Positions 1 through 64,000 of a DNA stretch of 64,000 bases are shown here, in pieces; positions within the stretch are counted from its first letter, which is position 1, and every line of letters starts with the position of its first letter. Source of the DNA: an uncultured Acidobacteriota bacterium. Its GTDB lineage: Bacteria > Acidobacteriota > Thermoanaerobaculia > UBA5066 > DATFVB01. The translations under genes were made by a program, and so were the position numbers. The stretch spans positions 448,001-512,000 of the forward strand of contig CAWEYG010000003.1 in the NCBI GenBank assembly GCA_963813155.1, in the 5' to 3' direction. The notes beneath the pieces were generated by a model, which saw only the letters and a program-made list of their open reading frames with translations, had not been told where the DNA came from and did not search any database.

Positions 1-893
<893 letters not shown>

Positions 894-924
894 GAGCCGC
901 TTATACTAACGCGTCGTGAGGAAT

Positions 925-953
925 TTGCCGGCGTTGGTGCCCGTCGATATACT
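925..953 (+). promoter_or_regulatory. sigma70-type promoter for the oxidoreductase operon
   Basis: TTGCCG (925-930), 17-nt spacer, TATACT (948-953), upstream of GGAG RBS and ATG 986. Confidence 0.6.
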
Positions 954-985
954 CCATGGGCTTTGAAAGTTTTGGAAGGAGAGAC

Positions 986-2824
986 ATGTCCAGCGTTTTG
1001 ACCTCGGAAGGGCTCGTCGCCGCGTCCCGCCCCGAAAAGCCGATCGTGAACGACTTTTCCATTCAGGTGGCCACCGCGAACGGCTCCGGTTCTCAATCGT
1101 CGAACAACATCCTGATGCGGGCCATCCACCAGATGGGCATTCCCGTGTCGGGGAAAAACCTCTTCCCTTCGAACATCCAGGGGTTGCCGACCTGGTTCAC
1201 GATCCGGACTTCGAACAAGGGGTACGTCGCCCGGCGCCGCGACGTTCAGGTGCTCATCTGCATGAACCCCGAAACGGCGCAGGAAGACGTCCGGACCGTC
1301 GCGCCGGGAGCCGCGGTCGTCTACGAGGAATCGCTCAAGCTCGACGCGTTGCGATCCGACCTGGTCTACTATCCCGTCCCATTCTCGAAGCTCATCCTCG
1401 AGCTCTGCGCCGACGGCAAACTCCGCCGGCTCGTCGTCAACATGATCTACGTCGGAGTCGCCGGGTGGCTTCTCGGCCTCGATCCCGCCGAGATCGCCGA
1501 AGCGACCCGGAAGCAGTTCAAGGGCAAGGCGAAGGCGGTCGACCTGAACATCGGCGCGATCCACGGGGGCTGGAAGTGGGCCGCCGAAAACCTCCAGAAG
1601 AAGGACCCGTTCTACCTGGAACGGATGGACCTGACCCGGGGAAAGATCATCCTGGACGGCAACGCCGCCGCCGCCATCGGGTGCATGTTCGCCGGGGTGA
1701 CCTGCGTCACCTGGTACCCGATCACGCCGTCCTCCTCGCTCGTCGAGTCCCTGATCGACTACATGAAGGAGTACCGGATCGATCCCGAGACCGGGAAGGC
1801 AACGTTCGCGATCGTCCAGGCCGAAGACGAGCTGGCCGCCCTGGGAATGGTCCTCGGCTCTTCGTGGGCGGGCGCCCGCGCGATGACGGCGACGTCCGGG
1901 CCGGGCATCTCCCTCATGGGAGAGTTCGTCGGCCTCGGCTATTACGCCGAGATTCCCGCGGTCATCTTCGACATCCAGCGCGTCGGCCCCTCGACCGGCC
2001 TTCCGACGCGGACGATGCAGGGGGACATCCTCTCCACGTACTTCCTTTCTCACGGCGACAAGAGCCACGTGCTGCTCATCCCTTCTTCGATGCTCGAGTG
2101 CTACTCGATGTCGATCGAGGCGTTCGACCTGGCGGAAAGGCTCCAGACTCCGGTGTTCGTCATGTCCGACCTCGACCTCGCGATGAACAACTGGGCGAGC
2201 GATCCGTTCCCGTACCCCGACAAACCGCTCGACCGGGGCAAGGTCCTCGACGCCGAGGGCCTCACCGAGCGAAACGGCTTTGCCCGCTACCGCGACGTCG
2301 ACGGAGACGGAATCCCGTACCGCACGCTGCCGGGCACGAAACACCCGCTCGCGGCTTACTTCACCCGGGGATCGGGCCACACGGACAGGGCCACGTATTC
2401 GGAGCGGCCGGAAGACTACATCGCGATCATGGACCGGCTCGCCCGCAAGCACGACACGGCGAGATCGCTCGTCTCCAAGCCGGAGATTTTCAACGGATCG
2501 AAAACGCCGATCGGGATCGTCGCGTTCGGGTCCTCGCACCACGCCGTGCAGGAAGCTCGCGACCTGCTCCGGGAGAAGGGCATCGAGACGAACTATCTCC
2601 GGATCAAGGCTCTCCCCTTCCAGCAGGAGATCCTGGACTTCATTCTCGCGCACGAAAGGGTCTACGTCGTGGAGCAGAACCGCGACGCGCAGATGAAGAG
2701 TCTCCTGACGATCGAGCTCGGCGCCGAAAGCGCCCGGCTCCGGCCGGTCCTGCACTACAACGGACTTCCCCTCGACGCGCAGTCGGTCGTCGAGGGAGTC
2801 GAGCTCGGAGAGGTGAAACTGTGA
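986..2824 (+). CDS. 2-oxoacid:ferredoxin (acceptor) oxidoreductase subunit alpha (gamma-alpha fusion)
   Basis: NGSGSQS, YPITPSS, QAEDELAA, TATSGPGISLM, QRVGPSTGLPT motifs. Confidence 0.95.
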   Translation: MSSVLTSEGLVAASRPEKPIVNDFSIQVATANGSGSQSSNNILMRAIHQMGIPVSGKNLFPSNIQGLPTWFTIRTSNKGYVARRRDVQVLICMNPETAQEDVRTVAPGAAVVYEESLKLDALRSDLVYYPVPFSKLILELCADGKLRRLVVNMIYVGVAGWLLGLDPAEIAEATRKQFKGKAKAVDLNIGAIHGGWKWAAENLQKKDPFYLERMDLTRGKIILDGNAAAAIGCMFAGVTCVTWYPITPSSSLVESLIDYMKEYRIDPETGKATFAIVQAEDELAALGMVLGSSWAGARAMTATSGPGISLMGEFVGLGYYAEIPAVIFDIQRVGPSTGLPTRTMQGDILSTYFLSHGDKSHVLLIPSSMLECYSMSIEAFDLAERLQTPVFVMSDLDLAMNNWASDPFPYPDKPLDRGKVLDAEGLTERNGFARYRDVDGDGIPYRTLPGTKHPLAAYFTRGSGHTDRATYSERPEDYIAIMDRLARKHDTARSLVSKPEIFNGSKTPIGIVAFGSSHHAVQEARDLLREKGIETNYLRIKALPFQQEILDFILAHERVYVVEQNRDAQMKSLLTIELGAESARLRPVLHYNGLPLDAQSVVEGVELGEVKL

Positions 2825-3864
2825 GCAGCGTCACGGAACCCAAAGCCCCGCCCACGAATCGAATCGGCCTGACCGTCAAGGAATACGGAGGCCTGAAATC
2901 CACCCTTTGCGTGGGATGCGGACACGACGTCATCACGAAGCAGATCACGCAGGCCTTCTTCGACATGGGCGTCGAGCCCCACCGGGTCGCGAAGCTGTCG
3001 GGGATCGGCTGTTCTTCGAAGACGACGGCGTATTTCGTGGAGCGCGGGCACGGATTCAACGCGGTTCACGGCCGGATGCCCGCGGTCGGCACGGGCGTGA
3101 TGCTCGCGAACAGGACCCTGCTGTCGATCGGCGTCTCGGGCGACGGCGACACGGCCTCGATCGGCGCCGGCCAGTTCGTCCACCTGCTGCGCCGGAACAT
3201 CCCGATGATCTATGTCGTCGAAAACAACGGCGTGTACGGCCTCACGAAGGGCCAGTTCTCCGCGACCGCCGACCTCGGCTCGAAGCTCAAGACGGGCGTC
3301 GTCAACGACCTTCCCGCGATCGACCTGTGCGGCCTCGCGATCGAGCTCGGCTGCTCTTTCGTCGCTCGGTCCTTTTCGGGCGACATGAAACAGCTCGTGG
3401 CCCTGCTGAAAGCCGCGATCGCCCACCGGGGCACCAGCCTGCTCGACGTGATCTCGCCCTGCGTCACGTTCAACAACCACGAGGGATCGACGAAATCGTA
3501 CAAGTGGTCCAAAGACCACGAAGAAGCGATCGAGGACATCACGTTCGTCCCGTATTTCGAAGACGTCAAGATCGAGCAGACGCCCGGCGAAGTGCAGGAA
3601 GTCGAGATGCACGACGGCTCCAAGCTGCGCCTGAAAGCGCTGCGCGCCGACTACGACCCGACGAACAAGTTGAAAGCCGTCGAGCTGCTCCACGACTCGC
3701 GCGAAAAACAGGAGTTCCTGACCGGGCTGATCTACATCAACGAGAAGACGCCCGACTTCCTCACGCAGCTCAACATGGTGGACGAGCCGCTCGCGACGCT
3801 GCCGGACTCGAAGACGCGCCCGGGCCGCGAGGCGCTCGACGCGATCATGAAAGAGCTCACTTAG
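2821..3864 (+). CDS. 2-oxoacid:ferredoxin oxidoreductase subunit beta
   Basis: GTG start overlapping the alpha stop; LCVGCGH, SGIGCSSK, TPP-binding GDGD...NNGVYGLTKGQ, SPCVTFN. Confidence 0.95.
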   Translation: MSSVTEPKAPPTNRIGLTVKEYGGLKSTLCVGCGHDVITKQITQAFFDMGVEPHRVAKLSGIGCSSKTTAYFVERGHGFNAVHGRMPAVGTGVMLANRTLLSIGVSGDGDTASIGAGQFVHLLRRNIPMIYVVENNGVYGLTKGQFSATADLGSKLKTGVVNDLPAIDLCGLAIELGCSFVARSFSGDMKQLVALLKAAIAHRGTSLLDVISPCVTFNNHEGSTKSYKWSKDHEEAIEDITFVPYFEDVKIEQTPGEVQEVEMHDGSKLRLKALRADYDPTNKLKAVELLHDSREKQEFLTGLIYINEKTPDFLTQLNMVDEPLATLPDSKTRPGREALDAIMKELT

Positions 3865-6770
3865 AACGACACCCTCATCGCGACGCGAAAGAGCCGCGGG
3901 TCCTGGCGCGCGGTGATCTTGCCGTAGTTCGCGTTGTTCGACGCGACGGAGGAGTCGAACAGACTGGCGGGGTACCCCGGGGGCGGGTGCGTCGTGTAGT
4001 TCTGGTCCTCGCTGATCGCGATCTGGTTGTTGAAGAGGTTGAACACGTACCCCTGGAGCGTGGCGGTGAGGGGCCCCAGCTGGACCGGATAGGCGAGGGT
4101 CAGGTTCGCCTCCCAGAGCGTTGGAAGGCGTCCGGCGTCTCCTCTCGGCACGAGCTGAATGACGGGAGGGTAGCTCGAGGCGAAGTACCCCAGCTTTTCG
4201 AGCGGCGCTCCCGACTGCGCGTAGCCCTGAAGGCCAACGAGCAGCCCGAAGGGCAAGCGGTAGCTCGCGTCCGCGCGAAAGGCGTTCGGCCGGTCGAGAA
4301 AGAGCTTCCCATAGGAGTTGTGCGTCGAGAGCTGCGGATAGTCGAAGTCGAACGAGACACCCGGATTCGTTTCGCCCGAAGCCTCGCTCACTTCTCCATC
4401 GTAATTGCCCCGAAGTGAGGAACGGACGTACGAAGCCTGAAGCCATAGCCGATCCGCGACGCTCTTTCGGACCAGGAGCTCGACTCCTCGATACAGCCGG
4501 CGAGCGGCCGGCGTCGCCGGCGCGCCCTGCTGGCACTCTTCGGCGTCGCCATCCAGGCCGTTGCAGCCGTAGAAATCGCCGCTTGCGTATTTTCCACCGG
4601 AGCCTGGATTGACGATGGCGCACCCGGAATTCCCGTTCTCGGGCAGGTTGAAATCCAGGTCGCAGCGGCTTTCGATCGCGCGGCCGAGCCGTCGATATGT
4701 CCCTTTCACTCCGACGGCGAACGTCGGATCGAGCAGCGTCTCGAACCCCAGGGTCAGCTCGTCCTGATAGATCCCCTTGAGCCCGTGATCGACGAGGTCG
4801 CCGCCGGTCGGCGAGAGTGACGCGGTCCCGTGCCCGATGACATCGGGGTTCTGCGTCTTGTCCACCGGGTCGAAGTTGTACGTCGTTTCGCGAACGATCG
4901 GCGAAGTGAACGCGCCGATGTCGGTCGGGAGCGAGTAGTAAAACCGGCCCGCCGATGCGTAAAACTTCATTCGGCCGGTGCGGCTCGGGTCCCAGACGAC
5001 TCCCAGGCGCGGCTGCCACTCCGCGGTCGTCTTGAAGAGCGACGATCCCTGAACGTCGAGCAGGTTCTCCTCGTCCCACCGCAGTCCGGCGTTTACCGTC
5101 AATCCCGGTCCCGCGCTCCATGAGTCCTGAATGTAGAGGCTCTCGTCGATGTGGTGCGGACGGGCGATGGCATCAGCCGGCGTGGGGTCGGAGGGGCTCG
5201 CGGCAATGAAATTGTGGCTGTAATAGGTCTGGCCGAATTCGTTGTACCGCTCGACTTGCTGGCCTCCCGTGTAGCCGGTGACCAGAGTGGACATCGAGTC
5301 CTGATAGTCGCCGCCGGCCCGGATTTGATGATTGCCGAAATAGAAATCCAGGTCCGCTCGCAATTGATCCCGGCGAGAGGAATTCCGCTGATGAGGGCCG
5401 CCGACGATCCCCATTCCGCCCGAGGCGAAATTGGGCGAGACCGGCGAGTTGCATGGAAGCTGCGGGGTTCCACCGGCGCAGGTCCAGTCCTCGAAGCGGA
5501 CCGCGGCTCCCGGCCCCGACGGAAAAAGCTCGAAGCGGTCCCGGTGACGGGCCGCCTGCACTTCGAGAACTCCGACGGACCCCACGAGCCGACTCACGCG
5601 AAGACCGCCGTCCGTTCCTCCGATCTCGCGCCGCGACTGCCACGTTCCGGGATCCGGGCTCGAGATGAGGCCGTTGACCGTGCCGGCTCGAGCGGCGCCC
5701 GTGACCTCGGAGGGATCGGAGAACGCGGTTGCGACGAGTGTCGTTCCGGAGGCCGGGCTCCAGGTCAACTTTCCCGAGGCGAGGCTGTCGGTCTGGTCGC
5801 GGGGAAATTGAAGACTATCCGGAACCGCCTTGCTCGAGACGTATCGTGAAGTCGTTCCCGGAGTATCGACGCGGTCGTACGCCCCGAAGAACCAGAGGCG
5901 ATCCTTCACGAGGGACCCGCCGAGATCCGCGCCGAAATCCGCGCGACGGGTCGGAGTGAGACGCATGCCGGTCAGGGAATCCCTCTCGGTCACCACCTGC
6001 GCGGCGGTGGTGTCCTGGGAATCGAGATACAGGAACGCATCGCCGTGGAAAGCGTTCCCTCCGGACTTCGTGACCACGTTGACGATGCCCCCGAGCGCCC
6101 GACCGTACTCGGCCTGGTAACCGCCGGTCATGACCTCCACTTCTTCGATGAACTCGTTGTTGAGGGCCTTTCCCTGGAATCCCTTGATGACGTTGGTCGT
6201 GTTGATCCCGTCGACGATCCACTGGTTCTCGACGGAGGTCGCCCCCGAGATCGTGAGCGCGAGCGCGCGACCCTGCATCTCGCCGTTGTCCTGACTGACT
6301 CCCGGAGTGGAGCGCACGATGTCGGCGTAGTTGCGCTGCACGGGCAGCCCGGCGATGACCCGGCTCGTATAGGTCGTCCCGCTCGTCGTCGAGGTCGTGT
6401 CGACGAGCGGAGAATCGCCGGAAACGACGATCCCTTCCTTCGCGGCGAGCTGGAGAGTCAGGTCGGCGGTCGCCGTGCCATCGAGTGTTACCGTGGCGTT
6501 TTTTTCCGCGGACCGAAAGCCCGCGAGCCGCGTCTCGATGCGATACATGCCGGGCGGAAGGGCCGGGATCCTGTACACGCCGCCGCGGTCGGTCGCCGTC
6601 GTGCGGACCCCCTGCAGGCTCGGGCTCGTCGCGGCGACGGAAACACCAGGCAGCGGAGCCCCGGCAGTGTCGGTGATTCGACCCTCGATCGAGCCCGTTG
6701 TTTGCGCGCGAACGCCGCGGACGGCAAGAAGAGAGGTCAGAACGACGAGCGCGAGAAGGCGACGCGTCAC
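3861..6770 (-). CDS. TonB-dependent receptor, Oar-like, with N-terminal carboxypeptidase-regulatory-like domain
   Basis: Signal peptide then QTTGSIEGRITD, plug motif GGYQAEYGRALGGIVNVVTKSG, C-terminal RVSF; GTG start overlaps the kinase stop. Confidence 0.9.
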   Translation of the reverse strand: MTRRLLALVVLTSLLAVRGVRAQTTGSIEGRITDTAGAPLPGVSVAATSPSLQGVRTTATDRGGVYRIPALPPGMYRIETRLAGFRSAEKNATVTLDGTATADLTLQLAAKEGIVVSGDSPLVDTTSTTSGTTYTSRVIAGLPVQRNYADIVRSTPGVSQDNGEMQGRALALTISGATSVENQWIVDGINTTNVIKGFQGKALNNEFIEEVEVMTGGYQAEYGRALGGIVNVVTKSGGNAFHGDAFLYLDSQDTTAAQVVTERDSLTGMRLTPTRRADFGADLGGSLVKDRLWFFGAYDRVDTPGTTSRYVSSKAVPDSLQFPRDQTDSLASGKLTWSPASGTTLVATAFSDPSEVTGAARAGTVNGLISSPDPGTWQSRREIGGTDGGLRVSRLVGSVGVLEVQAARHRDRFELFPSGPGAAVRFEDWTCAGGTPQLPCNSPVSPNFASGGMGIVGGPHQRNSSRRDQLRADLDFYFGNHQIRAGGDYQDSMSTLVTGYTGGQQVERYNEFGQTYYSHNFIAASPSDPTPADAIARPHHIDESLYIQDSWSAGPGLTVNAGLRWDEENLLDVQGSSLFKTTAEWQPRLGVVWDPSRTGRMKFYASAGRFYYSLPTDIGAFTSPIVRETTYNFDPVDKTQNPDVIGHGTASLSPTGGDLVDHGLKGIYQDELTLGFETLLDPTFAVGVKGTYRRLGRAIESRCDLDFNLPENGNSGCAIVNPGSGGKYASGDFYGCNGLDGDAEECQQGAPATPAARRLYRGVELLVRKSVADRLWLQASYVRSSLRGNYDGEVSEASGETNPGVSFDFDYPQLSTHNSYGKLFLDRPNAFRADASYRLPFGLLVGLQGYAQSGAPLEKLGYFASSYPPVIQLVPRGDAGRLPTLWEANLTLAYPVQLGPLTATLQGYVFNLFNNQIAISEDQNYTTHPPPGYPASLFDSSVASNNANYGKITARQDPRLFRVAMRVSF

Positions 6771-9356
6771 TTGAGGCCGGTCACGAGATACAGGTCGGAC
6801 GGTATGTTCAAGAAGGAGTACGCGTACGAGTTGCCGTCGGGAGTCATCGCGAAAGTGCTCCCCACGAACGCCGCTCGATCTGAGGGAATGATCTCGCGAC
6901 AGAGCGCCCTCCCGCCCGTCGCCAGATCGAGGCGGAAGACTCTCAGGGCCCGGTCCTTCCACCCGGAAGGACCTCCGGAGTTACCGACGAAAAGGCCGCG
7001 ACCGTCGGAGCTCCAGAGCAGCGCGCCTTCTCTTCCCGTCTCGAACCCCGGAATCGGGCGGGACCCGCCGCTGTCGATCGACTCGATGATCCCCTCGCCC
7101 TTCGGGCCGGTGCAGGCCGCTTCTCGCCCGTCCGGCGAGATGGCCCCGCAGGCCACTCCCTCCGGCGCGATCGCGCGAAGACTGCCGGTTGGCAGATCCT
7201 CGACATAGCTTCGGCGTCGGTGTCCCGGGTCCGCGGCGACGAGCAGAATCCGCTTTCCGTCCGGAGAGAAAGCGGCGTCTTCGAACAGGTGACCTTCCGA
7301 CTCGAGGGCTCTCGGTTCCCCGGCTCCGGTCGGCAGCAGCACCGTCGGGGACCCCTGGCCTGCGGCGTTCGCGGCGACCCATTGGCCGTCGGGAGAAATC
7401 GCCATCGCCCTTCCTTCGCCGATTCGTTTGGCCGGAGAGCCGTCCATCGGGCGGACATAGATCGTATGAAAATAACCTTCACTCCCCTCGTCGAACAGCA
7501 TCGTCTTCCCGTCGGGAGTCAAACCCCTCACGAGCGATCCCTCATGCCACGAAAGATCCCGTTCCTGAGTCTCGCCGGGCCCCCGTCCCCGGGTGGTCCA
7601 GCGCAGGGCGACGAGCGACACGAGGGCCTTCCCATCGCGAGAAACGTCCTGGAGCTCGATCCACGTCGGCAACCGCATCACGAGTCGCAGCTTGCCCGCC
7701 AATGTGACGGCGTAGATCGGCGTTCGCCATCCCCGCTCGTTCGCGCTGAACCAGACTTCGCCGCCGTCCGGCGACCAGGCGAGCCCCATCCCTCGTTTCC
7801 ACCCGTGCGAAAGGACGCTGTGTTTGCCCGCGAGATCCACCATGTCGACGGAGACGTCCGGATTCCGAAGCAGGAACGCGAGTCGATCGCCTGCCGGAGA
7901 GAAACGAAGCGCTTCAATCCAGCCTTTCGTTTCGAAGAGGACCTTGCCTATCGGAAACTCGAGACGACTCGTCTTGCCGACGGTCCGAACGATCGCGAGA
8001 CCCTTGCCGTCGGGAGACCAGTCGGCGGTCGCCACGTTCTCGGTCATCTCCCGCGGCGCTCCGCCCGCGAGGGGCGCGCGAGCGAGCGTGCCCGCCCATG
8101 AGTTGATCGGGAGCAGCGGACGCCCCAGAAGCATCGCAATTTCTCCGCCGGAGGAGACGGAAACGACGTCCGCGTCGGCAACGTCCAGTCGGGTCGAGTC
8201 ACGGCCGTCCGTTCGCGTCGAGTAGAGACGGATCGGATCGCCCTCCCATCCCGCCCCATAGACGATCGTGCGGCCGTCGGGCGCGAAGCGCGCGGATTTG
8301 ACGGTCCCGCGGCGAAACGTGAGTCGCTGATAGTCGGGGGCCGACCCTCTGGCGGCGCGTCTCCCGAGGAAGAAGACTCCGATCACGCCGGCAAGCACGG
8401 CCGCTGGCACCCACAATCGAGAGAAGAGAAGGCGCCGCGGCGCGACGATGGCTGGATCCGTGCCGGAGATCTCGCCCGCGTGTTCCCGGACGGTCGAGAG
8501 ATCGTGGGCGAGATCGCGGGTCGCCGCGTAGCGTTCTTTCGGATCCTTGGCCAGGCACCGTTCGATCACCCATTGAAGTGGCAGAGGGGCCTTCGAAGCG
8601 CGAAGCGCGGCGGAGTCGGCCGGTTTCTCGATGATCGCCGCGAGCGTCTGGGGCTTGCTCGGCCCCACGAACGCACGGGTTCCTGTCGCCATCTCGTAGA
8701 GCATCGACCCGAGCGCGAACTGGTCCGAGCGGAAATCGACCGGGCTCCCCGCGGCCTGCTCGGGCGACATGTACCCGACAGTCCCGAGGACGACTCCGTC
8801 GTCGGTGAGATCGGTGATCGTCGTTTCGGCGTCGGACGCGCCTCCCTCGGAGGCAAATTGTTTGGCGAGACCGAAGTCGAGAATCTTGGCGCGGCCGTCT
8901 TTCGAGATCATGACGTTTTCGGGCTTGAGGTCCCGATGCATGATTCCCGCTTCGTGCGCTCGCGCGAGGCCGGAAGCGACCTCGCAGGAAATCTCGAGAA
9001 TCTGTTTCACGGGAATCGGGCCCGACGCGAGCATCGCCCGCAGCGTCCTTCCCTCGATGAGCTCCATGGCGATGTAGGGGACCGAGTCGACACGGCCGAC
9101 GTCATAAACCGCGACGATATTCGGGTGGTTGAGGGCCGACGCCGAGCGCGCCTCTCTCTCGAACCGATTCGCCCGACGGGGGTCGGACTGGAATTCGTCG
9201 GGCAGAATCTTGAGAGCTACGTCTCGCGCGAGACGAGTGTCGCGAGCCCGGTACACCTCGCCCATGCCGCCGGAGCCGAGATGTACGAGGATCTCGTAGG
9301 GTACCGAAACGAGCTCCTGTCAAATCGCGACGCGCGCCCGTTCCACGCGAGACCAT
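6767..9356 (-). CDS. Ser/Thr protein kinase with TM helix and C-terminal WD40/TolB-like (PD40) propeller; 1-bp frameshift near 9300
   Basis: GSGGMGEVY, VALK, HRDLKPEN, DFGLAK, GTVGYMSPEQ; repeated SPDG motifs; N-terminus GARFG/PYEIL split across frames. Confidence 0.92.
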
Positions 9357-10004
9357 CAGCGACTCAGGGCGGACTCCGTCGAGACGCCTCCCTCATAACG
9401 CCGAATGGTCATTTCCACGGTTCCGATCTTCACCCGGCTGCCGTCGGAGAGGGCCTGTGTGGAAGTCAGGCGACGGCCGTCGAGGAACGTGCCGTTCTTG
9501 CTGCCGAGGTCTTCGATCGTCGCACTCGCGCCGGAAACCACGATCCTCGCATGGCGTCGGGAAACGCTGTAGACGTTCGATCCAGGCGACGGCATCATGA
9601 TCTCGCCCGAGAACGTTGACGCCTTCCTGGAGGGTGATTTCCCGGTCGGACCAGTTCAGCCGGAAGACCGGCGATTCGGATGTCCGTTCGGACTCGCCCT
9701 TCTCGCTCGCCTCTCCCGCGAAGGCGTAACCGAAGCCATGAACGGTTCGGATGAATCGAGGGTTCTTCGCGTCGTCGATCGCCGAACGGACCTCGGCAAC
9801 AAGACTCGTCAAGGTTCCATCGGCCACGAAGGTCCCCGGCCAGAGGCGATCATGAATGGCGGCTTTGGAGAGAGCGGTCGGCCGGTTCCGCACGAGGATC
9901 TCGAGAAAACCGAAGGCCTTCGGGGTCAGATGCCTGGCGGCGCCCCGGACGAACAACTCCCGTGCTTCGGTGTCGAGCCTGCACTGTCCAAACTCGATTG
10001 TCAT
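9356..10004 (-). CDS. OmpR/PhoB-type winged-helix plus FHA domain transcriptional regulator; frameshift near 9580
   Basis: FIRTVHGFGYAF wHTH end; FHA motifs LGR, VSRRHA, DLGSKNGT. Confidence 0.88.
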
Positions 10005-10011
10005 TCTCGCC

Positions 10012-10044
10012 CCCGGAAAAATCCCGGAAATTTCCCGGCTTTCT
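10012..10044. promoter_or_regulatory. Three direct repeats with 11-bp period (CCCGG core); candidate wHTH binding site
   Basis: CCCGGAAAAAT / CCCGGAAATTT / CCCGGCTTTCT in the divergent intergenic region. Confidence 0.45.
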
Positions 10045-10108
10045 CCAACGACATCTCTGGGGAAAAAGCGCACCGTGATTATCGCGCAAAACCGTGAAGG
10101 AGGGATCG

Positions 10109-10613
10109 ATGAAGGCAAAAACGGGAAAGGTCGCTCGCTATCGTTTTCAGAGGGGTGGGACCATCGTGGCAGCGGGGATTTTTCCTCTCCTTGGGCCTCG
10201 TGCCGCTCTTCTCCTCTTGTTCCGACAGCTCGAGCCCGACGCAATCCAAAGGAACTCCCCAGATCACCGACGTCGATACGTTGGGCTTCGATCCGGTGGG
10301 CTACACAACTGTCATCACGGTCGAGCACATGGTCGTGGAACCCGGGGGTACCGTGGGTCCGATCGCCGTACCGTGCGGCACGTACTGGAACGGGGCAATC
10401 ATCGCCAAGGGAGGCGATTTTCCTTACACCTACGCGGGGTCGAGCCTGCCCGCCGGGATGACCGTCAGTTTCAATAACGGCCAGCTGTCGTGGACGGCCC
10501 CCTGCGCCGTCGCAGGCCAGACCTTCAACGCAACCCTCACCGTCACGGACAAACGCCAGGCGCGATCCCCGGCGGTCACCGCCTCGTTCCTCGTTCAGTC
10601 CTCCGGAAACTGA
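10109..10613 (+). CDS. Putative lipoprotein with Ig-like C-terminal half; frameshift in the signal region
   Basis: RBS plus MKAK start, lipobox-like LFSSC, LPAGMTVSFNNGQLSWT Ig-like motif. Confidence 0.6.
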
Positions 10614-10657
10614 TCGAGAGGCGGAAAGGAAATTCGATTGATGTCGAGGAGGAATCG

Positions 10658-11045
10658 ATGAAAGCAAATCGAAGATCGGGCGGCTCGCACTGAGCACCGC
10701 TGGCCCCTGCACGCCGAGCGCAGAGGACCTGTGCCTGCTCTCCAGCCGCTTCAAAGTTTCGGTGAACTGGATCGATCAGCATTCCGGAGAGCTCTCCGGG
10801 ACCGGCACGACCCTCCCCTCTCCGACGGCAGCGGCTCATTCTGGTTCTTCCGGCCCGATTGGGCCGAGCTCACTGTCAAGCTCATCGACGGGCGAGGCAC
10901 GAACGGGAAATTCTGGTTCTTCTACGGGGCGCTTTCGGATCTGGAGTACACGATCACCGTGACCGACACGACGACCGGAACGGTCCGGACCTACCACAAC
11001 GATCCCGGCAACATCTGCGGCGGTGCGGACACAAAAGCGTTTTAG
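10658..11045 (+). pseudogene. Stand-alone, frameshifted copy of the ~120-aa C-terminal domain also found in the next gene
   Basis: MKA start fused directly to KIGRLAL...CLL..RFKVSV.W...[36 protein letters not shown]...CGGADTKAF. Confidence 0.6.
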
Positions 11046-12413
11046 ACGGGAAAGAAGGAGGAATCGATGAAAGCAAGTCAGCCGATCGTCCGGGTTCTGT
11101 TACGAACGGTTGTCGTGGGTCTGCTCGTCGGGTGGTCTCCGGTCGTCGCTCGAGCGGCCACCGGGGACTTCGGAACTCTCACGGAGTATTCGATTCCGAC
11201 GCCGAATAGCGAACCAGGACAAATCACCCTCGGCTCAGACGGAAACCTCTGGTTCACGGAGAATTCCAAGATCGGGCGAATCACCCCTTCGGGGACCGTC
11301 ACAGAATTTGACACTTCAACTCCGGATTGGGCCTCCCAGGGGCATCGCGGCGGGAGCGGACGGCAACCTCTGGATCCCGGTCTCCGAATTCGACTTCGGA
11401 ACGGGCGCGCTCGTCCGGATGACGACTTCCGGCGCCGTTGTTGATTTCTCGTTGACCGGCAAGTTTCTCTCGCCGTGCGGCGTCGCTTCCGGCCCGGATG
11501 GAAACCTGTGGTTGACGCAGTGCAACGGCTCGTCAATATCAATCGCCCGGATGACGCCTTCGGGCGACCTGACGACGTTCCCGCTCCCGGAATCGGGCTA
11601 CTTCTCGATCACAATCGCCGCAGGCCCCGATGGCAATCTCTGGTTCACGGACCATCTCAACCCGTTGATTTGGCGGATCACAACCACCGGCGTCTTCACT
11701 CCGTTCTCAACCTCGAGTGTCGTCGGCGAGATTACACGAGGTCCCGACGGCAACGTCTGGTTTACGGAGCCCGACGCCATCGGCCGAATCACGCCGTCGG
11801 GCGTCTCTCCGAATTTCCCGTCCCCACACCGGCGAGCGGATCCCGGGAATTGCCGCCGGACCCGACGGCGCTCTCTGGTTCACCGAGTCCAACCCCGACC
11901 GGATCGGCAGGATCACGACGGCTGGCGAGATCAGCGAGCTCATCCTGCCGGCGCCGGGCGCGAATCCATCTCCTCATCCGCAAGGGATCGCGGCCGGCCC
12001 GGACGGCGCAATCTGGTTCACCGAACCCGGATTCGAACAAGATCGGGAGGCTGGCTCTGACCAACCCCGGCCCCTGCGTGCCGAGCTCGGAAGACCTTTG
12101 CCTGCTCTCCAACCGATTCAAAGTCTCGGTCAGCTGGTTCGACCAGCATGCCGGCGGAATCTCCGGGACCGGCACGACCCTCCCCCTCTCCGACGGCAGC
12201 GGCTCCTTCTGGTTTTTCCGGCCCGACTGGGCCGAGCTCACTGTCAAGCTCATCGACGGACGAGGCTCGAACGGAAAATTCTGGTTCTTCTACGGAGCGC
12301 TTTCGGATCTGGAGTACACGATCACCCTGACCGACACGACGACCGGGAGCGTCCGCACCTACCACAACGACCCGGGCAACATCTGCGGCGGCGCGGACAC
12401 AAACGCGTTCTGA
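10672..12413 (+). repeat. ~375-bp direct repeat (10672-11045 and 12039-12413)
   Basis: Long near-identical nucleotide stretches, e.g. gggccgagctcactgtcaagctcatcgacgg and gctttcggatctggagtacacgatcacc in both copies. Confidence 0.9.
11067..12413 (+). CDS. Secreted Vgb (virginiamycin B lyase)-like beta-propeller with C-terminal DTxAF domain; several frameshifts
   Basis: Signal peptide; about 7 repeats of [11 protein letters not shown]...IGRIT across three frames. Confidence 0.82.
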
Positions 12414-12476
12414 CCTCACCCCCCGGTCCCCCTCTCCAGCTGGAGAGGGGGTGGCCGGAGGCCGGGGGTGAGGTCA
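12411..12476. repeat. Long palindromic REP-like element / bidirectional terminator between convergent genes
   Basis: TGACCTCACCCCC...CCCCCTCTCCAGCTGGAGAGGGGG...GGGGGTGAGGTCA; its ends are the two stop codons. Confidence 0.7.
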
Positions 12477-12917
12477 GAGGCTCTCCAGAATCGCTTTCGG
12501 ATGGCTCTTTGGGTCCACCTTCGCGTGGGCCTGGAGAACCTTTCCGTCCGGGCCGATCACGTATGTGATGCGCTTCGCCGCATTCGCCGCCGGCGAGTCG
12601 CACGCTCCGTACGCCATTCCGATCTCGCGCTTCACGTCGCAGAGCAGCGGAAACGGGAAAGAGAACTTCTTCGCGAAGGCCGCGTTCTCGGCGGGCGTGT
12701 CGAACGAGATGCCCCAGATCTCGGCGTTCTTTTTCTGGAATTCCGGGTAGAGGTCGCGGAACCCGCAACCCTCGAGCGTTCAACCGGGGGTGTCCGCCTT
12801 CGGATAGAACCAGAGCACGATCGTTTTGCCTCTCTGATCCGAGAGGCGGACCGTTTCTTCTCGATCGTTTTCGACTTCGAAATCGGGAGCCGGATCTCCG
12901 ACGGAAAGCATGATCAT
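12474..12917 (-). CDS. bcp: Bcp/PrxQ peroxiredoxin with selenocysteine (in-frame UGA at 12780-12782)
   Basis: GDPAPDF...[23 protein letters not shown]; same frame continues with Prx sequence ([23 protein letters not shown]) to a stop at 12474. Confidence 0.88.
12750..12773 (-). promoter_or_regulatory. Bacterial SECIS-like hairpin
   Basis: GAG-G-GUUGCGG-GUU-CCGCGAC-CUC starting 6 nt after the UGA; apical loop begins with G about 17 nt downstream. Confidence 0.65.
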
Positions 12918-12982
12918 TTCCCCTTTCTTTCGCAGAGCTTCTTTCACGGCCCGGCCGGCCGTCCGGAGCAAGCCCATCGCCT

Positions 12983-13570
12983 TCATCCGCGGGGCATCGC
13001 CGCGTCTTCCGGCCGGTTCCAGTTGGAAAACGCCTCCGGGCCCGCAACGCGGCCCCAGGCGTTTTCCTCTTCAATTGTCCCCTCGCATTCTGTCACGAGT
13101 TCGTAAATCGAAAGCTCTCCCCGCGCCGCGTTCCGCTCGAATGTGTCGAGAACCGACGGCCGGTACGCGGCGCAGAGACCGTGGATCTTCCCGCCGGCTC
13201 GCAGAACGACGCACGGAGCGTCGCCTGCGAGGAGGCGTTGCGCGACGTGGTCGACGAGGACTTCCGGAAACAGGGGAAGATCGACGGCGAGGACGAAAAC
13301 GGGCCGCCGGAGCGCCCGAAGGGAAGCCGCGATTCCGAAGATCGGCGCGCCCACCCCGTTTCCGTCCGTGATGACCGGATATCCCAGGGACGCGAACGGA
13401 GCGGCGTGCTTCGCAGAGATCCGCACGTCGGAAAACACGCGCGAAAGGCGCTCGAGCTGATGCGCGATCAGGGGCTTGCCTCCATAGTCGAGCCAGGCCT
13501 TGTCGCGGCCCATCCGCGCAGACTCCCCGCCCGCAAGCACGACGCCCGACATCTCGGTGATCACGTCCAT
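12983..13570 (-). CDS. mobA: Molybdenum cofactor guanylyltransferase
   Basis: VLAGGESARMGRDKA, LAVDLP, GLCAAY, FSNWNRPED. Confidence 0.9.
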   Translation of the reverse strand: MDVITEMSGVVLAGGESARMGRDKAWLDYGGKPLIAHQLERLSRVFSDVRISAKHAAPFASLGYPVITDGNGVGAPIFGIAASLRALRRPVFVLAVDLPLFPEVLVDHVAQRLLAGDAPCVVLRAGGKIHGLCAAYRPSVLDTFERNAARGELSIYELVTECEGTIEEENAWGRVAGPEAFSNWNRPEDAAMPRG

Positions 13571-13579
13571 CGCTCGCCG

Positions 13580-13999
13580 CTACTTCAGCGATCTCAGATA
13601 TGCGACAACGGCGGCCGCGTCTTCGCGCGTCATTCCGAACTGCTGCATCGGGAGCTGCGGAGGAGTTCCGCCGCGGGTGACGCCTTCCGTCAGCAGGCGG
13701 ATCGCCTCCTCGTCGGTGTATCCCGCGAAACCGCGAATGTTCGGCGCCGCGAACGCCCAGGGCTGACCCAAAAACGGCGACCGCAGGGGAATCGGAGCGC
13801 CGGAGAGCGTTCGGGTCATCACGAGATTTCCGGTCTCGTCCCGGGGGGTGTGGCACTGCCCGCAACGGGACAAATGCTCCACGATGTACGCGCCGCGGTC
13901 CGACGGGGCCGCCGCGGCCCTCGCGGCGGGCCGTTGAACCGCGAAGAGCGCGCCCGCCGCGAGCGCGATTCCGGACCCGGCCAAGATTCGGATTCTCAT
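13580..13999 (-). CDS. Exported monoheme cytochrome c
   Basis: Signal peptide, RGAYIV...CGQCHTPR, APNI, distal PM, AVVAYLRSL. Confidence 0.88.
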   Translation of the reverse strand: MRIRILAGSGIALAAGALFAVQRPAARAAAAPSDRGAYIVEHLSRCGQCHTPRDETGNLVMTRTLSGAPIPLRSPFLGQPWAFAAPNIRGFAGYTDEEAIRLLTEGVTRGGTPPQLPMQQFGMTREDAAAVVAYLRSLK

Positions 14000-14046
14000 C
14001 GTTCCCTCCCTGCAGCCCGAGGGCCCGATGCTAGCATCCGAAAAGG

Positions 14047-14739
14047 ATGATTTCCCTTCTGATTCCGATCCGCGGCGAGCCGGCGATCGCCGCCTGCGCA
14101 TTTTCGCGACTCGGCCCGGAAATCGAGATTCTCGTCGCGGACGGGGACCGTGCCGGCGCGGCTGCGGCCGCCTTTGAAAAGATCGGAGCGCGCGTTCTGT
14201 CGTTCCCGGGAAGCAATCGCGGCGAACGCCTCGCCAGCGCCGCCCGCGAGAGCCGGGGCGACATTCTCGCGTTCCTCCATTCCGACTCGCGCCTTCCGGC
14301 CGGCGCGCGCGAGACGATCGAGGACGCCGTGCGCTCCGGCGCTGCCTGGGGAGCATTCCGGCTGGCGTACGACGACGACTCCCCTTCGCTGCGCTGGATC
14401 GCCTGGTGGGCGAACCTCCGAAGCCGCGTCTTCCAGCTGCCGTTCGGCGACCAGGGGGTCTTCTGCACTCGCGCGGCGTACGAGCGGACCGGAGGCTACC
14501 CGGAGCTCCCGATCTGCGACGACCTCGCGTTCGCGCTGAGGCTCCGGAGAGTCGGCGGCTTCCGGCTTCTTCCCGGTGCGTGTGTGACTTCGGCGCGGGC
14601 GTACCGGGGACGGAGCCTTCGGCAGGTGCTCACGAACTGGAAGGTGATGACCGGGTATTTTCTCGGAGCCCGGCCGGAGACGCTGGAGAGGTGGTATCGG
14701 GCAGCTGGACGTCTATCGTCGCGGGAGACGAGGCCCTAA
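14047..14739 (+). CDS. Glycosyltransferase family 2, TIGR04283-like (rSAM/selenodomain-associated)
   Basis: [42 protein letters not shown] motifs. Confidence 0.8.
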
Positions 14740-15956
14740 ACCATCTTCAGCAGGTGCCCCATCTTGTTCTTCTTCGCCTCGAGGTATTTCTGGGTGCGCT
14801 CGGTCGGCCGGACCTCGAGCGGGACGCGCTCCACGATCTCCAGCCCGTAGCCGTCGATCGCGACGTACTTCGAAGGGTTGTTCGTCAGGAGCCGCATTCG
14901 TCGGACGCCGAGGTCGCGCAGGATCTGGCACCCGACGCCGTAGTCGCGGATGTCCGGGGGAAACCCGAGCTTTTCGTTCGCGGAAACGGTGTCGTCGCCC
15001 CGGTCCTGCAAGTCGTACGCCTTGAGCTTGTTGAAGAGGCCGATGCCGCGCCCCTCCTGCAGGAGATAGAGCAGCACGCCCTTTCCCTCTTCCGTGATCT
15101 TCTCCATCGCGAGACGCAGCTGCACGCCGCAATCGCACCGCGACGAGCCGAACACGTCGCCCGTGAGGCATTGCGAGTGCACGCGGACGAGAACCGGCTC
15201 GTCCTCGGCCCACTCCCCCGCCACGAGCGCGACGTGCTCTTCGTGCGTCACCTCGCTCTTGTACGCGACGATGCGGAACTCTCCGAAATCGGTCGGCAGG
15301 TTCGGCGCCGCGATCCGCTTGACGAGCCGTTCCGTCTGCATCCGGTAGCGAATCAGGTCCGCGACCGAGATCATCGTGAGGCCGTGCGCCGCGGTGAACT
15401 TCTGGAGATCGGGCAGGCGAGCCATCGTGCCGTCGTCGTTCATGATCTCGCAGATCGCCGCCGCGGGAGTGAGGCCCGCGATCCTCGCGAGATCCACGGA
15501 AGCTTCGGTCTGGCCGGCGCGCTTGAGCACCCCGCCCGGCGCCGCGCGAAGGGGAAACATGTGGCCCGGGCGCAGCAGGTCCGACGGCTTCGTCGCCGGA
15601 TCGATCGCGACGCGCACGGTCGCCGCGCGGTCGGCCGCGGAGATCCCCGTCGTCACCCGCCCGCGCGCCTCGATGGAAACGGTGAACGCCGTTCCGAACG
15701 GCGAAGTGTTCTCCTCGACCATCGGAGGGAGTCCCAGCTCGTCGCAGCGCTCCGACGTGAGCGAGAGGCAGATGAGGCCCCGCCCCTCCCGCGCCATGAA
15801 GTTGATCGCTTCGGGAGTGACGCGCTCGGCGGCCACGGCGAGGTCGCCTTCGTTCTCTCGGTCCTCGTCGTCGACGATGACGACGAACTTGCCGGACCGG
15901 AATTCTTCGATCGCGCGCTGAACGTTTTCGAACGCCGCTTCGTCGGCCCGGGTCAT
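14736..15956 (-). CDS. ribBA: Bifunctional DHBP synthase / GTP cyclohydrolase II
   Basis: [47 protein letters not shown]. Confidence 0.97.
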
Positions 15957-17317
15957 GAATTCTCCAGGACGGAGGCTTTTTCCGCGCTCTTCGGAGCCTT
16001 CGGGACGAACGGCTGGTCGGAAAGGACCTGGCGCTTGCCGATCTCCCGAATGAGCGTTTTCGCGAAAATCTCGAACTGGTGCGCCGCAGCCAGAAAAGTC
16101 TTCGTGGAGCAGTCGCTCGAGAAACCGGCGGCAAAGCGGTCGAACACCGACCAGTCCTTGAACATGAGATAGCGCATCGCTTCCCGGCGAAAACCGGCGA
16201 GCTCCTCGGCGAAGTCCTCGAGCCGCTTTTGGTCCGGGATGTCCTGGAATCGCCGGCAGGCGAGCACGAGCTCCCAGAGGTCCTCCCGGAGGCGCAGCGA
16301 CTGCTGGCGCCGGGTGAGGTGCTCCGGAAACACCCGTTTCGGGTCGACGGGGCCGGCGTACGTCTCCGCGAGGGCGAGGATGTTCTGCTGAAAGAGGTCT
16401 TTCAGAATGCCGCAGGCGTTTTCCATCCGCTCCTGCGCCGTTCGCGACTCCTTCAGGCGCGCGACGTCGACGAGCTCACCCTCCATCACCTTGCGTAGCT
16501 CCATCTCCGTGGAGAAGAGCAGCCGGTCGAGCACTTCCGCCCGCTTGGAATCGGCCGGCTCGCCCGCGAGCAGCCGGCTTCGGATGTACTCCGAAAGCGA
16601 CCGCGCGAGGGATCCGATTCGGGAGAACAGCACGAGCGTCCGGCGACGCGACGAGGCTCGAACGATCGAAGCGGAGGCAACGTCCGCGTAGTGCAATCCC
16701 TTGAACAGCCCGACGAAGAGGGTCCCCAGCTCGCGCTTGGACCTCCGGTCGGTGACCCGATTCATGACCCGCGCGAGAGTCCGGCGGTCCGCCGTGTCGA
16801 ACAGCGGGAGCAGGTCCTCGCGAAAGAAAATTCCGAGATTGGAGTCTTCGCGAAGGGTCCGAATGAGCGCCCGGCCGATCGAAACGTACGTCGGCTGGCC
16901 GATGTACCGGGAGTGGGAGAGCTCTTCGAGAACGCGCACGAAATCCTCGATCTTCTCCACGGCCTCCGCGATCTTCACCTCCGGCTGGGCCACCCGCGGC
17001 CTGCCCGGGTCGCCCGGGTTGCGCGCGACCTGGTGCTCGAGATACTGCAGGAAATTTGCGAAGTCTTCCTTGCCCTCGCCGAGGAGGCGCTGCGTCACGC
17101 GCCCCACGTAGACGAGAGCGTCGCGGGCGACGGAAATCTCGTCGACGTAATTCCGGATCGCGGTCCGTCCCCGTTCCTCCGGAGACAGGGCGAGGTTCTC
17201 CACCTGAAGGAAGGCCTCGATCCCCTTGAGCCAGGTTTCGAGCTCGAAAAGAGAGTCGTATCGGACCTTCTTGGAGAAGAGCTCGGGATGTTCGAAGAGG
17301 GCCGCCCGGGATGCCAT
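15953..17317 (-). CDS. Hypothetical alpha-helical protein, translationally coupled to ribBA
   Basis: 454-aa ORF with typical codon usage; ATGA overlap with ribBA. Confidence 0.75.
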
Positions 17318-17343
17318 TTCCCTATTCTACCGCTTGTTTTCGG

Positions 17344-20265
17344 CTAGAAGGGATACCCGATCGAGACAAAAAGCTGCGATTTCGGCTCCGTTCGCCGGAT
17401 GGTCTGGCCCGTGTCGGAGATCTGGCCGGTGTCGGGATTGAACCTCAGAAGGGGGACATCGAAAGTCCGGGGCCGCAGGACCTGCCCATACTCGAGGCGG
17501 ATCGGCCCGACGGGCGTCAGGTAACGGAGGCCGATCCCGGCGCTCTGGCGCAGCCCGTCCGCGCCCTCGAGCCGCCACCGGACCCGGTCGTCCATCCAGA
17601 CCTGCGTCGCGTCGTAGAACAGGGTCCCGCCGAGCGCGCCGACGATCGGGAATCGCCATTCCGCGTTCCAGCCGGCCGTCGCCGCGCCCCCGATCAACCG
17701 GGGGCCCTTGTCGCAGTCGAAGTTCGTGTCGAAGGAGCAGCTCCCCTTCCCGGGCTTTCCGGCGGCCTGCTCGATGACGGAATAGTCCACGGTCTGGCCG
17801 GAAATTCCGGAAAGGTTCGTGTCGAATCCGCGATTCGACGTCCGGCCGCCCGAAAAGAATCGCTCCGCGATCGGTATACACGGCAGGGCGGACTGCTCCG
17901 GCGAGCAATTGCCCGGCACCCGGATGGCTCCGGCCCGGGCCGAAACCGCAAGGACGCCGCCGAGGACCTTCTGGTAAGCGGAGACCTGCGCGTATCCCTT
18001 CAAATACTTCGCGTCGGCGGAAAGCGAAGGAACGGGGAACGCGTATTTCAGGAACGAGCTGACAAAGACGCCCCGATGCGGGTCGATGATCTCGTCACGG
18101 GCGTCGTACAGCGCGTTGACGCCGATCGTCGCCTCGGAAATGTTCCGGTCGAAAGGCTGGATCTTCTCGAGGTCGAGCGGGCTCTCGCTGCCCACGTTGA
18201 TGCGCTGGAACTCCACGCGCGATCCGAGTCGGATTTTCGGCGACACCTGCTTGTTCCCCTCGAGAAACGCGCCGCGGCGCTGGATGTCGATGTTCGAGAT
18301 CGGCTCCCGCGCGTAGAAGACCGTCGCCGTGAGGGGCAGGTCGAAGCCGAACAGGAAGGGGTCACGGTAGTTCAGGAAGACCCGCCCGCGCTTCGTCAGC
18401 GGAGCGTACCGCGACTCGAGCGAGATCGACCGGAGCGTTCCGAACAGGTTGTTGTACCCGAGGCCGAGGATGAAGAAGGGGCTTTGATCCCCCGTCGTGT
18501 CGTCGTACTGGTAGCCGAGGCCGTACAGGAGCGACAGCGGCCGGGCTTCCGCGACGTCGATCAGGACATTTCGTTCCGGCGTCGTCGGATCGGGCAGGGA
18601 AGGGCGAACCTCCACCTTCTGGAAGACCCCGGTGCGGGAGAGCTCCCGCTGGGCGTCGAGCATCTTCGTCTCCGACAGCGGATCGCCCTCACGCCAGCGG
18701 ATCGGAAATTCCACCCTCGAGCTTCGCGTCCGCGTGTTTCCGCGCACGATCGTCTTCCCGAAGAACTCTCTCGCGCCTTCGGTCACCAGATACGTCACCG
18801 ATGCCTCGGTACGGTCGGGCGTGAAATTCACGCGGGGCTCGACGGCGGCGCGCGTCCAGCCGTGGTCGCGGTAGTAATTGACGAGCGAAGCCTTGTCATC
18901 GTCGACCTTCTGGTCGTCGTAGGGCTGGCCCAGGCGGACCCGCAGGAGCTTCTGCAAGTCGGCCGGATCCGTGTGCGTGCTCCCCTCGACCCGGACCTGC
19001 CGGACCGTCGTCGCCGTCCCTTCGGTGACCCGAAGCGTCAACCGGAGGGCGCCCGTCTTCTTTCCGGGCGCGAGCTCCGGGGGCGCCACCGCCGCCAGCG
19101 TGTAGCCGTGCGTCCGATAGAAGCCGACGACCGCGCCCCGGTCTTCTTCCAGGACGGCATCGACGAGATAGCCCCGGTGGAAAAGCGACCGGGGCCGCGT
19201 CAACAGCAGCCGGCGGACGGTCTTTTCGGAGAAGGATTGAACACCCTCGACCTGCACCGCCTCGAGCCACTCCCGGGGACCGCGCACGACCGTCAGGACG
19301 ACCGCCTCCTTCCCGGGAGTCTCCTCGATCGAATAATCGACGACGGCTTTCCGGTAACCGCTCTCCTGATATTTTCGCCGGAGAGCGTCGACGTACTGGA
19401 TGAGAAGATCCTCCTGGAACACCTGGTCTTTCAAAAGATTCAGAAAGTCCTTCTGCACCCTCTTTTCCTCGACCCCTTTCGTCTCGAAGGTCACGAGCGG
19501 GCCGATTTCCACGCGAAAGACGGGGGCCGCGAGGTGGTTCTTCGTCTCGACGCCGATCTGCCGAACTTCCGCCTTCAGCCGCCCCTGCTGGAGCAGATAC
19601 GCCTGGAGCGCCTGCGCGCTCTTTCGGGCCCGTTCCTCGCGGTACCGGCTTCCCGATTTCCAATGCATCTTCCGCAGGAACACGCTGGCCGCAAAAGGCG
19701 CGATGTCGCCGTCGAACACCGGATCCGCGAGCCGGGTCGGCGGACCCGGCCGGATCCGGTACGTGATCTGCGCCTCGAACTCGGTCCGATCGAGGATCGA
19801 GGAAGCGGCCACTTCCGCCTCCGAATACCCTTCCGTCGCGAGGAGCCGCTTCAGGCGGCCGACCCCCTCTTCCATTTCCGCCGCCGAATAGGGATCGCCG
19901 ATTCCATATCCGAGCGAGCGCCTCAGCTCGTCCGCCGACACGGGGTTGCTCTCGAACCGAACCCGGCCCACCCGATAGGCTCGGAAAAGGTGCAGCGTCA
20001 GCTCGATCCGTCCTTCCCCGGCGGCCTCTTCCTCGACCGCGATTTGCGCATAACGCTCCGTCGCCGAAAGATTCTGGATCGTTCGCCGCACGGCATCGGG
20101 GTCGAGGGCCGACCCGGACCGGATTTCGATCAATTTCTCCACAGTCGGATCCGCCGGACCGTCGCTGTCGTACGAGACGGAATCGACGACGGGAACGCTC
20201 GCATCCGCCGCGGGCAGGGGCGCCGCCGCGGCGCGCAGGGCAAAAGCGAGGAGGCCGGCGATCAC
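17344..20265 (-). CDS. Omp85 family (TamA/BamA-like) outer-membrane protein with multiple POTRA domains
   Basis: POTRA repeats, FFSGGRTSNRGF, GIGLRYLTPVGPIRLEYG, terminal SIGYPF. Confidence 0.9.
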   Translation of the reverse strand: MIAGLLAFALRAAAAPLPAADASVPVVDSVSYDSDGPADPTVEKLIEIRSGSALDPDAVRRTIQNLSATERYAQIAVEEEAAGEGRIELTLHLFRAYRVGRVRFESNPVSADELRRSLGYGIGDPYSAAEMEEGVGRLKRLLATEGYSEAEVAASSILDRTEFEAQITYRIRPGPPTRLADPVFDGDIAPFAASVFLRKMHWKSGSRYREERARKSAQALQAYLLQQGRLKAEVRQIGVETKNHLAAPVFRVEIGPLVTFETKGVEEKRVQKDFLNLLKDQVFQEDLLIQYVDALRRKYQESGYRKAVVDYSIEETPGKEAVVLTVVRGPREWLEAVQVEGVQSFSEKTVRRLLLTRPRSLFHRGYLVDAVLEEDRGAVVGFYRTHGYTLAAVAPPELAPGKKTGALRLTLRVTEGTATTVRQVRVEGSTHTDPADLQKLLRVRLGQPYDDQKVDDDKASLVNYYRDHGWTRAAVEPRVNFTPDRTEASVTYLVTEGAREFFGKTIVRGNTRTRSSRVEFPIRWREGDPLSETKMLDAQRELSRTGVFQKVEVRPSLPDPTTPERNVLIDVAEARPLSLLYGLGYQYDDTTGDQSPFFILGLGYNNLFGTLRSISLESRYAPLTKRGRVFLNYRDPFLFGFDLPLTATVFYAREPISNIDIQRRGAFLEGNKQVSPKIRLGSRVEFQRINVGSESPLDLEKIQPFDRNISEATIGVNALYDARDEIIDPHRGVFVSSFLKYAFPVPSLSADAKYLKGYAQVSAYQKVLGGVLAVSARAGAIRVPGNCSPEQSALPCIPIAERFFSGGRTSNRGFDTNLSGISGQTVDYSVIEQAAGKPGKGSCSFDTNFDCDKGPRLIGGAATAGWNAEWRFPIVGALGGTLFYDATQVWMDDRVRWRLEGADGLRQSAGIGLRYLTPVGPIRLEYGQVLRPRTFDVPLLRFNPDTGQISDTGQTIRRTEPKSQLFVSIGYPF

Positions 20266-23200
20266 AATCGCTTCCGAAACTTGATGTCGATCGAATAGAC
20301 GTTGTTCTCGTCCTTGCTCGCCTGCAGCAATTTGTTCGCGTCGATCTGATATTCGACGAGAACGATCGATTGGGCGTTCGTTTCCGCCGAATAGGAATAC
20401 GTCACCGAGAGGTCCCGCGAGAGATTCTTACCGACCGTGATGACCGCCCCGCCGCTCGTGCCGGCGGAGGACTGCAGGACCGGATCGATCTGAAAGCGGT
20501 CGAGCCGGAAGAGTTGCTGCACGCGGGAGGTCACGGGACGAATCGCGAGGCCCGCGACGCTTCCGACAATCGAATTCGTCGTCGAGCTCTCGGGCCTCTG
20601 AGCGCCTGCCGTCTCGGGCGTGGCGCCGGTCAGCAGCAGCGCCGTGAGCTGCTCCTCCGACAGGGGCGGGTCGGAGGAGAGATGGAACTGCACGCGCGAG
20701 CGTCCGCCGAGCGTTCCGACGGCCTGCACGTTGACCGAATATCCCTTCACGTCGGCCGTCGCGACGATGTCGACGACCGGTTCGGTTCTCTGCGGGTTTC
20801 CGAACGTGATCGTCCCCGACTCGATCTCGTACTTGGCGTCCTGAAACGTGATCTTGCCCCCCTCGTCGACACCGATCTGCCCGAGGAGAATCGGGTCGGC
20901 GAGCGAACCGCGCACGAGGAGGTCGACGGACGCGGTCAGCCGCGCGAGGTTGTTCCGAACCTCGAGGGAAGCGGAAGAGAGGATCTGGACCTCCAGCGAG
21001 ATTCGGTCCTGCCAGGAATTGCGGCTGCCGGAATACGCGGCCCCGCGCGACGGGGAAAAGAACGTCGCGAGCGTCGGCGCGAAATCCTTCGTGTACGTTC
21101 CGGAGAGCAGCGTCACCTGGCCCCGGGCCACCGAGCGGTCGGCGTCTCCGATCAGCGTGAGGTCGGCGTCCGCCTGCAGGCTCAACCCCTCGATCGAGCG
21201 CACGGTCACGTTCTGCGCCTGCGCGACGATCCGAAAGCCCTTCAGCGCGAGTCCCGAGAGCCGCGCGTCGCCCGAAGCCACGAGCTCGCCGCCCCCGATT
21301 CGCGATCGAAACGCCTCGAGGGTCGCCTGCGGCCCGTTCAGGGAGAGGATCGCCGAAATGTCCTCGAGGACGTACGGAGAAAACGCGGCGCGAAAGCGTC
21401 CCCGATCGAGCCCGATCCGGCCGCGGAGCGCCGGCTCCGAAAACGTGCCCGAAATTCCGAGGTCTGCCGACAGGAGGCCGCCGATCTCCGCGTCGACACC
21501 CGCGAAACCGGCCAGGAGGCTCGGGTCGATCGTGCCGCGAACCGTTCCCTCCATCGGGCGGGGATCCGCGACGCCGACCGACAGCGAGACGGACAGCGAA
21601 GTCTGGGGCGAACCGGCGAGGCGAGCGTTGGCCACCGAGATCCTGCCCCGGGCGTAGGTGGCCACGATCGGCTCCGCCTGCTCGACGGCCGCCTTCGGGC
21701 CGTTGGAGATCTTCAACTTCGAGAACGTCAGCTTCGACTCGACGATCGAGTCGTCCTTTGGATCGAGGCGAACGAATCCGGCCGCGGCGAGCTCGCCCCG
21801 AAACTCGGAAGGCAGCGCGGGGAACAGCGCCGGCAGCGTCGCGGGATCGGTCACCGCGAGCGCGACTTGCAGCTCGGGCCGCGGGCCCGAGATCTGACCC
21901 GACGCCGACAAAGACCACCGCTCCGGCGCGGCCGCCTCGAGCCGCAGGCTGCCCCGGTCGAGCGTCGCCGTGATCGCGGGCGCCTCTTCGTCGGGCACGG
22001 GGTGTCCGTAGAGGGAGAACTTTTTCGTCCGCACGGCGGCCGTGAGCGACGGACGGTCGAGGGTTCCTTCCCCTTCCGCGTGGAACGAGACGACGCCGTC
22101 CGCGACGTCCTTCAGGCTCGAGAGCGCCGCGACCCGGGCAATCGGGAGGTCGTCGGCCGCGATACGAAACCGGTACCCGCGGTTCGCGATCGTGAACGAG
22201 CCCTCCCCGCCGAGGACGGAATCCCCGACTTCGCCGCGGACCTTCTGCAGCCGGACCTCGCCGGGACTGAGGACGAGGGATCCGGTCAGTCGCGCGAGCG
22301 GCTGTCCGTAGACGACCGCGTCCTCGAGAACGATGTCGCCGCCGCCCGTCACCGCGTCGGGAGTTCCGCTCACGGGAAGAGTCCCCGTCGCCCGGCCCGT
22401 CACCGGGAAATCGAGGCCAAGATACTTGAGCCCTCGCTCGATCGGAAACCGCGACGCTTCCACGGTCAGGTCGAAGCTCGGGCTCCCGCGTTTCGGCGCA
22501 TACCTCGCGTACCCTGCGAGAGACAGCCGCGAATCCCCGTCGTAGGCCCGGAGCGGATGGAACAGGAACGAGCGGTCGGCGACGGAGAGATTCGAGTACA
22601 CCGTCCCCAGCCGGATACCGGCGAAGAAGACGTCCTCCGCGGAAAGGCTCGCCGAAACTTCGGGGACCGCCCACGTCCCGCGCAGGGAGCCGTCGATCCG
22701 GCCCGAGCCCTGGAGGCCGTAGGCCGCGGCCGGATGGCGGTCGATCGCCGAGGTGAAATTCGTCGCGAGCTTGTCGACCGACCGGAAATCGCGGGAGTCG
22801 ATCGAGAACTGGATCTTCGGGTTCCAATCGCCCATCGCGAAACCTCCGCTCCAGGCGAGGGTCGAGTCGGGAAAGCGGGCCGCGGCGTTCTCGAAGTCGA
22901 TGAACCCGCTTCGGATCGCGATGGGGCCTCCTCCCGACAACGACACGGCCCGGGGGCCCGCTTCGACGGGCGACAGCGAGAGATATCCCCCGCCGTCCCC
23001 CCGCTCGATCTCACTGCCGGACCAGCGTAAGCGAAATCGTCGCGTCCGCCGCCGAGGCGATCCCGGTGCCCGGCAGGCCGATGTCGGAGAAGAATTTCTC
23101 GACCGACAGGCGACGCCCCTCCACGAGCAGCTCGAACTGCTGGGGCGATGCGGAAAGGCGGCCGAGCCGGAAGATCCCGGCAATCGAGCCCCCTTCGAAG

Positions 23201-24196
23201 GCCGCCTGCTCGATTCGGGCGATCACCCCGGAAGGCGAGGCCGAAACCGTCGCGGTCATCTCGTTGAACTCGAATCCCTCCGCGCGAAGCTTCGGAATCT
23301 CGACGCGCCCGCCCAGCCGGAACCCGTCTTCTCCCCCGGCCTCCAGGTCCGCCAGAATCGCCGCCTTTCCCCGGAACGGAAGCTTCACGTGAAAGGCGGT
23401 CTCGACCTCCAGCGCATCGAGGTCGCCCGCAATCGACGCGCTGACGACCGGGAGGGAAAGCCGCGGGACCTCTCCGGTCGCGTGCAGCGTCCCGAACGCG
23501 CCGGCGACCGTGAGCGAATCGACGTGCAGCCGGTCGCCGCCGAGATCGAAACGGGTAGTCCAGGGAGAAGGGCACCGAGACGCCGTCCCGAAGCCGCAGC
23601 TCCGCCCGCCGGCAGTTCAGGCGGCCGAGGAACCGATTTCGGGGCCCCGTGGAATTCAGCTCGGCGACGAACGATCGCACGGCCAGATCCAGGGGCGCGC
23701 GAAGCTCGTTGAACAGAAACGTCCCGCCCGTCATCGCGATCCGGTCGATCTGGACCCGGACCGCGGACGCCCCCGATTTGCGTTTCAACCCGCGGGGAAG
23801 GTTGTCGCTGCCGTCCGGGAAGACCGCGACATGCAGCTGGGGATGCGACGCCGAGATCGACCCCAGCGTGAGCGTGCGCCCGATCCAGGAGACCCGGCCG
23901 GACAGCGACACTTCGTCCGCCGAGAAAAACGGCTGCGACTCGCCGGGAAGGCCGTCGATCCGGACACTGCGCACGGTGGCGCCCGGCGGCACGACGGAAA
24001 AGGAGATCTCCGAGAACGAAACCCGGCGATCGAGGGCCGAAGACGCGATCCGCACGAGGAGGGCGCGGCTCTCGCGCTGAAACCTCGCGGAGTGGTAAAC
24101 GGCGTACGCGCAGGCACAGGCGAACAGGAAAAGGAGGCCGAGGAGCCGGGCCGGCGAAATCCGCGAGAGCGGCGGAGCGGGATCGGTCGGGTTCAC
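20262..24196 (-). CDS. tamB: Translocation/assembly module TamB (DUF490); frameshifts near 23020-23560
   Basis: N-terminal TM anchor, beta-rich repeats, LSSDPPLSEEQ, ITVGKNLSRDLSVTY; adjacent to Omp85. Confidence 0.85.
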
Positions 24197-25047
24197 GCTC
24201 CCCAGTTGAGCTTCTCGGAAAGGGTCGTGAAATAGCCGTGCTGCGGCTTTCGCAGCAGCGTCACCGTCCGGCGGGACACCCGGGCCCGCAGCACCGACCG
24301 GGCCGGCAGCCGGTAGCCCTCCTGGCCGTCGAGCGTCAGGTAGATCCCCTCCGGCGTGCCCGCTTCCGCGGAAACTTCCAGCGTCTTGGTCGCCGGGAGA
24401 ACGATCGGGCGATGAGTCAGCGCATGCGGGCAGATCGGCGTCACGAGATACCCCTTCACCTCCGGGTGCAGGAGAGGCCCTCCCGCCGAAAGGTTGTAAG
24501 CGGTCGAGCCGGTCGGACTCGAGATGATCAGTCCGTCCGCGCGCATCGACGAGAAAGGCTTGCCGTCGAACCGAAGAGTGAATCTCGCGATCCGCGAGAG
24601 CGCGCCCCGGTTCAACACCGCGTCGTTGAGAACGCGCGACCGCTTCAGCCGGTCGCCGTCGTGGACCGAGATCTCCAGGAGCTGCCGCACGTCCCGGTCG
24701 AACCGCCCGAGCACGGCGTCCTCCACCAGGCTCTCGACCTCGCGGCCCGAAACGCCGGTGAGGAAGCCGAGCGTGCCGATGTTCACCCCCAGAATTTCGG
24801 CGCCGTCGGAAACCCCGCGCGCCGCCGACAGGAGCGTTCCGTCTCCCCCCAGCGTGACGACGAAATGGATGTCGCGGGGGATCCGGTTCCGCGGAAATCC
24901 GCGGGGAAGCCCGAGGGACGAAGCCGTTTCTTCGTCGAAAAGGACGTCGACGCCGTGACGTCGAAATTCTTCGGAGAGGCGGCGGGCGAGCGACTGCGCG
25001 GGCCGAACCTGCTTGGCCAGCAACGCCACTTTGATTCGCCGAGTCAC
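24193..25047 (-). CDS. nadK: NAD kinase
   Basis: GGDGTLL, GTLGFL, LND, DGLIISSPTGSTAYNLSAGG. Confidence 0.95.
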   Translation of the reverse strand: MTRRIKVALLAKQVRPAQSLARRLSEEFRRHGVDVLFDEETASSLGLPRGFPRNRIPRDIHFVVTLGGDGTLLSAARGVSDGAEILGVNIGTLGFLTGVSGREVESLVEDAVLGRFDRDVRQLLEISVHDGDRLKRSRVLNDAVLNRGALSRIARFTLRFDGKPFSSMRADGLIISSPTGSTAYNLSAGGPLLHPEVKGYLVTPICPHALTHRPIVLPATKTLEVSAEAGTPEGIYLTLDGQEGYRLPARSVLRARVSRRTVTLLRKPQHGYFTTLSEKLNWGA

Positions 25048-25060
25048 GAAAGAAACTTTA

Positions 25061-25792
25061 TCAGCGTTTCGCGAAACCGAGCAGGAATTCCCGGTTTCCC
25101 CGGGAGCCGAGAATCGGGCTCGCCGTCTCTCCGATCGGAGAGAGTCCCAGCCTCCCGGCTTCGGAGCGAATCTCCTCGACGACTCGCCGATGAACCTCGG
25201 GATCGGTCACGATTCCTCCCCGGGGAACCTCCTCCCGCCGCGCCTCGAACTGGGGCTTGACGAGGACGATCACGATTCCGCCCGTTTCGAGGAGAGAGAC
25301 GACCGGTCCGAGCACCTTCCGCGCGGAAATGAAGGACACGTCGATCGCCGCCGCGCCGATCGGCTCGGGAACGATTTCCGGCCCGATCGATCTCGCGTTC
25401 GTGTTTTCGCGCAGGACGACCCGGGGATCGGCGCGCAGGCGAGAATCGATCTGTCCGTAGCCGGTGTCGACCGCGTAGACGCGCGCCGCTCCGCGCTGGA
25501 GAAAGCAATCCGTGAATCCTCCCGTCGACGCGCCCACGTCGAGGCAAACGCGACCCTCGACGGACACCTCGAACGCGGCCAGCGCCGCCGCGAGCTTCAC
25601 TCCCCCTCGCGACACGAAAGGATGCGGCGGCTCGCGCACCTCGATTGCGGCGTCCGGGCCGACGAGAAGGCCCGCCGTGGGCCGCTCGACCCCTTCGACG
25701 GCGACCCGCCCGGCGAGAATCAACGCCCTGGCCGTTTCGACCCGGACGGCCAACCCCCGCGAGACGAGAAGGTCGTCGAGCCTGGACTTCAC
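25061..25792 (-). CDS. tlyA: TlyA family rRNA methyltransferase
   Basis: S4 domain RLDDLLV, FVSRGGVKL, DVGASTGGFTD, DVSFIS, LVKPQFE, GNREF. Confidence 0.95.
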   Translation of the reverse strand: MKSRLDDLLVSRGLAVRVETARALILAGRVAVEGVERPTAGLLVGPDAAIEVREPPHPFVSRGGVKLAAALAAFEVSVEGRVCLDVGASTGGFTDCFLQRGAARVYAVDTGYGQIDSRLRADPRVVLRENTNARSIGPEIVPEPIGAAAIDVSFISARKVLGPVVSLLETGGIVIVLVKPQFEARREEVPRGGIVTDPEVHRRVVEEIRSEAGRLGLSPIGETASPILGSRGNREFLLGFAKR

Positions 25793-26142
25793 GAATTCGG
25801 CGAGCGAGGGATCCCGGCGGGGGCGTCGGCCGTCTCTCCGGCGAAGAAGTGAGCCACGGATTCGAAGGGTCTCGCGTGCTCGAGGTCGAACGAAACGCCG
25901 AAGCGCGCGAACCCGCGCGCGACCTCGTTCCATTCCTCGGAGGCGGCCGCGACCGCCATCGCTTTTCGGCTGAGCCAGAAAGTCAGAATGGCCCGGCCGC
26001 CGCCCTCCGGGTCGCGCAGCACGAACACGGCGGAACATCCCATTCGGCCGCGGACCATCGGCAGCGCGGCTCCGCTCGCGTACGAATCGAATTCGGCGTC
26101 GAGCGGCGGAGCGAGGTGGATTTCCCAGAGGCGTCCGACCAC
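25789..26142 (-). CDS. Small dimeric alpha-beta barrel (ABM-like) hypothetical protein
   Basis: GGAG RBS plus GTG start; RLWE...GCSAVFVLR...ILTFWLSRKAM pattern. Confidence 0.5.
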   Translation of the reverse strand: MVGRLWEIHLAPPLDAEFDSYASGAALPMVRGRMGCSAVFVLRDPEGGGRAILTFWLSRKAMAVAAASEEWNEVARGFARFGVSFDLEHARPFESVAHFFAGETADAPAGIPRSPNS

Positions 26143-26150
26143 GGGACTCC

Positions 26151-26670
26151 TCAGCTTCCCTGGTCGATCGCGAGGAGCTCCTCGTCGGCGTCGTAGCTGA
26201 AGAGCTCGGCGTAGCGGCCCCAGTTGACGACGGTTTTGAAGATCGTTTCCGGGTTCTCGTCCGGGAGCCACATCACCAGCTCCTCCAGCACGATGTCCTT
26301 CGGAAGCGAAGTATCTTCCTGCCGCCGCAGGAGCGTCTCGATCGCGGCGAACAGCGGGACCTTTCCGGATCTTTTCGCGGATGGTGCGCTTCTTCTCGTT
26401 CATCGGCAATTCCATGGTGGCCTTGCCGAACGGCTCGAGGACGACGTCCGAGCCGGGCGTGCTCACGAGACCGAGCATTTCGGCGGCTTTCACGACCGCG
26501 AGAAGCTCTCCGAATTCGATGTGCAGGTCCGCCGCGAGCCTCCCCATCGGTTCCTTGCCTCCCCGGTCGTCGAGCGTTTCGAGCAGGCCGAGAACGCGGG
26601 AGATCCCGCAGACGGGGATCGGTTCGATTTCGAAACTGGGTGTCGGTGTTTCTGGTTCTTTCATATTCAA
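26151..26670 (-). CDS. AAA-associated domain protein (normally the C-terminal part of NitT/TauT ATPases); frameshift near 26360
   Basis: GLLETLDDRGGKE, VKAAEMLG, TVVNWGRYAELFSYD. Confidence 0.75.
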
Positions 26671-27479
26671 GCTATCAAGGAAAAGATCTCGCCCACGATT
26701 TGATTCAGGGCGGGATCGCGGCGGTCCCTCGGCCGCGGCAATTCGATTTTTCGGTCGGTGATGATCTGGCCGGGGTGGGAAGAAAGCACGATCACTCGGT
26801 CGGCGAGCTCGACGGCTTCCTCGATGGTGTGCGTCACGAGGATCGCGACCGAAATGAGGATCTCGGGGTCGCGGAAGAGATCGATCAGCTCTTCCCTCAG
26901 GTTGATCGTCGTGAGAGCGTCCAGCGCCGAGAAAGGCTCGTCCATCAGCAGGATCTTCGGCTCGACGGCGAGAGCCCGGGCGAATCCGACCCGCTGTTTC
27001 ATGCCTCCGGACAGCTCCCGCGGATACGCCTCTTCGTAGCCGTCGAGGCCGACCTTGTCGATGTAGAAGTTCGCCTTCTTGCGCCGCTCCTCCGGCGGAA
27101 GTCCCCGGGCGTCGAGCCCGAGCTCGACGTTTTCCAGCACCGTGAGCCAGGGAAGCAGCGCGAACGACTGGAAGACCATCGCGCAGTCGAGATTGACGCC
27201 CGATTGCCGGCTCCCGTTGTAGACGACTTCGCCCGCGGACGGCGGGATGAGGCCGGCGATGATTCTCAGAAGCGTCGATTTCCCCGAACCCGAGGGGCCG
27301 ACCAGCGCGATGAATTCGCCCGCCGAAGCCTCGAACGAAATGTCCTCGAGCACGGGCAGGGGGCCCGTCGGAAGCTCGAATTCCTTCGAGATCTTCACGA
27401 CCGAGAGCGACAGAGGAGCCTTGCCCCTCGATTCGGAAGGCGCCTCGCCGGGCTTCGGAGTGGCGGAGGGCTCAAGCAT
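26667..27479 (-). CDS. NitT/TauT family ABC transporter ATP-binding protein
   Basis: GPSGSGKST, LSGGMKQRVG, LMDEPFSALD. Confidence 0.92.
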   Translation of the reverse strand: MLEPSATPKPGEAPSESRGKAPLSLSVVKISKEFELPTGPLPVLEDISFEASAGEFIALVGPSGSGKSTLLRIIAGLIPPSAGEVVYNGSRQSGVNLDCAMVFQSFALLPWLTVLENVELGLDARGLPPEERRKKANFYIDKVGLDGYEEAYPRELSGGMKQRVGFARALAVEPKILLMDEPFSALDALTTINLREELIDLFRDPEILISVAILVTHTIEEAVELADRVIVLSSHPGQIITDRKIELPRPRDRRDPALNQIVGEIFSLIA

Positions 27480-29082
27480 CGATTCGGAATCTTACGGAAG
27501 CGAACGCGTAAAGTCGCCTCCAAATCAGCCGGTTGAGGATTCCGATCGCGAGGACCATCGACACGAGCGACCACGCCAGGAGGCGGGTATCGCCCGAAAC
27601 GGTCGCCCGCTGAAGGAGCTGGCCGATTCCCGGGGCCTCGTAGATCCGGTTTCCGTAGGCAACGTATTCCGACAGGATCAGCGCGTTCCAGCCGCCGCCC
27701 CACCCGGTCACGCTGCCGGTGATGAGGGACGGGGCCATGGCCGGCAGGATCGCCTTGCGGGCGCGGGCGGGAAACGTCAGCCCGAACGAGCGCGTCATTT
27801 CCTTCATCTCGCCCGGGACCTGCCTCGCCCCGGCGAGGGCGTTGAAGAGGAGATACCACTGCATCCCCGTGAGGACGAGCAGGATGGACGCGACGTTCAC
27901 GCTCCCGAGCTCCCGAACAACGAAGAACACGATGAGCGGGAAAAAGGCCGTCGCCGGAATCGAGGCCACGACTTCCGCGACGGGCGTCACGATCTTCGCC
28001 ACGCGATCGTTCTCGCCGACCCAGAGCGAAAGGGGGACCGTCCAGGCGAGCGAGATCGCATAAGCGACGCACAGCCTCAGGAACGAGAAGAGGATCGCGC
28101 GGGGAATCTGGACGGCCTCGGGCGGCACGGGCGGCTTCAGGTGCGAAACGAGAACCACGGCGAGGGCCGCCGCGGCGGTCGCCGCCCCGAGCCAGAAAAA
28201 GACGCGCCAGACCCTGCGAAGACCGGCCACGACTTTCGCCGCGGCACTTTCGGGGGGAAGCCGTTCGACCCGGAGAATCGGGCGGTCGAGCCACGACCAT
28301 CCGATTTCGAACGCCCGGCCCAGAGCCCGGCCGATTCCGCGTTGGCGGTAGAAGTCGAACACGCGGCTGTCGCCGACGGCGCCCGCCGTGAACTCGAACC
28401 GGTACTTCTCCGCCCAGACCGTCAGCGGACGCCAGACGAGCACGTCGAGAAGCACGACGATCGCGACGAGCGCGCCGATTCCCATGGCCATGCCGCGCGC
28501 GTCCCCCTTCTCCATCGACTTCTGAATGAACGACCCGAGGCCGGGAAGCGAATAGGTGTTCTTCCCGAGCGAAATGATCTCGCACGCGACGAGGAAGTAC
28601 CACCCCGCCGCCCACGACAGGATCGAGTTGTAGACGAGCTTGGGCACCGAAGCCGGCAACTCGAGCTGGCGAAACCGCTGCCACCGCGAGAGACCGAACG
28701 ACAGGACCGCTTCCGACGAGTCGGCGGGAAGCGTCGTGACCGCCTCGTAGACGCCAAAGGCCATGTTCCAGGCCTGCCCCGTGAAGATCAGGAAGACCGC
28801 CGCCAGCTCGATCCCCAGCCGGCCGCCCCCGGTGAGCGCAATGAAGAAATAGACGGCCGCCGGAAAGAACCCGAGGACCGGCACCGATTGAAGAACGTCG
28901 AGTATGGGAATGAGGATCCGCTCGGCCTTTTTCGAGCGCCCCGCGGCGACGCCGTACGCGATCGCGAAAACGAGAGAGAACGCGTAAGCCGCGAGCATTC
29001 TCAGGAACGAGAATCCGGCGGCGGCGGCGAGCTTCGAAGCCGGCATCGCAGCCATTCTCGCCGCGGCGCCGGACAGGATCAA
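27472..29082 (-). CDS. NitT/TauT family ABC transporter permease (duplicated domain)
   Basis: LDVLQSVPVLGF, QAWNMAF, GWGGGWNALILSE. Confidence 0.9.
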   Translation of the reverse strand: MILSGAAARMAAMPASKLAAAAGFSFLRMLAAYAFSLVFAIAYGVAAGRSKKAERILIPILDVLQSVPVLGFFPAAVYFFIALTGGGRLGIELAAVFLIFTGQAWNMAFGVYEAVTTLPADSSEAVLSFGLSRWQRFRQLELPASVPKLVYNSILSWAAGWYFLVACEIISLGKNTYSLPGLGSFIQKSMEKGDARGMAMGIGALVAIVVLLDVLVWRPLTVWAEKYRFEFTAGAVGDSRVFDFYRQRGIGRALGRAFEIGWSWLDRPILRVERLPPESAAAKVVAGLRRVWRVFFWLGAATAAAALAVVLVSHLKPPVPPEAVQIPRAILFSFLRLCVAYAISLAWTVPLSLWVGENDRVAKIVTPVAEVVASIPATAFFPLIVFFVVRELGSVNVASILLVLTGMQWYLLFNALAGARQVPGEMKEMTRSFGLTFPARARKAILPAMAPSLITGSVTGWGGGWNALILSEYVAYGNRIYEAPGIGQLLQRATVSGDTRLLAWSLVSMVLAIGILNRLIWRRLYAFASVRFRIDA

Positions 29083-29085
29083 GAA

Positions 29086-30838
29086 TTATCGGCGCCGAGC
29101 GAGTTCGTCCGGCCGGAGAGCGAGCGCGATGGCCGCCGACAGCTTTTCGCCGGTCACCGGCTTGACGAGGTGAGCGAGGACCCCCGCTTCCCGGCTCCGC
29201 GCGAGGTCGCTCTCGGTCCCATAGCCGCTCACGACGATCGCGCGGACCGGCCGGATCTGCGCGAGCTTGTCCGGCAGCGCCAGACCGCTTCCGTCGGGAA
29301 GCCCGATGTCGGTGACGACGAGGTCGGCGGAGTTCGCCCGATGCGCGGCGACCGCCTCCGCGATCGATCCGGCGACCTCCACGTCGTGGCCCTGGAGCCG
29401 CAGAAGGGCCTCGATCGCCCGGGCCGTGTCCGCATGATCCTCCACCACGAGAATGCGTATCCGCCCAACGTCGACCGCTTCTTCGCGTTGCGCCGCCGTC
29501 GCCGTTCTCCGCGGGCCGCGGAATCGTCGGAAACGTCACCTCGAAAGCCGATCCCCGGTCCTTGCCTTCGCTTCGGGCGGCGATCGTCCCGCCGTGCTGG
29601 TCCACGATCGCCTTGGCGATCGAGAGACCGAGGCCGAGCCCGCCCAGTCCGCCGGCTTCGGAGCCCTGCTGGAACGGCTGGAAGATCCTCGAAAGGTTGC
29701 CGGGCGAGATTCCGATCCCGGTGTCCGAGACCACGAGCCGCACCCGGGCCCCCGGACCGTCGAAGGTCCGGATCGAAATCGAGCCCCCCTCCGGAGTGAA
29801 TTTCGCGGCGTTCTTCAGAAGATTCCAGCAGACCTGCTCGAGCCTCGCCGGATCGCCGCGCACGTGATGCGCCCGAGCTTCGAGGTTCAGGTGAAGCGCG
29901 ATCTTCCCGGCTTCGATCTCGGGCTGGCAGGTCTCGACCGCATGCCGGACCACGGAGTCGAGATCCACGGCGACCGTCCGGAGCTCGATTTTTCCCTGGA
30001 TCGCCCGGGCGTGGTCGAGGAGATCGTCGATCAAGCGGGTTTCGAGCTCGACGTTGCGCCGGATCATCGCCGTCGTCTCGCGCGCGGCAGCGGAGAGGTT
30101 CTCGCGCTCGAGCAGCTGCGTGCCCGCAAAGATCGGCGTGAGCGGAGTTCTCAATTCGTGAGAAAGAGACGCGAGGAACCGGTCTTTCTGCGCGTTCGCC
30201 TCCTCGGCGGATTGCCTCGCTTCCGCCAGCGACCGGGCGGCCGAATCCCGCCGGCGAAGATCCCGGTGAAACGCGACGATCAGGAGCAGCAGGAGAGCCC
30301 CGCCGGCGGCCAGCGTCGCGATCGTGAAGATCGTGACACTGCGGCTCTCGGCCTGCCGCTGGCGCAGGAGCGCCTTCTCGGCCTCTTCCAGGTCGGCCAC
30401 GAGCCGCCTCACGCGCTCCGTCGCGCCGGGATTCACGAGCGCGGCGGCCTCGTCCAGGCCATCCCGGTCGCGCGTCTCGTCGAGGCTCCGAAGCTCCGAG
30501 AGACGATCGAGAGCGGCGTCCCGCAGGGCCTCGACGGCCCGGCGCTGGGGCGGGTTGTCGGCGACGAGGATCTCGAGCTTCCCGAAATGCCCTTCGAGCG
30601 CGGTCCGAACCCCTCCGATGGAATAGCGGGGATCCCCCGTGAGGAGATAAGCCCGCTCGTTGGACTCCGCGGTCGTGACGACGTCCTGCGTTTCGGCGAG
30701 CTCCGTCAGCACGTTCTTGGTGTGGTTCACCCAGCCCGCCGCGCGGACCAGGCGCGAGATGTTCCACACCGTCGCGACGGTGAGCAGGAAGTGCGCCGCG
30801 TAGAGCGCTCCCATCGACAGGCCGGACCGCTTTTTCAC
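29086..30838 (-). CDS. Hybrid sensor histidine kinase (CHASE3-HisKA-HATPase-REC); frameshift near 29480
   Basis: WVNHT..AESNERAYLLTG, SHELRTPL, NLLKNAAKFT, GLGLGL; receiver VEDH...TDIGLPDGSG...KP. Confidence 0.88.
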
Positions 30839-30872
30839 GAGCTTCAGGAGCTTATCGGAAGTGCGCTGTTGA

Positions 30873-32087
30873 TCACTCGTAGCGCAGCGCGTCGATCGGA
30901 TCCAGTCGCGACGCCTTGCGGGCGGGATAGAAGCCGAAGAAGATTCCGATCGCGGCCGAAAAACCGAAGGCGAGCGCGATCGACGCCGGAGAAACGTGGA
31001 CCGGCAGGCCTCCCTTGGCCGACACGACCGCGGACGCCCCGATCCCCACGGCGATCCCGATCAGGCCCCCGAAGACCGCGAGCGTGACCGCTTCGATCAG
31101 AAACTGCACGAGCACGTGAGTGCCTTTCGCTCCGATCGCCATTCGGATCCCGATCTCGCGGGTCCTCTCCGTGACCGAAACGAGCATGATGTTCATGATG
31201 CCGATGCCGCCGACGAGCAGCGAGATCGCCGCGGCGGAGGCGAGAAGGAGCGAAAGGGTCTTGGACGACTGCTCGGACATCTGCGCGAATTCCTGCTGCG
31301 ACCGCATCGTGAAATCCGACTCCTGGTTGGGGCCGAGGTGATGTCTCTGCCGAAGGAGCGCCGTGATTTCTTCCTGCGCCTGGTCGACCGTGCCCACCGA
31401 CGTCGCGGAAACGTAGATCGAGTTCAGCTTGTTCTTTCCGATCAACCGCTTGAGCGCGGTCGTGTACGGGATGATGACGACGTCATCCTGATCTCCCATC
31501 ATCGAGCCGCCCTTTTTCTCGAGAACGCCGGCGACCTTGAAGGGAACGTTCTTGATCCTCACCATCTGCCCGACGGCGTTTCCCGCCGGGAACAGGTTGT
31601 CGTTGACGGTGCCGCCGAGAACGCAGACCTTCGACGCCGCGCGAACGTCGGAATCCGTGAAAAACCCCCCTTGAACGGTGTTCCACGTGCGAACGAGCGG
31701 CCATTCGACGCCGACCCCCTGAATCGACGTGCCCCAGTTCGTCTCGCCGGAGACCACCTGCGCGGAGGTGCGGGCGATCGGCGTCATGTACGCCACGGAG
31801 GGGCAGTCCGCCTTGATCGCGTTCGCGTCGTCCTCCGTGAGGAACGACTGGTCGCTGAAGAGATGAGCCCCTCCCTGGGTCGAAGCCCCGGGAAAAATCA
31901 TGACGAAATTCGAACCGAGCGATTCGATCTGCGACTGGATCGACTCCGACGCCCCCGCGCCGATCGCGATCATCGCGATCACGCATCCCACACCGATGAT
32001 GATTCCCAGCATCGTCAGCGCCGAACGGAGCTTGTTCCGGAGGATCGCCTGCATGCCGACCTTCAGGATCATCGCGAAACGCTTCAT
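30873..32087 (-). CDS. MacB/FtsX-type ABC permease
   Basis: RSALTMLGIIIG, VGGIGIMNIMLVSVTERTREIG, PARKASRLDPIDALRYE. Confidence 0.93.
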   Translation of the reverse strand: MKRFAMILKVGMQAILRNKLRSALTMLGIIIGVGCVIAMIAIGAGASESIQSQIESLGSNFVMIFPGASTQGGAHLFSDQSFLTEDDANAIKADCPSVAYMTPIARTSAQVVSGETNWGTSIQGVGVEWPLVRTWNTVQGGFFTDSDVRAASKVCVLGGTVNDNLFPAGNAVGQMVRIKNVPFKVAGVLEKKGGSMMGDQDDVVIIPYTTALKRLIGKNKLNSIYVSATSVGTVDQAQEEITALLRQRHHLGPNQESDFTMRSQQEFAQMSEQSSKTLSLLLASAAAISLLVGGIGIMNIMLVSVTERTREIGIRMAIGAKGTHVLVQFLIEAVTLAVFGGLIGIAVGIGASAVVSAKGGLPVHVSPASIALAFGFSAAIGIFFGFYPARKASRLDPIDALRYE

Positions 32088-32827
32088 GCGATCACCTCCG
32101 CGGCCGGCGTCGCGGACTCCGCGGACGCCTTTTTCTGGCGCGCTGCCCCGTCGGAGAGCACGACTCCGTCCTTGAACATGACGATCCGCTTCGCGAACTG
32201 GGCGATGTCGGGCTCGTGCGTGATGAGAACGACCGTCTTGCCGCTCGCGTTGAGATTCTGGAAGACCGCGATCACGTCTTCCGAGGTTCGCGAGTCGAGG
32301 TTTCCCGTGGGCTCGTCCGCGAGGATGATGGCCGGATCGTTGATCATCGACCGGGCGATCGCGACGCGCTGCTGCTGCCCTCCCGAAAGCTGGTTCGGGT
32401 AGTGGTCTTCCCTGCCCGCAAGCCCCACCATCGCGAGGCACCGCCGGGCCTTCTCGGCGCGATGATCGGCGGCGTGCGTGTCCCGGGCGTAGAGCAACGG
32501 CAGCTCGACGTTCTCGAGCGCGGAGGTCCGGGAGAGCAGGTTGAAAGACTGGAACACGAACCCGATCTTCGCGTTCCGGATTTCGGCTCGCGCGTCGCGC
32601 GACAACTCCGAAACGTCGTGCCCGTCGAGAAAATACTTTCCGGAGGTGGGCCGGTCGAGGCACCCGATGATGTTCATGAACGTCGATTTTCCGGAGCCCG
32701 AAGCGCCCATCACGGCGACGAACTCCCCGGCCTCGACGGTCACGGAGACGCCGTTCAGCGCGCGCACCTCGACGTCTCCCATTCGATAGGTCTTGACGAG
32801 GTCGGCGACGCGGATGACCTCGGGCAT
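32084..32827 (-). CDS. MacB/LolD-type ABC ATP-binding protein
   Basis: GASGSGKST, LSGGQQQRVAIAR, ADEPTGNLDS. Confidence 0.93.
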   Translation of the reverse strand: MPEVIRVADLVKTYRMGDVEVRALNGVSVTVEAGEFVAVMGASGSGKSTFMNIIGCLDRPTSGKYFLDGHDVSELSRDARAEIRNAKIGFVFQSFNLLSRTSALENVELPLLYARDTHAADHRAEKARRCLAMVGLAGREDHYPNQLSGGQQQRVAIARSMINDPAIILADEPTGNLDSRTSEDVIAVFQNLNASGKTVVLITHEPDIAQFAKRIVMFKDGVVLSDGAARQKKASAESATPAAEVIA

Positions 32828-34059
32828 CAGAACCTCATTCGGGGCGCGTTCTGCGTATCGGCCTTCACGGTCGCCAGGCCCGTGACGATCTTCTGGCCGG
32901 GCTCGAGCTCCCCGTCGCGGATCTCCGTGAACTGACCGTCCGTGATTCCCGGGTGAACGTGAACGGCCGTGAGCGCGCCGGTGTCCGAGAGCACGTAGAC
33001 CGTGGGTCCCGCGTCGCGCTTGCCGGTGCGGGGAAGCGATCCCGCGAGCGTCGGGCGCGAAGGCGGCGCTCCCGGAGCGGCGGCCGGAGCCGGCGGACCT
33101 GCCGGCGAAGCTCCCGTCGGCGCGTTCCCGCGCGCCGATTCGGACGGGGCGGGCTTGAATCGGAGCGCCGCGTTCGGAATGCGAAGCACGTCGTGGTCGG
33201 TCGCGACGTCAATCGTGATGTTCGCGGTCATCGAGGGCCGGAGCTTCTCCTCGGCGTTGTCCACCGACACGATGACGGGATACGTGACGACATTCTGGTT
33301 GACGGTCGCGTTCAGCCGGATCTGGCTGACCTTCGCCTGGAAGACGCGGTCCGGAAACGCGTCCACGCTGAAGTGGACGGGCTCGCCGACCTTGACGCGC
33401 CCGATGTCCGACTCGTCCACGTCGGCCTGCACCTGCATTTTCGTCAGGTCCTGCGCGATCGTGAAAAGCGTGGGGGCCTGAAACGAAGCGGCGACCGTTT
33501 GCCCGACGTCGTACGCGCGGTTGACGACGACTCCGTCGATCGGCGACACGATCTTCGAATATTTCAGGTTCGTCTCCGCCTCGCCCAGAGCGGCCTGGGC
33601 CTGCGCGACCTGCGCGGCCGCCGAATCCGACGCCGCTTTCGCGTTGTCGTAGTCCGCCTGCGCCGCGAGCCCTTCGTCCTTGAGCCTTCCCTGCCGCTGG
33701 AACGCGATTTTCGCGTTGGCGGCGTCCACTTTCGTCTTGTCGACGTTCGCCTTCTGCTGGGCGATCGCCTGCTCGAACGGCGTCGGATCGAGCTCGGCGA
33801 GGAGCTGACCCTTCTTCACGCGGCTGTTGAAGTCGGCGTAGAGCTTCGCGATGATGCCGGAGACCTGGCTGCCCACCTGGACGGTCGTGACCGCCGAGAT
33901 CGCTCCCGTCGCCGATACCGACATCGTGATGTCGCCCCGGGAGACCGGCGCGGTCCTGTATTTCTGCGGCTTCTGGCCGCCCCGGCGGATGAGCACGACG
34001 CCGCCGGCGAGCGCGAGGACGACGATGGCGAGCCAGATGTACGACTTCTTCAACGACAC
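32827..34059 (-). CDS. MacA-like periplasmic adaptor (membrane fusion protein)
   Basis: VQVGSQVSG, SPIDGVV, GQTVAASFQAPTLF. Confidence 0.92.
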   Translation of the reverse strand: MSLKKSYIWLAIVVLALAGGVVLIRRGGQKPQKYRTAPVSRGDITMSVSATGAISAVTTVQVGSQVSGIIAKLYADFNSRVKKGQLLAELDPTPFEQAIAQQKANVDKTKVDAANAKIAFQRQGRLKDEGLAAQADYDNAKAASDSAAAQVAQAQAALGEAETNLKYSKIVSPIDGVVVNRAYDVGQTVAASFQAPTLFTIAQDLTKMQVQADVDESDIGRVKVGEPVHFSVDAFPDRVFQAKVSQIRLNATVNQNVVTYPVIVSVDNAEEKLRPSMTANITIDVATDHDVLRIPNAALRFKPAPSESARGNAPTGASPAGPPAPAAAPGAPPSRPTLAGSLPRTGKRDAGPTVYVLSDTGALTAVHVHPGITDGQFTEIRDGELEPGQKIVTGLATVKADTQNAPRMRF

Positions 34060-34165
34060 GACCTCCTTGCATCGTAACGCTTTAGCATCATGGATTGTTT
34101 CATGATTCGCGTTGCCCGCGCGCGCTCCAGCACCGGCGCCACCACTCGCGGGCCTTCTCTCGACG

Positions 34166-34882
34166 TTATGCTTTTTTCGCGGGGCGCGTGGGTCGCAACT
34201 CGATGCGGGACGGGATCGCGCGGTCGGGGTACCGCACGAGATCCAACACCGCCTGCGCGATATCGTCCGGCGCGAGCATCCACGATTCGGAGGACGCCTC
34301 GGCGCCCTGAAAATCCGTCGCGACGGAGCCGGGCATGACGATCGCGATTCGGATCCCGTCCTGCCGGAGATCCAGCATGGCGGCGTGCGAGAGGCCGAGC
34401 AGCCCGAATTTCGAGGCGTTGTAGGCGGCGCCCCCCGCGAATGCGTTGACCGAAGCGAGCGATCCGATGTTGACGATGAAGCCGCCGCCGTTTTTCTTCA
34501 TGATCGGCGCGGCGAAGCGGATTCCGTAGAAAGGTCCGAAAAGGTTCGTTTCGACGATCGAGCGAAAGTCCTTCGGGTCGATTTCCGCGGCGCTTCCGAA
34601 CTGCCCGACGCCCGCGTTGTTGACGAGAACGTCGATCTTGCCGAAACGTTCCGCGAAGAACTCGATGAGCGCGCGGACGTCGTCTTCCTTTCGCGAGTCG
34701 GCCGACTTGCCCTCGACGGCGAGGCCGTCTTTCTGGAACGCGGCGGTCGCGTTGCGCACGCCTTCCAGCGTCCGCCCGGAGATGGCCACGTTCCAGCCCT
34801 CGACCGCGAATCGGCGCGCGATCGCGTTTCCGATTCCGCGCGTTCCGCCCGTGACGACGACCGATCTTTTCTCTGAGCTCAT
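34166..34882 (-). CDS. Short-chain dehydrogenase/reductase
   Basis: TGGTRGIG, NNAG, YNASK. Confidence 0.92.
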   Translation of the reverse strand: MSSEKRSVVVTGGTRGIGNAIARRFAVEGWNVAISGRTLEGVRNATAAFQKDGLAVEGKSADSRKEDDVRALIEFFAERFGKIDVLVNNAGVGQFGSAAEIDPKDFRSIVETNLFGPFYGIRFAAPIMKKNGGGFIVNIGSLASVNAFAGGAAYNASKFGLLGLSHAAMLDLRQDGIRIAIVMPGSVATDFQGAEASSESWMLAPDDIAQAVLDLVRYPDRAIPSRIELRPTRPAKKA

Positions 34883-34996
34883 GGCTCGACCCGTACTCCT
34901 TGCCTCAAATCCGGTCTCCCCCAATAAAAAAACGGAAGCTTCCTTCCGCGGGAGCGGGATTCTGTCATAAATCGGACGATTTGAACAGCGGCCCGA

Positions 34997-35356
34997 TCAG
35001 GCGCCGGAAACGGGCGGACGGCTCCCGGGCGAATACTTCACGACGCGGACCCTTTCGACCGTCACGAGCCCCTCCGTCACCATCTCGTCGAGGATCGGGA
35101 GGAGCCGTTCGACGTGCGCTTCGGTGTCCACGATCTCGATGACGACGGGCAGGTCTTCCGAAAGACGAAGCAGCTGCGTCGTGTGCAGGACGCTGCGGGC
35201 CCCGAACCCCGCGACCCCGCGGAAGACCGTCGCTCCGGCGAAGCCCTCTTTCCGGAGGCGCTCCACGAGGGCCGACGCGAGGGGATGATGATTCCAGCGA
35301 TCCGATTCCCCGATGAAGATCCGCACCAGCATCTGTTCGCCGTCGAGCGCGCGCAT
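34997..35356 (-). CDS. DUF190 (PII-like) protein
   Basis: RIFIGESD, GATVFRGVAGFG, LSEDLPVVIEIVD; typical crcB partner. Confidence 0.9.
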   Translation of the reverse strand: MRALDGEQMLVRIFIGESDRWNHHPLASALVERLRKEGFAGATVFRGVAGFGARSVLHTTQLLRLSEDLPVVIEIVDTEAHVERLLPILDEMVTEGLVTVERVRVVKYSPGSRPPVSGA

Positions 35357-35365
35357 GATTCCTCC

Positions 35366-35749
35366 TCAACCGCCCAGAAGGGACTTCCCGGCCGCCAGCC
35401 CCGCGAGACCGCAGACGAGGCACACGACGACCGTCGTTCCGAGGTTCGCGGCGGCGAGCGCCCAGGCGCCCTCGCGAACGTACTCGAGGGTCTCGTAGTT
35501 GAAAGTCGAATACGTCGTGAAGCCGCCGATCACGCCGGTCGCGAGGCTGATTCGCAGAGTCGGGCCGAGGAGGCCGCCGGAAGCCCCGATTTCCATGATG
35601 AACCCGAGCAGGAAGGAGCCGATCGTGTTCACGGCGAGGGTTCCGAACGGAAACCCGGGGCCCGCCTGGCGCTGGACCCAACCGGAGAGCCAGTAGCGCG
35701 CCCCGGTTCCGACCGCGCCGCCGAGGCAGATCCACAGGAAACGCGACAT
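35366..35749 (-). CDS. crcB: Fluoride channel Fluc/CrcB
   Basis: GGAVGTGARY, FPFGTLAVN, GGFTTYSTF. Confidence 0.95.
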   Translation of the reverse strand: MSRFLWICLGGAVGTGARYWLSGWVQRQAGPGFPFGTLAVNTIGSFLLGFIMEIGASGGLLGPTLRISLATGVIGGFTTYSTFNYETLEYVREGAWALAAANLGTTVVVCLVCGLAGLAAGKSLLGG

Positions 35750-35780
35750 CGGCCGCAGTCTATCTCCGGCGCCGGCCTAG

Positions 35781-36050
35781 CAGGCTGCTGAAAAACCCCG
35801 CGAGTCGCGCGCCAGCGGCTTGCGGAGGAGCTCAAGGCGCGAGGAGGGGACAGATGCCCAAGCGATCGGACCCGACGAGCAACGCCGAGATCGTCCGCAA
35901 TGCGCTGGCGCCCAACGGGTTCGGGCGGCGCCCGTCCGTCTGCTTCGTTGCCGCTCCTCAACGATGCCCCGGCATCGCCTGCGTCGCGGTCGCCTCGCAT
36001 CCGTCCAGGCGGCGCTCCGAACGTGACCCGTGCGGTTTTTCAGCAGCCTG
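35781..36050. mobile_element. 270-bp MITE with 17-bp terminal inverted repeats and CTAG flanking duplication
   Basis: CTAG|CAGGCTGCTGAAAAACC ... GGTTTTTCAGCAGCCTG|CTAG; no transposase inside. Confidence 0.8.
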
Positions 36051-36878
36051 CTAGTACTTCCCGCGCGCGCGTTCCTTCGCGGGGAGAATCTCGAGGCAGC
36101 TCGTCCACCAACCGGTTCGGATCGTCTCGACAAACTCGGCCGGAAGGCTCTCTTCTTCCATCTCGCGCGCGAGCCGCTCGTGTTCGTACGGGACCGGCAC
36201 GAACCGCGCCTCGACCCCGCAGCCGAACTCGCCGCCGAACTCGCCGCCGAATTCGCCGCCGAATTCGCTGCCGAATTCGAGCGTCGCGTACCAGACGTTC
36301 GTGCGGCCGTCGTTGGCGGGCCGCCCGAGCGCGCCGCAATTGACGACGAGCCTTCCGGACGGAAGGCGGCGCTGCCAGTGGAGGCCCGTGTGGGTGCAGA
36401 CGAGGACGTCGGCGTCGAAGTCCGAGAGCAGCTTCTCCAGGAACGCGACGGGCGAATTCGACTCCCAAAGGAATTCGTTGATCTTCCGGGGACTTCCGTG
36501 AACGAGCAGCACCTTTCGGCCGCCGACTTCGAGCCGCCGCGTTTTCGGCAGCGTTCCCATCCAGCGGCGGTGGTCGGGCGCGGTGTTTGCGAACGTGTAA
36601 TCGTACGAAAATTTCGCGAAGCGGTTGTCGCGCGGATCGGTGTAACCGCAGTGGCAGTCGTCGGCTTCCGAGGAGAGCGATTCCTCGTAGTTGCCCTGGA
36701 TGAGGCCGATCGGTTGGGAACGGAGGATCTCGATCGTCCGGTCGGGATGCGGGCCGAACGCCCCGAAATCGCCGAGCGCGAAGATCTCGTCGGCGCCTTC
36801 CCTTCGCGCGATCGAAATCGCCGACGCGAGAGCAAGGTGGTTGCTGTAGATTCCCCCGAAAAACGCAAGCCGGGTCAT
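36051..36878 (-). CDS. Metallophosphoesterase family protein with a variant first motif
   Basis: GGIYSN, LGDFG, QGNYE, VHGSP, CTHTG; extra DDCHCGY motif. Confidence 0.85.
   Translation of the reverse strand: MTRLAFFGGIYSNHLALASAISIARREGADEIFALGDFGAFGPHPDRTIEILRSQPIGLIQGNYEESLSSEADDCHCGYTDPRDNRFAKFSYDYTFANTAPDHRRWMGTLPKTRRLEVGGRKVLLVHGSPRKINEFLWESNSPVAFLEKLLSDFDADVLVCTHTGLHWQRRLPSGRLVVNCGALGRPANDGRTNVWYATLEFGSEFGGEFGGEFGGEFGCGVEARFVPVPYEHERLAREMEEESLPAEFVETIRTGWWTSCLEILPAKERARGKY
36222..36279. repeat. In-frame 12-bp tandem repeat, about 5 copies (EFG[S/G] x5)
   Basis: gccgaa(c/t)tcgc(c/t) units. Confidence 0.9.
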
Positions 36879-38052
36879 GACGACCGCTTCCCGAGGCTCC
36901 CGAGCAGGAGCTCGAGCTGCGCCAGTCCCGTCTGGAGGAGGAACGTCCGGCGGCGGCCGTAGCTCTTCGCGCCGACGAAGAAGAAGTTCGGCTCCCCCGT
37001 CGCGAGGTCCTCGGACCGAACGCGCGGGACCGAGAGGCAGTCGGTCGAGCCCGCGAGAGCGCGGGACAGGGCGGCGGGGCCCTCCGTCGCGGCGGCGAGG
37101 TCGAGAGACAGCTCCGACAGGAACCGGTAGTCCGGTCGGAAGCCCGTGAGGGCGACGATCGCGTCGAAACTCTCATCCCCGTCCCTCGAGAACCGCACGC
37201 GGAGGCGGCCGTCCTCGGTTCGGATTTCCTCGATCGCGGTTCGCCTGCGGACCGAGAGCCAGCCGGGAGGCGACGCGGCGAGGTCGTTGGCCTCCGACAC
37301 GATCCGGCGGCGCTCCGGAAGGGGGTCCTCCGCAAACTCCTCGCACGGCCGCCGGTTCGCCGTTCGAACCGCCCAGGTCACGCGCGTCCCCGGAGAATTC
37401 GCCCGGCGCGCCGAGAGAACCCCGATCGCCGTCGCCGCGGAATGCCCGTGGCCGGCCATCAGAATCGACCCGCCCGAAAGGGAGTCGAGGCGCGCTTCCA
37501 GCGTCCCGAGGTCCCGAACCAGCCTTTCCCCGGCGTCCCGCTCGCCGAGCGCGGGGAGCCCGCCCGGTCCGGCCGCATTGGGGATGGCGAAACCTCCCGA
37601 AGCGTCGAAGACGACGTCGGCCTCCCAGAGCTCTTCGATCCCGTCCCGCTCCGTCAGAACGCGAAACGGCCGCTCGCTGCGAATCGGATGTCCCGCGAAT
37701 TCCGGCCGGGAAAGACCGGATCGGCCGATCGAAAGGACGCGCCGGCCGAGATGAACGCGGCCGCGAAGGAGCGGCGACGCCGCAAGCGGTACGAGCACGC
37801 GATCCGCCATCTCGGGGCCGGTCAACAGCGCGTCCTCCGGCGGAAGGGCCGCCGTCGAGGGCTCGCTTCGAAGAAGCGGAGAGATTCATCCGCAGCGGAG
37901 TGAAAAATCGCGTCGATACCCCACCGGCGCAGCGACTCGCCGATCGAGCCTTTCTCGAGGACGGCGACGTCGAAGCCCCTTTCTCGCGCGCCGAGAGCGG
38001 CGGCGAGCCCCATGGGGCCGGCGCCGACGACGATCAGGCGCTTCGATGCCAA
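36875..38052 (-). CDS. FAD/NAD(P)-dependent oxidoreductase (flavin monooxygenase-like); frameshifts near 37830-37915
   Basis: IVVGAGPMGL, DASG, GHGHSA, TGFRPD, GAKSYGR..TFLL. Confidence 0.82.
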
Positions 38053-38056
38053 CGGA

Positions 38057-38386
38057 TCACGCTTTCCGGGAGAGCGTGTTGCAGGACTGGACCCAGTGCG
38101 CGATCGTTCCGCCGCCCCGAATCACGGCCGCGACGTTGACCGCTTCCGACATCTCCTCGGGGCTGATTCCCGCGTCCGTGCAGGCCGACGAGTAGGAGTC
38201 GATGCAGTACGGCTCCTGGATCGCGAACGCGACCGCCAGCGCGATCAGCTTCTTCGTCTTTTCGTCGAGCGCTCCCGCCTCCATCGTCGTCGAATACCAC
38301 TTCAGGAACAGGTCGAAGAGCTTCGGGTTGGTCTTCGCGATTTCGCCGAATCGCGCGAGGTCTTCGGACAGGTAATAGCTCGGCAT
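38057..38386 (-). CDS. AhpD/CMD-like protein (TIGR04169-like, radical-SAM associated)
   Basis: YY..EDLARFGEI, GALDEKTKKLIALAVA, PYCIDSY, EAVNVAAVIRGG. Confidence 0.82.
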   Translation of the reverse strand: MPSYYLSEDLARFGEIAKTNPKLFDLFLKWYSTTMEAGALDEKTKKLIALAVAFAIQEPYCIDSYSSACTDAGISPEEMSEAVNVAAVIRGGGTIAHWVQSCNTLSRKA

Positions 38387-38397
38387 TCACTTTCCTT

Positions 38398-39270
38398 TCA
38401 ATTGGTCTTGCACGTGACTCCGTATTCGTGACAGGTGAAGCAGGCCGGGAACCTCAGCTCGAACGGACGCAGCGTCTCGCCGATCGTCGATCCCATTCGC
38501 GCCTCCGGATGGTCGATGAGAATCGGGCACACGTAGACGCCTTCGGACGTGACCATCCGGCACGAGGAGCACTGGAGACTCTCCGCTTCCTCGTTCGTCA
38601 GCGCGCGGCCCCTCAGGGTTTCCCACGACTCGTACGCGCGCATCCGCGTCTCCTCGGCGCCGATGCGGAAGAGGGACAGGATCTTCAGTCGCGGGCGCGG
38701 GAGACCGATCGACCGGAGAAACGCCAGGAATCGCTCGCGCCCCTCCCCCGAAGCCGCTTCGTCGCAGGCCTCGGTGACGGTGATCACGGGATTCAACCCC
38801 GCCTTCGAGAGATTCCGTATCCCCTGGAGGATTCGATCGAACGTCCCCGCGCCCCGGATCGGGTCGTTGGTCGAGGCATCGTAGCCGTCGATCGAGACCC
38901 GCAGGTCGAACGAGTATTCCGATGCGTCGTCGAGCGCTTTCAGCTGCCGCGCGAGCTCCGGAGTGAGGAGCACGCCGTTCGTCAGCACGTGCGCCGGACC
39001 CTGCTTCAGCGTCGCTTCGAGAATCGGGAGAATCTCGCGATTGAGAAACGGCTCTCCGCCCGTGAAGTAGTACTCGCGGACGCCGAGGTCGGCCGCTTCG
39101 CGAAGCCTCTCCCGCACCGCGGACAGGGTGAGCATTCCGTGGGAATGATTCTCCGGCGAGCAGGAGATGAAGCAATGGGTGCACCGGAGGTTGCAGATCG
39201 TTCCCGCGACCTGGAACCACAGCGTGTCGACGGACGTCGAAGGTACGAAGGGAAATTCGGGATCCGGCAA
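38398..39270 (-). CDS. Radical SAM protein with Cys-rich C-terminus
   Basis: CNLRCTHC, FTGGEPF, LTNG, VSIDG; C-terminal CSSC...CP...CFTC...C. Confidence 0.9.
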   Translation of the reverse strand: MPDPEFPFVPSTSVDTLWFQVAGTICNLRCTHCFISCSPENHSHGMLTLSAVRERLREAADLGVREYYFTGGEPFLNREILPILEATLKQGPAHVLTNGVLLTPELARQLKALDDASEYSFDLRVSIDGYDASTNDPIRGAGTFDRILQGIRNLSKAGLNPVITVTEACDEAASGEGRERFLAFLRSIGLPRPRLKILSLFRIGAEETRMRAYESWETLRGRALTNEEAESLQCSSCRMVTSEGVYVCPILIDHPEARMGSTIGETLRPFELRFPACFTCHEYGVTCKTN

Positions 39271-39333
39271 GATGCTCCTTTCGAGACACGGCGCTTCGCC
39301 GCGCCGGCCGGGGGTTTGAACGGGACGGAGAGG

Positions 39334-40077
39334 TCAGGCGGAGGGAGGAGCGCGGGCGGGCAGCGCAAGCGCGGAGAGGAGAGCCGGCGCGTTCGCGAAT
39401 ACGACCCGCGCGGAGCGCCGCTGCCGGAGAGCGTCGGCGAGCAGGGGGCGAAATTCCGTCCAGGCCGCTGTCGATTCGCAATCTCGATACGCTCGCGCCA
39501 GGTCGTCGACCGAGTCGAGCTCGTCGCGGACTTCCAGCCTCACGACCTCGCGCCCCGTGCGCTCGAGGGCCGTCTCGAGCTTCGCGCAGAGTCGGGCGTC
39601 TCTCGGCGAGCAATTCTCGAGAAAGCGGAATCGGCTGTCGGACAGTCCGACGAGATAGACGCCCCCGTCGCGCGACGGTCCGAGAACGACCGTGGAGCGG
39701 GCCCCCTCGAGGGCCCGGAACGCGAGATCCAGGTCCCGGCCGGAAAGCGCGGGAGCGTCGCCCCCGACGACCGCGACGGAGGTGAATCCCAGGGCGAAGA
39801 CTTCGGCGACCGCGCTCGCCAGTCGCTCCCCGAACCGGCCGTCCGATTGGGCGAGGACCGGCGAAAGCCCGGGGCCGCGCCGGGAGCGGAAACGCTCCGC
39901 GCAGCGGGGTGGCGAGGAAATCACGAAGCGGGCTCCCGCCGCCTCGGCCGCCCGCTCCCACGAGGAGAGGAAGGCGGCAAAAAGCCGGGAGCCGGCCTCC
40001 GGGGAGAGGCCCTTCGCGCGCGCTTCCGCCTCGGGGGTACGCGTGAAGACGAGCAGCGCTCGACGAGACTCCGACAT
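39334..40077 (-). CDS. DUF2064 / TIGR04282-like glycosyltransferase-fold protein
   Basis: LLVFTR, QSDGRFGERL, VVGGDAP, VLGPSRDGGVYLVG, ELDSVDDL. Confidence 0.82.
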   Translation of the reverse strand: MSESRRALLVFTRTPEAEARAKGLSPEAGSRLFAAFLSSWERAAEAAGARFVISSPPRCAERFRSRRGPGLSPVLAQSDGRFGERLASAVAEVFALGFTSVAVVGGDAPALSGRDLDLAFRALEGARSTVVLGPSRDGGVYLVGLSDSRFRFLENCSPRDARLCAKLETALERTGREVVRLEVRDELDSVDDLARAYRDCESTAAWTEFRPLLADALRQRRSARVVFANAPALLSALALPARAPPSA

Positions 40078-40094
40078 CGGGGCGATCTTACCTC

Positions 40095-40832
40095 TCAGAA
40101 TCGGGTCAGGCGGATTCCGCGCGCCCGCAGCGACGCCTCGAGGTAGACGAGAAGAAGCGCGGTTCCGGCGATCGCCGCGATTTTCCACCCCGTCGCCCAC
40201 CGGACGAACGGAGACCCCTCGCGCCACTTTCCGTAATGGAGCAGGACGTTCTCGACGATGAAATAGGCCACGAGCGCCCCCGCGACGATCAGAAGGATCG
40301 TTTCCGACCGCTCGGCCCAGTGAAGGACGTCGCCGAGACGTCCGCCGAAGCGATATCCCAGAAAGACCCACACGATCGCGTTCGCGCCGGCCGCGATCGA
40401 GTCGGCCAGGAGAAACCTCCAGAGCGGCATTTTCGTGGCTCCGGACGTGAAGAAGAGCACGGGCCGCAGCCCGTACACGTAGCGCCCCGCGACGATCGCG
40501 CGGAACTGGTACCGCCCGAAGCTCTTCTTGACCCGCTCGATTCTTTTCGGCGGAAAGATCTTCCCCAGCCAGGGACGCTTCTTCAGGTCGCCGCCGAAGA
40601 ACCGCCCGATTCCGTACAGGGCCGTGTCGCCGAGGACCGCCGCGACGTAAGCGGACGCGACGATCGGCCAGAATCGCGCGAGGCCCTGGTACACGACGTA
40701 ACCGGCCAGCAGAAGGATCGTCTCTTCGGGAGGGCTCGGCCCGAACGCCCCGACGAAGAGCAGAACGAAAACCCCGACGACCGTCTCCTTCTCGAGGTAA
40801 TGCTCGACGGCCGCGATCGCATGCGTCGTCAC
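40095..40832 (-). CDS. DedA family membrane protein
   Basis: PPEETILLLAGY, GDTALYGIGR, GRYVYGLR; start codon uncertain. Confidence 0.85.
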   Translation of the reverse strand: MTTHAIAAVEHYLEKETVVGVFVLLFVGAFGPSPPEETILLLAGYVVYQGLARFWPIVASAYVAAVLGDTALYGIGRFFGGDLKKRPWLGKIFPPKRIERVKKSFGRYQFRAIVAGRYVYGLRPVLFFTSGATKMPLWRFLLADSIAAGANAIVWVFLGYRFGGRLGDVLHWAERSETILLIVAGALVAYFIVENVLLHYGKWREGSPFVRWATGWKIAAIAGTALLLVYLEASLRARGIRLTRF

Positions 40833-40864
40833 CCAGAGATGACTCAAATTCCCGGACAATAGCA

Positions 40865-40888
40865 AAATGCCCGCCGAGGCGGGCATTT
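40865..40888 (-). terminator. Intrinsic terminator after trxA
   Basis: AAATGCCCGCC-TC-GGCGGGCATTT hairpin ending in a T run. Confidence 0.65.
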
Positions 40889-40915
40889 CCGGAAAAGTGC
40901 GAGGGACGGCGGTTC

Positions 40916-41242
40916 TTAGAGGTTCCGCTCGATGAACTGCTGGAACTGGCCCTTCGGCATCGCTCCCATTGTGCGATCGGCCGCCTGCCCGTTCTTGAAG
41001 AGGATGAACGTGGGGATCGACGTCACCATGAATTTCTGGGCGACTGCGGGCGAGTCGTCGACGTTCATCTTCGCGACCTTGAGCTTTCCCTGGTACTGGC
41101 TTGCGAGCTCCTCGACAATCGGCGCGACGGCGCGGCACGGACCGCACCAGGGCGCCCAGAAATCGACGAACACGGGGGTCTCGCTCTTCACGACGTCGTT
41201 CTCGAAGGAATCGTCGGAGATTTCGTGGACATTTTCGGACAT
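40916..41242 (-). CDS. trxA: Thioredoxin
   Basis: VDFWAPWCGPCR, SIPT. Confidence 0.97.
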   Translation of the reverse strand: MSENVHEISDDSFENDVVKSETPVFVDFWAPWCGPCRAVAPIVEELASQYQGKLKVAKMNVDDSPAVAQKFMVTSIPTFILFKNGQAADRTMGAMPKGQFQQFIERNL

Positions 41243-41348
41243 TCGGGTATCTCTCCTTTAGCTCGCGTGGCACGCACGCTTCGTTCGGGACATTGAGAAC
41301 ACCATTATCGCTCGAAATCTTCCCGGCGCCAAACGGCGCTGCGGCGCC

Positions 41349-42119
41349 TCAGCGAGAGGAGGCTTCGTTGAGAGTCCAGTCGTAGTCCAGGTATTCGATC
41401 CGAAAACCTCCCCTCGCGAGCCACTCCCGATAACGGAAAGGCGCGGAAGCGGAAAGGACCTTCGCGACGCCGGGATTCTCGAAGTCGGCCCGGTACCAGT
41501 CGAAATACATCGGAAGCTTCGCGAGGTTCTTCTCCGGCTCAAAGCGATAGAGGTCCGGGCGCGACATCCAGGCACGCAGGCGATCGTCCTCGCGCGCAGA
41601 GAGTCCTTCGGCCGCGTACGCCCGACGGTCGAGGGGCGGGCACGATTTCGAAGCGCACACGAGTATCGCGTGAATACGGTAGCCTCCCAGCGCCACCGCC
41701 GTGTGCTCGATCTCGTCCAGTGAGTATTTCTCGCCGCCGATCCCGTGCGATTCCGCCGTGAACGCGCCGGGGATCGACCGGATCCCCGCGACCGGATAGT
41801 GCTCCAGGATCGTCCGGACGATGAACGCGTTGTATGCGTTGGCGAGCAGGGCGATTTTCTCGTCGGCCGAAGGATTGCCGCCCGGGGCGTCGAATTTCGC
41901 GAGATAGGCGTCCAGGGCCCTCGAGTCGGCGGCGTTTTGCTTCCAGCTTGCATAGGAGACGAGACCCCGCTCGTCGACGTGCCTTTCCAGGAGGCGGGTC
42001 CAGGCGGAAGAGTCGAACGGCGCGGGAAACGACCTGACGGGCTTTTCCGCGGACGAGAGAGGCACCGTAAATGCGAGGACCAGGGCCAACGCGGCCGCTC
42101 GCGCGATCAATCCTTCCAC
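41349..42119 (-). CDS. DUF547 domain exported protein
   Basis: LLERHVDERGLVSY, NAYNA, SLDEIEH, RIHAILVCASKSCPPL, YDWTLN. Confidence 0.88.
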   Translation of the reverse strand: MEGLIARAAALALVLAFTVPLSSAEKPVRSFPAPFDSSAWTRLLERHVDERGLVSYASWKQNAADSRALDAYLAKFDAPGGNPSADEKIALLANAYNAFIVRTILEHYPVAGIRSIPGAFTAESHGIGGEKYSLDEIEHTAVALGGYRIHAILVCASKSCPPLDRRAYAAEGLSAREDDRLRAWMSRPDLYRFEPEKNLAKLPMYFDWYRADFENPGVAKVLSASAPFRYREWLARGGFRIEYLDYDWTLNEASSR

Positions 42120-44116
42120 GGCCGGATGTCGGCGATCTCCCACGCCCGCCCGTCGATCTCGACGGACTCCCCCGGTCTCTTGCCGATGAGTTTCTGCGCG
42201 AATTCCGACTGGTACGAGTAGACAGCCGCCTCGGGGTTCGAATCCCAGGGCCCGAGAATCGTCGCAAGCTTCGTTTCGCCATTCGAGAGAAGCTTCAGAC
42301 GGGTACCCACGCGCACGGCGGACGCATCCACCTTCGCGAGCTCGAGAGGCCGCGCGCGCGCCATTTCCTGTTGCAGCGCCGCCGCCCGGGAAGAGAGAAA
42401 TTCCTGCCGGGCCCGAGCCGCGTGGTACTCGAAATTCTCGCTCAGGTCGCCCATCGCGGCGGCCTCCTGGATCGCGCGCCCGTTCTTCGGGATTTCCACC
42501 GACAACAATTGCTCGAGCTCGGCGCGCCGCTGCGCGAGAGACTCGGGCGTCACATACAGGGGCTCGACCTTCGGGCCTCGCAGATCCGGAAACCTCCGAT
42601 GAAGCGCCTGCTTGAAATCCTCGCGACGGAAGTCTTCCAAACCGGGAGCCCGCTCGATCGCCGTCAGAATTCGCCTCGCCTCCTCCTCGTCCGGGATCTT
42701 CGCGACCAGTTCGAGAGCGAGGCCTCCCCGGTCGAACAGGGCTTTCACCTTCGCACGGTAGGGAGCGAACTCCGTCGCCCGAAGAGCCTCCGGAAGGGCC
42801 GAAACGAGGGCCTGCGCGTCCCAGAGCTCGCCTGCACCTTCGATCTCGGAGCGCTTTTCGGCGAGCCAGAGATACGCCCGGGGAGCCGTTTTCGGAGCGC
42901 GGACGATCCGCTCGAGGAGCCGCCGCCTCTCCGCCGGCGCCCGTTCCCGAAGGGCGTTGTCGAGAAAGGCGAGGACCCGCGAATCCTCTTCCTGACAGAA
43001 GAGGATCGAAAAAATCTCCGGCACGTCGCCGGGATCGCGTTCCTGGATGAGCCGGTAGGAGCGCATTCGAAGTCCGGGGTCCGGCAGCTCCCTCGCCCGC
43101 TCCACGCCCTTCGCCCCGGCGAGGAGCTCGGCGACGGACATCGGCGACGCGACGCCCGGACGGTTCTCTTCGAGAAAGAACGCGATCTCGAGCGAAGGGC
43201 TCTTTCCCCCGAGCCGGCCGAGCTCGCCGGAGAGCTGCTCGGAAAAGTGCTCCGAAAGCTCGGCTCGCCGCGAATGCTGGCGGGCGATCGCGAGCTTGCG
43301 GACCGCGTCCGCGCGGTCGAACTCCTCCCGGACGGAGTCGGTCGCCGCCTGCGTCGAGCCGGTCCACGAGTACAGGGCATTCTTGCCGGCTCCGGAAAGC
43401 ACGAGCTGCGGGTGCTTGCGCGACGCGTTCCAGAAAGACGTCCACTTTTCCGGCGCGACGACGCCCGTGAAAGCCTCTTTGATCTCGACGGCGGTGAGCG
43501 GGCGCCCCACGCTCTGCAGGAGATGTCGGACCGTCTCGGCAGGATCGGCCGAGGCGCGCGCCGCGAGACCGGCTCGGTCTTCGTACCGCTCGCGGCGGAA
43601 GTCGCCCTTCGGAAGCGGGATCAGGTTCTTCGCGGCCGCGCCCGGAGGAAGAGACAGCTTTTCTCCGCGTTCGAACTCGAACCGAACCGAATCGATCGCC
43701 GGGTTGAGGTCCACGACGCGCCCGGCGCCGTGCCCGGCGAAATAGAAGACGTCGCCCGGAGAGAAGGCCAGCCAGCGGCGGAGCTTCTCCGCGGCTTCCA
43801 CCACGGAGACCTTCGGCTTCAGGTAATGCGCGAGCAGGGCTTCCAGCGAGGGGTGCTTCGGGTACGCCTCCCGGAACGCCTCGGCCATTTCCTCGGCCGT
43901 TGCCGCCCGGGGCGGAAACGCGCGCGCAATCTCCAGGAGCGTTTCGAGCCTCGCCCCCGGAAGCCCCTTCTCGCGCTGCACTTCCGCGAGGCGCGCGAGC
44001 AGGGTCCTCGGTTTTTCCTTCTCTCCCCGCTTCTTGAGCTCGCGCGTGAATTCGAAGAGCGGGCCGACGTCCTCCGGCGAGCCTTCCATGGACTCCAGGA
44101 ACTCGTCTTCGGTCAT
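42107..44116 (-). CDS. greA: Long-form GreA/GreB family elongation factor (about 510-aa N-terminal extension)
   Basis: C-terminal GDLSENFEYHAAR, ILGPWDS, SYQSEFAQKLIGK. Confidence 0.82.
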   Translation of the reverse strand: MTEDEFLESMEGSPEDVGPLFEFTRELKKRGEKEKPRTLLARLAEVQREKGLPGARLETLLEIARAFPPRAATAEEMAEAFREAYPKHPSLEALLAHYLKPKVSVVEAAEKLRRWLAFSPGDVFYFAGHGAGRVVDLNPAIDSVRFEFERGEKLSLPPGAAAKNLIPLPKGDFRRERYEDRAGLAARASADPAETVRHLLQSVGRPLTAVEIKEAFTGVVAPEKWTSFWNASRKHPQLVLSGAGKNALYSWTGSTQAATDSVREEFDRADAVRKLAIARQHSRRAELSEHFSEQLSGELGRLGGKSPSLEIAFFLEENRPGVASPMSVAELLAGAKGVERARELPDPGLRMRSYRLIQERDPGDVPEIFSILFCQEEDSRVLAFLDNALRERAPAERRRLLERIVRAPKTAPRAYLWLAEKRSEIEGAGELWDAQALVSALPEALRATEFAPYRAKVKALFDRGGLALELVAKIPDEEEARRILTAIERAPGLEDFRREDFKQALHRRFPDLRGPKVEPLYVTPESLAQRRAELEQLLSVEIPKNGRAIQEAAAMGDLSENFEYHAARARQEFLSSRAAALQQEMARARPLELAKVDASAVRVGTRLKLLSNGETKLATILGPWDSNPEAAVYSYQSEFAQKLIGKRPGESVEIDGRAWEIADIRPWKD

Positions 44117-44191
44117 CCTTGGGCGCACCCCGTCTGCATCCGGTGATCATATCCCGCGAACTCGAATCGCGACATCGGCTAGGCTCTCCTC

Positions 44192-45073
44192 ATGACCGGC
44201 TCACGGGCGACGGCCCGACAGAGGCTCGCGGTGGCCCTCGGCATCTCGGCGACGATCGTCATCGCCGAGGTGACCGGCGGAATCGTGTCGAACAGTCTCG
44301 CTCTCCTCGCCGACGCCGGCCACGCTCTCACCGATTTCGCGGCGCTGCTCCTCTCCTACATCGCCGTGCGGTTCGCGGAACGGTCCGCCTCGCCGCGCCA
44401 CACCTTCGGGCTGTACCGGGCGGAGATCCTCGCCGCTTTCATCAACGCCCAGGTTCTCCTGCTCGCCTGCGGAGCGATTCTGTACGAGTCGTATCGCCGG
44501 ATCGCCCATCCCGCCGACGTCGCCCCGCTTCCGATGCTGCTGTTCGGCGTCTTCGCCCTCGTCGCGAACGGAATCTCGCTGCGGTTCCTCCATTCCCACC
44601 GCGAAGCCAGCCTGAACCTGAAGGGCGCGTATCTCGAAGTTGCCTCCGACACACTCGCCTCGGCGGCCGTCATCGCCGCGGCCGCCGTCATCGCGAAGAC
44701 CGGCCTCCGGTGGGTCGATCCGGCGCTTTCCGCGGCGATCGCCCTGTTCATCCTCCCCCGGACACTCTCGCTGCTGCGCCATTCCGCCCACATCCTGCTC
44801 GAAGGCGCCCCTTCCGACATCGACCAGGCGGATCTCCGCGGGCTGCTGTGCCGGCTTCCCGGCGTGCTCTCGATTCACGACCTCCACCTCTGGACACTGA
44901 CGTCGGGAGTCCATTACGCGAGCCTCCACGTAGCGATCACCCCGGATGCCGACGCCCCGGAGGTCCTTCTCCGCGTGCAGGACTGCCTTCGCCGGGAGAA
45001 GGGCATCGACCACGCTACGATCCAGATCGAAGTCTGCGAGACGTCGGAGTGCGACCCCGCTCCGACACACTGA
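44192..45073 (+). CDS. Cation diffusion facilitator (CzcD/ZitB-like)
   Basis: SLALLADAGHALTD, NLKGAYLEVASD, HDLHLWTLTSG, HATIQIE. Confidence 0.93.
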   Translation: MTGSRATARQRLAVALGISATIVIAEVTGGIVSNSLALLADAGHALTDFAALLLSYIAVRFAERSASPRHTFGLYRAEILAAFINAQVLLLACGAILYESYRRIAHPADVAPLPMLLFGVFALVANGISLRFLHSHREASLNLKGAYLEVASDTLASAAVIAAAAVIAKTGLRWVDPALSAAIALFILPRTLSLLRHSAHILLEGAPSDIDQADLRGLLCRLPGVLSIHDLHLWTLTSGVHYASLHVAITPDADAPEVLLRVQDCLRREKGIDHATIQIEVCETSECDPAPTH

Positions 45074-45166
45074 TTCTCAACCCCTCCGATAAATCCGAAG
45101 TCGCGCCGGGTACGAGTGCAAGGCAGAAGAGTTTCCCTTTTGCTCAATACTCGGAAGGAGGACCCT

Positions 45167-46685
45167 ATGGTGACAAGTTGGAAGAGGCCCGGGGCAGCCG
45201 TTCTCGGGCTGGTCGCCGCGCTGGGCGTGTGCCTGGCGGCCGGCCGGGCCGGGGCGTCGAGCCACAGTGAAGCGCCCCTGATCTCCCTCGACCCGGCGGT
45301 CGACAACTGCGACGTCTACTTTTTCCTGGACCCGAACCGTCCCGGCATGGCGGTGATGCTCGCGACGTTCAACGGCCTGTCGAACCCTGCGTCCGGGCCG
45401 AACTACAAGAGTTTCGCCGAGAACGCCCGCTACGACCTGAAGATCGACAACGACGGCGACGGCGCTCACGACATCACGTACCGATTCCTGTTCACGAACC
45501 ACCGTCGCAGCGACGAGACCTTCCTCTACAACACCGGCCCGATCGCCAGCGTGAGCGACCCGAACCTGAACGTCTATCAGACCTTCGTCGTTCAGAAAAT
45601 CGTCGGCTCGCCGGGCAACCCCTCTCCCTCTCAGATCACGGTCGTCGGAGGCGGAGACGCGTCTCAACCCTTCTACACGGTTCCCTGGAACATCGGCCCG
45701 AAGTCGTACCCGAACAACGCGTACCACTCGATCACGGACGGCATCTATTCGACCACGGATGGCGGCACGGTGGCGTGCGGCCCCCGCGCCGATCCTTTCT
45801 TCGTCGATCTCCAGACGATTTTCGACCTCATCAACCTCGCGGGACCCACGAGCCGGCCCGGGATCGGCGTTGGAAACACGGGAGGCGGCAAGAACACGCT
45901 CAACGGGTTCAACGTGATGGCGATCATGCTCGAAGTCCCCGTTTCCGACATCACGAAGAACCACGACACTCCGACCGACGCCACGAATCCGGACGCGATC
46001 GTCGGGTCTCTGGTCGACGACGAGCCGTCCCGCGACCCGAGTCCTCAACGGGGATGGAACGACGACCGAGTCGGGCAACTACGTGCAGGTTTCGCGCCTG
46101 GGAGCGCCGCTCATCAACGAGGTCCTCATCGCGCTCGGCGACAAGGACCTCTGGAACGCCACCGCGCCGAAGGACGACCACGCCTTCGTCGACGAGTACT
46201 ACCGCCATTCCGAGGTCGCCGGGCTGCTCAAGGCGCTCTTCGGAATCGAATCCCCCGCGGAACCCCGCGAAGACATCGTGGAGGCCCTCGCGACGGGAAT
46301 CCCGGGCCTGAACCATCGCCCCGGCGAGGTCGAAGCCGACGAGCTGCGTCTCAACGTCGCCATTCCTCCGGTCCACATCGCCGACGCGAACTCGCTCGGC
46401 GTGATTGCAGGAACAACGCGGGCTTCCCGAACGGCAGGCGCACGTGCGACGACGTCGTTGACATCGAGCTCCGGGTCATCGCCGGCGGCACGGTCCTCAC
46501 GCCGGACTTCGACCACGCTCCGAACAACGAGCTCGGCGATGAGGTGGACGCGCCCGACTCCGCATGCTCGACCTCGTTCCCGTTCATGATCACTCCCTAC
46601 CAGGGTTTCGCCGACCCGCACGCCAGGAGCGCCCGCCCCGTCCACTCCGCGGGAGCGCTCGCCCCGGCGAAACTCCTCGAACTGA
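45167..46685 (+). CDS. DUF4331 domain secreted protein; frameshifts near 46010 and 46410, end approximate
   Basis: Signal peptide then ASSHSEAP, DNCDVYFF, GPRADPFFVDL, QVSRLGAPLINEV, GFPNGRR..DDVVDI. Confidence 0.82.
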
Positions 46686-46692
46686 CCGGCCG

Positions 46693-47963
46693 ATGGATTT
46701 CCTCGTCTCTCTTCTGGTTCTCGCCGCCGTGCCCGCGGGCACGGCGGCGCCCTCTTCCCCTTCGGCGGCGGACGCGGCCCGCGAGGCGTTTGCAGGCCCG
46801 GATCTCGTCCGCGAAGGACTCCTGCCGCCGCCGCCCGGACTCCCGCCGCGCTCGACGACTCGCGGGCGCCCTCCCGCGACACGCCTCACCCATGCCGCGG
46901 AAACGGTCGCAGTGGCACAGGAAGCGATCGAGAGGGCCCTCACTCTCGATCCCCGCGACTTCGACGCGCGCCGCATGGAGGCCTCGGTGCGGCTCACGAA
47001 TCACGAGTTCGCGCGGGTCGAACGCGACTGCCTCTCTCTCCTCGCGGAACGCCCGCGAGACGTCGACGTCCTCGGAATGCTGGCCGACTCCCGCATGGAA
47101 GCGGGCCGCTATCCCGAAGCCGTCGAGACGATGCCAGCGCATGGTCGACATCCGCCCGGGACTTCCGGCGTACAGCCGCGTTTCCTACGCCCGCGAAATC
47201 CACGGCGAACTGGACAGGCGCGCTGACGGCCATGGACATGGCGATCGCGGCCGGTGACGCGTCCGATCCGGAGTCGCTCGCCTGGTGCCTCTCCCGGTCG
47301 GGTCTCCTCGCGTGGAAGCTGGGGAGAATCGAAGAAGCCGGCCGGCGCGACCTCGAGGCGCTCGCCCTCTTTCCGGAGTGTTCCTACGCCCACGAAGGGC
47401 TCGGCCGCCTCGCGGCCGCCCGGGGAGACCTCGCCGAAGCGGCGCGCCGGTTCGAGAAGGCGTTCTCGCTCGTTCCGTGGCCGCAGTACGCGGTCGCGCG
47501 CTACGAGGTTGCAATCCGACAGAACGACGCTCGCGGCGCCGCGCGGTGGCGGGGTCTCGTGGAGGCCCTCGAGAAGCTCTCCACTTCCGCCGGTCTCTTC
47601 AACCGCGTGCTCGCCGGCTTCGAGGCCGACTACGGCGACGCCGAACTCTCAGTGCGGATGACCGCCGCCGAGTTGGCCGGCCGAAAGGACGTCTACGGCT
47701 GGGAAGCCTACGCCTGGGCGCTTCATCGCGCCGGACGAAGCGCGGACGCTGCCGAAGCGGAGTCTCGCGCGGTCGCGCTCGGAACGCAGGATCCGATCCT
47801 GGATCTCCATGCCGCCGAGGTCTTCGCCGCGGCCGGCGATCCCGCCCGAGCCCTGCGTCACGCGCAACGGGCGAACGAAGAGAATCCCGAACCTCTGATC
47901 TGCCGGGAGGGCGCTCCCGCAAAGCTGATCGCGCGGCTCTCCGCGGCGAAGGCGGGCGCGTGA
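46693..47963 (+). CDS. Exported tetratricopeptide-repeat protein; frameshifts near 47130-47220
   Basis: TPR-like helices; RP.LPAYSRVSYAREIHG, YAWALHRAG; usual DUF4331 partner. Confidence 0.75.
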
Positions 47964-49751
47964 GAAGCGTTCGAGCGCTTCTGGCGGCCTCCGTTCTCGG
48001 CCTCGCGGTTCCGGCCGTCTCCGGCCATCCGATGGGGAATTTCAGCGTGAACCGCTACGCGCGTCTGGAGCCGTCCGATCGCGGCGTCACTCTGCTTTAC
48101 CTGGTGGATTTCGCGGAAATTCCCTCCTTCCAGGAACTTTCGAAGTTCCCCGACCTCGCGGCAAATCTCGACCCCGCGTCGCTGAACCAGGCGCCACGCG
48201 GATCGCCCTGGCGAAGGACCTCGAGTCCGCCTGGCTGCCGGACTGACGCTCTCCAGGGACGCCGGACCGATCCGGTTCCATCGCGAAGGAAGCGTCGATT
48301 CGATTCTCGGCGGGAGCAGGCGGCCTTCCGACGATGAAGCTCGAGATCGAGGGGTCGGCGGCGTGGCCCAAGGATTTCGAAGTGAAGACCCTTCGCTATG
48401 CCGACGAGAACGCCCCGGACCGGCTCGGCTGGCGCGAAGTCGTGGTGCGTCCGGCGAGGGAGTGGTCGTCTCGGGCGACTTCACGACGATCGACCGAAGC
48501 CGCGAGCTGACCGACTACCCCGCGGACCCCACGGCGGACATTCCGCAGATCGTGACAACGACCATTGGCGTCTCCTTCGCGGTAGCCCGAGCCGAGTCCG
48601 CTCGCGACACCTTCTCGTCACGGCCGCGAAACTCGCGGCGGTTTGGATGGCCTCGCTCGATCCGCGGTTCCGCGACTCCGGCTCGGCCATATCAGGATCG
48701 CTCAGACGACGACGGCCGTGCGCCTCGAAGGATCGCTAGCGGACCCGGCTTCGGGCCGTCGAGCTTCGCTCGGTCCCTGGCCGCCGTTACCGCTTCCACG
48801 CCTTCTCAGCGGAGGCATGGGCGCGTCGCCAGTCGAGCGAAGCCGGCCGAGCGGCGCGGGCTGACGGCCGCCGCGCGGGCTGGTCTTGCGCGAGATCCCG
48901 AGGGAAAGCGAATCTGCGGCCGATGAGCGCGCGCAGAACGAGTACTTGCCGAGCGAAGCAGGGCGCGGGGCAGCAGTGTCCTCGAGCTCGGGATTGGCCG
49001 AGCGAACGTCATTCCCGGGCCGGAGACCGCTTCGCCGATCTCGTCGCGCGCAGGCAACTGACGCCAGGGGATCGTTCTACTCTCGCTCGTGATCGCGGCC
49101 AGTCTCGGGGGCCTGCACGCGCTCTCGCCCGGTCACGGCAAAACGATCGTCGCGGCCTATCTCGTCGGATCGCGAGGCACGGCGAAGCACGCTCTCCTCC
49201 TCGGCCTCGTCGTCACGGCTTCCCACACGATCGGTGTCTTCCTTCTCGGCATCGTCACCCTCGCGCTGTCGAAGGCCGTCGTGCCGGAGAAGCTCTACCC
49301 CGCGATCCAGTTCCTGTCCGGCGTCACGATCGTCGTCATTGGCGTGGCCCTGTTCGTTCGGCGGCTCGCGCGCCGCGGCCCTGAATCGCACGGCCACTCG
49401 CACGCCGTCGAGGTGCCCCGCGAGGCTCCCACAGCGTCCGCGCTGCTCGCCCTCGGGGTGTCGGGAGGAATCCTGCCGTGCCCTTCCGCGCTCGTCGTGC
49501 TCCTTTCGGCGATCGCGCTCCACCGAACCGGGTTCGGGCTCGTGCTCATCGTCTCGTTCTCGGCGGGTCTCGCCGCCGTCCTGTCCGCGATCGGCATCCT
49601 CGTCGTCCGTGCGGGAAGGCTCCTCGGAAAATTCGAATCCGCGGGCGTGTGGGCCCGAAGGCTGCCCGCGTTTTCCGCTCTGCTCATCGGCGCGCTGGGC
49701 CTCGCGATCGCCGCGCGCGCTTTCACGGATATCCAGAAGGCCTTCTTTTGA
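47960..49751 (+). CDS. Ni/Co transporter (RcnA/NiCoT-like) with N-terminal periplasmic domain; frameshifted and interrupted near 48590-49015
   Basis: HPMGNFSVNRY N-terminus; HALSPGHGKT, SHT.GV, HGHSH, GILPCPSA. Confidence 0.75.
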
Positions 49752-49767
49752 CGGCGGGAGGACGATC

Positions 49768-50473
49768 ATGAACGGATCTCTGCTGGGAACGCTCGCCCTG
49801 GGATTCGTGCTCGGGCTGAAGCACGCTCTCGACGCCGACCATCTCGTGGCCGTTTCCACGATCGTCGGCCGCGAAAAATCCGTCTGGAAGTCGTCGATCG
49901 TCGGGGCGGTCTGGGGCATGGGGCACACGGCTGTCGCTCTTCGTCGCCGCGGTGGGCGTGATCCTCTTGAAGCTGACGATTTCGGCGCGCGCATCCCTGA
50001 CTCTCGAGTTCGGCGTGGGACTCATGCTGATTCTCCTGGGGCTCGATCTTTTGCGCCGCGTCCTGAAGGGAGAGATCTCGATCCACTCCCACACCCACGA
50101 CGGCGAGGAGCGCGAGCACCTTCATCTCCACGCGGGAATCCCGGATCTCCACCGTTCTCACCACGCCGTCGGCAAACGCCCGTTCTTCGTCGGCCTCGTG
50201 CACGGCCTCGCGGGAAGCGCCGCCCTCATGCTCTTCGTTCTGACGACGATCACGAACCCCTGGATCGGCCTCGTCTACGTGCTCATCTTCGGCGCGGGAA
50301 CGATCGGCGGAATGCTCGTGATGTCCGCTGTCATCGGCCTTCCCTTCGCTCTCGCCAACAGGGTGTTCGCCGGCCTCGTCGGAAAGATCCAGTTCGCCGC
50401 GGGACTCGGTTCGCTCGGCTTCGGAATCTTCTACGCCTGGCGGATCGCGGTTCAATTGAAGATCGGTTCCTGA
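49768..50473 (+). CDS. UreH/SodT-like nickel permease; frameshift near 49940
   Basis: GLKHALDADH, WGMGH, HSHTHDGEEREHLHLH, GLVHGLAGSA. Confidence 0.82.
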
Positions 50474-50486
50474 AAGGAGGATCCCC

Positions 50487-51002
50487 ATGCTGCATCCCCG
50501 GTTTCGGCCCCTCGTACTCGCCCTGGTGTTTTTCGCCTCTCTCGCGCCGTTCGCGGCGTCCGGCAGCGGCGGCGCCCGCGGCCTCGGAAGGCCCGAGCCT
50601 CTACAAGCGGCTCGGCGGCTACGACGCCATCGCGGCGGTGACCGACGACTTCCTCGGCCGGCTGCGGGGGTTTCCGGGGTCCGATCCGCGACGACTCGCT
50701 GGTCGCCGACGCCGCTTCCCGGCATCGAGGAGAAGTTCCTGGCGCACGACGACGCACGCGGCGTGACGACCCGCCTCCTGCGCTTCGCTCCCGGCACGCG
50801 CTACCCGAAACACCGGCACGCCGGCACCGAAGAGATCTTCGTCCTGGAGGGCTCCCTGACGATCAACGGACTGCTCCTCTCGGCCGGCGACTACTGCCGC
50901 TCGGAAACGGGCACGGAAGAGGAAGACACGTTCTCGGAAACCGGCGGCATGGCGATCGTGATTTCCTCCGATCGCGACGAGATTCGGGCCGCCGCCCCCT
51001 GA
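50487..51002 (+). pseudogene. Chimera: exported group I truncated hemoglobin N-terminus joined to a ChrR-like cupin
   Basis: SLYKRLGGYDAIAAVTDDFLGRL (one frame) ends abruptly near 50665; then LLRFAPGTRYPKHRHAGTEEIFVLEG. Confidence 0.6.
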
Positions 51003-51023
51003 CCCGCGGCCGACGGACGAAGC

Positions 51024-51621
51024 ATGAAGGAGTCCTCGGGAGAAGCCCGGACCGACGACGCGCGAATCATGCGCCGGATCGCCGCGGGCGAAGGCGACGC
51101 CCTGGGAGACCTCTACGACCTTTACTTCGCCGCGCGTGCTCGGACTCACGACGCGAATTCTCGCGGACCCGGAGGAAGCGCAGGACGTTCTCCAGGACGT
51201 GTTTCTCCACGTCTGGAGGAACCCTTCTCACTACGCCCCCGACCGCGGAAGCCTGCTCACGTGGATCCTGATCCTCGCCAGGAGCCGCGCGATCGACCGT
51301 CTTCGTTCCCTGAGGAGACGAGGCCGCGACCGGCAGGTCGATCTGTCGGAGTGCCAGGTCCCGTCGGCGGAGGACCTCGAGCGGACGGCGGGCCTGCGCC
51401 AGGAGGGGCGGGCGGTTTACCGGGTGCTTTCCGAGCTCCCGCTCGACCAGCGACAGGCCCTGGAGCTCGCGTATTTCGGCGGATACACCCAGACCGAGAT
51501 CGCGACGCTGACGGGGGCTCCCCTGGGCACGGTCAAAACGCGGCTGCGCCAGGGGCTCATGAAACTGCGCGACGGGTATCGGGCGTACTTCAACCGTGAG
51601 GAGCCCTTTGGCGCACACTGA
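51024..51621 (+). CDS. ECF sigma factor (SigK-like); frameshift near 51130
   Basis: AQDVLQDVFLHVW, ARSRAIDRLR, LAYFGGYTQTEIA, PLGTVKTRLRQGL. Confidence 0.88.
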
Positions 51622-52380
51622 GTTTCTGGGCGAGCTGGCGGGGATCAGCCGCGCTCGGAGCCCTCGACGGTTCCGATCGCGACGCGTTCGAAGGCCACCT
51701 TCAGGAGAGGTGCCCGGCGTGCGAGACCGCGCTCGCAGCCTGGCGACGCGACCTCTCCCTCGTCGCGCTCTCGGTTCCGGAGGTCGTCCCTCCCGCAGAG
51801 CTCCGCGCCCGGCTGCTCGAAACGCGCCGGGGGATTCCGGCGTCCGCGCCGCCGAGGAGACCCGCGGCCGCCGTCCGCTGGCTCGCGCTCGCGGCGGCAG
51901 TTCTGCTCGGCTTCCTCGCGATCGACGACGTCGCGCGCCGCCGTTCCGCTCGCGAATCGCAGAAACGCGCCGCGGTCCTGTCCGTACAGCTGGAGCGAAG
52001 CCGCGAGGATCTCGCGCGGAAGGATCTCCGCGCCCGCTTTCTCGAGGACCCCAACGTCCAGACGATCCTCCTTTCGGGCCAGGCCGCCGCGCCGGGCTCC
52101 CGCGGAAAAATCCTGTTCAGCTCCCGGGCGCGCCGGGCGATCCTCGTCGCGGCCAGGGCTTCCGGCGCTTCCGCCGGGCCGGCAATATGAGCTCTGGTTC
52201 ATCGCCGGCGGAAAGCCGATCGCCGCCGGCACCTTCGACCCGTCCGCCCTGGGCGCGACGATTTTCGAATCGACGCCGCTGCCCGAAAGCGCCGCTCCCG
52301 TCGAGAAGTTTGCGGTCACGATCGAGCCGCTCGGAGGCGTACCACAGCCGACGGGAGCGATGGTGCTCCTCGGCGGCTAG
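51609..52380 (+). CDS. Anti-sigma factor (ZAS zinc finger, TM, RskA domain); frameshifted
   Basis: FEGHLQERCPACE, PPAELRARLL, TM helix, YELWFI...AGTF, FAVTIEPLGGVPQPTG. Confidence 0.8.
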
Positions 52381-52412
52381 CGCACTCGAACCCGGCATAT
52401 GATCGCGAGCGA

Positions 52413-53135
52413 ATGGCGGTCGCTCTCGCGCTCCTGACGTTCTTCTCGACGATGGCCGGAGGCATCGTCGGCCGCCGCGCCGGCAAGCAACTCAACGTCT
52501 TTCTCGGCCTCGCGGCGGGAATGTTGCTCGGAGCCGCCCTTTTCGACCTGCTGCCGGAGGGCCTGCAACTCGCGCAGGCGATGGGCCGTCCCCCGGTCTT
52601 CGTCACGGGGTTCGCGGCGGCGGGCTTCCTGGCGTTTCACCTCCTCGAGAAATTTCTCGCCATCCATTCGCACCCCGAGCCCCACTATGGAGAGCCCGGC
52701 CACTCGCACGTGGGAGACCTCGGGGCGCTGGCCGTCACGATTCACTCATTCTTCGACGGCGCTGCGATCGGCGTGGGATTCCAGGTCTCCAACGCGGCCG
52801 GTTTCGCCGTCGCCGGAGCCGTCATCGCGCACGATTTCTCGGACGGCCTCAACACGGCCATGCTTCTCAAGGACTCGACGGACTCCCGGGCCCGCGCCTG
52901 GCTCGTCGCGGACGCCGCCGCCCCCTGTGTGGGAGCGCTGGCAACCCTCCTCTGGCGTTTTCCGCCCGCGCTCCTCGTCCCGGCCCTCGGGATCTTCGGG
53001 GGGTTCTTCCTCTATCTCGGCGCGGCTCACCTGCTTCCGGAAGCGCACCGAAGGAAGACGGGCATTCCGGTTCTCCTCGCGACGATCGGTGGATTCTCGA
53101 TCCTGTTCGTCGTCTCGGCCCTGGTCTCCCCGTAG
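52413..53135 (+). CDS. ZIP family metal transporter
   Basis: AAGMLLGAALFDLLPE, His-rich loop, HSFFDG, AHDFSDG, LLPEAH. Confidence 0.9.
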   Translation: MAVALALLTFFSTMAGGIVGRRAGKQLNVFLGLAAGMLLGAALFDLLPEGLQLAQAMGRPPVFVTGFAAAGFLAFHLLEKFLAIHSHPEPHYGEPGHSHVGDLGALAVTIHSFFDGAAIGVGFQVSNAAGFAVAGAVIAHDFSDGLNTAMLLKDSTDSRARAWLVADAAAPCVGALATLLWRFPPALLVPALGIFGGFFLYLGAAHLLPEAHRRKTGIPVLLATIGGFSILFVVSALVSP

Positions 53136-53299
53136 TGAGTCCGCTCGGGCGAACATGAAGATTTCCCGAAACGCCTCCGCCTCCCCGATTCTGCTAAAAT
53201 TCCGCCCATTGAGCCCCGAGGTTCCCTGAAGTTTCCCGGCTGGAATGGGCCACGAAGGAAATTTCAGAGATCCCCGGAGCCGGAAACGAGGAGGTCTTT

Positions 53300-54466
53300 A
53301 TGGAATCCCGGCCCCGGCACCCCGTCTGCCTTCGGTTCGCGCTTTTTCTCGCTCCCCTTCTTCTGGCTGCCGGCGCGTCCGCCATGCGGGCGAACTTCGA
53401 CTCTTTTTCCCCGCACCGCGCAGCCGCGTCGCTCTCCGGGATCGTCGTTCAAAACGGAGCGCCCGTCGGCGGCGCGATCGTGACCGAAGCGGTCACCGGC
53501 CAGAGCGTCGAGACGGACTCCCGCGGCCGATTCGTTCTGTCCGGCCTTCCGTCCGGTCCCTCGACGCTTTCGGTCGCGACCGGCGAGGCGACATTCGTCG
53601 TTCGATTTCAGAGCTCGCACGGCGGCCGGTCGCGCGGGGTCATCTCCATCGGGGGAATGGGAGTGCCGGGAGGCTCGGCGGCCGTCCTGCTTCCGATTAT
53701 GGCCGGAGGACATGAAGGAGCCGAGATCGAGGGCATCGTCACGGCGAACGACGGCACGACCCTGACCGTCACCGACGAAAGCCTCGGGGCCGTCACGGTC
53801 ACGACGGACGCGAACACGGTCATCCGTCACGGCAACACGATCCTCACCCTGGCCGACGTCACGGTCGGAATGACCGTTCACGCGAAGGCCGCGTTGCAGG
53901 CGGACGGCGTGACTTATCTCGCCGGGGAAATCCTGGTTCAGGACGAGAACAACGGGGACGGCTCGGAAGGGTCCGGCGACAACGAGACCGAGCTCTCCGG
54001 AACGGTCAAGGCCCTCGACTGCGGCGCCGGCACGATGGTCCTTTCGACCGACGGCGGCGACGTGAACGTCACGTTCGACGCGAATACCGCCTTCAAGTCG
54101 AAGGGAAAGGTCGTCACCTGCGGCGACCTGGCGGTCGGCGACGATGCCGAAGTCGATGGCACGCTCCAGGCCGACAGCTCCGTTCTCGCGGCAAAGGTCA
54201 GCTTCGAGGCGCCCGAGACCGAAGGGGTCGAGGTCGAGGGGACCGTCGCGTCGGTCGCCGCTCCGGATTTCGTCGTCACGACCGACTCGGGCGACGTGAC
54301 CGTTCACACGGACGGTTCGACTCAATTCTTTCTCAACGGGCACACTGCGGCGAGCTTTTCCGACGTCGTCGCTGGCGTCAAGGTGAGCGCCGAAGGGGCC
54401 CTGCTCGGCGACGGCAGCGTTCAAGCCTCGAAGGTCCAGATCAACGCCCACGGCGGCGGCCACTAA
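53300..54466 (+). CDS. Exported protein with carboxypeptidase-regulatory-like domain and three DUF5666 (OB-like) repeats
   Basis: Repeats of EIEG.V...V.TD..T....L.VG..V...G.LQ.DG...A..I. Confidence 0.78.
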   Translation: MESRPRHPVCLRFALFLAPLLLAAGASAMRANFDSFSPHRAAASLSGIVVQNGAPVGGAIVTEAVTGQSVETDSRGRFVLSGLPSGPSTLSVATGEATFVVRFQSSHGGRSRGVISIGGMGVPGGSAAVLLPIMAGGHEGAEIEGIVTANDGTTLTVTDESLGAVTVTTDANTVIRHGNTILTLADVTVGMTVHAKAALQADGVTYLAGEILVQDENNGDGSEGSGDNETELSGTVKALDCGAGTMVLSTDGGDVNVTFDANTAFKSKGKVVTCGDLAVGDDAEVDGTLQADSSVLAAKVSFEAPETEGVEVEGTVASVAAPDFVVTTDSGDVTVHTDGSTQFFLNGHTAASFSDVVAGVKVSAEGALLGDGSVQASKVQINAHGGGH

Positions 54467-54492
54467 CTCGTCCCTCCTCTCGCGCAAGGCAT

Positions 54493-54521
54493 GCCCGGCC
54501 CCGACAGGGGCCGGGCTTTTT
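54493..54521 (+). terminator. Intrinsic terminator
   Basis: GCCCGGCCCC-GACA-GGGGCCGGGC-TTTTT. Confidence 0.85.
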
Positions 54522-54546
54522 CGATCCTCCTCAACGACCGCTCCGT

Positions 54547-54909
54547 TCAAGTCTTGCCGACCTCACGCGCCCTCAGGAACGCGAGGAACCTCAACAGCTC
54601 CGCCTCCTCTTCCGAAGTCAGGTCCTCAATACGCAGGAGCAGGCCGCCACCACGTCTTGGCACCTCGTGGCCGCCGGATGCCGCGATAACGTAACCGGCC
54701 TTCTCCATCAGCTCCGCGTAGGAAATGGCATAGACCTCGGACAAGCTCCACAGAACGTTGGGCGAAGGCCTGCGGATTCGATCGTGTTCCAGCTGGCTCA
54801 GGTACGAGTTCGAAACTCCCTGCCCGGTCGCCCTCTCGACCCCGCGAAGGGTGAGGCGCCTGACTTTCCTGACGTGGAACAGATAACTGCCAAGGGTCTG
54901 CTCCTTCAT
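54547..54909 (-). CDS. XRE-family HTH transcriptional regulator
   Basis: LTLRGVERAT..VSNSYLSQLE...RPSPNVL...LMEKAGY. Confidence 0.82.
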   Translation of the reverse strand: MKEQTLGSYLFHVRKVRRLTLRGVERATGQGVSNSYLSQLEHDRIRRPSPNVLWSLSEVYAISYAELMEKAGYVIAASGGHEVPRRGGGLLLRIEDLTSEEEAELLRFLAFLRAREVGKT

Positions 54910-54962
54910 TCGCGACTTTCTTGACGAGAACACTCCCGGAGGGTTCGGACCTCCCGGCTGTC

Positions 54963-57400
54963 TCAGAACGTGTACTTCACCCTTGCCGCGAGCGTGCGCG
55001 GGGGAATGACGTGCGTTCCTCCGAACGTCGAGAGCACGTTGTAAACGCCCTTCTTGTCGAACGCGTTTAAGAGATCGGCCTGAAGACTCAACGGTACGCC
55101 GATACCTTGCGAGATCCGCGCCGAGGGAGAAATTCCAGATCGTCCGGGGCTTGATCCGGTTCGGATCGAGGTTCGTGTTCGACGTGAAATTGATGTACGG
55201 ATATGCAAACGCGTTGTCCGGGTCCTGGAGGATCGTCTGATCGGCGCCCGTCACGAGGCCGGAGTCATACCGAACCACTATCCCCGCCCACACGCCGGAT
55301 TTCCCGAAGTCGTAGTTGAGGCCGCTCTGGATCTGGAGATTCTCATCATGATCGATGATGAAGGGTCCGCTGTTAATCGCGTCGAGAGCGCTCGGATCGA
55401 GGAACAAGGCCCGCCGGCCAGAGGCGGAATGTAGATGGCCCGAGTGTGTCCCACCGATGCGTAGCCGCGGAAACCGTCGACCGGTGCGAGATCCAGCCGA
55501 ACGTTCCAGCCGTGGAGCTTGCCGTGTTCGAACGCCAGCGGAAAGACAATCCCCGTGTTCTGAAACTGATCCTGATCCCCGGCGAAGTCCGACGTCTCGC
55601 CGCCAGAAATCGATATCCAACCGAAGGGAAGAGCCTACCTGTTGCTGAAGGCCGACGTCGTAGGCGTTCTGGCGCTCGGAAGGAACGAACAAGAGACCGT
55701 CCCCGAGAGCGCGCGACTGCTGAACGTCGGGTGGGGCAAGCGCGGCGGCCTCCGCCGAGGACGAAAAGAGAATGTTTTCGTACTCCGGTGTTTCGAAAAT
55801 CCTGTTGTACGAGGCACGAAGAACTGTTTTCGTCGATGGAATGTAATAGGACGATCCCCACCCGCGGCTGAAGCTGCGACTCCGTCAGTGGAAAACTGTT
55901 GTGGTCGTAGCGCAGGCCGACCTGAGCCGTGAAGTTCGAGAGGCGAATCGTGTCCTCGACAAATCCCGCGAGGTACGTGATCGTCTTCGACTCGTCGAAC
56001 TGGAAGAACGTTCCGCCGCGCGTCAGGTCGTACGGGGCGAGGTTCGGGTTGTAGGTGTCGGAGCCTGGGTCGTTGAGCGCCGGATCGGTGAGCCCGAAGG
56101 AAAACCGCTCCTGAATCGGGTAGCTCTTGAAGACCGCGCCGAACTTGAGCTCGTTCACGGCTCCGGCCTGGATCGAGAGCGTGGGCTGGACTCCGTAGTT
56201 GTCCAGGGACCGCTTCGAGTTCGTGATGACCGATGGATCGTTCGGGGAGCCGCGGTAAGTGAATCGATTGTTTCGGGCGAAGAGAGTGGTGTCGAGCACG
56301 GCGCTCGAGCCGAAGACATGCTGCCACCCCGCGTTCGCGTTCCAGTCGTTCGTTTCGACCGTGTTGTCGGTATTCGTGGCTTCCTCTGTGAACGTGTTGG
56401 TCACGTCCCGGTTGGTTCTGCCGATCAGGCCCGAGAGCCGGAAGCTGTCGCTGCCCTGGGGCGTCGTGCCGTCGAGACGGAGAAAAGCTCGTTCCGTGTC
56501 GCCGTGGTTGTGAAAGTTGTCGAAGTTGACGGGATCGAGGAAGCGGTCGGACTTCGATGCGTCCACAGATCCGAAATAGCCGAACGTCGAAGTGCCTCCT
56601 CCGACCGACGCGCCCGCATCGTATGTCTTGAACTGTGCTCCCCCCGCATGAACATCGCCGTGCGGCCCGCCAGTCCCGAGGCCGGATTTGGTCGTCAGGT
56701 TGATGACAGCCGCGATCTTCTCGCCGTATTCCGCCGGAACGTTCCCGTAGATGACCTCGGCGGACTGCAGGATTCCGGGATCGATCGAGTTCGAGAACGT
56801 CGTCCCGATCTGGTCCGAGATCGGCTGCCCGTCCACGACGTAGCTCTGCTGGCTGTGCGCGCCCTGAAAGTGATAGCGGCCGTTCTCGTCCTGAGAGAAA
56901 CCGGGAGCCTGAATGATCAGGGATTCCATCCCCCGGGACGGAGAGGCAGCCGGAGCGCGCTGAATCGACGATTTGTCGATGTCGACGTGCGACTGAGAGG
57001 AATCCGTCTCGAGGACGGCCGCCGGCTTTTCCGCCTCGACCTTGACGCTCGCCGAGACCGATTCGAGCTTCAGCGCTACCGGCTGCTCCACCGGGGACGT
57101 GCTCCGAACGTCGATCGCAAGGTGCTGGGTCGCGAAGCCCTGAACCTCGACGTGCAGCTCGTAGGGATTGAAAGGCACGTTGAAGAAAGAGTATCGGCCG
57201 TTGGCATCCGTCACGGCTTGCGCCTTGAACCCGGTGATGTCGTTGCGAAGGATGAGCGGTACGCCGGGCATCGGCTGCCCGTCGGGACCCGTGACGACAC
57301 CCCGCAGCGTGCCCGCAGAAATGGCTGCGTGAAGAGGAATCGCGAATGACCCGAGAGCGACCGTCAGCGTGAAAACGGTGACTAAAATACGAGTGTTCAA
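54963..57400 (-). CDS. TonB-dependent receptor; several frameshifts between 55100 and 55860
   Basis: GGAGGAG RBS plus TTG, signal peptide, CarboxypepD-reg domain, plug GNVPAEYGEK..VINLTTKSG, NAFDK, terminal KYTF. Confidence 0.85.
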
Positions 57401-57491
57401 GAGAACTCCTCCATTAATCCGAAATGGGACGATGCGCTCTCGCGGCGTAAAGTGCCGCGAGGCGATCCCGCGTTCGTGGATTTCGCTTCGG

Positions 57492-57875
57492 TTAGAGGAG
57501 GGTGGGAGGACCGCGAGGGAATGACTCGAGACGGAGACCCTCGACGGGAGGCTGATCGCTCGTCTGAAGGACAGCGTTCGTGGTGGCAAGCACGGGACGC
57601 AGGGGTGCGTGAAGCTGAAGGCCGACGAGGTGCTGACGCAGGCACGCGAGGCACGGCTCGACCTCGACAATCCGATCCTTGTGCCAGTGTGAAGCGGTTG
57701 GCTGGGCGCAGTCGACCTCATGGACCTGCTGGGGCGAGGCCGAGTCGTCCCCATTGAACCCTTCGAGAACGTTCGACGCGTGATGATGAATGGAGGTCCC
57801 GAGTGCCAGCTGCGCTGCCAGCAGGAGCAGCGCCGCGGCGGTCTCCAAAAGACGTGAAAACAGTCTCCGTCTCAT
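57492..57875 (-). CDS. DUF2946/CruR-like leader protein (signal/TM, HHH, CxxC, C-terminal RGPP)
   Basis: LLLLAAQLALGTSIHHH...PCLACL...FPRGPPTLL; directly upstream of a TonB receptor. Confidence 0.78.
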   Translation of the reverse strand: MRRRLFSRLLETAAALLLLAAQLALGTSIHHHASNVLEGFNGDDSASPQQVHEVDCAQPTASHWHKDRIVEVEPCLACLRQHLVGLQLHAPLRPVLATTNAVLQTSDQPPVEGLRLESFPRGPPTLL

Positions 57876-57945
57876 CGGCGTTCACTATATCCCCTCGAGA
57901 CATTCCCCGCCTACGGACTGCGAATTTTGCTATGCTAGCGTGCTC
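57876..57945. promoter_or_regulatory. Back-to-back promoters, probably giving leaderless or near-leaderless mRNAs
   Basis: Minus strand TATAGT (57889-57884) 8 nt before ATG 57875; plus strand TGnTATGCT (57928-57936) 9 nt before ATG 57946; no SD for either ORF. Confidence 0.5.
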
Positions 57946-58272
57946 ATGAACGCATCCGCTCGAACCGGGAAAGCCTTTGCGCTCCTTGCCGCAACCCTTT
58001 TCCTGCTCGTCGTGGCTTCGTTCCATTCGGCCGCGGACAACGATCTCGGCCGTATCAATCCGGGGCATCGAGTAGCGCTCTTTTCGAGCGCCTCCCCGGC
58101 CGACACCTGCGCGGCCTGCACGCTCGACGGAATCTTGAGTGCGCGGCTCTCGCTGACCGTTCCCGTCGTCCCGCCGCAGGCAGTCGAGATCGTCACCCCG
58201 TCCATTCCCTCCGCACCCTTCGTTTCTCCCCGGGCTTCCGTCGAGAGCCGCCCCCCTCCGTCGATCGCCTGA
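57946..58272 (+). CDS. DUF2946/CutF-like leader protein (signal/TM, CxxC, C-terminal RPPP)
   Basis: FALLAATLFLLVVASFH...DTCAACTL...Pro-rich...ESRPPPSIA; directly upstream of tolC-like gene. Confidence 0.72.
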   Translation: MNASARTGKAFALLAATLFLLVVASFHSAADNDLGRINPGHRVALFSSASPADTCAACTLDGILSARLSLTVPVVPPQAVEIVTPSIPSAPFVSPRASVESRPPPSIA

Positions 58273-58321
58273 CGATTTTCCCCCGCGTCCTATTCGTTCT
58301 CGGATCGAGAGGAGGTTGGTT

Positions 58322-59604
58322 TTGCGATCGGGTTACATCCCGAGATTTTCATGGATTTTTCTGGCGATCTCGTCGGCTACCAGCATCGCCGCCGCACAGG
58401 AGGCGGTCCGCCTCACCCGTGCGCAGGCGCTCGCCGAGGCGCTCGCGAAAAATCCGCAGCTCGGGGCGATCCGGGCGCAGGTGGACGAAGCCCGGGCGGG
58501 AATCGCGCAGACGACGGCGTTTCCCGACCCGTCGTTCGCCTTCACCTCCGAACAGCAGAAAAGCCTCGGGAACCTGCGGTCGGCCCAGTCCCGCGACGTG
58601 GGCGCCAGTTTCACGATTCCCTTCCCCGATAAGTTCCGCCTGAATCGCCGGATCTCCGAGGCGGCCCTGCGGGCGGCGGAGTTCTCACTGACGCAGACCC
58701 AGCAGCAGATCGCGTCGGATACCGAAGCCGCCTTCGACGCGGTCCTGGTCGCCGAAGCCCAGCTCGAAAACGACACGGCATCGGAACATCTTTCGGAGGA
58801 CATCGTCCGGAAGACGCAGGCTCGTTACGACGCCGGCACCGTGGCCCGTCTCGATGTGCTCCAGGCCCGGGTCAACTTCTCCCAGGCGAGGAATCAGACG
58901 ATCGCCGATGACCGCGCGCTCATGACGGCCCGAGCATCCTTCGCCCGCGCGCTCGGCCTCCCGTCGGGAACCATTGTCGAGCCCGCCGAGAAGCTCGACG
59001 TGCCGCCGGCTCCGCCGGACCTCGGCGCGCTGGTCAAGATCGCGGAGGATCATCGTCCGGAACTGGCTTCCGCTGTTGCCCTGCGCGAAGGCGCCCGCTT
59101 CGCGGTCACGCTCGCAAAGGAGTTCTGGTTTCCGGACCTGAACATTTCGCTGTTCCGAAACTTCACGGCCGGGGCTCCGGCGGCGTATTCGACGGCCGGG
59201 AGCTTCGCCGTTCCGCTTTTCTTCTGGCAACACGAAAAGGGAGACGTTGCCGCCGCCGAAGCGAAACAGGTGGAGCTCGCGGCCGACGAAAGCGTCACCC
59301 GGGCGCAGGTGGATCTCGAAGTCCGCACCGCCTACGCGTCCGCCGACACCGCGCGCCGTCAGGCCCTCTGGATCCGCGACGAACTTACTCCCCCAGGCGC
59401 GCGAAGAGTACGAGGTGGCGTCGAAGAGCTACGCGCTCGGCGGATCCTCGGCCCTCGATCTCATCAACGCCAAGACGGCCCTGCTCGGCGGCCCAGACCC
59501 AGTACGTCCAGGCCCTCGGAGCGGTCAACGACGCGCAGGCGCAGCTCGAGCTGGCGGTCGGCGCCCCTTTGCCTCCCGCCTTCAACCGAAGGAGCTCCTC
59601 ATGA
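58322..59604 (+). CDS. TolC/CzcC family outer-membrane factor; frameshifts near 59390 and 59490
   Basis: LTRAQALAEALAKNP, RYDAGTVARLDVLQA, SYALGGSSALDLINA. Confidence 0.88.
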
Positions 59605-60758
59605 ACCCTGACCCGCTCCGAATTGCGCGCGCCGTCTTGATCGCGACGAGTGCTCTCCTCCTCTGTTCGGCGTGCTCGTCCAAGCGCCAGGACGGTGGCT
59701 CTCCCGCGACTTCCAGCGACGCGCCTTCGGGCCTCCGCCTTTCCGCGGACCAACGTCAGAAGGTCACGGTCGCGGAAGTCCGGGCCACGACCTTCCGCCG
59801 CACTCTCGAGACGACCGGAACCGTGACCTTCGACCAAAACGCCTCCACTCAGGTGATCGCGGGAATATCGGGCCCGGTTTCCCGCATCCTCGTTCCCCTG
59901 GGGGAGAACGTCGCGGCCGGACAGCCGCTGGCGGAGGTGACTTCGCCCGATTTCGCGTCCTCTCTCTCGGGCTACCGAAAGGCGGTCGCGACCGCCGGGA
60001 ACCTCCGGCGAATCGCCGATCTCGACCAGAAACTCTTCGACGCCGGAGGAATCCCGCGCCGTGACCTTCAACAGGCGGAGACCGATGCGCTGACCGCGGA
60101 GGCGGACCGAGACTCAGCGCTTGCCCAACTCCACTCGATCGGGATTCCCGACGCCGCGATTCACACGCTCCAGCAGGGAAAGGCCGTTACGGAAGTCAAG
60201 GCGGTCATCCGCGCTCCCATCGCAGGCACGGTCGTCGAAAAGCTCATCTCGCCCGGGCAACTTGTGGCCGCGGGAACGACGCCCTGCTTCACCGTTGCGA
60301 ATCTCTCGACGGTCTGGATCCTCGCCAACGTTTTCGAGAAGGACATTCCCTTTGTCGACCGAGGAGACCCGGCCGACATATCAACGGGCCTGGGAACCAC
60401 GCTTCCGGGCCGGGTCGACTACATTTCGGCCCTCGTGGATCCCTCGACTCGAGCGATCTCCGTCCGCATCGTCGCGCAGAATCCGCGAGGAGCTCTTCGG
60501 AAGGATCTGTACGTCAGCGTCGCAATTCACTCGAGCCGCGACATCCGCGGACTCCTCGTGCCGGCTTCGTCCATCCTTCGGAACGACGAAAACCTGCCGT
60601 TTGTTTTCGCCGAGCAGCCTGACGGTTCGTTCGGGCGCCGACGGGTCGAAATTGCGAACCGAATCGGCGATGCCTACCAGATTGCCTCGGGCCTGCGCGA
60701 GGGCGAACGAATCATCGTGGAGGGCGGACTGTTTCTCCAGTTTGCCGAGAGCCAGTGA
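59601..60758 (+). CDS. CzcB/CusB-like RND periplasmic adaptor (lipoprotein)
   Basis: LCSAC lipobox, IRAPIAGTV, VDPSTR, SGLREGERIIVEG. Confidence 0.9.
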   Translation: MNPDPLRIARAVLIATSALLLCSACSSKRQDGGSPATSSDAPSGLRLSADQRQKVTVAEVRATTFRRTLETTGTVTFDQNASTQVIAGISGPVSRILVPLGENVAAGQPLAEVTSPDFASSLSGYRKAVATAGNLRRIADLDQKLFDAGGIPRRDLQQAETDALTAEADRDSALAQLHSIGIPDAAIHTLQQGKAVTEVKAVIRAPIAGTVVEKLISPGQLVAAGTTPCFTVANLSTVWILANVFEKDIPFVDRGDPADISTGLGTTLPGRVDYISALVDPSTRAISVRIVAQNPRGALRKDLYVSVAIHSSRDIRGLLVPASSILRNDENLPFVFAEQPDGSFGRRRVEIANRIGDAYQIASGLREGERIIVEGGLFLQFAESQ

Positions 60759-60806
60759 GCGAATCCTCTCACCCGCCGCCCGGGGACCGAGCCCAGAAAG
60801 GGCTCG

Positions 60807-63800
60807 GTGATCAACCGGGTCGTTTCTTCGGCCCTGCGGCAGCCCTTCCTGGTAGTCCTCCTCGCGGTCATGCTCGTCGGAGCAGGCATCTGGTCCTTCT
60901 CGCGGCTTCCGGTCGACGCCTACCCCGACCTTTCGCCGCCGATGGTCGAGATCGTCACACAGTGGCCGGGCAAGGCCGCCGAAGAGGTCGAGCGGCTCAT
61001 CACGGTTCCGGTCGAGGTGGAGATGAACGGGATACCTCGGATGACGGCCATTCGCTCCATCTCGCTCTACGGCCTCTCCGACGTCCGGCTCACGTTCGAG
61101 GACCGCACCGACAGCTATTTTGCCCGCCAGCGGGTGTTCGAACGAATCCCGGATCTCGCGCTGCCGGACGGAGTGGCTCCTTCCGTCGCTCCGCTCTTCT
61201 CCCCTTCCGGACTCATCTATCGGTACGTGCTCGACAGTCCGGACCGCTCTCCGATGGAGCTCAAGACGATCGAAGACTGGATCGTCGAACGCCAATTCAA
61301 ATCGGTACCCGGCGTGGCGGACGATTCCGGGTTCGGTGGCCAGACGATGCAGTACCAGGTGGTACTGGACCCAGCGAAAATCGCCGGCGCCGGCCTCTCC
61401 GTTCCCGCGGTCGTCGCGGCCCTCGCCGCGAATAATGGGAACGCCGGAGGCGGGTTTTACTCGCAGGGCGGCCAGTTCTATTACGTCCGCGGCCTCGGCC
61501 GACTTCAGACACCGGACGACATCGGCGACGTCGTGCTCACGGTTCACAACGGCGTGCCCGTGCTCGTCAAGGACGTCGCGCGCGTGGAGATCGGCCACGC
61601 GCCAAGGCTCGGCGAGTTCGGCTACGAGAAACGTGACGACGCCGTCGAAGGCGTGATGCTGATGCGCAAGGGGGAACAGGCGCAGGTCGTCTTGCGATCC
61701 ATTGAAGAGAAAACCAAAGAACTCAACCGCTCGATTCTTCCGAAAGACGTGAAAATCCATCCCTACTACGACAGAAGCGACCTGATCGCGCTCACGACGC
61801 GAACGGTCGAGGACAACCTGCTTCGGGGAATGGTTCTCGTCGTGATCATCCTGATCTTTTTTCTGTACGACATCCGCACGGGGATGGTCGTCGCGATCAC
61901 CATCCCGCTCGCGCTGCTTTTTTGCTTTCATCTGCCTCGACTTGCAGCACGTCCCCGCGAACCTCCTCTCGATCGGGGCGATCGACTTTGGAATCCTCGT
62001 CGATGGAGCGGTCGTGATGGTGGAGAACATCTACCGGCAGGTCGCACTTCGCGGGAACGCTCCATTTCGAATCCGTGAAGTGATCGCGGACGCGGCGGCG
62101 GAAGTGGACCGCCCCATCTTCTACGCCGTCGCGGTGATCGTCGCCGGCTTCCTTCCGATCTACGTGTTGTCCGGACCATCGGGGTTGCTCTTCAAGCCGA
62201 TGGCAGACACGATGATTTTCGCTTTGCTCGGCGCCCTGGTGCTGACCCTCACGCTGATTCCCGTTCTCTGCTCCTGGGCGCTTCGCAAAGGCGTTCGCGA
62301 GCGCCAGAATCGCCCGTTCGAATGGGTCAAAGGCATGTATGCCCGGGGACTCGACGGGTGTCTCGCCCATCCCTGGGCGACGACGGGGTTATCGGCCGCG
62401 ATCCTCGGGAGTCTCCCTTCTGTCTGATTCCCGCGATCGGAGCCGAGTTCATGCCCCACCTCGACGAAGGGGCGATCTGGGTCCGCGCGACCATGCCCTA
62501 CACGATCTCCTTCGAAGAGGCGGCCAAGGTCTCGCCTCAGGTCCGCGACATCCTTCGCTCGTTCCCTCAGGTCACCGTGGTCGCATCCGAGCTCGGCCGG
62601 CCGGACGACGGCACCGATCCGACCGGGTTTCTTCAACGACGAGTTCTACGTCGGCTTGAAGCCTTATCGTGAATGGACGGGGCCCTACCGGACGAAACAG
62701 CAGTTGATCGCGGCAATCGACAAGAAGCTGAAGGTTTTCCCGGGAATCATCTTCAACTATACGCAACCCGCCGAGGACGCCGTCGACGAGGCGGAGACCG
62801 GACTGAAGAGCGCGCTCGCAGTGAAGGTCTTCGGCCCCGATCTCTCCACTCTGGAATCGAAAGGGAAAGAGATCAAACGGGTGTTGGAGGGCGTCCACGG
62901 TATCGGCGGGCTCAGCCTCGTGCAGGAGCTCGGCCAGCCCAGCCTGACCGTGACGATCGATCGCGGCCAAATCGCCCGCTACGGCGTGAACGTCGCCGAC
63001 GTCAACGGCCTGATCGAGGCCGCAGTCGGCGGAACGGTGGCCACGCAGGTCGTTCAGGGGGAAGAGCTGTTCGACCTGGTGGTCCGCCTCGAGCCGAGGT
63101 TCCGGGAGAGCGCCGACGAGATCGGAAACATCCTGGTCGCGACACCGGGCGGTGCGCAGATCCCGCTCAAAGAGCTCGCGGACATCCGGATCGTCAACGG
63201 CGCCTCGTTCATCTATCGCGAGGACAACTCGCGCTACATCGGAGTCCAGTATTCCGTCGCCGGCCGGGACCTCGCCGGAGCGGTCGAGGATGCTCAACGA
63301 CAGATCGCGGCGAAGGTCAGGCTGCCCGAAGGCTACCGGATCGTCTGGGGGGGTGAATACAAGGAATACACCTCGTCGCGACGACAACTCAGGTTCGTCC
63401 TCCCGCTGACGCTGTTCCTCATCTTTCTGCTCCTTTTCGCCCTGTACAGCAACTTCAAGTTCCCCGTGATCACGGTGTCGCGGTCATCCTGTCCTCGCCG
63501 GTCGGCGGGCTCGTCGGCCCTATGGATCACCGGAACGCCGTTCTCCGTCTCCTCCGGAATCGGGTTTCTCGCGCTCTTCGGGGTCTCGGTGCAGACCGCC
63601 GTCATCTACATCTCGTATGCGAACGAGCTGCGGCGCGATTCCGGGCTGGGTATTCGCGAAGCAACGAGGGAGGCGGCGCTCCTCCGGCTGCGGCCGATCA
63701 TGATGACGGCCCTCGTGGCGGCCTTCGGATTGCTTCCGGCCGCTCTTTCAACAGGCATCGGCTCCGACTCCCAGCGACCGTTTGCCCTCGTCATTGTCGG

Positions 63801-63891
63801 CGGTCTCTTTTCCCGGCTTCTGATCAGCGTCTTCCTGATGCCCGCCCTCTATTCGATCGTCGCCCGGCCGGGAGACCGGCTCGAGGTCTGA
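60807..63891 (+). CDS. CzcA/CusA family heavy-metal RND transporter; several frameshifts
   Basis: LPVDAYPDL, EVERLITVPVE, SIGAIDFGILVDGAVVMVEN, EFMPHLDEG, RLRPIMMTALVA, QRPFALVIVGG. Confidence 0.92.
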
Positions 63892-63900
63892 GCGCGCCCG

Positions 63901-64000
63901 TCAGGCGGACGGATCCGGCGCGCCGTCTCTCCGGGTCGCGTGCATCTGGCGAAGGCGCGTCCGCAGGGTGAGGACCTGCACCTGCAGCAGGCGGCCCCTT
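63901..64000 (-). CDS. 3' end of an unidentified convergent gene
   Basis: Open frame RGRLLQVQVLTLRTRLRQ...PSA* ending at TGA 63901. Confidence 0.3.
   Translation of the reverse strand, partial: RGRLLQVQVLTLRTRLRQMHATRRDGAPDPSA

What the first reader, a model, noticed from the sequence alone, without database searches (positions are those of the whole stretch)
57400..58322. Back-to-back pair of CxxC + RxPP arrest-type leaders: one gates a TonB importer, the other an RND exporter
Seen: two small divergent ORFs 70 bp apart. Each has an N-terminal signal/TM segment followed by His, a central CxxC (CLAC; CAAC) and a C-terminal R-x-P-P a few codons before the stop (RGPP; RPPP). The left one precedes a TonB-dependent receptor. 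The right one precedes a TolC-MFP-CzcA/CusA operon. Known: DUF2946 proteins CruR (Bordetella, upstream of a TonB transporter) and CutF (Rhodobacter, upstream of cutO) are cis-acting copper-responsive leaders with Cys motifs and Pro-rich/RAPP ends; RAPP and RGPP are ribosome-arrest motifs (ApdA/ApdP, SecM RAGP). Inference: a compact bidirectional switch in which nascent-chain metal sensing during export sets uptake and efflux, possibly reciprocally. No metalloregulator or two-component system is adjacent to the efflux operon. I know of no description of such a paired arrangement.
Basis: partly seen in the sequence, partly recalled or inferred. Interest (0 to 1): 0.88.

Follow-up and report, generated by a model that had tools for sequence, protein, structure and literature searches.

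The report
Back-to-back metal-sensing arrest-leader ORFs
Two small, real, back-to-back genes look like distant relatives of the known CruR/CutF "stalling leader" peptides, one placed in front of an outer-membrane importer and the other in front of a heavy-metal efflux pump, so each half is a known kind of switch and only the side-by-side arrangement is unusual.

Summary
Left ORF 57492-57875 (-), 127 aa, and right ORF 57946-58272 (+), 108 aa, start 70 bp apart. Each has an N-terminal hydrophobic segment followed by His, a CxxC, and RGPP or RPPP three residues before the stop.

Both are conserved genes. I found 4 homologues of the left ORF and 29 of the right. CxxC and RxPP are invariant or nearly so, and the CxxC-to-R spacing is fixed at 42 (left) and 43 (right).

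Pfam's DUF2946 model misses both. Profile-profile comparison with acidobacterial DUF2946 proteins links them (96% and 85% probability; column shuffles score far lower).

The right ORF always precedes an OEP-MFP-CzcA operon (15 of 15 loci). The left always precedes a TonB-receptor-like gene (4 of 4).

Leaders of this type upstream of RND pumps and TonB receptors are already published (Roy 2022; Ozturk 2023).

The pair is not a conserved unit. It occurs in 3 of 14 right-type loci, and the left module also occurs alone.

RNA evidence for a structure shielding the ribosome-binding site is suggestive only. Stalling and reciprocal control are untested.

Verdict: new members of a known kind, in an arrangement useful for experiments.

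The parts
57492..57875 (-). Left leader ORF, 127 aa: export signal, HHH, C56, HWH, CLAC, 42-residue spacer, RGPP, TLL, stop
   Evidence: 4 homologues keep all motifs. hhalign against acidobacterial DUF2946 gives 96.1% probability, E 3e-9, and column shuffles reach at most 17.7 against 52.1.
57504..57515 (-). RGPP codons (CGC GGU CCU CCC), the presumed arrest point of the left leader
   Evidence: RGPP is present in 5 of 5 family members.
57401..57491 (-). 91-nt spacer between the left leader and the receptor gene. It holds a G+C-rich hairpin (about 57435-57464) and the SD GGAGGAG (57406-57412), which is predicted to pair with the pyrimidine-rich last codons of the leader.
   Evidence: Fold z-scores are -3.6 and -3.8, with 0 of 200 shuffles as stable. 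Relatives also have a central hairpin and SD pairing in their MFE folds, but z is significant in only 1 of 3.
54966..57400 (-). TonB-dependent-receptor-like outer-membrane protein gene (CarboxypepD_reg + Plug-like), interrupted by at least 2 frameshifts in this assembly
   Evidence: The intact 810-aa orthologues are in L009 and L052. Plug scores 22.5-22.8 bits, below the cut-off of 23.9. It aligns with a bona fide TBDR at E 8e-13.
57876..57945 (.). 70-bp divergent control region with two -10-like elements: TATAGT (57884-57889, - strand), 8 nt before the left ATG, and TGCTATGCT (57928-57936, + strand), 9 nt before the right ATG. Neither ORF has an SD.
   Evidence: An equivalent element lies 7-10 nt before the start in 13 of 13 right-type loci and 7-8 nt before it in 4 of 4 left-type loci. 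The consensus scan found no sigma-70 match in the window.
57946..58272 (+). Right leader ORF, 108 aa: export signal, SFHSAADNDL, CAAC, 43-residue spacer, invariant PFV.PRASV.S, RPPP, SIA, stop
   Evidence: hhalign against acidobacterial DUF2946 gives 85.3% probability, E 6e-6, and column shuffles reach at most 15.5 against 35.0. Distant representatives end in RAPP, RGPP or RPPP.
58249..58260 (+). RPPP codons (CGC CCC CCU CCG), the presumed arrest or pause point of the right leader
   Evidence: RPPP in 29 of 30 and RSPP in 1 of 30. The CCU codon makes up 16 of 47 Pro codons in this motif over 14 loci (my hand count from the sequences printed), against 12 of 142 in neighbouring genes.
58262..58330 (+). 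Predicted hairpin. The 5' arm is the last leader codons plus the stop (58262-58274). The 3' arm runs from the end of the SD through the TTG start and two further codons of the OEP gene (58314-58330). The SD AGGAGG is at 58310-58315 and the start at 58322.
   Evidence: 92.9% of cells pair over 14 loci, against 22-50% in slid registers. One pair covaries: U-A in 5, C-G in 7, broken in 2. However, the SD-opening energy is no higher than in shuffles.
58322..63891 (+). Efflux operon: OEP (58322 to about 59580), HlyD/CzcB-type adaptor (59601-60758) and CusA/CzcA-family RND pump (60807-63891, carrying DFGILVDGAVVMVEN). OEP and the pump are frameshifted in this assembly.
   Evidence: The G080 orthologue scores 899.8 bits on TIGR00914. 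Contigs from public runs lack one base at 59382, 59487 and 61916.

Best explanation
Both small ORFs are divergent members of the DUF2946 / CruR / CutF class of exported, cis-acting metal-sensing leader peptides. They are probably translated from leaderless mRNAs.

Proposed mechanism:
1. The N-terminal signal directs the nascent chain to the Sec translocon.
2. When the ribosome reaches R-x-P-P (RGPP left, RPPP right), peptide-bond formation slows or stops.
3. At that moment the CxxC, with the nearby His and Asp residues, lies exactly 42-43 residues back. That is just outside the ribosomal tunnel, at the translocon.
4. Metal binding there changes how long the ribosome stays at R-x-P-P.
5. The paused ribosome covers the last codons and the stop codon, which otherwise pair with the SD/start region of the next gene. 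Pause length therefore sets translation of the downstream gene and, through ribosome-free RNA, possibly transcription read-through.

The left leader gates a TonB-receptor-like importer. The right leader gates a CzcCBA-type divalent-cation efflux pump.

Shown here: gene reality, motif and spacing conservation, remote homology, strict linkage to the downstream genes, and complementarity of the leader 3' end to the downstream initiation region.

Inferred by analogy: stalling, metal dependence, direction of the response, cis action, and which metal is sensed. I favour Zn, Co, Ni or Cd over Cu because of the pump signature and a ZIP transporter nearby.
For: Both are real genes.
- The left ORF has 4 homologues at 55-73% identity by BLASTP (50-73% in the alignment).
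- The right has 29 homologues at 50-83% and 9 cluster representatives among 1.84 billion proteins.

Architecture matches the published family definition (Roy 2022, PMC9426467, passages read):
- CXXC and C-terminal RAPP three residues before the end, with 45 residues between them.
- The spacing is conserved to within 1-2 residues, and more than 95% of members have an export signal.
- Here the spacing is 42 in 5 of 5 and 43 in 37 of 37, and tails are 2-3 residues in 34 of 35 family members.
- Acidobacterial DUF2946 proteins show a spacing of 44 in 9 of 15 extracted and end in RAPP or RGPP.

Remote homology:
- hhalign of A1 against A3 gives 96.1% probability (E 3e-9) and A2 against A3 gives 85.3% (E 6e-6).
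- 60 column shuffles score at most 17.7 and 15.5, against 52.1 and 35.0.
- Distant relatives of the right family carry canonical RAPP (3), RGPP (1) or RPPP (3).

Linkage: right ORF followed by OEP in 15 of 15 loci, with spacers of 43-51 nt. Left ORF followed by the receptor in 4 of 4 loci, with spacers of 82-91 nt.

Arrest competence from the literature (PMC12992588):
- RGPP gives the most stable arrest and tolerates varied upstream context.
- The A-to-P variant is partially permissive in ApdA and keeps low reporter activity in ApdP.
- This fits the data here. The RGPP family has variable residues before the motif, while the RPPP family has an invariant 11-residue PFV.PRASV.S segment.

RNA:
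- A register-specific helix joins the leader tail and stop codon to the SD/start region. 92.9% of cells pair, against 22-50% in slid registers.
- The left spacer fold has z -3.6 to -3.8.

Precedent: CutF-like ORFs most often precede OEP/RND genes and then TonB-like genes (Ozturk 2023). In Caulobacter, DUF2946 gene CC2720 heads czrCBA (PMC4176598).
Against: - Pfam's DUF2946 model does not recognise either ORF. The left scores 8.1 bits, E 5.8, against a cut-off of 23.7. The right has no hit. NCBIfam finds nothing.
- The two families are not detectably related to each other (hhalign 5% probability; BLASTP E 0.3).
- The A3 reference alignment holds 4 proteins over the Pfam cut-off and 6 just under it.
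- The thermodynamic test is negative. The energy needed to open the SD is no higher than with dinucleotide-shuffled upstream sequence in 14 of 14 right-type loci (z -0.5 to 1.2) and in 2-3 of 4 left-type loci. Any C-rich leader tail would pair with GGAGG.
- RNAalifold prefers a different pairing from my helix, so the exact structure is ambiguous.
- Covariation rests on one pair (Fisher p 0.02, sequences not independent).
- Residues are conserved along the whole protein, not only at the C-terminus. This would also fit a stable protein.
- No stalling, metal response or cis action was or could be tested here.
- In this assembly the regulated genes are frameshifted.
Confidence: 0.68

Rival explanations
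1. The two ORFs encode stable exported or membrane-anchored metal-binding proteins. These would act in trans as periplasmic metal sensors, chaperones or regulators, in the manner proposed for CzcI or CopL. The R-x-P-P end would be a structural or interaction motif rather than an arrest site.
For: Conservation extends over the whole length, including SFHSAADNDL next to the membrane segment (right) and HHH, C56 and PTASHWH (left). Ozturk 2023 notes that CutF-like proteins are not iso-functional and that CzcI, upstream of czcCBA, is thought to be a metal-sensing regulator. SD sequestration is not above the shuffle background.
Against: The exact CxxC-to-R spacing (42 or 43 in all 42 sequences) and the 2-3 residue tail are hard to explain for a folded protein but are expected for a tunnel/translocon ruler, as shown experimentally for CruR. 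RGPP is the most avoided tetrapeptide in bacterial proteomes. CzcI lacks the C-terminal proline motif. The middle third of the right family is poorly conserved.
Confidence: 0.15
2. The same leaders act mainly on transcription. Release of the ribosome exposes C-rich, ribosome-free RNA. Rho, or the G+C-rich spacer hairpin, then terminates before the downstream gene, as shown for CruR-bfrG. Unmasking of the SD would not be the main effect.
For: CruR works through Rho-dependent termination in the spacer. The right spacers are C-rich and G-poor (sequences). All four left spacers carry a strong central hairpin whose sequence differs between loci. The SD-opening test is not significant.
Against: The spacers are short (43-51 and 82-91 nt, against 162 nt in B. 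pertussis). The left hairpins are not followed by a U tract, and the only terminator-like sites found in 57300-58400 lie elsewhere, at 57977-57994 inside the right ORF and 58328-58343 just inside the OEP gene. The register-specific helix to the start codon region is conserved. This rival is a variant of the best explanation and both effects could coexist.
Confidence: 0.25
3. The leaders provide plain translational coupling with no regulated arrest. Any ribosome finishing the small ORF opens the downstream initiation region, giving constitutive co-expression. Metal control would be exerted elsewhere, for example by the ECF sigma/anti-sigma pair or at the promoters.
For: The leader tail and stop codon pair with the downstream start region, which a terminating ribosome would also melt. 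An ECF sigma and RskA-type anti-sigma lie upstream in G080. A conserved promoter directly precedes the right ORF.
Against: This does not explain the invariant CxxC, the fixed spacing, the R-x-P-P motif or the export signal.
Confidence: 0.08
4. The ORFs are chance open frames in G+C-rich DNA.
For: Many spurious ORFs overlap this region.
Against: Protein-level conservation at 50-83% identity across 33 homologues from many contigs, with invariant motifs and conserved position.
Confidence: 0.01

Closest known systems
CruR (Bp2923) of Bordetella pertussis, DUF2946 upstream ORF of the TonB-dependent transporter gene bfrG (Roy et al. 2022, PMC9426467)
   Same: - Exported small protein with CXXC.
- A fixed spacer, then R-x-P-P three residues before the stop.
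- First gene, directly upstream of a TonB-dependent receptor.
The left ORF matches this layout, with RGPP in place of RAPP and 42 intervening residues in place of 45.
   Different: - Below Pfam's DUF2946 threshold.
- Much richer in His (HHH, HWH).
- Spacer to the next gene of 82-91 nt against 162 nt.
- Acidobacteriota rather than Proteobacteria.
- The receptor has an N-terminal CarboxypepD_reg domain.
- Metal and mechanism are untested here.
CutF of Rhodobacter capsulatus, leader of cutO (Ozturk et al. 2023, 10.1101/2022.11.11.516240; 2025 preprint 10.1101/2025.02.05.636593)
   Same: - Exported Cys-motif leader ending in a PPP run two to three residues before the stop (CutF GPPPRL; here SRPPPSIA).
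- Short spacer whose stem-loop is proposed to shield the next gene's ribosome-binding site.
- The downstream gene detoxifies metal.
- CutF-like ORFs are reported most often upstream of OEP/RND genes.
   Different: - CxxC rather than CxxxC.
- An Arg precedes the prolines, so the motif is also RAPP-like.
- The downstream operon is a divalent-cation RND pump rather than a multicopper oxidase.
- The shielding structure is not statistically supported here.
RAPP-type ribosome arrest peptides ApdA, ApdP and SecM (Sakiyama 2021, listing only; Morici 2024, listing only; PMC12992588, passages read)
   Same: C-terminal R-[A/G]-P-P core close to the stop, an N-terminal localisation signal, and a position upstream of the regulated gene.
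   Different: Those peptides monitor the Sec/YidC machinery. These carry a metal-binding CxxC at a fixed distance and head metal transport genes.
CzcI of Cupriavidus metallidurans and CC2720 of Caulobacter crescentus, small ORFs heading czc-type RND operons (as cited; PMC4176598)
   Same: A small exported ORF immediately upstream of a czcCBA-like divalent-cation efflux operon.
   Different: CzcI lacks the C-terminal proline motif (Ozturk 2023). I did not compare sequences with either protein.

Membership tests
Pfam DUF2946 (PF11162) / CruR-CutF-like leaders | Score at or above the Pfam gathering threshold (23.7 bits) | tested here: not met
   The left ORF scores 8.1 bits, E 5.8, over profile positions 25-117. 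The right ORF has no hit at E up to 10. A six-frame search of the window's own genome finds nothing over the cut-off.
Pfam DUF2946 (PF11162) / CruR-CutF-like leaders | Detectable homology to accepted members | tested here: met
   hhalign against 10 acidobacterial proteins (4 over and 6 just under the cut-off) gives 96.1% probability for the left and 85.3% for the right. Scores of 52.1 and 35.0 compare with maxima of 17.7 and 15.5 in 60 column shuffles. The protein-atlas lead named one DUF2946-bearing cluster, with 12% of members carrying the family.
Pfam DUF2946 (PF11162) / CruR-CutF-like leaders | N-terminal export signal (signal peptide or N-in/C-out anchor) | tested here: inconclusive
   Read from the sequence only. 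Both ORFs have a basic N-terminus followed by an uncharged hydrophobic stretch of about 15-20 residues. My crude filter flagged the left ORF only. No signal-peptide predictor was available.
Pfam DUF2946 (PF11162) / CruR-CutF-like leaders | Conserved CXXC | tested here: met
   CLAC in 5 of 5. CAAC, CPAC, CSAC or CTAC in 30 of 30.
Pfam DUF2946 (PF11162) / CruR-CutF-like leaders | RAPP-like motif a few residues before the C-terminus | tested here: met
   RGPP in 5 of 5. RPPP in 29 of 30 and RSPP in 1 of 30. Tails are 2-3 residues in 34 of 35, with one left homologue at 8. Distant representatives carry RAPP (3), RGPP (1) and RPPP (3).
Pfam DUF2946 (PF11162) / CruR-CutF-like leaders | Fixed CXXC-to-RAPP spacing (45 in CruR, conserved within 1-2 residues) | tested here: met
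   Spacing is constant within each family: 42 in 5 of 5 and 43 in 37 of 37. The absolute value is 2-3 shorter than in CruR and 1-2 shorter than the 44 seen in 9 of 15 acidobacterial proteins.
Pfam DUF2946 (PF11162) / CruR-CutF-like leaders | First gene of an operon for metal transport or homeostasis | tested here: met
   Right ORF followed by OEP-MFP-CzcA in 15 of 15 loci. Left ORF followed by the TonB-receptor-like gene in 4 of 4. Promoter-like elements lie directly upstream of both.
Pfam DUF2946 (PF11162) / CruR-CutF-like leaders | Cis-acting, metal-dependent control of the downstream gene | not testable with these tools
   This needs reporter genetics.
RAPP-type ribosome arrest peptides | Demonstrated elongation arrest with the third residue's codon in the P site and Pro in the A site | not testable with these tools
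   Only the motif is present. Published mutagenesis supports RGPP fully and RPPP partially.
CutF-type SD-shielding stem-loop | A stable structure that sequesters the downstream ribosome-binding site and is covered or melted by the paused ribosome | tested here: inconclusive
   A register-specific helix is conserved, with 92.9% of cells paired and one covarying pair. The left window fold has z -3.6. The SD-opening energy is not above shuffles in 14 of 14 right-type loci and is above them clearly only in L052 on the left. RNAalifold proposes another pairing.
HME-RND pumps of the CzcA type (HME1/HME2, divalent cations) | TIGR00914 over its cut-off, and the DFGX3DGAX3VEN motif in TM helix IV | tested here: met
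   The G080 orthologue scores 899.8 bits against a cut-off of 701.45. The window reads IDFGILVDGAVVMVEN. The meaning of the motif is taken from PMC3637150.
TonB-dependent receptors | Plug domain and 22-strand barrel recognised by Pfam | tested here: inconclusive
   Plug scores 22.5-22.8 bits, below the cut-off of 23.9, and there is no barrel hit. There is no PDB sequence match. BLASTP to a bona fide CarboxypepD_reg-Plug-barrel receptor gives E 8e-13 over the N-terminal 300 residues and 2e-6 in the barrel.

The most novel reading that the evidence does not exclude
The 70-bp region holds two back-to-back, leaderless promoters whose upstream halves overlap. Each launches a nascent-chain metal sensor of opposite polarity. 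The RGPP leader would be arrested by default and released by metal, like CruR, switching the importer off. The RPPP leader would be read through by default with the help of EF-P and stalled by metal, like CutF, switching the efflux pump on. One locus would then set uptake and efflux of a divalent metal (Zn, Co, Ni or Cd) reciprocally, without any protein regulator. This would extend a mechanism so far shown only for copper.
Probability: 0.2. Interest if true: 0.75.

Novelty: new member of a known kind. Interest (0 to 1): 0.4.

Why it matters
- The locus extends the CruR/CutF leader class to two narrow Acidobacteriota (Thermoanaerobaculia) families that Pfam's DUF2946 model does not detect. Surveys based on that model therefore undercount the class.
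- The pump signature, and a ZIP transporter two genes upstream of the right leader, suggest the principle may also serve divalent metals and not only copper.
- The two published prototypes respond to metal in opposite directions for reasons that are not understood. This locus places an RGPP leader before an importer and an RPPP leader before an exporter, 70 bp apart. The exact 42/43-residue rulers make it a compact natural test case for what decides the sign of the response.
- It is not a new kind of system. Both single arrangements are in print.

Tried and rejected
1. Pfam and NCBIfam scans of both ORFs gave no usable hit.

2. Direct relatedness of the two ORFs was rejected: BLASTP E 0.3 and hhalign 5% probability.

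3. Paralogues of the right ORF in the own genome: none. A motif scan did find a third CxxC-43-RGPP ORF.

4. The profile search of 1.84 billion representatives with A2 gave only 9 proteins and did not reach canonical DUF2946.

5. The sigma-70 consensus scan found 0 promoters in 57300-58400. The promoter proposal therefore rests on cross-locus conservation only.

6. The SD-shielding test against shuffled upstream sequence was not significant for the right family. I therefore do not claim a proven stem-loop.

7. RNAalifold on four left-type spacers gave a weak consensus of -7 kcal/mol.

8. A PDB sequence search with the receptor gave no match.

9. Sequencing runs: no RNA holder is listed, so nothing can be said about expression. 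Contigs from three soil-metagenome DNA runs were laid only to examine the frameshift sites.

10. I considered structure or complex prediction and did not run it. No claim here depends on a fold.

11. The idea that the pair is an ancestral unit was rejected by synteny.

12. The supplements of Roy 2022 (Table S1) and Ozturk 2023 (File S1, Figs S5-S7) could not be seen. They may already list acidobacterial members or divergent pairs. My statement that the paired importer/exporter arrangement is not described rests only on searches and on the passages and sections I read.

Full report
**The observation**

The window holds two divergent small ORFs.
- The left ORF is 57492-57875 (-), 127 aa.
- The right ORF is 57946-58272 (+), 108 aa.

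The mechanical right ORF starts at 57790. The 29 homologues are 107-111 aa, apart from one 86-aa protein that lacks an internal stretch, and they begin at the position of ATG 57946. The two starts are 70 bp apart.

The left protein reads as follows:
- a basic N-terminus and a hydrophobic stretch;
- HHH, C56, HWH and CLAC;
- 42 residues, then RGPP, TLL and stop.

The right protein reads as follows:
- a hydrophobic stretch, then SFHSAADNDL and CAAC;
- 43 residues ending in PFVSPRASVES, then RPPP, SIA and stop.

**Are they genes?**

Yes.

The left ORF has 4 homologues at 55-73% identity by BLASTP (50-73% in the alignment). They keep HHH, C56, PTASHWH, PCLACL.QHL and RGPP in 5 of 5 sequences.

The right ORF has 29 homologues (50-83% identity).
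- SFHS, D.C.AC.LDG and PRAS..SR.PP are invariant.
- RPPP occurs in 29 of 30 and RSPP in 1 of 30.

A profile search of 1.84 billion cluster representatives found only 9 proteins, so the right family is small. Its most distant members keep SFH..DND and CPAC, and they end in RAPP (3), RGPP (1) or RPPP (3).

The CxxC-to-Arg distance is exactly 43 in all 37 right-type sequences and exactly 42 in all 5 left-type sequences.

In a class-wide sample, the right ORF was found in 5 of 301 genomes. All five are in the window's own family, including the window's own genome. One of them, G104, is unpublished. Named records are Thermoanaerobaculia / Acidobacteriota MAGs.

**Relation to DUF2946**

Pfam's model fails. 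The left ORF scores 8.1 bits (E 5.8) against a cut-off of 23.7. The right ORF has no hit.

I collected DUF2946 matches from 401 Acidobacteriota genomes. Seven genomes have a match over the cut-off. The proteins extracted from them and from near-threshold matches share these features:
- a membrane segment and an H.H motif;
- CxxC;
- a spacer of 44 residues in 9 of 15 (43-49 overall);
- RAPP or RGPP with a short tail.

An alignment of 10 of them (4 over and 6 just under the cut-off) matches the left family at 96.1% probability (E 3e-9, 110 columns). It matches the right family at 85.3% (E 6e-6, 64 columns from CxxC to RxPP). In my re-run, the scores of 52.1 and 35.0 compare with maxima of 17.7 and 15.5 over 60 column shuffles. 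The reversed alignment gives 13.2 and 16.9.

The two window families are not detectably related to each other.

I therefore treat both as remote, sub-threshold relatives that share the full architecture of the class as defined by Roy et al. 2022. That definition comprises an export signal, CXXC, RAPP three residues from the end, spacing conserved within 1-2 residues, and first position in the operon.

**Surroundings**

The left ORF is followed after 91 nt by a receptor gene.
- It starts at TTG 57400, behind GGAGGAG.
- It carries CarboxypepD_reg and a Plug-like region just under Pfam's cut-off.
- It resembles a bona fide TonB-dependent receptor.

The right ORF is followed after 49 nt by three genes:
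- OEP (TTG 58322, behind AGGAGG);
- a CzcB-type adaptor (59601-60758);
- a CusA/CzcA-family pump.

The pump reads DFGILVDGAVVMVEN. That is the DFGX3DGAX3VEN signature attributed to divalent-cation HME1/HME2 pumps (PMC3637150).

Further along the locus:
- Upstream lie a ZIP transporter (52413-53135) and a DUF5666 protein (53300-54466).
- An XRE-type HTH gene (54547-54900) follows the receptor.
- In the relative G080, an ECF sigma and an RskA-type anti-sigma precede the ZIP gene.

In this assembly the receptor, OEP and pump genes are broken by frameshifts next to homopolymers. The orthologues are intact in relatives: the pump and OEP in four relatives, and the receptor in L009 and L052. Contigs from public soil runs lack one base at 59382 (X3 only), at 59487 (X2 and X3) and at 61916 (all three runs). 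Assembly error is therefore the likelier cause.

**Is the pair a unit?**

No.

All 15 right-type loci carry the OEP gene downstream. Of the 14 with visible upstream DNA:
- 3 have the divergent left ORF and receptor (the window, G080 and the MAG contig L050);
- 10 have the DUF5666 gene directly upstream on the same strand;
- 1 (G104) has the ZIP gene upstream.

All 4 left-type loci carry the receptor downstream. One of them, L052, has no right ORF or pump nearby.

The receptor module therefore looks like a cassette inserted between the DUF5666 gene and the right leader.

A motif scan of the other fetched loci found another back-to-back pair in a different Acidobacteriota family (G341, L053).
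- The two RGPP ORFs there are 56 bp apart, and each heads a bona fide TonB receptor.
- The same locus holds two further such ORFs.

The window's own genome has a third CLAC-43-RGPP ORF, on contig C22.

**Promoters**

In 13 of 13 right-type loci, a TG[C/G]TA...T element lies 7-10 nt before the start codon. In 9 of them a TTGAAT-like hexamer lies about 16 nt upstream of its TA...T hexamer. It is missing or unclear in the window, L050, L010 and L043. No SD is present.

In 4 of 4 left-type loci, TATAGT, TACACT or TATCCT lies 7-8 nt before the ATG.

I infer leaderless transcripts. In the window the two -10 elements are 57884-57889 (-) and 57928-57936 (+), so the upstream halves of the two promoters overlap. 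The generic consensus scan found nothing.

**RNA level**

In the right family, the last leader codons plus the stop (58262-58274) can pair with the end of the SD, the TTG start and the next two codons (58314-58330).
- Over 14 distinct loci, 92.9% of cells pair, against 22-50% when the register is slid.
- One pair covaries: U-A in 5, C-G in 7, broken in 2. Fisher p is 0.02 and the sequences are related.
- The Pro codons of RPPP use CCU in 16 of 47 cases, by my hand count from the sequences printed. Neighbouring genes use it in 12 of 142. CCU creates CCUCC, which is complementary to the SD.

Two results count against a specific structure.
- RNAalifold prefers another pairing of the same regions.
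- The energy needed to free the SD is no greater than with shuffled upstream sequence in all 14 loci.

In the left family, the MFE folds pair the SD with pyrimidine-rich codons within about 5 codons of RGPP in 4 of 4 loci, and each spacer has a central G+C-rich hairpin.
- Fold z-scores are significant in the window (-3.6 to -3.8) and in L052 (-2.85), but not in L050 or L051.
- The SD-opening test is clear only for L052, with 0 of 100 shuffles reaching it. The window has 6 of 100.

I call the shielding structure suggestive, not shown.

**Mechanism proposed**

By homology and anatomy, both ORFs are nascent-chain metal sensors. The steps are:
1. The chain is exported.
2. Elongation pauses or arrests at R-x-P-P.
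3. The CxxC, with neighbouring His and Asp, sits 42-43 residues back. That places it near the exit of the tunnel and the translocon.
4. Metal occupancy changes pause duration.
5. The ribosome's position over the leader's 3' end decides whether the next gene's initiation region is open, and whether ribosome-free RNA invites termination.

The literature gives two prototypes of opposite sign.
- CruR has RAPP, heads a TonB transporter, and copper relieves its arrest. EF-P plays no role.
- CutF has PPP, heads a detoxifying enzyme, and copper induces stalling that EF-P otherwise resolves.

The window's left leader resembles the first and the right leader the second.

Published mutagenesis shows that RGPP gives the most stable arrest and needs little upstream context. 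RPPP is partially permissive. This fits the variable context before RGPP in the left family and the invariant 11-residue segment before RPPP in the right family.

The sign of each response, the metal, cis action and stalling itself are inferences.

**Comparison and novelty**

Both single arrangements are published.
- CutF-like ORFs most often precede OEP/RND genes and then TonB-like genes.
- RAPP/RGPP small ORFs are enriched upstream of TonB receptors across Gram-negative phyla.
- In Caulobacter, a DUF2946 gene heads czrCBA.

What is new here:
- two narrow, sub-threshold families in Thermoanaerobaculia;
- the likely divalent-metal context;
- the apparent leaderless expression;
- the importer/exporter back-to-back placement in 3 loci.

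I did not find the paired arrangement in the text I read. The supplements were closed and may bear on this.

**Verdict**

- Novelty: new members of a known kind.
- Interest is moderate (0.40), mainly as a compact natural test case for what sets the polarity of these leaders.

Noticed in passing
Own genome contig C22, about 6554-6940 (-); locus L054: A third leader-like ORF in the same genome. It has a hydrophobic N-terminus, HRH, CLAC, 43 residues, RGPP, SASV and stop. No ATG, GTG or TTG lies upstream of the membrane segment in frame. It sits directly upstream of a 318-aa secreted protein with no Pfam family.
   Followed up: partly
Window 55104, 55853-55857, 59382, 59487, 61916, about 62400-62422 and about 62750: The receptor, OEP and RND genes change frame next to short homopolymers. 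Contigs of public soil runs lack one base at several of these places: X3 only at 59382, X2 and X3 at 59487, and all three runs at 61916. Orthologues in relatives are intact. These are probably assembly indels rather than pseudogenes.
   Followed up: partly
Window 57884-57889 (-) and 57928-57936 (+); same element in loci L007-L010, L041-L048, L050-L052: Conserved -10-like elements lie 7-10 nt before the start codons of both leaders, with no SD. In 9 of 13 right-type loci a TTGAAT-like -35 lies about 16 nt upstream. This suggests leaderless mRNAs. In the DUF5666-type loci a strong terminator hairpin with a T run lies just upstream of the -35.
   Followed up: partly
L053 (G341:C1:1276000-1292000): 6880-about 7180 (-), 7311-7628 (-), 7685-8143 (+), 10798-11163 (+): Another Acidobacteriota lineage has four CxxC...RGPP/RAPP ORFs in one locus. 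Two in tandem precede one TonB receptor. One, divergent and 56 bp away, precedes a second TonB receptor. One precedes what looks like an ABC transporter ATPase (read from the translation; not scanned). Back-to-back leader pairs are therefore not unique to the window's lineage.
   Followed up: partly
Window 54547-54900 (-): A 117-aa XRE-type HTH gene (HTH_3, 29.5 bits) lies directly after the receptor gene. No such gene lies between the receptor and the DUF5666 gene in G080.
   Followed up: no
Window 49234-54466; L009 1-4700: The flank looks like a metal island. It holds a weak NicO-like hit (20.1 bits, below the cut-off), a ZIP transporter, and a DUF5666 + CarboxypepD_reg secreted protein. In G080 there is also an ECF sigma with an RskA-type anti-sigma. 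The orthologous window ORFs 51024-52402 gave no Pfam hit.
   Followed up: partly
Run X3, 11,000-base contig laid on window 54960-62789: In that contig about 3.05 kb separates the receptor 5' region from the right leader, against 0.58 kb in the window. A relative therefore carries extra DNA between the two modules. I could not fetch it.
   Followed up: no
L015 (G596:C1), 112-273 (+) and 1549-1710 (+): Two CxxC...RGPP ORFs lie on the same strand about 1.4 kb apart in another Acidobacteriota genome.
   Followed up: no
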